From Proteromonas lacertae (taxonomy: Eukaryota), in NCBI GenBank assembly GCA_002245135.1, contig NGBS01000049.1:1-49476 (forward strand): DNA of 49,476 bases, written 5' to 3'. Within the stretch, counting starts at the first letter, position 1. Every line of letters starts with the position of its first letter. Shown here one piece after another: positions 1-49,476 of the stretch. The position numbers were made by a program, and so were the translations under genes. The notes below the pieces were generated by a model that saw only the letters and a program-made list of their open reading frames with translations, was not told the DNA's origin and ran no database searches.

Positions 1-2052
1 GTTGACAAAGGCAATGGTACATATGGATTAGATGTCTATGATCCTAAATCTAGTTTCAATAAATTTTATGATACTATAGGAGATGAGGATGATATAGAGG
101 AATTATCAAAGCCTGTTAATCCAAATATAAACAAAAAACAATTTATGACTGATGAGATGAAATACAAATTATATATGTCAGGCATCACAGATCAGTTTGG
201 ACGATATTATAGGAACATAGGTAAGTATAACAAGCCATACTCAGATTAATGCTCAACCAGAGAATTTAACATATCAATGGCAAAATCCATTTTTATCTCA
301 AATTGAAGGACACCATTACAACAATGGGATCACAGTACAATGTAAATTCATATCAATCCAATCCAAGATGGAATAATAATGCTGGTACAACACAAAAAGA
401 TCACGAGTATGAATTACAACAAGAAAATGAAATAGTGAAAGCAAGGAATGAAGAATATCAGAGAAATAGCAACAATGGAAGAAAGAGAAAAACAATCATT
501 AATTTCAAAAATGATAAATATTTCTCAGGTAATACAACATACGATTGGTTGAAATTTGGTGTAAAGTTCTGCTTATGTACTATGACATTAGGTTCTATTT
601 CACAAGTGTTTGATATACTATTTCCTGATAGTACTGTTGGTGCAATATTAAAGTATTTAGTAAATGCAGGAATAGGATATAGTGGTGTTATGCAATGGAT
701 ATTTGGTTTATCCAGCATGGGTTAATGCAGCATCTTTTGTGTCAATGTTAACTCCTAATTTTGTCAGTTTGGTATATAATCGTTGGAAACAAGTTCCTCC
801 AATGGATATGTCACAATGGATTCATTCTAAGTTAGATAGTATAATGGGTTTCTTTACTACATCACTAAGCAATATATACAATTGGTTCAGAGGTATATTT
901 GGTGCTACTCCTACAACAACAAATTCGACGAGTGCGCCGGCACTTCAAATATTCAAGCATCGAATGTTACAACTGCCCCAGTTATAATAATACAACTAAT
1001 AGTACTACAACTAGTTCTAATAATACAACTTCAATACCTGCAACTGGGGCAGGTTATAATAATCAAAGTTCAAATGCTGCAAGTTACGCCGGAATGATGG
1101 CAGGTGCTGCTGCCGCCACGGCGCAGCAGCCCAGCCAACATTGCAAAATAACACAACAATACAACAACAACAACAAAGATATAATGTAGATGCTATTATG
1201 GAAAAATTACAACCATTTTTGATTAATCAATATGATTATGAATCAGTTAAGCAAATGGTTATGAATAATACAAAACAAGATTTAGAAAATGTATGTAAAA
1301 AATGTAGGATTGCCATTAGATATTATATCAAAGTATTCCAGCTATGGTGGAACAATAGATCAATTGGCAGATTACTTACATTATTTCAAATATCAATGTG
1401 GTCGTAGTGTTCCAGAAGCACGATCAGATGTGTGCAATTTAATTAATGGTATGGGTAGTGAATATCATTTATGCCAAAAGTAAATTATGGTTTATTTGGT
1501 ATGTCTTTAGATGGATATCCAAAGACAGGTTCAGGTAGAAGAAAACATGTTCATTTCAAACATAAGAAACATCACAGAAGAAATAAACTAAAATTAGAGA
1601 GTATCCCACGGAGGCATCTCTTGGCTACTAAGAAATTAGGTGGTAATAGTGGTATTATACCATTAAGAGTGGGTCAAAGTGTTGGTCCTAATGAGCATGT
1701 CATTATTACTAATCCAAGACAACAAATGTATGATGCTGCTAGTGCTGCTTATAATGGAACATCACAATTACAGCCAAGTCAAATACCAGAATATATTCAA
1801 CCATATATACCAATAGAAACTGTAGGATATGATTATAATTGGAATTATGATAAATTATTTAGTCCAGGTTTGAATAGACAAGCTCGAAAAGAAGTTCAAT
1901 ATGCATTAACTAATAATTATGCTTCAATGTTGCCTAACAATTATCATATTAATTTTTATGATATGCTAGATCGTGAACATAAAAAAGGACATTTAAGAGG
2001 AACATTCCCATCAGCAGAATTAGATACATCTAATCCAAGAAGCTATCTTTGA
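1..2052 (+). pseudogene. Frameshift-fragmented N-terminal part of a large element protein, probably contiguous with 2049-4259
   Basis: Successive overlapping + strand ORFs (1-249, 303-725, 682-987, 1141-1407, 1289-1483, 1471-2052) can be joined by small frameshifts. Contains hydrophobic segments, a Thr/Asn/Ala-rich linker and GSG-RRKHVHFKHKKHHRR. Confidence 0.55.
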
Positions 2053-4259
2053 ATTGGCCTGAATATGTTACAGAAGCAGATGTTCAGGCATATGATAATG
2101 GAATGAATAGAGTTACAGATCCTTTGTTACAAAAATTTCCTAAATTACAAAATTATAAATCATTACAAGAGATTATAGAAAAAAATCCTCAATTAGCAGC
2201 CTATAAAAATTATAGACAAGATTGGTTGACCTCAACTTGGGATAAATTAACAGGTAATGATAAAGATGCAATAGAATATTATAACAAACTATTATTACAA
2301 CAGGAGTATTTGCAAAATGAATTAGTTGATGGAGTAAGTAAGATCAATCAATATTCAGATCCATATAATTTTGATCCGAATCGAGCTGAAAAAGTAAAAG
2401 AATATATTGCATTGAATAATCAAAAGGCACAAAGATATATGGATGATCAAGAGATATTAGAAAGATCAAAATTTTATAGATGGGCATTAGATCCAAAAAA
2501 TCAAGAACTGGTGAATAGTGCTATAGATATGGGTGAAGGACAGTGTACATTAATTAATGAAGATAAATATAGAGAACTGAATGAAATAGCATCACAAAAT
2601 AGTAGAGATTTCATTAACTTTGATTATAACAGAGAGAAGTTAGGTCACTCACTTCCTCAAGAGTGGGTGAATGCAGATAATAGACAAAAATATGAAATAG
2701 CTATTGGTTTAGTGAAAACTGCTTGTAGTTCATGGGCACAATTTGAAAATTCACAATTTCAAAAAGCACTTGATTCATTACGTGAATCTGATTTTATGGG
2801 TTTTGCTGGTAATTTGTTCCTGTGTGTAGAGAATGTATTTAGGATATTTCCACAAATATACTATACAATGAAGTCATATTTGGTAGGTGGAGTTACTCCT
2901 CAAATGTTTGAAGTAGATCATGCAATGAAATATGTTCGTGCAATAGTAATGACATGTTTGGCTTATTGGTTATGGAAAAAATCTAAACTACCAACATCAG
3001 GGTTCTTGTATGTAATGTGGTACTTTATTTTCGACTACTATGAAATAATTCGTATGCTGTCAGGTGGTAGATTACCTGCTATCACTGACTTGTATTATGG
3101 TAATTCAGAAAAAGTTAAGTCAATGTTACCTGAAGCAATTCAAAAATCATGGTTACCTGTAGACTTGTTGTATAACTTTGGTGTTTCATTTATGTTCAAT
3201 ACTCATCCATATGTTCGATACTTATTTCAATTAGTTCCATTCTTCTACAAATTTTCTAATATTGGAAATATAGATGCAAAAAATGTAGGTGATACATTAA
3301 AAACAGCAGCAACTGTAGCTGCAGCTGCAAATGGAGGTGATGCAACAACTGCTGCAGCAGCAGTTAAAGGTATCAGTGAATTATCAAAAGCTATGCCATC
3401 AATGGCAAAAACTGCTGTTGCAGCTGATCCAACAGGTACATTACAAACTGTTGCAGGTATAGGAACAGTATTCAGTGCATTGACTGCTTGTTTTGGTTTG
3501 CTAGATGCAGGTGGTTTATTAAACTGGTTAAAACCAACACCATATCAACACAAGAATGCAATCAAAATGGACAACTACGTGAAACGTTCACAACAAACAA
3601 TTCCAAGTTCACTCACTAATTTTGGTAGAGCAGTGAGTAATTTAGATCAAGCAAAACAACTCAGTGAAGCTATGAGTTACTTTGGAATAGGTAATGGAAA
3701 TAATAAAAAAGTAAAGAAATTAATTTCACGTAGGAAAGTTTTGTATAACAGTATCACTTCAGATACCTTATCGAACTTTGATATAGAGTTAATTGTGAAA
3801 AATGAGTTCAATAATTTCCATGGAAAGTTCATGGGAGTGTTCTGCTGGGACGAGCTTGTACTTCCTATACCCAAAAAGAAGAATCAATGGGGAATCATAA
3901 TCAATACACTCACCACACAAGCTAGCCCTAATTCTATAGGTCATTGGGTAGCCTTAGTAGTTGACAATATCAAGAAACAATTCCTGTACTATGATTCATT
4001 TGGTGAAGATCCTCAACACTTGGAAGAATTTAAAAAAAATTTGAAAAAATTAAAAAAGTATCATAATGAAAAGTATGAACTTAAAATCAATGGAGTACAG
4101 AATCAAAATTCAAATACTGCCAACTGTGGTTTTTTTGCTATTAATTTTTTGAAAAATATTTTAAGAGATCAGTGTAGTTTCAAAAAGGCTACTGACTATA
4201 ATACAATAGTGGGTGAAGCAAAAATTAGGTTAATGAAAAAACAATTTGGATTAATATAA
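2049..4259 (+). CDS. Large protein with C-terminal adenain-like (clan CE) cysteine protease domain
   Basis: The last ~180 aa contain IGHWVAL (His), YYDSFG (Asp) and QNSNTANCGFF (Gln/Cys) and align with the protease at 14649-15200. The N-terminal part is helical with hydrophobic and Ala-rich segments. The TTG start probably reflects a frameshift from 1471-2052. Confidence 0.85.
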   Translation: MNWPEYVTEADVQAYDNGMNRVTDPLLQKFPKLQNYKSLQEIIEKNPQLAAYKNYRQDWLTSTWDKLTGNDKDAIEYYNKLLLQQEYLQNELVDGVSKINQYSDPYNFDPNRAEKVKEYIALNNQKAQRYMDDQEILERSKFYRWALDPKNQELVNSAIDMGEGQCTLINEDKYRELNEIASQNSRDFINFDYNREKLGHSLPQEWVNADNRQKYEIAIGLVKTACSSWAQFENSQFQKALDSLRESDFMGFAGNLFLCVENVFRIFPQIYYTMKSYLVGGVTPQMFEVDHAMKYVRAIVMTCLAYWLWKKSKLPTSGFLYVMWYFIFDYYEIIRMLSGGRLPAITDLYYGNSEKVKSMLPEAIQKSWLPVDLLYNFGVSFMFNTHPYVRYLFQLVPFFYKFSNIGNIDAKNVGDTLKTAATVAAAANGGDATTAAAAVKGISELSKAMPSMAKTAVAADPTGTLQTVAGIGTVFSALTACFGLLDAGGLLNWLKPTPYQHKNAIKMDNYVKRSQQTIPSSLTNFGRAVSNLDQAKQLSEAMSYFGIGNGNNKKVKKLISRRKVLYNSITSDTLSNFDIELIVKNEFNNFHGKFMGVFCWDELVLPIPKKKNQWGIIINTLTTQASPNSIGHWVALVVDNIKKQFLYYDSFGEDPQHLEEFKKNLKKLKKYHNEKYELKINGVQNQNSNTANCGFFAINFLKNILRDQCSFKKATDYNTIVGEAKIRLMKKQFGLI

Positions 4260-4295
4260 TATATAATATATAATTATTACTTAATTATTTTTTTT

Positions 4296-4703
4296 TTATG
4301 TGTGGTGAAATATTGTATGAGTTTCAATATATTCTATCATCTCTCTATCCATATGAGTACATTTGAAGAATATTGGCATCTTACCATTAAAACATCTTTG
4401 TGGCATTCTAATGATTACTTTTTTCATTGTTGGTGTGTATGTAACTTTCGGATAATCTCTATTTCCTAAGTCACAAGGACCTACAAACACTAATATCAAA
4501 CGTTGACTCATGATCATGCTAATCATTTTGTGTGTTAACTCAAAATACCATTGATATATAGGTTTTCGATGATAAAAAAATATAAGGAATTGTAGGCTAT
4601 ACAAATCTAAGTATATGTCTGGACCACTTAAATGATATTTTTTTGTTACCTTGGATTCAAGTTCTGGTAATTTATATTCAATCTGTGGTGGTAGTGTAAG
4701 CAT
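4296..4703 (-). CDS. Hypothetical protein (135 aa)
   Basis: ATG-initiated ORF convergent with the protease fusion; no recognisable motif. Confidence 0.5.
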   Translation of the reverse strand: MLTLPPQIEYKLPELESKVTKKYHLSGPDIYLDLYSLQFLIFFYHRKPIYQWYFELTHKMISMIMSQRLILVFVGPCDLGNRDYPKVTYTPTMKKVIIRMPQRCFNGKMPIFFKCTHMDREMIEYIETHTIFHHT

Positions 4704-4738
4704 ATGTATAATAAAATATTTTTTTAAAAAAAGAAATT

Positions 4739-4833
4739 AAAAAAAATGGGATTACTAATAGTCTGTGCTAGGAATCGAACCATTAATGCCAGCTGCATGA
4801 CTCTTTTTTCCTTGCACAGTCTATCAGATCCCA
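4739..4833 (-). ncRNA. Candidate Pol III small structured RNA 1 (VA-RNA-like)
   Basis: On the minus strand, GGGAU-CUGAUAG-A-CUGUGC-A-AGGA pairs with UCCU-A-GCACAG-A-CUAUUAG-UA-AUCCC, with a G-U pair only on this strand. Perfect B-box GGTTCGATTCC at 4771-4781; ends in a T8 run (4739-4746). Confidence 0.6.
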
Positions 4834-4840
4834 ATTAAAT

Positions 4841-5035
4841 AAAAAAAGGGCATTTAGATATACCGTGCCAGGATGATTCAAGCCGAATTTCAATGGCGCA
4901 ATATTAAACAACACACATCCAAGTAGAAATTATTATTAAACTTCCATAAATTCCTTGTGAAATTAATTTAATAAATAAATAAATAATTATAAATTTGAAA
5001 CGCAGCCCTCATCGTAGCTAGTCTATCCAATGCCC
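4841..5035 (-). ncRNA. Candidate Pol III structured RNA 2 (VA-RNA-like), paralogue of RNA 1
   Basis: GGGCAUUGGAUAGACUAGCUACGAUGA pairs with UCAUCCUGGCACGGUAUAUCUAAAUGCCC (about 24 bp, three G-U pairs on the minus strand). Followed at once by T7 (4841-4847); no internal T4 despite an AT-rich interior. Confidence 0.55.
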
Positions 5036-5085
5036 AATAATAAAAAACAACATATACAATATATAGCATAATAAAAATTTATTCG

Positions 5086-6386
5086 TTACAATATTGATTT
5101 GTCTCCCTTCTTTCTCTTGGGTCTCTCCAGTATTTTTCTAAACCATGTGGTTGGTGCATCATCTTTTCTCACTAACTGCAACTCATAGTGTTTGAATCGA
5201 ATTAATGAAAAACCTTGAATGTCATTCCCATTGATATCACCTATATGTATGAATATCGATTTTTCTTGATTATCTTATATACATTGTCTGACCAGTATAT
5301 GTTCTTATCCATTTTACGTCTTCTCTCTTTGAATCTCACCAAATCACCTACTTCGAAATTTTGGCCAGTATGGCCCAATTTTTCATAATTCTTTCAGTTG
5401 TAGTTAATTGATTTTTGTAATATTTGTTTTTGTAATTCTGGACTATGGAATACTTCATTTGGGGTATATCCTTTAATTCCTGGTAATGGCTTGTTGTTAT
5501 AGTCATCTATCACTTCCTGTATTATACTATCTAGTTTTAATTTATAATTCATATCTGGTATAATATGCTTATCATTGTGATCAATATCTGCCATATATGT
5601 AGGTGCATCATATCCCAGATCCACCAAGTGTTTGTACAATAGTCTTCTTATCACACTCACTGATCTATCCAATAATGACTCTATTTTATGCTCAGAACCA
5701 TCTTTTTGAAAATATGATATTCCTTCAGCATCACATAACTTCTTGATATTTGAAAAACTAGCATCAGCATCTGATAGGATACTTACTACATTTTTATGTG
5801 TTTTGTTTCCATAGGCATCTGTTTCATAATACCACTTCTGAAATGCATCCAATGTAATATCACCATATTTATTAGGCATAAATATTGCCCATACTTTTCT
5901 TGAATTCATTTCGATAAAATACAAATGTTCCATATCAGGTAAGAAAAACACTATATCCATTTGGAAGTACCCAGGCTTCTTGATAGTTGCGAATGGATTA
6001 TTTTTTTTATATTTGAAATCGACAATTTGTTTTCCAGGTTGTCTCCTTAAGTATTCACGTACTACATCTGGTGGTGGAGCTATATCATTCATACTAGACA
6101 AATGTTGTGTCATTTTGACAAATTCATTTTCATTACGGTAATAATAATTTTTATATAGTTCATCTAAGCGTGATCGATATTAGGCAATTTGGTTTGACAT
6201 TTGGTCTTCATACGAAGCCTCTCTTGTTGGATGTGTAATATTCGGTGCTCCATGGTTAATATATGTTGCAAGTGATAAGTTACCATTTGTAGGTAACGGT
6301 TTGACAGGATATGGGTTCTCGTTGCTATATGAGCTGTATAAATGTGGATCGTAACTATTAGTGCTAAACATATGGTCCAAAAACAA
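5086..6386 (-). pseudogene. rve-type integrase 1, disrupted
   Basis: PGYFQMDIVFF / ILSDAD / LLDRSV core and YNNKP..IKGYTPNEV. The frame reads through TAA (6180-6182) into YRSRLDELYKNY and through TGA (5394-5396) into an SH3-like FEVGDLVRFKERR tail. One frameshift near 5245; stop at 5086. Colinear with integrase 2. Confidence 0.85.
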
Positions 6387-6534
6387 AAAACAAAAGTAAT
6401 AATGAAATTCATTTCATTATGATTATTATCTAAATTAATAGAGTTATATGTCTTTATAGCAACATTTAAAAAAATATATATACATATAACATTTGTTCAT
6501 CGTTCAACGTTATTTTCCTTTCAATTCACTTATT

Positions 6535-7327
6535 ATGAGCAACTGGAAGATACTATACAAAAATAGTTTCATTAATGATCCAAATCCGAGCATATATAAA
6601 ATTTTATGTGAGAATTTTAAGACGATTGTAGAACATGAGAAAGATTTGCAACGTTATAGGTATATTATATTATTATATGTCTATAGCTGGAATGGTAACT
6701 TCAGTATAAGGCGTTTCAGTACATGGTACAAAAGATTCACAGAAATTGAAAAGATTGATGATCGTCATGAAAGATTAAAAATGTCCAGAGTGTTGATGTC
6801 TGTCCTGCTATGTAATATCGTGTATAAAGAGGATCTGGACAAAAGCATCGTATATCCAATTAATATATATTTCAATTTTGAATCAATAGTATGATCGTAT
6901 GCTTGACCATGCAATGGAGGATATGATAGAACTGACTTGTATGTATATCATACATTTCGGTGACAACGATTTAGCAAAATGCGAAAAAGAAGAAAACAAG
7001 AATTCGAAAGGAGATATAGTTTACAGATGTACTGCTGAAAGTATGGTAAGTAGTAAAGTCTCTATAGCATCGTTGTTTGATAATCTGGATGATGATGATT
7101 ATAATGATGACAACAACAACAAGTTGTTAAAAGTGACATCCACCAAAAGAAAGTGCAGTACATCTAAAGCTCCAAGATTCAAAAGAAAGAAGACCAATCA
7201 GAAAAGAAATTCAAACAGAAAGGAAGAAGACACCAGTACAGAGGAAGATGAGGATGATAATAACTTCTCCCAATTTATAGTAGATGATGATGATGATGAG
7301 GAGCCAGAGTACCAAAATGATTATTAA
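6535..7327 (+). CDS. Hypothetical protein with basic NLS-like segment and acidic tail, split by a probable frameshift near 6890
   Basis: ORFs 6493-6894 and 6899-7327 abut; first ATG at 6535; RFKRKK motif and D/E-rich C-terminus. Confidence 0.5.
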
Positions 7328-7496
7328 TCTCTGGTCCTAATTGGTTCAAATGATATATTGTGTTTGTGTGGGAGTGTTGTTTTCATAATTTACATAATTA
7401 ATTAGCATTATAACAAGTCTTATAAGAAATTTCAATAATAGAAAAATAGACGCGTTTCAAAAGTGATTTGGCTTGAACTCTATATTTTGTTTTATT

Positions 7497-7567
7497 TGAT
7501 ATAGGATGTTCACTATATGGTGTCATATCACACAGTATGGTGGCCATCCTATCTATCATTGTTTTTT
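7497..7567 (+). ncRNA. Long pre-miRNA-like hairpin followed by T6
   Basis: UGAU-AUAGGAUG-U-UCACUAUA..GUGU loop ACAC..UAUGGUGG-C-CAUCCUAU-CU-AUCA; two U-G pairs favour the + strand; T6 at 7562-7567. Confidence 0.45.
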
Positions 7568-7788
7568 GAATTTTTTTAAGAAAATTAAATTTCGATTATG
7601 ATCAGAAAGTCAAACTAAGGGCATATATAAGCCCAGCATAAATAGAGAAATCGATTGATATATTTATTATGCATTCAAAACGTTTCTAAGGGTGAAAAAA
7701 CACATAGGGGGTTATAGAAGGTTTAAAAATATGCGTAATTTAAAAAGCAATATGTATTAATAATAAACATAATAAATTCATATTAAAG

Positions 7789-8682
7789 CTATAATAAAGA
7801 ATGATCATTAGGGTAAACATGCCTTAAACCAAAATCTATAATCTTTGTATCAATTGTTTGAGGTAATATTGCTTGATACTGATCACCTTCACATCCATCA
7901 CTTTCTAACCATAATAAAACTTTATTTTCATTAAAACAATATAAATAAAAATTACAAGATAATTTTTGAGGTGGGGTAACACTATTGTTATGAATCTCTA
8001 TAGGGAATGGCACTGCATTAGATCCATCATTAGGGTAATGATTATACAAATGATTAAAAAATGAATAGAATTTATCATCTGAACTATATTTAGGATATAA
8101 AAGAGAATCATTATCTAAACGTAAACGAATTTTACGAAGTTGTCTATTACCACTAAATATTTGACATAATTTTAATGTTTTAATTCTCATAAAATTTGGG
8201 AAGATTGTAACTGTAATAGGTATACGATCAATTATTTGTTCATTATACATATTATTACCTAAATCTTCTTTTAACGATACAGTCCATGTAGTATAATACT
8301 TACCTAATATAGTAGGAAATATTATATTCATAGTTTTGCAATGTTTATAGATAGAATACATAAACTTACCACTTTTGTTCTTCATAAAATTTTCATAATC
8401 ATTTTGATAATATAATGTTCCAAGTGTCTCTTTACTAATATATTCATTATTTTCATTATTAAATGATAATGTTGTGACTGCACTTAATGTACTAGTAATT
8501 TTATTATCACATCCACTTATTTTAATATTACATTTTTCAATTTCATCATTGATGGGTTTAACAATAGTATCAGGATCAATAGGATCAGAAGGAGGAGGTA
8601 TATTTATTTTGTCAGCTATATCTTTAGCAAGCTTATCTGTATCAATATTTATATCTGAAGTATTTCGTTCCCCAATAAACAT
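7789..8682 (-). CDS. Hypothetical virion protein, possible fiber/spike (297 aa from MFIGERN)
   Basis: Last gene of the co-oriented penton-MCP-ATPase block; short N-terminal heptad-like segment then a beta-rich-looking domain. Function is inferred. Confidence 0.45.
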   Translation of the reverse strand: MFIGERNTSDINIDTDKLAKDIADKINIPPPSDPIDPDTIVKPINDEIEKCNIKISGCDNKITSTLSAVTTLSFNNENNEYISKETLGTLYYQNDYENFMKNKSGKFMYSIYKHCKTMNIIFPTILGKYYTTWTVSLKEDLGNNMYNEQIIDRIPITVTIFPNFMRIKTLKLCQIFSGNRQLRKIRLRLDNDSLLYPKYSSDDKFYSFFNHLYNHYPNDGSNAVPFPIEIHNNSVTPPQKLSCNFYLYCFNENKVLLWLESDGCEGDQYQAILPQTIDTKIIDFGLRHVYPNDHSLL

Positions 8683-8726
8683 TTTTTGAATTAATAAACA
8701 ATAAAATAACAAAATTAATAAAAACA

Positions 8727-9488
8727 TCAAGAAACTTCAGAATGATCTTCAATCAAAATATTAAAGTTTGCTCTAAAAACCTTTTTAACATTATCAATAT
8801 ATAAGAAGTTATATTGTGGCTTAGTAACAGCTAAATATAACTCTTTAAATGTTTCATATTCAGGTATCCATATATTCAATGAGTTGTATAAGTCAAACAA
8901 ATTTCTGTTACTCAATCCATAAAATGTTTAACAATAATCTACTTGCGATCTTGCTGAAGGTACTATATCAGTAATATATTGACTACTAATTATAATTTTT
9001 GATTTTAAATGTCTATTTTCTTTCATTAATACTGGTATGATATTAGCTGTTTTCAACTCTAAACTAAGATCATCAAATATTATAATATGTTCTGCATATT
9101 CATAATTATCTTTGTTTGTACCATCAATTGATTTCATTAACTTCTCTACTAAATTATCTCCTGAGTAAGGTTCAAATAATGAATCATTTTCATCATAACT
9201 AATTTCATTATAATCTAATAACTCTTTAATTGAATCATATATCCTATCTTGTTTGATTGTACCTACGAAAAAATGTACATGTTGTTTTTTCTTATATTTT
9301 GGATCTATAATATGTCTTAATATATTGTATATCAATGTAGTTTTCCCACTGTTCTTACGAGCTACAATAAATATATTGCAGAAAGGCTCATTAAAGTAAT
9401 CATAACCCAGAATTTTCTTATGATCAAATGACTCACCACCATCAACAGGTTCAATTTGTATATTATTTATTTTTTCAAATTTAAACAT
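8727..9488 (-). CDS. FtsK/HerA (A32-like) DNA packaging ATPase with one in-frame TAA at 8928-8930
   Basis: Walker A ARKNSGKTT, Walker B IIIFDD, Arg finger ENRH, SSQY. The frame continues C*TFYGLSNRN into ORF 8727-8915 (PQYNFLYID). Confidence 0.9.
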
Positions 9489-9558
9489 AGTGTATATATA
9501 TATTATGTAGTGAGAAATCAAAAAATAAAAATAGAAGTCAATAATAAAGTATTATTAC

Positions 9559-10873
9559 TTATACTACTTTTTCAACACCCCTTGGTCCAATAATCAATAG
9601 TTTATTTGAGCAATCCAAAGTAATTTTTAAATCACTTGCTAAGTCTTTACCAGCTCTTAATTTTAATTCAGTTAATCGATCAGTACTGAAATTTAGAACA
9701 TCAAAAAATGTTTTGGGAAATGAATATATATTACATTTATCATATAATGTATTTTGAATAATATTTCTCATATATTCCCAAGTTTGATATTTTGCAGGAT
9801 ATAAATAATCAGGTGTATAAACGAAATCATTAATTTGCCATCTTATTCTATCTTGATCTGATCAAAAGGAATAGGATCTCTTTTATATGCATCATTATAA
9901 TACAATATAAATTTAACATAACTTCCAATGCTACTATTAATACTGAAGTTATAGTTAAAAGTATTACTACCTGGAATAGGGTCTTTAGTGATTTGAACTA
10001 TATTAAAGTCAGTAAAGTCAATAGGATGATGAGTTGAATAATTAATGGTATTAGCATTACATGTTGGATCTTTATTGTAACAAATGTAAAGTCTAGGGTT
10101 AATAATTTTCATTCCTACATGTTGTTGCCATGAATTAATCCAAACAGAACCATTGCTATGATGAATTGAATATAAATGACTTCACCAAAATAAATATCAT
10201 TCTTCAAAGCTAATATAGTATTATAGAAATCTGCAAAATGAAATCTACAGTATAGTTTTCCATGTAATATATCTTCTGTTGTTCCCATTTCTTCCCAATA
10301 ATTCCAAACACCTCCATTTGCTTTTAAAGTAGAATTAGAATCACATATAGTTGTTTCAAGAATTTCATTATTATCAATGTGTAAGCCATCAAATAAATAT
10401 TGATAATAATTTTTATCTTTTATATCATAAGGATACTGATTAGCAATTTCATGAGCTAAATCTCGATATTCATTATAACTACTATCTAAATCACATAGAA
10501 GTGTTCCAGTTTTATTGTATACTTTGATAGTTCCAAAATTCATTGAATTCTTTAAATTTATATGATCTAATGTTTTACCACTAGTAGAAGTTACAGGTGT
10601 AATAGGTAATTTCCAATTTCCTGAACCTGAAGCTGCATGATCTCTTTTTTGACCTGTAGTATAATCTATTTCAAATTCAAAGTAACTTTTTGATAGATTA
10701 ACACAATTATCACCAGATATTTCAAATGTAATAGCATCACTGTTTGAATTTAAAGATAAAACAGTCTCATTTCTGCTTTGGTTAGGTGTAACTAAAATAT
10801 GATTGTAGACTGGTATATAAGCTGGCACAATGCTTTCATGTTTTTGTGAATTAGGTACAGCAGTGATTGACAT
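9559..10873 (-). CDS. Double jelly-roll major capsid protein (~437 aa), split by two frameshifts (~10165, ~9848)
   Basis: PLV MCP-like motifs ITFEISG..VNLSKSYFEFEI, IKVYNKTGTLLCDL, NTILALKNDIYFGEVIYIQF, INPRLYI. Lies between penton and ATPase. The fragments join via HHSNGSVWINSWQQHVG and RWQINDFVYTPDY. Confidence 0.8.
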
Positions 10874-10928
10874 ATTTTATGTTATTTTTTAAAAATCAAA
10901 AAAATGCTTAAAAATAGCAAGAAATTTA

Positions 10929-11900
10929 TTAATACAAAATAATCTCAAAATAAATAGGTAAGTTATTTAAATCAATTGCATAACCATCTTGTTGAGAGAC
11001 TGATATATTCATTCGTTGATATTCGTGATATTGCATCTTTTTAGTTGTCCATTCAATTTGTGGATTAATGAATGTAGTATAATCTGCATTTATATCAGTT
11101 ACAGGTATATTTGCTAAAACCATTGAATTCTCACCACTATTAACCCAGTCACATCTAATTTGTATGAATGACACCCATAGTAAAGAAGGCTGATTTGGTA
11201 ACAAATTAGAATAATAATTAAAATCTTTACTGAAATATGCATCACTTAAATGATTTGCATGATAAATTGATATACTTTTATTTATTTCATCTAAACCAAA
11301 TAACTTATATGCTAAGTTAGGGAATTCCATACTAAAATCTGTAAAGTAATATTTTCCGAAATGAGTAATATAATTAAATTGTAACTTTAATCTATTTTCT
11401 GAAGTTTTTTCAAATTGAAGTACATCTGTTTGATCATTTACTTTACGAAATGGAAATCTATTTGCAAAATCTTCATCTGGTAATGGTGCTATTACATTAT
11501 CAAATGCATAAAAAGTAAAATCTAAGAGATTTCTAGCAAAAAAATCTAACAATTCTTTTCCTGTATATTTTCTTTGAGGTATTTTAATATCAATAGTTTT
11601 ATTATAAGGACCTAATTGGTTTTCAGGGTATGCCCATTTTATTGGATTTGTTTCATCTGGATTAATACAGCTATAATAAGTAAAATTAAAGAGTATATGA
11701 TCATTTACTTCATCTTGTATTGTATAGAAGTTATTTGGTATAACTGCAGTAATTAAACTCATATATTGATATTTTTCAGTTATAGTTGGAGTATTAATAC
11801 ATCTTGTCCATCTATTTGAAAATTTTGAATCATAGTCTGATGTAGTTAAGAACAATGATCTTCTATTATTTATAACATTATTACCATCTTTAGGTTGCAT
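10929..11900 (-). CDS. Minor capsid protein (penton, single jelly-roll)
   Basis: VIPNNFYTI, IKIPQRKYT, KLFGL, LANIPV and C-terminal ISVSQQDGYAIDLNNLPIYFEIILY, typical of Polinton/virophage pentons. Confidence 0.85.
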   Translation of the reverse strand: MQPKDGNNVINNRRSLFLTTSDYDSKFSNRWTRCINTPTITEKYQYMSLITAVIPNNFYTIQDEVNDHILFNFTYYSCINPDETNPIKWAYPENQLGPYNKTIDIKIPQRKYTGKELLDFFARNLLDFTFYAFDNVIAPLPDEDFANRFPFRKVNDQTDVLQFEKTSENRLKLQFNYITHFGKYYFTDFSMEFPNLAYKLFGLDEINKSISIYHANHLSDAYFSKDFNYYSNLLPNQPSLLWVSFIQIRCDWVNSGENSMVLANIPVTDINADYTTFINPQIEWTTKKMQYHEYQRMNISVSQQDGYAIDLNNLPIYFEIILY

Positions 11901-11977
11901 TATGTTTTATAATTGTTGAGAAATATTAAAATATAATTTTATTTGAATTATTCTTTAATTTATATATCGTTATATAT

Positions 11978-14656
11978 ATGCAACCACAACCACAAGTTAA
12001 CAATTCAAATGATGATGAAGAAGATGAACCAACAGATGATGATTATGAATATGAAGAAGATGAAGATAATGTACCTATTGATATGAACAGAATAAGACAT
12101 AGAAGAAGACATAGAAGGAATCAAGTCATACCATTTCAAGATATAAGCGAAGATGATTTGAATAACTATGTGAATCAAGAAGTGAAAAGATTTAACAAAG
12201 CACTGATTATGCAATATAGACTAATTCCTATAGGATGGCCAAATCATGAATTTAATAGAATATATAATTTATATGATGAACATATGAAAATGTTTAATTG
12301 GTGTAAGAATTTATTTGTAACAGGTCCTTTTGCACATGGTAAACCATTAGAAGCTTATAATCCAAAATTAGCAGGAAATGAAAATTCTGCTAATGCAAGA
12401 GAATGTGGAATATTTAAAACTCGTATAGCAGATGGTATTGATAAATTGTGTATGGCATCTGATTTTATATTACAAAGAAATCCATTTGTTGTTTTACACC
12501 CAAAAGAGAGAATAGGCGTTACACAACTAGAAAATAGAAGAGTTAAAAAAACTCATTATGAAATTGATGAAAGACATCCAGAACCAGAAAATGATTTTAA
12601 CATAATGAATAATGAACATTATAATAGTGCAGCTGAAATAAGAGCGGAAAATGTTATGCAAAATAGACATGATAATATGGTAAGAGGAGTATTAGTAAAT
12701 GCAGACAATGGAAGTAATGATAATAACAATAATAACAACAATGGAAATAATAACAACGATAATAATGAAAATAATAACAACAATGCAAATTATGATATAA
12801 TTAGCTTTTGTGATTCTCTAAAAGATAAGTTAAAGTTCTACATAGGTCGTTTAATGAGAACTAAATTTTGGTATTTAACAAATCAAAAAGAAGAAACAGC
12901 TTATTCAATTGCATTAATCATATACAACTGTGTAACTGATTTGTATATATTAGCTTTATATTATATACCAATATTAAAAGATAAGTTAAGTGTTAATTAT
13001 CAAAATGATAATGAATATACTTTACCATATCATCCTGATAGAAGAAATTTTATGGGATTACCAGATGGTGATAATAGAACAGGATATAGATATAACTATT
13101 TAGCAACTATACAAAAAATATTATCAGAAGCTCATGTACCACAAGGTCAAATCAATACAAATATATTTGCTAATCCTATAACTTTTACAATGAATAGAGC
13201 TTTAGATACACAACTTAACCGTCAAATTAAACATAGAAGATCAGTTCCAGCTTATGTTGGAATGAATGTTGCAGATCATAGAAATTGGAGATATGTTGCA
13301 CCAACTAATTATCCTCATCCATCAATTACTGCAGATTTGATTGATAGAAATGTTAATGCATTTTATAATGCATCACCTGCAAATAGTGATAGTGAAGATA
13401 ATGATAATAATCCATCAAGTAGTGATACTGAAGAAGATTCAGACACTTATGATCTTGGTGATATGAGTAATCAAATACCACCTCCTCCTTTGCCACCAAG
13501 ACCTATACCAGCAAGAACTGTTCCACAACAACCACCTCCACCTCCTCCTGTATTAAATGTATCTAGATCTAATGTAATTAGTTTAAATAATCAATTTAAT
13601 CCTCATCATCTTATACCATCTGATAGATTTTCATTTTTAGTACCAGATGATTTGCTTAATGCTATACCAAATCCAAATAGAGACTTTAATAAATCTCATA
13701 GATTTTTAGCTAATAGAGAAAATGGTGCAAAAATAGGTGTAACTAAGATAATACAAGAGTTTTATACACAATTGTTAACAAATAATGGTAAAATATATTC
13801 AATTGATGCATTTATACATAACCATAATCCACCTTGTACAATTGTAGATGAAAATTCAAGCAAGAGTTATATGTTCTTTACTGATTGGGTTAGAGAAGAT
13901 AACATCAATTTACCTTTATTACCTAGATCTAAATATAATGCAACTGAAGTAAATGATATACCTCAAAATTACAGTAGTATCAATATAATGTTTTATGGAT
14001 ATGATTACAATAGAAATATATATTCATATACTGGTTTATTAGAATATTGGTTAAAGAATCATAGAGGAACAGCATTTAATGAAAGACAAGCTAAACAGGA
14101 AATATACATATATAATCCATGTATCAATATTCTAACAGATGATGAAGAGGAAAATAAAAACATAAAAGTATTAATAGGTATGGATTATGATAAAAATTGG
14201 CCTAACGATAAAAAAATCAAATGTAAACAAATCAAAGTAATAGTATCTCAAGAAAGTGATAGATCATGGTATGTAATAAGTGATCCAATGTTTGATTATA
14301 TGTCATGCGATATAGCAGGTGATGGAATTCACAAATTCTATAATTATCCATTCTTTGTTAAGATAGGAGATACAGTAGAATTGATAGTACCAGTATCTTT
14401 GAAAGATAATATTTATGTATTAAAAGATGCTAGATTAGATGATAAAGATGAAAATAATTATTTAAAAATTGATGATTATATGAGAAATGCAAATCGAGAT
14501 AGTATTAATCAAAGAGCTATTGATGATAGAGAAACAGCTAAGCGTAGAATACATGGTTTAGGTAAAAAGCGTAGAAGAAAAGCACAATCATTAATGAAAT
14601 TGTATACCAAATTGTTTACACACAATAATAAAAGAAAAAGAATAAAAATTATATAG
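11978..14656 (+). CDS. Large hypothetical element protein (892 aa)
   Basis: Intact ORF with acidic N-terminus, RRRHRR, poly-Asn, a Pro-rich linker and C-terminal HGLGKKRRRK. Confidence 0.75.
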   Translation: MQPQPQVNNSNDDEEDEPTDDDYEYEEDEDNVPIDMNRIRHRRRHRRNQVIPFQDISEDDLNNYVNQEVKRFNKALIMQYRLIPIGWPNHEFNRIYNLYDEHMKMFNWCKNLFVTGPFAHGKPLEAYNPKLAGNENSANARECGIFKTRIADGIDKLCMASDFILQRNPFVVLHPKERIGVTQLENRRVKKTHYEIDERHPEPENDFNIMNNEHYNSAAEIRAENVMQNRHDNMVRGVLVNADNGSNDNNNNNNNGNNNNDNNENNNNNANYDIISFCDSLKDKLKFYIGRLMRTKFWYLTNQKEETAYSIALIIYNCVTDLYILALYYIPILKDKLSVNYQNDNEYTLPYHPDRRNFMGLPDGDNRTGYRYNYLATIQKILSEAHVPQGQINTNIFANPITFTMNRALDTQLNRQIKHRRSVPAYVGMNVADHRNWRYVAPTNYPHPSITADLIDRNVNAFYNASPANSDSEDNDNNPSSSDTEEDSDTYDLGDMSNQIPPPPLPPRPIPARTVPQQPPPPPPVLNVSRSNVISLNNQFNPHHLIPSDRFSFLVPDDLLNAIPNPNRDFNKSHRFLANRENGAKIGVTKIIQEFYTQLLTNNGKIYSIDAFIHNHNPPCTIVDENSSKSYMFFTDWVREDNINLPLLPRSKYNATEVNDIPQNYSSINIMFYGYDYNRNIYSYTGLLEYWLKNHRGTAFNERQAKQEIYIYNPCINILTDDEEENKNIKVLIGMDYDKNWPNDKKIKCKQIKVIVSQESDRSWYVISDPMFDYMSCDIAGDGIHKFYNYPFFVKIGDTVELIVPVSLKDNIYVLKDARLDDKDENNYLKIDDYMRNANRDSINQRAIDDRETAKRRIHGLGKKRRRKAQSLMKLYTKLFTHNNKRKRIKII

Positions 14657-15200
14657 TTTTAAATTTTGTTTCTAACATTTTAGCTCTTTTTTCTCCTTTT
14701 AATGAATTAAAATTTGTTGCTTGCACAAACGATTTATTATTTACTATGATATCAACTAAAAACAAAATTGCATGATAACCACATCTTACACTATCAACTC
14801 TTTGATTTTTCACTCTGTTTATTTTTATCTTATATTCATCATTAGGATATTTTTTTAATTTTGTTAAATCTTTATAAAACTTTGTTATTTGCTTTGGTTT
14901 ATCTCCAAAACTATCATAGTACATTATCCTCCTAGCATTATTGTTAACACATAAACTAACCCAATGACCTATTTTACTTACAGGATCTTTAGTTGTATTA
15001 GTACAAAGTATAACACACCAAACATCATCATTTTTACATAGTTGACCTATTTTGCTAAGTTCATCCCATAATATAACACCTTTAAAATATTTTAATAGTC
15101 TAGGAAACATTTTTTTAATGATCTTTTCAATATCAAAATTTGAGATAGCATCTTCTTCATGCAAATCACCTGTAGCGAATAAAATACGTTGTCTAAACAT
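14649..15200 (-). CDS. Adenain-like maturation cysteine protease
   Basis: IGHWVSL, YYDSFG and QRVDSVRCGYH catalytic motifs are intact. Confidence 0.92.
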   Translation of the reverse strand: MFRQRILFATGDLHEEDAISNFDIEKIIKKMFPRLLKYFKGVILWDELSKIGQLCKNDDVWCVILCTNTTKDPVSKIGHWVSLCVNNNARRIMYYDSFGDKPKQITKFYKDLTKLKKYPNDEYKIKINRVKNQRVDSVRCGYHAILFLVDIIVNNKSFVQATNFNSLKGEKRAKMLETKFKTI

Positions 15201-15234
15201 TATTTAATAATTTAAAAGAATTTATTGAATATCA

Positions 15235-15261
15235 ATTCATTTGATAAATTCTTAATGTTTT
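15235..15261 (+). promoter_or_regulatory. Repeated upstream motif, copy 1 (ATTCATTTGATAAATTCTTAwTGTTTT)
   Basis: 26/27 identical to 15999-16025; ends 28 nt before ATG 15289. Confidence 0.65.
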
Positions 15262-15288
15262 TTAATATATATTTATGTTATTTAAATA

Positions 15289-15978
15289 ATGGGTAAGTTT
15301 AAAGATTGGTTAAAAAAATCTAAAATTCTATCTAGTGCAGCTAGTTTAATACCTTTTGCTGGACCAGCTATTAGTAGCAGTATAGAAAACATGGGATATG
15401 GTAAGAGAAGGCATAGAGGTAGGGTTGCAAGACATAGAGTTACTAGAATGTCACAATTTACACCTGATGGTAGATTCTTAGGTGATACTTCATCTATGAC
15501 TGGTGGTGGAACTGTTAAGTTTAGGACAAAATCTGGTAAAGTTGTTTCATTTCATACTAGCAAACGGAAGGGAGCTGGTTTAGGTAGTTTGTTTAAGAAA
15601 GGATGGAATAAAATAAGAAAAATAGCTACAAAAGACAAGAAATATATTAGTAATATATCAGGTAAGGTAGGTGACATTGCAACAAAATTAGGTTTTAATA
15701 AAGTTGGTGATATAGCAAATAATATAAGTTCCACTGCTAGTAACTATGGTTATGGAAAACGTAGAAGACATAGAGGCGGTAAAAGATTTGGACAAAATGG
15801 TGGACTTAGATTACCAATGAATGGTGGTAGTAAAATTCGTAGTATAGGTATTACTAAACCTCCTAGCAATAGGCCTATTTTAAATGGATTAGCTAAACCT
15901 TGTGGATTTAACCATAGAGGTTTATACAATCCACAAAACAGTTTACAAAGCTTTTTAGCTTACAAGTTAACAACATAA
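15289..15978 (+). CDS. Basic core / membrane-lytic precursor protein (functional analogue of adenovirus pVII/pVI/pX)
   Basis: Very Arg/Lys/Gly-rich. Two repeats of amphipathic helix plus GYG-KRR(R)HRG; also GAG, GGG and MNGG candidate protease sites. Confidence 0.65.
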   Translation: MGKFKDWLKKSKILSSAASLIPFAGPAISSSIENMGYGKRRHRGRVARHRVTRMSQFTPDGRFLGDTSSMTGGGTVKFRTKSGKVVSFHTSKRKGAGLGSLFKKGWNKIRKIATKDKKYISNISGKVGDIATKLGFNKVGDIANNISSTASNYGYGKRRRHRGGKRFGQNGGLRLPMNGGSKIRSIGITKPPSNRPILNGLAKPCGFNHRGLYNPQNSLQSFLAYKLTT

Positions 15979-15998
15979 ACTTTGTTATTGATTTTATT

Positions 15999-16025
15999 AT
16001 TCATTTGATAAATTCTTATTGTTTT
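15999..16025 (+). promoter_or_regulatory. Repeated upstream motif, copy 2
   Basis: 26/27 identical to 15235-15261; ends 27 nt before ATG 16052. Confidence 0.65.
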
Positions 16026-16051
16026 ATATATTTAAAAATAACATAATAATA

Positions 16052-16498
16052 ATGTATAATAAACGATACACAAGAGATTATTACGATGAAGAATCATCTT
16101 CTGACGATGATTATGATAATGATGCACCTTTAGCAAGAGATATGAGTAAGACTGATAGACAAATTGCAGAATTGTTATATAACTTAAATCATGTAAATGA
16201 CAAGCCTCCTACATCATCTAATTCTAAATTAAGTGAAGAGACTAGAAAGAAAAGAGCTGAAAATTTAGCCAAAGCAAGAGAAGCAAGAATGAACAAATTA
16301 AAAAACAAACAAGATACAAGTAATATATATTTAGAGCAACAACAACAACAACAAACACAAAAATCAAAATCAATTAGGTTACCAGGTGATAGTGATCCAT
16401 TTGCACAAACAAAACAAAGTAGCGGTAGTGGTTTAAAAATACCACCAGCAGATGCACCTATGCCTGGTGATAATGCTGTGATGCCAGTTTATTTTTAA
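16052..16498 (+). CDS. Small charged hypothetical protein
   Basis: ATG at 16052 follows the promoter motif; acidic patch, basic helix RKKRAENLAKAREARMNK, poly-Q and SGSGL. Confidence 0.65.
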   Translation: MYNKRYTRDYYDEESSSDDDYDNDAPLARDMSKTDRQIAELLYNLNHVNDKPPTSSNSKLSEETRKKRAENLAKAREARMNKLKNKQDTSNIYLEQQQQQQTQKSKSIRLPGDSDPFAQTKQSSGSGLKIPPADAPMPGDNAVMPVYF

Positions 16499-16507
16499 TT
16501 TTAAATT

Positions 16508-19500
16508 ATATTCAAAAAAAGCTTAAAGCAGATTTTAACAAAACGTTTATTGAAACGTATAAGAAGAAGAGCAAAAGTTAACAAATTTAACAAAGCTTTG
16601 AGAAAGACAGTGAATAAATCAGTTGGTGTAAGAGTAGATGAAGAAAGTGTTATGCGAAATAAAATGAGAGAAGCTGCTTTTACTAGGTTCAATATGGATC
16701 GATTAGCAACTCAAAATGATTTGTAAATGCTTCCAACTTTACTATCTGATCCAACTATATCAAAAGAAAAGAAATTAGCATTACAGAGTTATTATGATGC
16801 ATTAAAAAGCGGTCAAATTACAGCCAAAGATAGAGATTCATTTTTCGGTCCTGTACAATCTGCTTTATTAAGATCATTACCATATGATAGTTTCAATGGT
16901 GTAACAGAAAATTTAAAATATATAACCAAAACATTACCAACATTGGAACCTGATATTAATAATAAAAATGGTATACTTGCTAGAGCAATAGGTAACAAGA
17001 TTAACAAACGGAGGCATCTTTAACACTAGTAATATCTCCTCTACTACCTACACCTCATATCCTCCTCCTCCTCCTCCTCCTCCTTCCTTCTTCTATCCTC
17101 CGCCTGGGGGAGGGATGGGATTTGAACCAAGTGGTAGTGGTGGTGGTTCAACTTATATACCACCTCCACCCCCAGGAAGTAAATCTGGAAGCAGTGGTGG
17201 CACAAGTATGAGTAATAGAACTGATAGTTCTACAAATACTGAAACACTGTTTAGCAATCCTATACCAAATGGAACTATTGATTCAAGTACACAAATGGAA
17301 GAAGATGATGGTCCTGCTATTCCACCACCACCTGCAGCAGATAATGTTCCATCTGGTCCATCAGAAAGAGAAATAGAATTACAACAAAAATTAATACAGT
17401 TAGAAGAAATAGAAAATAAAAACAGACAATTAATGAAAAAATTAAAAGCAGAATACGAAGAACAAAAAGCATATAGAAAGAATATTGATGAAGCTTATGA
17501 AAATGCTATAAAAGAAATAAATAGTTACAAAATTAAAGAATCAGAAAAAGAATCATTATTAGCAAGTACAAAAAGGAAATATGAAGAGGATATTGAAAAC
17601 ATAAAAATTGAATATAAAAAATTGTATGATGAAAATAAAATACTATCTTCAAGAAAAATGAAAATTGATTTTGCAAGAAAAGAAATTGACAAACAATTAG
17701 ATGAAGCTAAACAAAGCATTGATAATTTAACAGAAGAAAATGAAAAATATCAAGAGAAATTATCTAGAATGAATGACGAAAATCAACGAATGCAAAGTGA
17801 TATGCTTTATTACCAAAATCAAAACAAAGAATTTCAAAACAATATAAATGCATTAAATAGTCAAAATTCCTCTTATCAAAATCAAATACACTCTTTAAAT
17901 AATAACATTGTAGGTTATAAATAACACTAAAGTAAAAGAAATGGAAATATTGAAAAAAGATCAAAACCGAAAAGATGATTATCCTCAAGTAGGAGCATTA
18001 ATGGTTCAATTAAAAAATATGGAAGAAAAATACAAAATTTTAGACTATGATAAAAAAGCATGTGAAAACACAATTAGACATTTACAAGATGAAAGAGATG
18101 AATTTGTCAGTAAAAATACAGCATATTCTCAAGAAGTTGATATATTGAAACAACAGAATAATCAAATAATTCATGATTATAATGAAAATCAAAAGAAACA
18201 TTAGCAACTCAAATGGAATCATTAAAAGAAGAAAATGAAGCTTTAAAAAGAGAAAAAGAAGAGATTAGAAGAGATTTAAATAATCAACTAAGTAATGCTG
18301 AACAATCAAAAAATGATTTGTATACTTCTTTAGCTCAAAAACAAAATGAAATAGAAAGTATGAAACAACAATTTAATCTTATGAATAATGAATTCAATGC
18401 ATATAAGCAAAATGCTGATAATGGTTATGCGAATAAAGAAAAAGAGAAAAAGCAAATGTTATTTAGAATTAGTGAATTAGAAAATGAGAAAAAGCAAATC
18501 GAAATAAGACATTATAATACTAATCAAGAATTAATACAAAGAAATAGTGAAATAAATACTTTAACAGCAGATAGAAATTTAGCTGTACAAAATTTAAATA
18601 AATTAATGGAAGAACATAAAATGGTATCAGAGTTATTACAAAATGAAACAAATATGAAAGCAGAAGATAGAAGGAAATATGAACAACTACAAAGTACATA
18701 CGATAAAGCAATTGCAGAATATACAGAAAAAATTACTGCAGCTGAAAATAGTATAAATGTATTAGCAAATGAAAAGAGTTTGTTAGAACAAAATTTAAAA
18801 AATACTGCAACTGAAAAAGATTCATGGATCAATAAATATAAGACTGATTCAAAAAAATACAAAAAATGGCATGAATCTGAAATGAAGAAAAATTCAGAAT
18901 TTTATGAAAGAAATTAGAAACAAAAATTAAAAAATATGGAACAAGAGCATGCTAATAAGTTGAACGAATTACGCGAAACATTGAATAGTTCTAAGAATGC
19001 AACTTATACTGATTTTGGTACATTAGATATTTATAATGATGCATATAATGAACCAAGTATACAAGTATATATGCCAGAACCAGAAGTGAATAACAAATAT
19101 GATCCTAATAATGATTTTGATGATGATACTGGCGCTAATAACACTGCTAGAACTAATAATCCAGTTACATCAGATGATGTAGAAATGAGATTAAAAGAAG
19201 TCAAACAAAAAGAAACTGAATTACCAGAAACATTAACAGTGAATAGAGTTGCTGAATTATTACGTAAAAAACGTAGAAATGATACAAGACAAAGAATTAA
19301 AAGAACTTATGAATATTTAATGACACAATCTAACTTAGATGACAAAGAAAAACTAAGATACAATAAAATAAAGAGCAGGAGAAATAATAACAATGATAGT
19401 GTACCTTATAATGAGAATGATTTACATGAAAAAGACTTTGATCTAGAATATAATATACATGCAAAACGTAAGTATGATACTGAACCTAAAACTGATGATA

Positions 19501-19835
19501 GAAAATTCAAGAATTTATTTGTTAATACTAATGATAATACTTATTCTCAAGCAATACATGAAGAAATGAAACCACCTGTATTTAAAAGAAATATTGTTTA
19601 TGATAATTATGATGATGATGATGAAGATGATGGTAAAATTATAAGACATAAATACAAACCTAATCTATATGATAACGATACTAAAGCTAGAGACAGAGAA
19701 AGATATATTAAATCATTAGACAGATTCATAAATCATAATTCATGACATTTAAGCGAAAATGAAAGAGTTTATGCTGATAGTTTAATTAAGAATTTATTAC
19801 CTGATTTTGTTGAAGTAGATGATGAGTACATGTAA
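16508..19835 (+). pseudogene. Long coiled-coil protein (~1100 aa), disrupted
   Basis: Basic N-terminus open from ATA 16508. In-frame TAA 16724, frameshift ~17005, poly-Pro/Gly linker, long heptad coiled coil with frameshifts ~17920 and ~18198, in-frame TAG 18915 and TGA 19743, final TAA 19833-19835. Confidence 0.6.
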
Positions 19836-19864
19836 AGAAAACAATTATATATATAATATAAGTA

Positions 19865-22800
19865 TTAATTAATTATTATTATTTTATATCCATATGGCAA
19901 TGTATTGTATTTATCAAAAAAATATCTTTTATCATCATAATAGGTTAAGCCAGTTTTGTTTTGTACTGTTGTATAAACATTATGATGTATTGATTTGATT
20001 TGACATACTTCGTATTTTTGACTTTTACTAGCACCTTCAACAAAATCATTGTATATATCATAAGTTATTTTTCTAGAAACTTTCACATTAATACCTTTAC
20101 AACGATTGTCAGTATTAGTATTATTATCAGAATCATCATTCACTTTCTCCTTTTCGTATATATAGCACTTTGATTTTAATCCTATAAACTTTGTTATAAC
20201 AAATAGATTTACATTATTCTTATCCTGTTCTTCAAATTTTAATCGATTCAATGTACCTAGATGAACAGCTCTATGTATATCTAACTTATAATTTTCTAAA
20301 TAAGGATTTTTCAAATTACTTCCATCAATCCAATTATTAAAGATAGGATCCTCTAAGTCTTCAAAAATATCATTAGTTTCAACTGAGAAAAGTAAACTAT
20401 CAGTATCAGTCATACATAGTGTTAGCTTATCAGAACCATATTTTTTATCTAATGCATCATACCAATATTTGTTCATTTTGAGTTTAGATAGTGCTAAGAT
20501 AACCATTCCAATTTGTATAGGTTTATTAATTTCATATAGCTTCTTATGAAAATGTGCAATTTTTAAATCACCTTCAATAATGATAAAGTCTTTAAACCAT
20601 GGATCGCTTGCATCAATCATTTGGTCTTCATTAGTAATTAAAGATATGTTACTTCTCTTTTCAACACGTTCCATAAATTTACCGTATAAACTATTCATTA
20701 ATTTCTTTATATAGTCTGCAGTAGTATTTTGATTGTTTTCTTTAGCTTGGACTCTTTTTTGTACCATTGTATTAATATATTTACCCATATATAGACCTTC
20801 AGTAAATCTCATTATTCTATGCACTTTGCCCACTTTATAACCATGTTCAACTGCAAACTTCAAATTTTGGTAGTGTATTATATATTTTTCTTTAGGATAC
20901 AAATCAGTTATTAATTTCTCAGTAGCATGGTAAGTACCTCTTTCTTTATGTATAATACCAAGATTTTCAGCTCTTTCAGTTTGTATATCAGATAACCATT
21001 CTTTAGGTATTTTCTTCCTTTCAGGTAGCAGTGGGTATTCTTTAAACTTGTCTTGTAGTTCTATAGGTAATTCGATATCAACTTCTAATATATAACCAAA
21101 ATCATTATTCTCCAATCTATCTTGATCCATTTCTTCATAATATGGCAAATCAAGTATACTTTCTAATGTAATAGAATTTGGATCAATAAATTCAAAGTCA
21201 TCTAAAGGCATTTTACAAGAAGCCATAACTGAAGGGTATAAAGAATTGTAGTCTTGATATAATAAGAATTTACTAGGTAAAGTTTCATCATAATTTTTCA
21301 TAAATTTGTTATTTGCATCTTCCTTACGCTTACCAATATATGATAATCCACCGTATAAGCCATTCAATATAAAATCATAGTATTCAGGTTCACAAAATAA
21401 TTTAAGTTCCACATCAGATACATGTAAGAATAAATCAAGTGATAAACTGGGTAATGAAATATACCAACAAGGATCTATGTGAAAAGTATCAAATATATTA
21501 TCTCTAAAATCATTAAATATAGACTGAAGAATATAAACATCGATTTTCAAGTAAAATAAATTATATTCACGAATAGTATTAAATCCAAATATTTGATTTA
21601 CTTCCATAGCAAAATCAAATTCTTCAGGTTTAATAGTTTCATTATCATTCAATTTAGACTTAAAATCATCTATAGTAAGATCTTTGAAATTTTCTTCAAA
21701 AGCTTCAAGAGATGTCATATGCTCATATGGAAAATAATTCTTTTGAAGTAAGTATTTTTCAATAATTTCATCATCTAGGTAATGTCCATTATATTCTTTA
21801 AAATTCTCATAAATTGTTTTGAATTTTTCTTTCTTAGTATTATTTAATTCTGCTGTAATTTTTAGATCACTAGTTAAATTTGCTAAAGAACCTGCTAAGA
21901 ATAAATAACTATCAATAAACACCAAATTCTTGTATTGTATACACTTATAGTTTTCATCTGTATTAGGTATAATATTGAGAGGACTACCACTATCTGCTGC
22001 ATATTTTGCTAATTTCTTTACTATGAAATGCTGGTCATATTTCATAGCATTATGACCTATTATTGGTATTTTTAATTTTTTTATATCAATATTTAGATTC
22101 TCATTACTACCAATTGAAGCAATATAATGGCCTGTAAAATGATCATGGTGAAGTACCTTTACATGATCAATAGAATTAAATGGTTTACCACAAAAGTCAC
22201 ATTTTCTCTTTTTATTATGTATATCCTTAGCTTTTTCATCTCCATCAAATGGTTTAGGATTATTTAGTCTATAATTGTAAACTGTACATATTTGATCGTA
22301 TATATTTAATATATCCAATACAAAATCATTTTCAATATTATGATCCTCATTTTGTTTATATTTAATCACAGTAAAACTGTTTATATCTGGTATTTTACTA
22401 TCTACATAGATACAGTAAGAATAAAGCTTATGCCTAGCCATAATAGATTGTTCAGTTTTTGATAATTCTATTCTAGTATCATTATCATCTATTTCTTCCA
22501 TAGATTTATATCTACTTAAATTCAATTCATTATCATATGGTACAAAATAAGTTTCAGTATCATAATACATAACAACTGGCAATGTTTGGAGGTGAGTCCA
22601 ATGTCTAAATTTTAAGTATGATTTTTCTTTATCATCTTTATCAGGGAATAATCTTAATACATTCTCTTTATCTTGACAGTCATATGTTTGATGACTATTG
22701 AATGATGCTTCATCGTATGTATAGAAGAGACAATATGGACACACAAATATATTATTAGTATTATTCTTTTTATCTATCATTTTTCTAAATAGAGCAGGTA

Positions 22801-23944
22801 ATGTATTTATTGTCACATAGTGTGAATTTCCATCTTCATTTTTTATTAGCAATAGATTTACAACACTATATTTTTTAGATTTCTTTTGTTTAGATAAATG
22901 AATGGGTAAGAATATTTCTTCTTTATCTTTACCAATGTCAATATAGAATATATTCACATTTAGTCGATTCTTTGTTTCAAATTTATCAATAGAATCATTG
23001 TCTGTAGCATCAACAGGGAATGTTAACATACTCCAATCATGTTTCTTTTCATACATTTTGTATTTTTCAGGTTTATCTTTATTACATTGTAGATTATTAG
23101 AATATAATGAGTATAGTATACTCCACTTAAAACATTCATTATCTTCATTTATTACATTTGTCAAACATCTAAGACCTTGAAGTTTAGCAGGTAAAACAAT
23201 AAAACTACTTCCACGTATCACTTTAAATTTTGTTACATATAATTCAATAGTATTTACTCTAGCAAAAGTAAGACCACTTTGAGGATGATTTGAATCATCT
23301 TCTGATATTTGTGTAAATATATTCTCCAGTATAGTTTGTATTTCACCTACAGTAGACATTTTTGTTATTTCACATAGTCTACTACGACTAAATATAGAAA
23401 CTTCATCATCACTATCAGTAGACTCATCAGGTATATAAATTGAACGTACAATAAAGAAGAATTTTATCATATTCATAGTATCAGCTAGTTCATGCAATAT
23501 ATCTTTAATATCACTATTATTAACAAAATCATGATAACATTGTTGTGGTGTACTGTAATTTCTATTGTTATAATTGAAAACCCATTTCCTGGTAACACCT
23601 TGAGATGATTTATCAACTTCTCTAGCATCACGTATTCTATCATTAAATCTTTGATTTTGGTTAGGTTTTGGTAGGGAAGAAGGCATTAATCCACCAAAGA
23701 ATGTATCACTGATTATTGGTATATTATTATTGTATCTTCTTTTATTTTGAATAACATCTGTACTAAATAATGGCGCTAATCTTCGTTTTGGAGCTTCTTC
23801 TGGTGGTGGAGGTGGAGGTGGTGGTTCATCTATATGTTTATGTTTATGATGATGGTGATGCTTATGCTTATGATGTTTATTTTTATTAAAAGTTTGTTCT
23901 AGAAGCTTAAAAAATGCTTTTAAAAGCTTTTTATGTTTGCTCAT
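19865..23944 (-). CDS. Protein-primed family B DNA polymerase (1359 aa from MSKHKK)
   Basis: Exo I YYDTET, Exo II GHNAMKYD, Exo III YLKID; Pol motifs QDYNSLYPSVM, KLMNSLYGK, TDTDS, KSKCY, CKGI. Also an OTU-like DNECF...HYV, a zinc finger CPYC..H..C, and an EndoVII-like CDFC..HHDHFTG insert. Confidence 0.97.
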   Translation of the reverse strand: MSKHKKLLKAFFKLLEQTFNKNKHHKHKHHHHHKHKHIDEPPPPPPPPEEAPKRRLAPLFSTDVIQNKRRYNNNIPIISDTFFGGLMPSSLPKPNQNQRFNDRIRDAREVDKSSQGVTRKWVFNYNNRNYSTPQQCYHDFVNNSDIKDILHELADTMNMIKFFFIVRSIYIPDESTDSDDEVSIFSRSRLCEITKMSTVGEIQTILENIFTQISEDDSNHPQSGLTFARVNTIELYVTKFKVIRGSSFIVLPAKLQGLRCLTNVINEDNECFKWSILYSLYSNNLQCNKDKPEKYKMYEKKHDWSMLTFPVDATDNDSIDKFETKNRLNVNIFYIDIGKDKEEIFLPIHLSKQKKSKKYSVVNLLLIKNEDGNSHYVTINTLPALFRKMIDKKNNTNNIFVCPYCLFYTYDEASFNSHQTYDCQDKENVLRLFPDKDDKEKSYLKFRHWTHLQTLPVVMYYDTETYFVPYDNELNLSRYKSMEEIDDNDTRIELSKTEQSIMARHKLYSYCIYVDSKIPDINSFTVIKYKQNEDHNIENDFVLDILNIYDQICTVYNYRLNNPKPFDGDEKAKDIHNKKRKCDFCGKPFNSIDHVKVLHHDHFTGHYIASIGSNENLNIDIKKLKIPIIGHNAMKYDQHFIVKKLAKYAADSGSPLNIIPNTDENYKCIQYKNLVFIDSYLFLAGSLANLTSDLKITAELNNTKKEKFKTIYENFKEYNGHYLDDEIIEKYLLQKNYFPYEHMTSLEAFEENFKDLTIDDFKSKLNDNETIKPEEFDFAMEVNQIFGFNTIREYNLFYLKIDVYILQSIFNDFRDNIFDTFHIDPCWYISLPSLSLDLFLHVSDVELKLFCEPEYYDFILNGLYGGLSYIGKRKEDANNKFMKNYDETLPSKFLLYQDYNSLYPSVMASCKMPLDDFEFIDPNSITLESILDLPYYEEMDQDRLENNDFGYILEVDIELPIELQDKFKEYPLLPERKKIPKEWLSDIQTERAENLGIIHKERGTYHATEKLITDLYPKEKYIIHYQNLKFAVEHGYKVGKVHRIMRFTEGLYMGKYINTMVQKRVQAKENNQNTTADYIKKLMNSLYGKFMERVEKRSNISLITNEDQMIDASDPWFKDFIIIEGDLKIAHFHKKLYEINKPIQIGMVILALSKLKMNKYWYDALDKKYGSDKLTLCMTDTDSLLFSVETNDIFEDLEDPIFNNWIDGSNLKNPYLENYKLDIHRAVHLGTLNRLKFEEQDKNNVNLFVITKFIGLKSKCYIYEKEKVNDDSDNNTNTDNRCKGINVKVSRKITYDIYNDFVEGASKSQKYEVCQIKSIHHNVYTTVQNKTGLTYYDDKRYFFDKYNTLPYGYKIIIIN

Positions 23945-23957
23945 TATATAGACAGAA

Positions 23958-24019
23958 TTCGCGAAATAAATCAAAAATGGAAATATGAAATTTGATTGGT
24001 CGGATGATTTGATTGGTCG
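23958..24019. promoter_or_regulatory. Bidirectional promoter: TTCGCGAA palindrome plus two CCAAT boxes
   Basis: TTCGCGAA at 23958-23965; ATTTGATTGGTCG repeated at 23990-24002 and 24007-24019 (CGACCAATCA on the minus strand), between divergent ATGs. Confidence 0.6.
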
Positions 24020-24103
24020 ACTTTAAAAATAAAAAGAAATTTTCATTTTCATTTTTCTTGACATTTTTTATCATTTTTTATTTTCATCTCTCCCTTATAT
24101 AAA

Positions 24104-24889
24104 ATGAGTAACGAAACACCCTATGAAGCTACTGATGTAGAATTCAGTGATTACTACAAAAATCCAAAGTTATGTAACAAGTGGATTATTAAAGGAACTG
24201 TTGAGAGTATTACAGTTAAGCCTACTAAAACTAGTCAATATGTATTGATTACTTTTGTTCATGATTTGGATCATAAAGTTGTAATTAATAATGGAAGAGA
24301 TTTTGAAACATATTCAGCTGATGAAGTGAAATATGTATTGAAACAAATTTATGATAGAAACGAGAATGACTTTATAGAAAAAATCATGCGTGGATATTTG
24401 ATTAGTGTAGGATGTAGAGAACCACAACATGGTATTAAATACTTCCACAATTTCAATTCTATTATGATATGGGATAATAGTAACTATAGAGTTCCATCTG
24501 ATGTTGATGTTGGTAGTAAAATTGCTGTAAGTGTTGTTGATAATCAAATCTCTATTAAGAGTAATGGTACTCAAAACTTTGTTAATCATAGAGTTTGTAG
24601 TGATATTGTTGGTTATGATGAAAATCCTGATTTAGCTACAACTATTAGAAGAAGTAATGAGAAGAAAATTAAGAAAGAAAAAGAAGAACAAGCTAATCAA
24701 AACAAATTTGTTTCACCTCCAAGAATTAAGAGAACTAAGATAGAAGATAGTGATTTAATTAGTACTCGTAGACCATTCCCTGCTAAGAAAGTAATTAGTA
24801 ATGGATTTATTAGTGCTGCTAAGTCTATTAACTTTGGTAATGGTGGTAACACTTTAAGTGATAAGGATTTGGGAGAGGTAGAAGAATGA
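24104..24889 (+). CDS. Putative OB-fold ssDNA-binding protein
   Basis: Divergent from pPolB; strand pattern IIKGTVESITVK..YVLITF..VDVGSKIAVSV resembles an OB fold; disordered C-tail ending in acidic residues. Confidence 0.45.
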   Translation: MSNETPYEATDVEFSDYYKNPKLCNKWIIKGTVESITVKPTKTSQYVLITFVHDLDHKVVINNGRDFETYSADEVKYVLKQIYDRNENDFIEKIMRGYLISVGCREPQHGIKYFHNFNSIMIWDNSNYRVPSDVDVGSKIAVSVVDNQISIKSNGTQNFVNHRVCSDIVGYDENPDLATTIRRSNEKKIKKEKEEQANQNKFVSPPRIKRTKIEDSDLISTRRPFPAKKVISNGFISAAKSINFGNGGNTLSDKDLGEVEE

Positions 24890-24957
24890 TTTAATTATAT
24901 TTTAATTCATTAATTCTTTAAATATATATCATTCATATTTTTATATATATTATTTGA

Positions 24958-25974
24958 ATGTCACTACAAGATAAAATAAATGAGTTATACAAAACATATG
25001 GTTATTTAAATAAACGAGACTTTATTAATTTCTCTGTAAATGAACTTGAGAATAACTTTAAAAAATCTGACATTAAAAAAGCTAGTAGTGAACTTGTAGA
25101 GTCTAAACCAGATTATCAAATCACTGCAACTAAAAGGAATAGAATTAAATATGAAAGTGAAAAGTTACCTGGGTCATATCAAATAGATTTGGTGTTTTTC
25201 AACAATACAAAAGTTCCATTTTTGTTAATTATAGAAGTTGTTAGTCGTAAGTGTTGGATATATTATGTTAAATCTAAATCAGAAAATGATGTATATCCAG
25301 TGTTTGAAAAATGGTTTTATCAGGGTATGCAACCTAAGGATGAAAACGCTCGTTTTGTAGGAAGTATTTTATCAGATGAAGAGTCTGGTATTATCTATGG
25401 TAAGAAATTTTTAGATTTGTTTAACAAAAATCATGTACGATTTATACTTAAAGAACGTAATGAACATAATATAATGAAAATATTGGATCGATGTGTGAGA
25501 ACTATTAAAGATATGTTTTATAGAAAAATTAATACATTTTCTGATGAAGAATTTGATAAAATTAACAATATTGAATCATTGTGTAATATAGTATATACTG
25601 TTGTAGATGATTACAATGCAAAACCGCATTCTGCACTCAATAATCTAACTCCAAATGAAGTATTCAATGATTTTGAAGTTCAAGATAGATTGTATAAAGA
25701 ATCGCATGATAGAAACTTAAAGAAGCGTAAAAGTGATACTCATTTTAAAGCTGATGATTTTGTCAGAATAAAAGAACGTAGAGATAACAAACTTCAAAAA
25801 ACTACTTATTATACAGATAAAGTATATCAAATACACAAAGTTGGACCATTTTCATATTCTGTTAAGAACTTGGATGGAACAATACCTAAAGAATTCAATC
25901 CTAGAGATATAGGTTCATATAGATTCAAATCTCATGAAATTAAAAGAGTACCAGTTAATAATATTCATGTATAG
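24958..25974 (+). CDS. rve-type (Polinton) integrase 2, intact
   Basis: PGSYQIDLVFF, ILSDEESG, ILDRCVRTIK, YNAKPHSALNNLTPNEV and SH3-like FKADDFVRI...YQI...YSVKNLDG. Confidence 0.92.
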   Translation: MSLQDKINELYKTYGYLNKRDFINFSVNELENNFKKSDIKKASSELVESKPDYQITATKRNRIKYESEKLPGSYQIDLVFFNNTKVPFLLIIEVVSRKCWIYYVKSKSENDVYPVFEKWFYQGMQPKDENARFVGSILSDEESGIIYGKKFLDLFNKNHVRFILKERNEHNIMKILDRCVRTIKDMFYRKINTFSDEEFDKINNIESLCNIVYTVVDDYNAKPHSALNNLTPNEVFNDFEVQDRLYKESHDRNLKKRKSDTHFKADDFVRIKERRDNKLQKTTYYTDKVYQIHKVGPFSYSVKNLDGTIPKEFNPRDIGSYRFKSHEIKRVPVNNIHV

Positions 25975-27871
25975 TGGTGCTTGCTGTGAATTTAGAGATT
26001 GTAGTATAAAATGTTTAAAATATTCAGATGTTAATTCAAATATCAATTACTTTGGAGTAATAGCAGGAAGTGGAAATGGGATTTTAATTGATAATATTAC
26101 AATCGATATTTCTTCTAAAACAATTAAAAGTGTTTATATGTCTGGTTTTATAGGTATAGTAGACAAGTATATGGATATTAAAAACTCAAAAATAAAGAAT
26201 TTAGAATTTCAAGAGAAGAATAGTGTAATATGTTGTTACGCCAAGCCATATACAATATTTAACGAAAGTAATAACAGTTTTGGTGCAATTTCCTACCCTA
26301 TTTGTTATAGATATATAAGCAATTTAGAAAAACATATCAAAACCTTAAATAGTGATTATGGTGAAACTATAATTGTTGATGTGATAGATATTCAATATAT
26401 GAAACTTATTTATAATGATGAAGGGAAACTTTGTGATATTATTGAAGTTAGCCCAATAGATGAAAATAGTATTGTTATTAGTGAAAATGAATTTATTGAT
26501 TATATAGAAATATCGGAAGAGGTAGTTGATGATAGAACAGTATATAACGATATAATATTTCATACAAATGAAGGTAAGAAAAATGCTTTCAATCGTCCAA
26601 TAAAAGCATATATAAAAGTTGAATCATCAATTGATTATTTTATATCAAAATTAATTATAATTCGTCACTCTGGTGTAATAATTGGATATAGTATCTATGA
26701 GAAATATATTCCAGGAGCTGTTAGAAAATCAAATCCGATTATATTTGAAGTAGATAAAAGTGTTGATAGTGAAGTTGTTTGTAACGATTATAAAAAGATA
26801 ATTGATCATTTACCAGAATTACCTAAATGTTTATTTTTTAATTTACCTTCAGAAATTACATTTTTTTATAAAAATATAACAGCAGGAGAAAACATTTATA
26901 ACTTAGGAGATGGCGAATATATTACTGGAATTCAAATGTATTTAACTAGTGATTCTAAATTCTGTTTAGGTTTCAAGACAAACAAAGGTAATGAAGTAAA
27001 TTGGATTGAAAATTCGATGATTCCAAATACATTTAAAAGTAGTGGAGCAATTGTTGGATTTGTTGTAGAAAAATATATGGAATCAGAATCATTAGCCAAC
27101 ATAAAATGTTATTATATCGATAATTTTGATAAGACTTATAGTAATTGTGAAATATTTAATTTCAATTCTCATTATTTTGGTGGAATATTAAGAAGCCGAG
27201 GGATTGGCTTTATATTTGATTATTATTTTTATGGAAAAATACATTACGATGAAAGTAAATGTGAGATTATGTCGATTGAAATAATGGGAGAAGATGAAAA
27301 TAATATTAATATAAGTAATTTAATTGAACTTTGTTATTATAGTGGAAATGGATATTTAAAGGATAATAACACGTTGATACGATTAAATTGTAAAAATACC
27401 ACTATTAAGAAAGAAAAAGAAAAGTTTATAGTGAGATATATTGAAACAGATTATAAGCTATCCTATGTTGAATCTAAATTCTCATTATTATATAATGTAA
27501 GACTGCAAGTTAATGCATATAATAGGGAGATAGAAATTGATGGTACCTCAATCATAGATGATGATATGAAAAATAGTAGTATATCATTTCTGTATGATGA
27601 AGAAATCATTTCATTGAATAGTAATATTATAATGAGAATAAAAATTATGAATCCATTGTTAAAGTTTATTAATAATTTGATACCTATAAGTAAATCATAT
27701 GCGCATGTAGAAGCAAGCGATAAAATGAATAATAATACAGTTTATATTGCTCTGGATTGCGAATGTAATAATGAAGTGATTACTATAACATATGACAAAA
27801 CAAAATATCCAGGAGTATTTTACTTTAAAAAAAATAGTCATTATTCTATCCCAATACAATATATATTATAA
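25967..27871 (+). CDS. Protein with jacalin-like (beta-prism) repeats; probably a 5'-truncated host gene
   Basis: LGDGEYITGIQMY...LGFKTNKG...AIVGF and a second repeat ISENEFIDYIEI...IIFHTNEG. A similar domain occurs in host gene 37978-39522. Confidence 0.55.
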   Translation: MYSGACCEFRDCSIKCLKYSDVNSNINYFGVIAGSGNGILIDNITIDISSKTIKSVYMSGFIGIVDKYMDIKNSKIKNLEFQEKNSVICCYAKPYTIFNESNNSFGAISYPICYRYISNLEKHIKTLNSDYGETIIVDVIDIQYMKLIYNDEGKLCDIIEVSPIDENSIVISENEFIDYIEISEEVVDDRTVYNDIIFHTNEGKKNAFNRPIKAYIKVESSIDYFISKLIIIRHSGVIIGYSIYEKYIPGAVRKSNPIIFEVDKSVDSEVVCNDYKKIIDHLPELPKCLFFNLPSEITFFYKNITAGENIYNLGDGEYITGIQMYLTSDSKFCLGFKTNKGNEVNWIENSMIPNTFKSSGAIVGFVVEKYMESESLANIKCYYIDNFDKTYSNCEIFNFNSHYFGGILRSRGIGFIFDYYFYGKIHYDESKCEIMSIEIMGEDENNINISNLIELCYYSGNGYLKDNNTLIRLNCKNTTIKKEKEKFIVRYIETDYKLSYVESKFSLLYNVRLQVNAYNREIEIDGTSIIDDDMKNSSISFLYDEEIISLNSNIIMRIKIMNPLLKFINNLIPISKSYAHVEASDKMNNNTVYIALDCECNNEVITITYDKTKYPGVFYFKKNSHYSIPIQYIL

Positions 27872-28005
27872 ATGATTATTATTAACATATATATTTCTTT
27901 ATTATTTTTGTTCTTTTATTTAATTTATTTTGCTCTGAAGATCAACCCATTGATTTAGATCTGGTTTAAGCAAAGGATGTTCCTTTTTGTCCATTCACTT
28001 TCAGC

Positions 28006-29677
28006 TTGAGTTACCAAGGACAAGGATAGGACAAAAGGAGGATATGGCTCCAGAAGGACGTCCTTTTAGGTAACTCAAAATGTAAAAGAGCTAAATTTAT
28101 CATATATTTTTGTTTAAAAGAAAAAAAATAAAAACAAAAATAAAAAGGATAGAAGTTGTTCTTTTCTTGTTTTGAGTATTATATTCATTGAAATAATAAT
28201 TATTATATTGAATTCAATAGACAATAACTAATAATAGTATGGTATTAACAATTATAAATTAATATAATTAATAATAAGGACTGTTTAATATGTTGTATTC
28301 CTCATTTTCACTATCGAATCAACACTTACTGAGTTATCATCATTCGATATATCAATATCAGCATTGTTATTACAATCATCATTATTTTCGCCATCTCCAT
28401 TATCATTATCTGACTTATCTATACTGTTGTTTACAGCTTCTTCAATAGTAGAATCTATTTCATTATCCTCTTCAAACTCCATTATTCTTTTCTCTTTCAA
28501 TAACTTAAACTTTGCTATGAATCAACCCCTGTATAGAAAAACTACGTTCTATGAAGCTGCTAGAGGTTGGAATTGTTTGTATTATATCATATATTTTCTT
28601 GAGATTCTTAAAGTATATTCCATAACAATTAAACCAGACTTTACTATCTTTTGTGTTTTTAAATATATCTATCTTCACTCTAGATTTCTTTTTTTTTATT
28701 CTCGACATAATATAGCTCTTCACTAACCTTCTCATCTATTATATTTGAAAAAGTACTTAGCATATATTTTTTAATTTCATCTCTTGTTTTGTCTGTAAAA
28801 TGGAGATTCGTATTAAAATTTAAGAACTAGTTAAGGATTAATACACTGTAATTTATTAACTTCTTCTCAGTTATAATAATTCTATTTATCACTTTTTTCT
28901 CCTTCATTGACATATTGATAATATCCATTCTTACTTTTTGTATGATATTAAAATTTTCTGAAAGAGGTGTATCATCTCTACTTAGAATTTGAATTTTTGA
29001 AGATAGATAGTGTAATTATGTCAGTGTTGTAGTAAGAGTAAACTTCATCATGACGTCTTTTGTATAACATGATAAAATAAAAAAGCTTGAATAGAAATCA
29101 AGCTTGGATTTATTTCAAAGTTTAATATTTCGTGTTATAATTAAGTATTGTTCCTTTTTATGTTCATATGTGTGTAATGTTGTAAATTCATATATATAAA
29201 TCTACTGTTTCTTTGAAATACTGTGAATTAATGAATATTAAAATTTAGCTAAATTTAATTAGTTTATTTTCAAATAAGTTATGAGTAGTTTATTAATTTA
29301 CATAATATTCAGATTATGTCAATTTGTATCATATTTCTATTATGAAGTGATACTATTCATGTAAATGAACAATACATTTATAAGTGTGTTATTGAGATAG
29401 ATTTAAAACATAAAATTTACATAATATTTTGATTAATAGAAATAAACATAGGTATATTTGTTCTTAAACAGGTTAATATATCTTATTAACAATAGGAGAA
29501 ATAATATATGTAGTATTTATGAAAAACTAATTTTGAAAAAAAGGGACAGAAAAGGACCTTACAGGTTATACTGTCCTTCTTGAAAAAGGACATGTTCGAT
29601 TTCAGCACAGGCGAGACGAGAGAAGAAAGGACAGAAAGGAGGATGTGGCTCCAGAAGGACGTCCTTTCTGCAACTCA
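28006..29677 (-). mobile_element. Decayed hAT-family DNA transposon
   Basis: Minus-strand transposase remnants: dimerisation motif TIPTSSSFIERSFS (28505-28735) and CIVH near 29365-29376. Ends TGAGTTACCAAGGAC and GTCCTTTCTGCAACTCA form an imperfect inverted repeat, with AGGAC subterminal repeats. No 8-bp TSD seen. Confidence 0.72.
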
Positions 29678-30039
29678 GATATATAGTATAATATTAAAAG
29701 AGAAGAGAATAATAAGAACAGATTGTAATAAACAATAAAAAATTAATATTTCAATGATAATAATAATAATAATATATAACTTATTAAATAGTCCTTATTA
29801 TTAATTAGTTTTACTCTTAATAAATAATTAAAAAGACATAAAATATAATTATATTCATTGTTATTATATTTATATTTATTTTACTGAATTTGATTGAAAG
29901 AATAGTAAAATAATCAATAATTATTAACAGTAGTTATTTAGAGTTACAGAATGAATTGTTCTTCTTGTACTGTGTCTCTCAGAATGAATTATTCTTAGTA
30001 AAAAAAATTATATATACTCTTTTGTTATTCATTTATTCA

Positions 30040-31140
30040 ACTTTCTTTTTCTTCAAAGGTATAACAACATCATCTTCACTAACATATTCAGCTTCTTTTC
30101 TTTCTCTCTATTTCATTATATTTATAATATAATTATACATATTTTTTGCATACATCACAAATAAAAGATATATTTCTATTATTCTTTAATATATTTTTAT
30201 CAACTCCACAACAACTGTAATGATATGCTATAATATTATATATATATTGTTATACGTAAACAACAGTTATTACAATGTATATATTTTTTCATTTCATCAC
30301 CATCTTTTCTATATTGAAAACATTTACAACATCCTATTTTCGATTCAACTAGAATCTCTTTTCTTTCTTCCTTTTTACATCCACTGGCATACTAATATAT
30401 ATTATAATATAATACATAAGCTTGTCTATATGCTTCATTAAGATTTTCATCTTTTATTATTCTCTCCATATTTTTATTATTTGTTATATTGTTAAATGGA
30501 CTTAGCTGAGATGAATCTGTAATAATACTAATAATAATAATAATACAAAATATACAAAGCATCTTCATCATCTTCATCATTAAAACATCTTATCACTATT
30601 TTATCTTCACTTTTATTATTCTCAAATTCTCTTTTTGTTTCTTCTGGAATATCTTTTATATCCATTATTAAGCAAGGCCATATTAACTTTTCATACCATA
30701 CAACTGCATATAATCTATTTTTATATGTATCTTCTTTTGTCTTGGAAGCTTCTTTATCACTATTACTTGATTCATCTTTTTCAACACCTAATAGATCATT
30801 TTCATTCTTTCTTTTTCTTTTTCTATCAACTGGTGGTGATTCTCTTATTTTATCTTCCACTATTCTCAATGAATCATCATCATTTATCTCTACAGCTCTC
30901 TCTCCATCAATATCACAATTTATCTTATCAAATATGTCCATATTAACTTCTGGACTACATTCTCTCAAATCTACATCAAACTCTATTCCACTATTCATTT
31001 ATATTTATATTTATTATACTATATTTCATTGTGTCCAAAATATCGAACACCTAATATTTTGGGATTCTTTTCTATCAATCTATCAAATTTATCTTGATTT
31101 TTTCTATCTAGACGTTCACGTGGTATAATAAGACATGGAA
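30040..31140 (-). pseudogene. PWWP-like + PHD-finger gene copy (multi-exon, partial; boundaries approximate)
   Basis: YAVVWYEKLIWPCLI PWWP-like motif; downstream exons give CKC..CNNC..YHYSC..CDVC. Inverted near-copy of ~33497-34210. Confidence 0.6.
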
Positions 31141-31461
31141 CAGCTTTAGGAATACACCAAACTATGTTATACAATCTAAACTATTAAATATTATCACTAT
31201 ACTTTATGTACGATGCTAACTCACTTAATTTATTTGGTAGTGTTGAGGATAATCTCTTGTGAAAATCCATCTATAGCTCAAAATCGATCAAAATATTAAA
31301 AAATAACGAATAAATGCAAGCTTTTGGTTTGAAATAACAATATTTTTAATTTTTTTCTTTACTTAATAATAATAATATAATCTAATACAACTTTTATTTA
31401 AATGTAAAATCTTTACTATTACCATTTGAAGAACGTACAATTGCATTTTTTATTATTTCTA

Positions 31462-31838
31462 GGTTATTTACGAGTACTTTTCGTAGTTGATGTTGCTCAA
31501 CAAGATTATTTAATAACAGTAACAGATATTAATGGTGTAACAATCAGAATAGAATTTATAGCAAAGAAATGTCCAGCAAATGGTGGTTATCCAGAAACTT
31601 TAGTAGGAGATGTATTTATGTAGATGGAAATGCAGTTTGACAATCTCCAATCGATGAATGTTCAGGAAGTATAGTTGGTTTACTAATTGGAATAATAATT
31701 GGTTGTATAATTGTCGGAGGAGTTTTATTCTTAGGAGGTTATTGTATTTATGTTCGAATAGGTGGAAGAACAAAGCATGTTAGAAAAACAGCTGAACAAA
31801 TAGTTGATACTTTGAAAAATACAGGTGTGAGAATATAA
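31462..31838 (+). pseudogene. Degenerate duplicate of the 3' end of the large Ig/PA14 membrane-protein gene
   Basis: Matches 45446-45885 with internal deletions and a TGG>TGA change. Confidence 0.8.
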
Positions 31839-31973
31839 TCATACTTTGATAGTTATTATTTCATTTTATTATTTATTTACTTCTAGTTGATTCATCTACA
31901 CACACATTTTCTCTCACTTTCATTTTCACAATCAAACACTTTATGTTTCAGGTCATTCAATACAGAAAAAAAA

Positions 31974-32141
31974 ATGAAAAATCATTTATTATGTTGTTCA
32001 GGTAGATTGGATTCATACATCAGGTATGATATGTGTCCATATAGTAATGATCATATAATTGATATAAAAACGTTAAAAGATCATATAAAAACATGTCCAA
32101 ATAATTCAGACAATATTCACAATTATAAAAGAAGTGAATGA
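31974..32141 (+). pseudogene. CHHC zinc-finger (U11-48K/GTSF1/TRM13 type) gene fragment
   Basis: CPYSNDHIIDIKTLKDHIKTC fits C-P-x4-H-x9-H-x3-C. The preceding MKNHLLCC looks like the tail of a first finger. Confidence 0.65.
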
Positions 32142-32721
32142 ATGGCAGAGGTAGAGTAATAGAATATATAATAAAATTACATATTATCATTCGTGATTTT
32201 TGTAAAATAATCCAATTATCTCATCCAGTTTTCTAATACTCATCAGTTTTTTTCAAATATCACATACTACATACTTTTTTATATTTCACAGGATTTAACA
32301 ATCTTTCATATCCTTTTCTATATGCACTAGAGTAAGGCATAATATAAAATAAAACGTAATGAGTTTAACGGTGAGCTTCTTCTATTATTTATAACTAAAT
32401 CAATTTTGACTTGAAGTAAGTAAATTTTTGTAGTACAAAAAATTCACTTTGAATAAATAATTTCATAACATAAAATTTTTCTATCGGATTTACATTATAT
32501 TTTCTTAATTTATTACTATCTTTAGAGAATGAATAGGACTGTTAAAAATTATTTATTTATTTGCTTCTAGTTGATTCATCTATACACACATTCTTTCTCA
32601 CTTTCATTTTCACAATCAACAACACTTCTACGATTTCTACATCAATAATATGTTATATATCTTTACATATACTAATTATTTCATCTAATTTTCGTTTCAT
32701 TCTTCTTACTTTTGCAATAAA

Positions 32722-34659
32722 ATGAAAATGAAATCTAACAAGATCTGAGTCAAGTATATAACTAAATTCCTATTTGAATTATTATTTGATAAAACTAATG
32801 AATAGAGATATGGAGTTGCTTACTAAATTAAAGGAAGAGATAGAAGATGCAATGATTGAGAAGGTATAACTATTTGATAGTAAAATATTAGAACGACAAC
32901 CTACTTTATGCTTCAGTTCAAGAGTTGATGAAGATTACAGTAACAGAAGATATGTTGAAGGTATTAATATACTTTTAATGGTGTTTATTAGAAGAGTGAG
33001 TTAGAAGAGTTAATAAAAGAGAGTATAATAGAGTCAGAAGAAGCATTTATAAGAGAACACTATTGTTTACAAAGCTTATATAGAGATTTAATCGATAAAT
33101 GGGTAAAAGAGATGAAAAGTAAGTCAACTTCTTCAATTTGTTTATCAAAAGTTGGAAGAGAAGAATTGAAGAATGAAACAGCAGTTGATTTAGAATACAA
33201 TTCAAGCGATTGTGACAAACAAGATAAACAATTAAAATGTAGTGATGATGAAGAAAATATGATAAATAATAGTTGTATACACAATGAATTTAAAGATAAG
33301 GAGAAAACTGAAAAAAATGTCTATAATATATGTAATGAAAATAGTAAATCTTCTCACAAAAATCTAGAATGTGATAGAGTTGATGAAATTGGTAAAGAAT
33401 GTCCAGAAGAAGGTATGAAAGAAATTCATTTACCACTACCAATTGATATAAAAAGAAACAATAAAAGTATTGTGAATATTAAAAACGGAAAAATTTGTGA
33501 TAAAGAAGTTTCCAAGACAAAAGAAGATACATATAAAAATAGATTATATACAGTTGTATGGTATGAAAAGTTAATATGGCCTTGCTTAATAATGGATATA
33601 AAAGATATTCCAGAAGAAACAAAAAGAGAATTTGAGAATAATAAAAGTGAAGATAAAATAGTGATAAGACGTTTTAATGATGAAGATGATGAACATGCTT
33701 TGTATAATATATATATGTATTATTATTATTAGTATTATTACAGATTCATCTCAGCTAAGTCCATTTAACAATATAACAAATTATAAAAATATGGAGAGAA
33801 TAAAAATGGATGAAAATCTTGGATTTGCATATGCTACAGCTTATGTATTATATATAATTATATTATTAAAATTATAGTATGCAAGTAGATTTGAAAAAGA
33901 AGAGAGGAAAAAATATTTATTTGAAACAGAAATAGGATGTTGTAAATGTTTAAAATATGATCCAGATGATGATGATGATGAAACGGTAAATAGAATTTAT
34001 TGTGATATCTGTTGTTTACGTATAACAATATATATATAATATTATAGCATATCATTACAGTTGTTGTGGAGTTGATAAAAATATATTAAAGAATACTAAA
34101 ATAAAAGATATTTCATATATTTGTGAGATATGCAAAAAATATTATGTATAAATATAATTATATTATAAATAGAGAGAAAGAAAAGAAGCTGAAGTAGTTA
34201 ATGAAGATACAACACATACATCACAAAGAGGAAAGAAAAGAAAAATTAGTGAGCCAATATCAGAAGAAGAAGAAAACAAGAAGGCAAAACTGAGTGATAA
34301 TTATAAGAAATTTAAAACAGTATATACATAATCTATTATATTTATTAAGCAGAATTTAAATAAAATAAAAACAAAAGGATCAACAGATGTTAGTGAATTA
34401 GAGAAATTTCTAGAAGAATATTGGTGTTGTTTTAGTAAAAAAAAATACATAAATTTGACATATAATAAACTAAAAGAAGTATAATTATTCTATATATATT
34501 TAGATATTGAATAGTGAGTTGAATGATGATTTAAAAAAGAAATTAAAAATATATTTAACTGATTATTCACATAAACAGTATAATAATTCCATTTATTGAT
34601 ATAATAGTGATACTCCTTCTATATTGAAAATGGTTGATAAATTGACAAGAAACTATTGA
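32722..34659 (+). CDS. PWWP-like + PHD-finger chromatin-reader gene (multi-exon, possibly disrupted)
   Basis: Exon 33112-33710 with WYEKLIWPC; later exons CKC..CDIC..YHYSC..CEIC; short GT-AG introns. Exon structure is approximate. Confidence 0.6.
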
Positions 34660-34849
34660 GTAAATAAACGGTAAAAACTTAATCATTTTCATAATTATGA
34701 TGTATTTTTGAAACAAAATTATGAGAACTCATTCTCACACTAATAATAACCAACATGAAGCTATACATGTGACTTTTCAATATTTTTTCAACAAAATTAA
34801 GCTGATAAAAGAATATGCTGGGCTACACAAGAATAACTTATACTTACAT

Positions 34850-35529
34850 ACACATTCTTTCTCACTTTCATTTTCACAATCAACAACACTTCTACGATTT
34901 CTACATCAATAATATGTTATATATCTTTACATATACTAATTATTTCATCTAATTTTCGTTTCATTCTTCTTACTTTTGCAATAAAATGAAAATGAAATCT
35001 AACAAGATCTGAGTCAAGTATATAATAAATTCCTATTTGAATTATTATTTGATAAAACTAATGAATAGAGATATGGAGTTGCTTACTAAATTAAAGGAAG
35101 AGATAGAAGATGCAATGATTGAGAAGGTATAACTATCTGATAGTAAAATATTAGAACGACAACCTACTTTATGCTTCAGTTCAAGAGTTGATGAAGATTA
35201 CAGTAACAGAAGATATGTTGAAGGTATTAATATATTTTTAATGGTGTTTATTAGAAGAGTGAGTTAGAAGAGTTAATAAAAGAGAGTATAATAGAGTCAG
35301 AAGAAGCATTTATAAGAGAACACTATTGTTTACAAAGCTTATATAGAGATTTAATCGATAAATGGGTAAAAGAGATGAAAAGTAAGTCAACTTCTTCAAT
35401 TTGTTTATCAAAAGTTGGAAGAGAAGAATTGAAGAATGAAACAGCAGTTGATTTAGAATACAATTCAAGCGATTGTGACAAACAAGATAAACAATTAAAA
35501 TGTAGTGATGATGAAGAAAATATGATAAA
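34850..35529 (+). repeat. ~680-bp near-identical direct duplicate of 32586-33266 (truncated 5' part of the PWWP/PHD gene)
   Basis: Sequences match from ACACATTCTTTCTC to GAAAATATGATAAA with only a few differences. Confidence 0.92.
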
Positions 35530-35789
35530 GTAAATCAGGAAGCAGGAATAATATTATATATAGTAGGATAGTTTGTATTAAACAAATGTTACTCAGTAAG
35601 TAATTAAAAACGATTTTAACAAAATAATACTCGCCGACAGATATAGGTTTTACCTAAAAACCTATAGGTTACTTATTTATACAATTCTGAATTAAATACT
35701 TTTCAATATGATTCTAAGATTTTCAATAGAAGAAATAAATAGTTAAATATTATATTAAATGTTAGAAACTAAACTATTAGAATTATATT

Positions 35790-37150
35790 CATTTACAATA
35801 TCTTCATTTCCAAGTTTTATTAACAATCTTTCTAATTCTTTTCTATTTTCTTTTTCATTTTCTATAGAAACATATTCGTAAACAGAACCAATTATCTAAT
35901 AGTTATCATAAATAATAATAATACATTTATAATAAGATGCATAAATGTAAAAGCTATAGTAACTGCTACTGATATATTGGAAACAGCATCATTTATTGAA
36001 ACTAAATAGTCTTCTATACAATTACATCCATTTTCTTTTAGGAAATTACACTATATTATAAATATAACATATTATACTTTATTAGATTCATCATGGTTTA
36101 TACAACATTTTTCATATGTCTCAGAATAATTGGATATATTACAAAGAAGACTGTATACAAAAATGTATAAGTTTATTACAAAGATAATAGAAGGAATTAT
36201 ATATATGAATGCATCATAACCTTTTTTCTTTTTTTCTTTAAATTTGCACAATAATCTTTTAAAACTGATTGAATAAATCAATAGAATGATTGAAAAGACT
36301 AGTTTAATGATATAAAAATCCCTTGAAAATAAATTAAAACCAATTTTGCTAGTATGAACTAATTCATATATACACTCTCCTACATATAAGGCTGATAAAA
36401 TCTAAAATGTCATATATATATATATATATATACACTCAATATTCCACAAAAACAGTTAAGCTTTAGATAATAATCTGATAATTCTTTACAAATGAGAGTG
36501 CCAACAAATATATTTGGATTTTTCCTTAACCTTTCTTTAATATAGTCTTTTCCATTTTTTTCAATTAATTCTTTTAAACTACCTAATTTATCATTTTCAA
36601 ATACATCATATGTTATCTTACCTTCATTTTCTAACATTTTTCTGGTAAAATGAATATAAACCATCTATTAATATATATAGTTACAATTATATACAGTCAT
36701 AAATGAGCAAAAACAATAAAATACTATCACTATGGCATAGCAATTAAAAGTAACCTCGTTATACTGATATTTAGTTATATTCAATGACTCACATCCATAT
36801 TTCTCCATAAAATTACATTTATTAGAATATGTGTTATTATTACAACAAATACTTATAGTATTATTTACATTCTCATCTGTTATTGATTTTATCGATATAA
36901 TATTATACGCACCTACAGCAGCTGCTACAAATGCTGGTACTATCAAAGAAGCAGAGTAGTATTTTATAGAAAATTGACAAGAAGAAAAATATTCTCCATT
37001 ATAAACAATGATTATGATATATATAAGCATATTATTCCATATGCTAACAACAGCAAACAAAATAGCTAAATGTTAAAAGTTCATAAATCATACTGTATTA
37101 ATAAAAATTAAAATATATTATCCAATATTTCTTGGATAATGAATGCAACT
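35790..37150 (-). CDS. Multi-exon multi-pass membrane protein of unknown function (boundaries approximate)
   Basis: Minus-strand ORF pieces (36668-37060, 36410-36664, 36072-36281) with hydrophobic helices and Cys-rich loops, separated by short AT-rich introns. Confidence 0.45.
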
Positions 37151-37977
37151 AATAATTATTTCATCCATATCAATAAATAAAAATGAAAAACAAAAATATG
37201 TTCTTAAATAAATAGGGGAAGTGTTTTATAGCCTCGAATAGATTCGTTTCAAACTCTATCTCAATATAATACTTGGTTTATTATATATGACAATTTATCG
37301 TTCTATTTTCACGAAATAATAAGTATGAGGATATTACATAGGAACTGTAAGCTTATGTCAATTTTTTGTAATTTTAGCTTTATATTCTTACAATTGATGT
37401 AACAATGAAGGTTTAAATAAATAATTTAACAACAGCTTTCTTCAATATATATAAAGTGATTGCGTCGTATTTATACCTTATATAATTTCAGAGAAGTATA
37501 TATATAATTTAAATAGAGATGAGTTTAATAAATGGTAAGAATTATACAAATAAAATAAGTGAAATATTGAGCAGTAGTAATTGTATTTTATATATAAATG
37601 AATTGAATATCTCTACCTTACACCTCATTCTATTGTATTTTTTGTAAAAACAAAAAAATAGATATATCAAATGCGACATTGAAATGGTCAAGCATTATAG
37701 TATTATCTAAAATATTAAGTTGCGATATTGATAATACAATTTATATCTATTCAATTAATCAAATTATGAATAGCGTTGGTCAAATCTATTTGTTAGAATT
37801 GTGATTATTTTAACACAATATTACTATAATTGCAATAAAAAATGAAGATGAATCTAAAAGAGTTTGATTAATCATAAAAATGTCAATAAAATCAGAAATA
37901 TTAACTCCATATAAATAAATTGAGCATTTACAAACCAACAAATAAAAAATTTGGGTAGAAAAGAAATAATTTCTTAA

Positions 37978-39522
37978 TTATGGTGAAACAACGTAAAATC
38001 CAAAGCTTGATAGATTTTCATAGGAATCATAATCACCATAAATTGCCTTCACATCATAGCGAACATTTTCTGATATAGGAAGAGACGAATTAGTTAAACT
38101 CTGAAATATTCTTTTTCTGCTGGAATAAAATGATATAAATGAGAAACACTTGGTTTTTTCATAATTTATTTGGGTTATTAATTCTCCTTTATGTATATTG
38201 TATTCTACAAACTTTGAATGTTTGTTATTTGTAATTTCAGGTATTTCTATGTTTCCATATAATAAAGTAATTCCAGTAATACAATCATTATTATTATAGA
38301 TCCTAATTCTTGAAACAGAGTGCTGTAAAGTAATAGCTTGATTATAACCATCGAAACTATGGTAAGCATTAGAACTTGATCTTATTTCTTTTTCTTTTTT
38401 ATATTCTCTATGATCTAAATATGGATGTTTGAGAAACTTTTCTGATATTGCTGTAAATTCACTATTACTAGGTGTTTTCCACTCAATTCTAATATCTGCA
38501 TCATTAGAATATTTAGAATGGAACAAAATGGAAAATGGATAATATCCTTGCTGTCCCTCTTTTATTACTATTGAATACTTTTCATTCTGGAGAACTACTG
38601 GTTTTTCATTATTAAAATATAAAGAATATATTCCCTTACCTAAAAAAAGAACTCATAAGTTCCATCAACTTCAAAATATAAGGATGCTGTCATTTTACTA
38701 TACAATGGTCCATAATTACCTCCAATTTCCACACAACTATTATTACAAGAATATCTTGTTTCGTTAAATACATTCACATATTGAATAATCTGTTGATTAT
38801 CTTCAAATAGATTATAAATTTCTTCAAATTTTGACCAATCCATTTCATGATGCGATATTCTAGCTAGTAGTCCTACACTGCCATCATTACTCCATGGATC
38901 TATTATGTCGTATTTTAATTCGATACTTACTTCGGATGATTCAGTAATACATTTAATTATGGCAGTTTTATTTGTCTCAGTTGTAGCGGTTGATGCTATT
39001 CCTCTTATAGCGCCTGATACTCTGTCAATTTCTATACCATTTGGCAAACCATCAGCCAAAAATACTGCTACATAATGATTACAAGTTGGAGAAACCACGT
39101 GGTTCGGATAATTCTTCATAAACAATACCTGATTAATATTGTAATTACATGATAGATTATCTATGACTTCAATTCTAATCACAACTTTAATCACATCTGA
39201 AGAGCCTCTTCTTCCTACTGATACAGTATAACTTGATTCAGCAGACGTATAGGTTGGTGTTCCAGATATTAAACCAGTTGTCTCTACACCAATGACAGTG
39301 TTTATCTCCATTCCTGTTGGTAAACTAGGTGTAACTGAGATAGATCCAACTTCAAAATTGCATAATAATCTTAATGATCCTTTTACTTCTTTTATCATTT
39401 TTAATTTACCTCTGTTCTCGTAACTACATTTGTAATCTTCACACTTTACTATAAAATAAATAATAAATATAATATATACCACTAATTATAAAAAAACAAA
39501 GCAATATAAGAGTTAAGATCAT
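37978..39522 (-). CDS. Secreted protein with He_PIG-type Ig repeats, PA14-like and jacalin-like domains
   Basis: Signal peptide MILTLILLCFFII; short intron at about 39448-39479; LPTGMEI..TGLISGTPT and GLPNGIEIDRVSGAIRG repeats; frameshift in the homopolymer 38642-38648; C-terminal KGELITQI..KAIYG..SFGFY. Confidence 0.75.
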
Positions 39523-39637
39523 GAGATGCTAAATGTTAAGATAGTCCAATTAAATCAATTATTTAAGATTTTACGTAAAAGCTATTGGATTTTCAATGTG
39601 GTGCGAAAAACGAATGAAAATTCTATTTTTAATAAAA

Positions 39638-42600
39638 ATGAAATTTGAAGTGCTGTATGTTCTTTGTATATCTAATTTTATTTTATTTTGAGTAGTACTA
39701 TATGTAATACCTTCATTGTGTATTGATGGTTTCAACTATGAGTATAATCATTGTCATTTGAAAGTTGGAGAAGAAGCTATAATCAATAAACCAATTGGAT
39801 TAAAAGAAGGTTCGTATACTGTATATAAAGAATTACCAGAAGGTTTGTGGCTTGACCCATACAGTGGATATATTTCTGGAGCTCCAACTGCTGAATCAAG
39901 GGGATATTACACCATAACATATAATGCAGGAAAAGAAGATGCTGCTGTCTGCAAATTAAAAATTGTTTGTATGTTAATAAACTCTAATTTCTCTAGGTAT
40001 GTCTACTCCTGTTATAAATTGTGGTATTTCAAAACTTACAGCTGTGTTTCTCATTAATACAGTTATAGTTTGTACAACCACTGATGATGCTTTAGAAAAT
40101 GAATGGTCAATTTCACCAAAAGAAGTAAAAGGTATTAGTCAAGATGGTCCATATTTGATATTTCATAATTTCAATCCATATACTAACATGAATATTACTA
40201 TTGAAGCTAGAAATGCAGCTGGAATTGGTATTTTTAATATTGAAATTGGTAAAGTTGAAAATCCTGAATTAAATGAAGGTATTTATGTTAGATTCAATGA
40301 TTTGGAAACAACACGATGTGGTGATTATTATGATGGTATATCTGTTTATGACTTCTATGAAGGTGTAATGAATGATTTATATGGTTTAACAAATTTTGAA
40401 CAATGGAAAAGTAAGATGGGAATATCTGTTTCTAGAAAGGTAACAACGTTTAATGGAACAATGGATGGATTTATTGATATTGAAGCAGCTGGTGAATATA
40501 CATTCTATATGCAAACTGGTAATGAAATGAATGGTCGAGTGTTTATTGATGATGTAGAAATATTATCAGATTGGAGTGAATGTAAAGAATTTAATGAATC
40601 ATTACAATTATCCAAAGTGAAACTAGGGAGTGGTTTGCGAAGGGTATCAATCGAATTCATGGGAGGTGAAGGATTAGATTTCCACTTTGTATTTGATTAT
40701 TCACTTCCAGGTAGTTCAGAAAGAAAAATAATTCCATTTAAATATTCCAAATCTTCTTTTGATCCAGTAATGTTTTTATCTACCGATTCTTTAGAAGTAA
40801 GTTGGTTATGTGATTCTTATAGTTTAACTGCTCTTCATGTTGAAAGAGGTAAAGCTGAAAGTTGTTGGATAAGTAATAATGCAGAATTACCCGAAGGATC
40901 AGAAGTAACAGTTGATGGTATAAAAGGTCATCCACAATCTGTTATGGATCAAACAGAATATAAAGTGAAATGTAAAAATGGAGATAGTGAAACAAATGAA
41001 ATAACAATAAAACTTCGTGTGACAAAGAAAACAATAGAAGGAGTTCTATCTTATTATTATAAACCTCATAATTTTGATACAAGTTTATTTACCAAATATG
41101 GACCAAGTGTAGATGGTTTAGAAGCATCTTACATTCAAAAGCAAAATCAGCCATTTATAGAAGAAACTCAAGAGAAACTTCATCCTGAAGGATTGAGTAT
41201 CGAATTTCTTGATGATTATGGTGTTTATTGGGAAGGTTATCTTCATCCACAAAAAGAAGATATTGGTATTAATACTTTCAAAATAAATGCCGAAGGTGGT
41301 TATTGGATTTATATTGATAATAAAGAAATATTATCTAAACCTGGAAGAAATAAGGTAGATAATCCAAGTTATTTTGATTATAATTTAACTGATGATTCAT
41401 TCTTTGTTCAAATCTATTATGTTTCCCATTATGGTTATTCATCATTCACAGTTTCGAAGAAGTTGATTAGTGAAACTGAAGATGATTATAGTGATTTCCT
41501 TCCATTTAGATACGTTCCAGTAAATGACTATTTCTTAATGAGTCAAAGTACAGCAACTTATTTAAGAGGTCAAGAAGTAGAAAATAATGGAGTTCCAGTC
41601 GAAAATTTTGATTGTAAAGATGTAAAAGTTAATCCTCCATTACCCGATGGTTTAGAAGCTCATTGTTCAAATAATCCATTCAATCCCGTAATAATAGCAG
41701 GAACTCCAACATCAGAAAGATTTATTGAAATGAAAGAACATACAGTAACAGTAATAAGTTCAAAAGATAAATCTGTTTCAACAAGCATTTATATTTCTGT
41801 AAAGCGTATATATAATTATTAGTTATAAATTGATTATATAGCTGTTGAATCACCAGATGGTTTTTATATATTAGATCTTCAAACTGGAAATAAATATACA
41901 GATGAGATTACTTTAGTTATTGGTGAATTTTATGATCTTCAGTTCCATGTAGAAAGTGGATATGTAATAGGATTTGAAACAGTGGATCTTCCATTAGGGT
42001 TTCAATACTTTAAAGATAGTTCAACCCTTTCTGGAAGTGCGAAAGAAATATTAGATGCAAAACTAACAGTAAATGCAATTTTTGGACTTTCAGATGGTGA
42101 TAGTAAAGAATTTACATTTAAAATAAAAGCTGATGGTGGGTGTGAAAATGGAAAACTACATGTATTTCATTTTAGTAATGATTTTGTTGATAATGGACAG
42201 TATATAAAACTTACTGTAACTGCATCAAATAATAATGTGGTATTTGATGTGTATGAAAAAGAAACAGTTAATTTACCTCGTAGTTACAGTATATGTCTCC
42301 CAGAAGATACTTATAAAATAGTGGTAAGTGGAAAGTTTGATTATTATTTAACAATTTATAATAATGGTTTAAGAATTTATAGACTACATGCTAATTATCC
42401 TAATACTGAATCTCAAACTATAAACCTAAACACAGGTATAAATTATTATTTAAAATGTTATAATTATTATGTGTAATAGAACCTGTTTTACCTAAATTCA
42501 AATATACAACAAATAATACAACATATTATCAAAATGATGAACTACTTTTAATTCCAAAGATTGAAGCATATATTGAATATTTCACCATTACACCTTCTAC

Positions 42601-45600
42601 ATTACCAAAAAGTATTGTATTTAACAATATAACAGGAAGAATATATGGAAGAGCTGATGAAGTAACAAATTCAACAAATTATAAGATTACAGCTTATAAT
42701 GATGTAGGTGAAGTTAGTGTAGAAATGATAATACAAGTTCTTTCAGACACACAAGAAGATGATTGTGAAAATGCTGAAAAATTCTTAGTTGGATCTACAT
42801 TATATGTTGGAGATCATTACGATATACCTGCTTATCAGTTAATAAATTCAAAAGATGAAGTTGTGTTTGAAAGATCAAAGAATTCATTTTTTGGAAGTAG
42901 CATTGACAGAGTAAAGATGTGTATAACAAAAGGATTATATACTTTGAGATTAATTGATTTCAGTGGACGTGGATGGGGAAATTCAAATATAACCATATCA
43001 GTTGGAAAATCAGTTATAGGGACATACACAGTATTTGATACTGATAATGGTGAAGTAAATAAAACATTTAACTGTATGTAAAATTATATTATTATTTATT
43101 AAATAGTTAATTATATTATTGATACACATACTGAATGGCAATATAGTCAACATTATTTTCCAAATTGGGAATTTAAGAATGGTTCAGTTTCATGGCAATC
43201 ATCAACAATCAAAGCACTTCCACAAACATCACTCTCTAAGCCAACATATTATTTAAGATATGCATTAACATTCTCTAAATATGATCAGTATGCAGGATAT
43301 TTCATTAGAATTAAACATAAATCAGGTGTAATTGTGAGAGTAAATGGAAGAGTAATATTTCGAGATAATTTACCAGTTGGTGATGTCAATGAAAATACAC
43401 CTGGAGATACTGTGTATGAAAGAGCAAAAGAAGAGAATTTCATATTGCCAATCGATGATTTAAATGAAACAGCAATTATAACTTATGAAATACATAAAAG
43501 TCCAAATGATGATAATTTCCCCAACGAAGATAAATTTTTTATATTCCCATTAGTTGGAGATAATGATGAAGATTGTATTATATTATCACTTCATGGAGGA
43601 AGAGTGATAGATTCATCAAGTAAAAATTATGGTATTAAATATACAGATTATACATCTGAAAATGCATTTGATTTATCAACTGGACCAGGATGGAGAGATT
43701 GGTATGGCACTGTTGATGGTTACTCATATGCAGATTATTCATTTGGTGAAAATAATCATTATGCTTTTAATCAGTTCACCATCTTTGCCTTTACTGATTA
43801 TCCCTATAATTGTCCAATAAAAGTATTACTAAGTGGTGTGACAGATACAAGAAAAGTTGATATAGTTTCATTAGATCCAGTTGAGTATTTCGCATTGAAG
43901 AAAGTTCAATTATCACCTGGAAGAGCAACCTTCAATGTAGATCCTTATACATTATATAATAGTTTAAGAGTAGATATACCAAAATCTAACCAATATGAAT
44001 GGGATAAAAAGCAAATGGGAGTAGAAAAAATTGGATATCATTTATGTCGTACTAAGAAATGTCCTATTAATTCTATAGCAAATCTTCCAGAAGGAATATC
44101 CAATACATTCTTTAAAGCAAATTGTACAACTCCAGGTTTATCTGGTGAAAGCTTTTTCTACTGTTCAAACTTTGGTATTTGGATTGAAGTAAATACAACA
44201 TGTGAAAAACCTCCCAAATTTATCAATTCAGAAAAGACTTTTACTTTTGAAGCTGGAGTATATTATGATATTGAATCAATATATGAAGTAACAGGAAATC
44301 CAACATATTATAATTTTAACTGTCCTAGTTGTCCACCAAATAAATTTATTCCTGAATTATATTATGATAAAGGCAGTGGTTTAATAACTGGGGTTCCAAT
44401 AAAAAGTGGGACATTTATAGTAACATTTACAGCTTCGAATAACTACGGATCAGATGAAATAACAATGACATTAATTGTTAAACCAGCCAATAATCTTATT
44501 ATATGGGGATATTTAAGAAATTTTCTAGCTGATGTTTATGAAGAATTAAAACCTCATCAATTATTCAGGATAGAAAGTCCTTTTCCAGTGGCATATAGTG
44601 TAGAGAAACTTCCACAAGGTTTATACTTAAATTCATCAGCTGGTTATCTTTATGGTAAAGCAGTTGCGCCAAGTGATAAAGAATATTTATTTACTATTAA
44701 GAATACAGCAGGTCAATATGCTACAAGAACAATTAGAATTATAATCACATTACCTTTTACACCAGTAATGGTTGAATCTGTAGATAAATTGGAATTGGTT
44801 TATATGATGGATTATCAGAATCAATATCCAATAGTGTGTTATGCTGAGAAATTATCTTACAGAATTGATAAAGATTTACCTTCAAATTTAACTTATAATA
44901 CAATGACAGGTGCAATAAGTGGAAAAGTGACAGCTCCAATTCAATCAGCTGTTAATTATACACTCTCATGTTATGCTAGTGGTGAAACAATTTCCAAAGT
45001 AATTCCAGTTTCAATAATTGAATCAGATAATCCAGTAATAATAAGTCAAAATGAATCAGTTGTATTATGTACAGGAGTAGAATTATTCAATGCTCAATTC
45101 TTTGTAGTGAGTGGTTCAAATTTAGTTTTCTCAATCACTCCAACATTACCTATTGGAATAACAATGGATTCAAAGAATGGAAGATTTTCTGGTTATGCCA
45201 AAATAGTTAGTCAAAATACAACTTATACAATCAATATATCCAATGGAAAAGTGTCAATTCAATTGAAAATGTCAATCAAAGTAATAAAAAGTGAAACACC
45301 AGTGATTCCTGATTCAACAGTAAAAGTAGATGTAACAGTTGCAACAGGAGCGTTAGTGTCAATTCAATTATTTGATGTAATTGGAGATGGTTTATCAGTT
45401 TCAGTAAATCCATCATTACCAGATGGTTTTATGATTTATCCATCTGGTTATTTACAAGGAGTATCAGTTGTTGATGTTGCACCACAAGATTATTTAATTA
45501 CAGTAACAGATATGAAAGGCAAATCAGCAAGTGTCACAATCAGAATAGAATTTAAAGCAAAAAATGTTCAGCAAATGGTGGTTTTCCAGAAACTTTAGTA

Positions 45601-45885
45601 GGTAATAATGCTATAATGAAATGTGGAGGAGGTCGATCTGGTTATATAATGAGAAGATGTATTTATGTAGATGGAAATGCAGTTTGGCAGAATCCTATCG
45701 ATGAATGTTCAGGAAGTATAGTTGGTCCTTTAATAGGAATAATAATTGGTTGTATTATTGGAGGAGGAGTTTTATTTTTAGGAGGTTATTGTATTTATGT
45801 TCGAATAGGAGGAAGAACAAAACATGTTAGAAAAACCACAGAGCATATAGTTGATGCTTTGAAAGATTCAGGTGTGAGAATATAA
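39638..45885 (+). CDS. Giant type-I membrane protein (~2000 aa) with many He_PIG Ig repeats and PA14 domains
   Basis: Repeated LPxGLxLxxxxGxIxGxP motifs; PA14-like GFIDIEAAGEYTFY..RVFIDD and WEGYLHP..WIYIDN. Short introns near 39969, 41807, 42436 and 43074; frameshift in an A-run at 45559-45564; C-terminal TM IVGPLIGIIIGCIIGGGVLFLGGYCIYV. Confidence 0.82.
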
Positions 45886-46149
45886 ACCGACCTAGATAAA
45901 TATTATTATAATATTTTGTTGAAATTGTTAAAAAAACATAATTACACTTAAATAACACAACATCTTACAAATCATCAGCGTCATACTCTACATCACTTTC
46001 TATTTCATTTCTGTTGTTATGATATGGACTTGAGTTGACATTCAACATATCATATGATTTACTAATCGCTATATCATCTATTGATGCTAACAGTCTAGAT
46101 TTATATTTTTTTGAAGGTTTTAATAACCAACCTGCTTTCAATATTCTTC

Positions 46150-46396
46150 TATCTCTACAGCTCTCTCTCCATCAATATCACAATTTATCTTATCAAATAT
46201 GTCCATATTAACTTCTGGACTACATTCTCTCAAATCTACATCAAACTCTATTCCACTATTCATTTATATTTATATTTATTATACTATATTTCACTGTGTC
46301 CAAAATATCGAACACCTAATATTTTGGGATTCTTTTCTATCAATCTATCAAATTTATCTTGATTTTTTCTATCTAGACGTTCACGTGGTATAATAA
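46150..46396 (+). repeat. 247-bp near-identical direct repeat of 30885-31131
   Basis: Same sequence from TATCTCTACAGCTC to GTGGTATAATAA at both places. Confidence 0.92.
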
Positions 46397-46534
46397 ATTT
46401 TCTTAATTATATATTTCTTAATAAGAGAAATTCAAAAAATTCTCTACATGCTCAAATACTATTTTTTATTACATTTTTTATAGCAATTTTTGATGCTAGA
46501 TTCTGTAGTGAAATTAGATTTTTTTCTATATATA

Positions 46535-47906
46535 ATGATAAGTGCTATATTAATTGTCAATCAAAAAGGTGAATTGGTTATTTCACGTTTCTATAGGTAT
46601 GATAGAATACTTTTTGATCTTCTTTACTCATATTTTATAGAGGTGATGTAACAAGAGCTGCTGCCACAGCATTCAGAACAACAGTGATTGCTTCAAAAGA
46701 CACTGGCACGAAGCCTCCAATCACAACAATCAACAATACGACATTTATGTACATTCGTTTAGGTTCATTGTTCTTTGTTGCTATCACACGTAAGAATGTA
46801 AATGCAAGTATGGTATTCCACTTTTTATTTCATTTGGTTGATATTTTATCTGCTTATTTTGGTAAAAACTTCACAGAAGATGACATTCGTTCACAGTTCA
46901 CATTAGTTTACGAAATATTTGATGAAATATTAGATTACGGCTATCCACAAGCTAGTGGTATTGATATGTTAAAGATGCTGATAAATCTTGGTAATGTGCA
47001 AAGTACAGAAGCACAACCAGAAGCATCATTAACTGAACAAATTACTGGTTCTATTGATTGGAGAAAAGAAGGTATTTACCATCGTAAGAATGAAGTGTTT
47101 ATTGATGTATTGGAATCAGTTGATTTACTTATTGTATTAAATTATTTATATATTTGAATTAATAGAGTGCACAAGGAAATATATTACGTCAAGAGGTGAA
47201 TGGTAAAGTGATGATGAAGTCGTTCTTATCAGGTATGCCTGAATGTAAATTTGGATTGAACGATAAACTTCTAATGGAAGGTGATGGTAAGAAATCAAAA
47301 GGAAAGAAGAAAGTTAAAGGTGTAGAAATTGATGATTGTACTTTCCACAAGTGTGTTAAATTATCAACCTTTGATACTGATAGAACAATTACATTTATTC
47401 CACCTGATGGTGAATTTGAACTTATGAAATATCGTGTAACAGAGAATGTAAATGTTCCAATAAAAATACAACCAGTTTATGATGAATCAAGTAAGAGATC
47501 AATGATTATTAATATTAAAGCAACAGCTGATTTTGATCCAAAATTATTTGCTCAAAATGTTGCAATTCATATTCCTGTTCCTCCAACTACAGCTGTTTGT
47601 ACTCCAAAGACAATAGGTGGTCAAGCCAAATATGAGCCAGCTGAAAAAGCATGTGTATGGAGATTACGTAAATTCCCAGGTGGTACTGAATATACACTAA
47701 CAATAGAAGTTCAATTAGTTAGTTCAGCAGTAGATAGACCTTGGACATCAAGAGCTCCAATTAGTTTAGAATTCCAAGCGCCTATGTTCACTTCATCTGG
47801 TTTATATGTCAGATTCCTGAAAGTATATGAAAAGTCTTCATATCAAACTACTAAATGGGTTCGATATTTAACAAGAGCTGGTGAATATCAAATGCGTATT
47901 GTATAA
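46535..47906 (+). CDS. AP2M1: AP-2 adaptor complex subunit mu (3 exons)
   Basis: MISAILIVNQKGELVISRFYR, FDEILDYGYPQ, KNEVFIDV, LSGMPECKFGLNDK, FIPPDGEFELMKYR, KWVRYLTRAG. Introns 46597-46640 and 47134-47165. Confidence 0.92.
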
Positions 47907-48134
47907 AAAAATGAATTAGTTTTTATTTTATGAATTATTTGACTTGTTTCTGTTATTTTTATATTTTTATTTCAACTGTTTGACAGTAAAAAATATTGTT
48001 AAAAATGAAAGTCTTACTAGAATAGAAAAAAGATGTTTTGATATGTTCTTTCAAAATTTTGTGAACACCATATTTAATGACTACAGAATCTAAAATCAAA
48101 AACTGTTGTGAATATAGTTTTTAAAAATATAGCC

Positions 48135-49326
48135 ATGAAGCCTGTTTATAATCAGAAAAACAATAATATCTGTACACTATGTGCCACATTAAATAGTTTA
48201 AAGTGTGAAGATAAAGACCCCCCTTAATCAGAAACGTTTATTTTGGTTGAGTGAAGCCTTTTATGAAAGTGTGAATGTAAGAAGTGAAGAATTTCCTAAT
48301 GCTACTGGCAGTTATTATGGAAGAGAATTTGGTAGTGGTCATTTAAGAAGCACTTTTAGTGGATATAGTAATCGTGACGTAATGAATCTGTTAAGATTGC
48401 CATCCATTCCATGTGTCATACCTCCAGGTGAGGATGAAAGATATTTAGAAGGTGAACAGTATGATGAAGTCAAAAGCTTACCTCATAGCACGTTCTTCAA
48501 ATATGAAATGGATGAATATATTTTTGATACTATTTACAGCTTCAGTATGGGGAAAAAAATTGATAAAGAAATTTTAGATGAGTTATTAGATTTGCAAGAT
48601 GAACAAGGTGTAGTAGTGATTGTAGATGTATCGGAATCCTATTATGGACGTAAATGCGAAGCAATTAAGTTCAAATATAAAGGAGAAGATTGTATTTGCG
48701 ATGAAGAAATAGATTATCAAAGTGATGCTACGCATGGTAATAATCATGCTTTATGTGTTATTAAAAAACTCAAATCTGATGCTTATTACATATGTGAAAA
48801 TTCTATGGATATAAGAGGTCGATTTACAAAAGTAAGAATTGAATCAATGAAATCCTTAGCATTATATTGTGTATCCCGTGGAAGAAAATCAACTATACCT
48901 AGAATGTTGTACGCATTAATACCTAAAGGAGCCGATGAATTTGTAGAATATTGTATAGACAATATTAATGAAATAAAAATCAAATTCAGGTTCAATACTA
49001 GTGATTATAAAGGATATTATATAGATGCAATTGGTTTATATTCGATAGAAAATTTTAATTATGTAAGTATAACCATAGATAATATTGAAAATAAGGCAAA
49101 AGATGAATTTAACAATAATTTTGTAGGAAAAGATGTAGGTTTTATGGAATATAAACAAATAAGTGTTATTAATGGCTATGAAATTACTAATGATTGTTTG
49201 TGGATCGATGCATATTACAGATGTGAAAATTTACTTTCATTACCAAAATCAATCAAATACCAGTTCAAAATACAACATCCACATCATCTAGAATTGAAAT
49301 GTATAAATCTGGTGATAGTGTTATAA
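48135..49326 (+). CDS. Divergent papain-like (clan CA) cysteine protease, frameshifted at a C6 run (48218-48223)
   Basis: The upstream frame MKPVYNQKNNNIC gives papain-type Q-x5-C spacing; the main ORF gives GNNHALCV (His) and YYICENS (Asn). Confidence 0.6.
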
Positions 49327-49476
49327 GAATAAATATGATAATCAAGTATGCTGTGATTTGGTTTTTATTACCAAAGAAAGATTATATAGAAGAATATAAG
49401 CAATATCTTAAAACTATTCAAGATATATATAATCATTACAATGGTCAATTTACTGATATACATTTAATAATTAAAG

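What the first reader, a model, noticed from the sequence alone, without database searches (positions are those of the whole stretch)
4739..5035. Tandem pair of VA-RNA-like Pol III ncRNA candidates inside a Polinton-like virus
Seen in sequence: two back-to-back minus-strand units (~87 nt and ~188 nt). Each starts at a GGG, closes a 22-24 bp imperfect terminal stem whose G-U wobbles work only on the minus strand, and ends in T7-T8. They share GAUAGACU in the 5' arm and UCCURGCACRG in the 3' arm, so they look paralogous, with pairing preserved despite divergence. Unit 1 has a perfect B-box (GGTTCGATTCC) next to an A-box-like TGGCATTAATGG. Established: adenoviruses, which are relatives of Polintons, encode tandem Pol III VA-I/VA-II RNAs with terminal stems that antagonise dsRNA sensing and Dicer. 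Inference: this protist Polinton may encode analogous counter-defence RNAs. I am not aware of these being described in Polintons, but I could not search.
Basis: partly seen in the sequence, partly recalled or inferred. Interest (0 to 1): 0.9.

Follow-up and report, generated by a model that had tools for sequence, protein, structure and literature searches.

The report
Paired Pol III-type RNAs in Polinton
A virus-like Polinton element in an unidentified single-celled eukaryote carries two back-to-back non-coding units, each predicted to fold into a long stem that ends at a run of T. They likely are small RNA genes read by RNA polymerase III, and might act as decoys against host defence, but no RNA data or related copies could be obtained.

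Summary
The observation mostly holds. Two minus-strand units (5035-4848, 188 nt; 4832-4747, 86 nt) fill a non-coding gap in a Polinton-type element. They fold far better than shuffles (z -3.7 to -6.0), and their stems close at T7 and T8. The long unit has 7 G-U against 1 A-C opposition and no internal T4 despite 38% T (138 of 20,000 shuffles). The short unit has a perfect B box at +52 (8 of 20,000).

No A box is above chance, and the long unit lacks a real B box. Paralogy is only modestly supported, and no pair is kept by a change on both sides.

They are not VA RNA family members: there is no GGGU/ACCC tetrastem and no Rfam hit. No homologous DNA or RNA run was obtainable, so transcription and covariation are untested.

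Best reading: a tandem pair of Pol III panhandle RNA genes (about 55%), perhaps sharing one B box. A decoy role against host dsRNA sensing or RNAi is inference (about 25%). New variant of a known kind.

The parts
4848..5035 (-). Long unit, 188 nt: predicted panhandle. GC-rich arms (51% and 43% GC) close a 20%-GC core with three predicted hairpins and an overlapping ATTTA repeat near 4986-4970
4841..4847 (-). T7 run directly after the long stem; predicted Pol III terminator
5010..5020 (-). A-box-like 11-mer at +16 of the long unit (1 mismatch; chance level)
4874..4884 (-). B-box-like 11-mer of the long unit, in roughly the same place relative to the 3' arm as the short unit's B box (3 mismatches; chance level)
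4747..4832 (-). Short unit, 86 nt: predicted interrupted hairpin (32 pairs in the MFE fold, 3 of them G-U)
4771..4781 (-). Exact B box at +52 of the short unit. It does not sit in a tRNA-type T arm: only 2 of 5 flanking pairs form
4739..4746 (-). T8 run one base after the short stem; predicted Pol III terminator
5079..6113 (-). Context: upstream integrase-like gene, broken by frameshifts after the 239-aa ORF. Its apparent stop is 44 nt before the long unit
   Evidence: 29% identity to the element's other integrase, E 7e-25
4296..4703 (-). Context: downstream 135-aa ORF with no Pfam, PHROG or database relative; its ATG is 36 nt after the T8 run

Best explanation
The two units likely are a tandem pair of small non-coding RNA genes of the Polinton, which the host's RNA polymerase III would read on the minus strand from each GGG to the T7 or T8 run, giving predicted panhandle RNAs of about 190 and 90 nt. 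Shown in the sequence: non-coding position, GC-rich complementary arms, stems closing at the T runs, no internal T4, G-U bias, one exact B box. Inferred: TFIIIC binds the B box in the short unit. That one B box may also serve the long unit's A-box-like element 228 bp upstream, across the first terminator, as in yeast SNR6 (202 bp). Inferred: the pair arose by local duplication, with an AU-rich core inserted or lost. Most likely job, inferred and about 25% overall: abundant imperfect duplexes that bind and occupy host dsRNA-binding or Dicer-type proteins, in the manner of adenovirus VA RNAs, acquired independently of them. Next most likely is processing of the stems into small guide RNAs.
For: - Folding z -3.7 to -6.0 on the minus strand, weaker on plus.
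- Rank among 132 T runs. T>=6 runs start in a given 3-nt slot of element intergenic DNA with P about 0.013 (18 runs in 4136 strand-bases), and both stems have one.
- No T4 inside the long unit although it is 38% T with 10 TTT runs: 138 of 20,000 dinucleotide shuffles; 127 of 2555 equally T-rich windows lack T4. The short unit has an internal T6 only on the plus strand.
- Strand-neutral arm alignment gives G-U:A-C of 7:1 (long). Three host DNA inverted repeats give 9:6.
- Exact B box in the short unit, 8 of 20,000 shuffles.
- Arms are 43-51% GC against 19% in the other intergenic DNA.
- A scan for B-like box + T>=5 + closing stem returns only these two units in the window (the B pattern was loosened after seeing the long unit).
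- Directed arm-to-arm similarity: 5 to 121 of 3000 shuffles across four tests.
- Extragenic B box precedent: PMC9136082, passages.
Against: - No A box above chance in either unit, and no real B box in the long unit.
- An exact B box also occurs antisense inside a coding gene (17118-17128), and 2 exact plus 1 near match in the window is chance level (32 of 100 shuffles).
- No two-sided compensation between the units; 4 of 19 aligned pairs are broken.
- Their similarity does not beat a window-wide null: about 31 against a null mean of 34-35.
- The long unit starts only 44 nt after the integrase stop, so a 3'-UTR role is open.
- No homologous copy was found in three pattern scans or in 88 distant loci, so conservation is unknown.
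- This copy is decaying (broken integrase; ATPase ORF of 186 aa against 246-254 aa in three of its four closest relatives), so signals may be eroded.
- The decoy function rests only on analogy.
Confidence: 0.55

Rival explanations
1. The stems are cis-acting structures in polymerase II mRNA. The long unit is a structured 3' UTR of the integrase mRNA with an AU-rich element, and the short unit is a 3'-end hairpin or a leader for the 135-aa ORF.
For: The long unit starts 44 nt after the apparent integrase stop and the next ATG is 36 nt after T8, all on the same strand. The overlapping ATTTA repeat in the core is the only one of its length in the window. G-U bias fits any RNA of that strand.
Against: This does not explain the T runs exactly at both stem ends, T4 avoidance or the B box. 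3'-end hairpins are not a rule in this element: of 15 gene 3' regions only this one reached z about -2.8, the other 14 ranged from -1.7 to +1.4 (12 shuffles each).
Confidence: 0.2
2. The units are relics of small non-autonomous DNA transposons (GGG...CCC terminal inverted repeats) inserted side by side, and the pairing is DNA symmetry, not RNA structure.
For: Both have GGG...CCC ends. The short stem is flanked by ATT on both sides. With DNA parameters the strand difference is small, about 2 kcal/mol.
Against: G-U:A-C is 7:1 in the long unit against 9:6 in host DNA inverted repeats. The long unit has no matching flanks. The ends of the two units share only GGG. No further copy exists in 49 kb. 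T4 avoidance and the B box are left unexplained.
Confidence: 0.1
3. One captured, tRNA- or vault-like host Pol III gene, kept mainly as a TFIIIC-binding site or a transcription barrier between genes. The RNA, if made, has no job.
For: Only the B box is statistically clear. Vault RNAs conserve little beyond boxes A and B (PMC7058938, passages). tRNA genes occur in PLVs and virophages (PMC12220804, PMC6905037, passages).
Against: Long stems with strand-specific wobbles and T4 avoidance over 188 nt point to selection on the RNA itself. ARAGORN and Rfam find no tRNA or vault RNA, and the B box is not in a T arm.
Confidence: 0.12
4. Chance folding in a GC-richer patch of intergenic DNA.
For: Several coding windows fold as well by residual z. 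Each feature was examined after the units were pointed out.
Against: Two adjacent units each combine a long stem with a T run at its end, plus T4 avoidance in one and an exact B box in the other, all on one strand.
Confidence: 0.03

Closest known systems
Adenovirus VA RNAI/II (Rfam RF00102; PMC7589676, PMC6599070, passages read)
   Same: Two adjacent genes in a linear dsDNA virus with protein-primed polymerase; terminal stem joining the 5' and 3' ends; wobble-rich duplexes; internal B box (one unit); oligo-U end; G start.
   Different: No GGGU/ACCC tetrastem in either unit. Lengths are 86 and 188 nt, not about 160. The B box lies in the 3' half next to the 3' arm, not in the apical loop. No significant A box. 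No Rfam match. The host is a microbial eukaryote, not a vertebrate with PKR/OAS (host range of PKR recalled).
Vault RNAs and EBV EBERs (PMC7058938, passages read)
   Same: Small Pol III RNAs with internal boxes and little other conservation. Paired ends, a variable middle and a B box near the 3' arm match the vault layout (layout recalled, not from a call).
   Different: No RF00006 or other hit at E<=10; A box not demonstrable; no evidence that the host has vaults.
tRNA genes of Polinton-like viruses, virophages and MELD viruses (PMC12220804, PMC6905037, PMC8502044)
   Same: Show that these elements carry genes of the class that Pol III reads. The B box here sits at +52, as in tRNA (position recalled).
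   Different: These units are not tRNAs: no cloverleaf, no T arm, and 24 nt between the B box and the T run.
Yeast SNR6 promoter layout (PMC9136082, passages read)
   Same: An extragenic B box beyond the terminator, 202 bp from the A box; here the gap would be 228 bp.
   Different: Here that B box lies inside a second gene, the A box is at chance level, and the shared use is untested.

Membership tests
Adenovirus VA RNA | GGGU/ACCC tetrastem in the central domain | tested here: not met
   no GGGT or ACCC in either unit; feature
Adenovirus VA RNA | Match to RF00102 | tested here: not met
   6 weak hits at E<=10 in 4600-5200, none VA; 0 at gathering score
Adenovirus VA RNA | Intragenic box A and box B | tested here: inconclusive
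   exact B box in the short unit only; A boxes at chance level
Adenovirus VA RNA | Terminal stem followed by an oligo-U terminator | tested here: met
   predicted in both units
Adenovirus VA RNA | Inhibits PKR, saturates Dicer or Exportin-5 | not testable with these tools
   needs biochemistry; host unidentified
Type 2 Pol III gene | No T4 or longer inside the unit, T run at the end | tested here: met
Type 2 Pol III gene | A box near +8 to +25, separated from a downstream B box | tested here: inconclusive
Type 2 Pol III gene | Discrete triphosphorylated transcript | not testable with these tools
   no reads were available to lay
tRNA / tRNA-derived unit | Cloverleaf or T arm around the B box | tested here: not met
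   ARAGORN 0 genes; 2 of 5 T-stem pairs
Vault RNA | Match to the Rfam vault model | tested here: not met
MITE (non-autonomous DNA transposon) | Strand-symmetric TIRs, target-site duplication, dispersed copies | tested here: inconclusive
   asymmetric wobbles in the long unit; 3-bp repeat flanks only the short unit; no genome to search
Polinton / Polinton-like virus (context) | pPolB, rve integrase, A32 ATPase, adenain-like protease | tested here: met
   DNA_pol_B_2 E 1.9e-26, Pox_A32 1.6e-5, Peptidase_C48/C5 about 1e-7 to 1e-4; rve only 0.004, below its cut-off
Polinton / Polinton-like virus (context) | Double jelly-roll capsid and terminal inverted repeats | tested here: inconclusive
   single-sequence model of 10115-10873 had pLDDT 31.6; no element-spanning repeat among the 25 longest shown; the left end appears to lie outside the window

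The most novel reading that the evidence does not exclude
Polinton-type viruses of single-celled eukaryotes make their own abundant Pol III decoy RNAs: a VA-like tandem pair run from one shared B box, evolved independently of adenoviruses, that blocks a protist dsRNA-sensing or RNAi defence.
Probability: 0.25. Interest if true: 0.85.

Novelty: new variant of a known kind. Interest (0 to 1): 0.55.

Why it matters
Viral Pol III panhandle RNAs (VA, EBER) are known from vertebrate viruses. Non-coding RNAs reported for Polinton-like viruses in the passages I read come from Rfam and ARAGORN scans, which cannot see new families. If these units are transcribed, Polintons of microbial eukaryotes use the same strategy, and the RNAs would be a bait for finding the antiviral RNA sensors of a protist. 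A single B box serving two tandem genes would also be an unusual promoter economy.

Tried and rejected
- No whole genome is held for the window.
- Sequencing runs: none was listed, no RNA holder listed, so no reads were laid.
- Pattern scans for the shared 3' arm gave 0 in viral, metagenome and prokaryote collections (the pattern and 64 matches both units).
- One search used a wrong gap (1-25 nt; the real gap is 36) and its 107 hits are uninformative. blastn of the units against 112 loci gave only matches of 20 nt or less for the short unit, E>=0.05.
- Locus searches with the neighbouring integrase, protease and pPolB found no relative. The ATPase alignment found only 26-37% relatives: 5, 80 (best of 185) and 3 loci.
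- In 85 of those loci (505 kb) the layout scan gave 3 candidates, 2 non-coding, both much weaker (-0.18 and -0.16 kcal/nt against -0.26 and -0.40). nhmmer with the arm profiles found nothing in 88 loci.
- Close relatives of the ATPase (66-90%) exist only as Logan proteins without retrievable DNA.
- The chained-motif test let chains run too long and was discarded; redone.
- MAFFT misregistered the 3' arms, so the pair count on it is void; redone. No covariance model was built.
- The step-15 sliding scan cut off the short unit's first two bases, so its rank there (11th peak) understates it.
- The host was not identified: AP-2 mu is about 50-57% identical to its best hits in diverse eukaryotes. 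The Blastocystis TGTTTGTT signal occurs 4 times in 49 kb, against about 1 per 3 kb in Blastocystis, so I do not call it Blastocystis.
The capsid model was unusable and no fold search was run. The bacterial promoter/terminator scan was at chance level.
- Supplement search of PMC12220804 found none of six terms, not even 'snRNA', so its Rfam tables were probably not among the two files held and may bear on novelty.

Full report
Context. The window holds a Polinton-type element from before base 1 to about 27.9 kb. It has pPolB (19865-23944), an rve-like integrase (24958-25974), an A32 ATPase (8928-9488) and two adenain-like proteases, followed by AT-rich host DNA with an AP-2 mu gene that appears split by short introns. 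The finding lies in a 375-nt gap (4704-5078) between a second, frameshifted integrase gene and an orphan 135-aa ORF, both on the minus strand. No ATG ORF of 40 aa or more overlaps the gap. The capsid and termini were not confirmed and the host is unidentified.

The observation. The long unit runs 5035-4848 into T7, and after 8 nt the short unit runs 4832-4747 into T8. On the minus strand they fold at -49.6 and -35.0 kcal/mol, z -3.7 and -6.0, with 0 of 300 shuffles as low; the plus strand gives z -1.3 and -4.3. Nearly all outer stem pairs have probabilities of 0.8-1.0, while the long unit's inner hairpins are uncertain. Good folding alone is not special here, since several coding windows reach residual z -4 to -5.5. 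What is special is where the stems end. Of 132 T>=6 runs in the window, the short unit ranks first for 90-nt windows, and the long unit is third for 190-nt windows and best among those closing within 3 nt of the run. Such runs start in a given 3-nt slot of intergenic element DNA with probability about 0.013.

Evidence that the minus-strand RNA is what is selected. A strand-neutral alignment of each 5' arm with its 3' arm gives 7 G-U against 1 A-C in the long unit, 1:0 in the short outer stem (1:1 over the full arms), and 9:6 in three host DNA inverted repeats. The long unit is 38% T, has ten TTT runs and no TTTT. This occurs in 138 of 20,000 dinucleotide shuffles and in 127 of 2555 equally T-rich windows. 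The plus strand of the long unit also lacks T4, but the short unit has an internal T6 on plus. T4 avoidance is what a Pol III transcript needs (VA terminators are four U, PMC7589676).

The promoter is the weak part. The short unit has an exact B box at +52 (8 of 20,000 shuffles) that is not in a T arm. Window-wide, B-box matches are at chance level, and one lies antisense in a coding gene. The best 5' A boxes have 1 mismatch (long, +16) and 2 mismatches (short, +7), both chance level, and the long unit's best B box has 3 mismatches. One economical reading is that the single B box serves both genes. It lies 228 bp beyond the long unit's A-like element, close to the 202 bp of yeast SNR6, whose B box is downstream of the terminator (PMC9136082). 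This is inference. Decay in this copy is the alternative.

Paralogy. Directed arm comparisons give 38 and 121 of 3000 shuffles (5' arm) and 37 and 5 of 3000 (3' arm); the arms are complementary, so these tests are not independent. In a blind window-wide two-arm search the partner scores about 31 against a null mean of 34-35. Of 19 aligned stem pairs, 14 are identical, 1 is kept by a one-sided change, 4 are broken and none is kept by a two-sided change; one C:G pair is inserted on both sides. Duplication is likely but not proven, and there is no covariation evidence.

Relatives. ATPase relatives at 66-90% identity exist but only as proteins. No copy of the units was found by pattern, by profile in 88 distant loci or by layout in 85 of them. 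Those loci are 26-37% relatives and mostly short, so this says little about conservation.

Comparison. The units work like VA RNAs in layout only. The tetrastem that defines VA function (PMC6599070, PMC7589676, passages) is absent, and Rfam gives nothing. VA RNAs are proposed to derive from cellular tRNA genes, so shared ancestry with Polintons is not needed. tRNA genes and other Rfam classes are reported in PLVs, virophages and MELD viruses.

Literature. Searches: 'VA RNA'+'Polinton' 0 papers; 'virophage'+'non-coding RNA'+'polymerase III'+'adenovirus' 0; 'Polinton'+'RNA polymerase III'+'non-coding RNA' 4 general reviews, listing only; 'Maverick'+'Polinton'+'small RNA'+'hairpin' 7, listing only, none on this by title or abstract start. 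The library lacks most subscription papers. I read passages of PMC7058938, PMC7589676, PMC6599070, PMC12220804, PMC6905037, PMC5608401 and PMC9136082, and passages plus section 3.4 of PMC8502044. Earlier AI notes of this scan describe Pol III-type or hairpin units in Polintons of other genomes, mostly described as animal. They are unchecked, I could not test them, and none matched this sequence. They suggest the theme recurs but add no evidence for this locus.

Verdict. These are real, strand-specific structured units, most likely a Pol III small-RNA gene pair (0.55). Rivals are mRNA cis-structures (0.2), a captured Pol III signal with no RNA function (0.12), MITE relics (0.1) and chance (0.03). 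The decoy role is about 0.25 overall. New variant of a known kind; interest 0.55.

Noticed in passing
window 7436-7565: A third structured non-coding block between convergent genes: a 62-nt hairpin (7498-7559, z about -5 on both strands) followed by T6 on plus, beside 7446-7485. That stretch shares two motifs with the long unit, each found only twice in the window, and has a B-box core on the minus strand at 7478. The likeness is not above a window-wide null and Rfam gives nothing credible. It could be a third small RNA.
   Followed up: partly
window 2103-6113 versus 14649-25974: The element has two integrase-like genes (29% identical) and two adenain-like proteases, and GC is about 0.30-0.35 in most of 1-7 kb against about 0.25 in 8-12 kb. 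Two joined or nested elements are possible, so the units may belong to the left one.
   Followed up: partly
window 27940-28095 and 29620-29670: A GC-richer hairpin near the apparent right end of the element (-27 kcal/mol), with a 33-nt direct repeat shared with 29635-29667; possibly the terminus or a target-site relic.
   Followed up: no
window 8728-10873, 16727-18917: Several element genes look broken into consecutive ORFs (ATPase shorter than most close relatives; 10115-10873, 9843-10112 and 9559-9771; coiled-coil ORFs), consistent with a decaying copy or with sequence errors.
   Followed up: no
window 38640-45598: Host genes with many He_PIG Ig-like repeats and a PA14 domain, with duplicated fragments at 31.4-31.9 kb.
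   Followed up: no
window 30072-34208: A host inverted duplication with arms totalling about 600 nt at 76-95% identity; used here only as a DNA control.
   Followed up: partly
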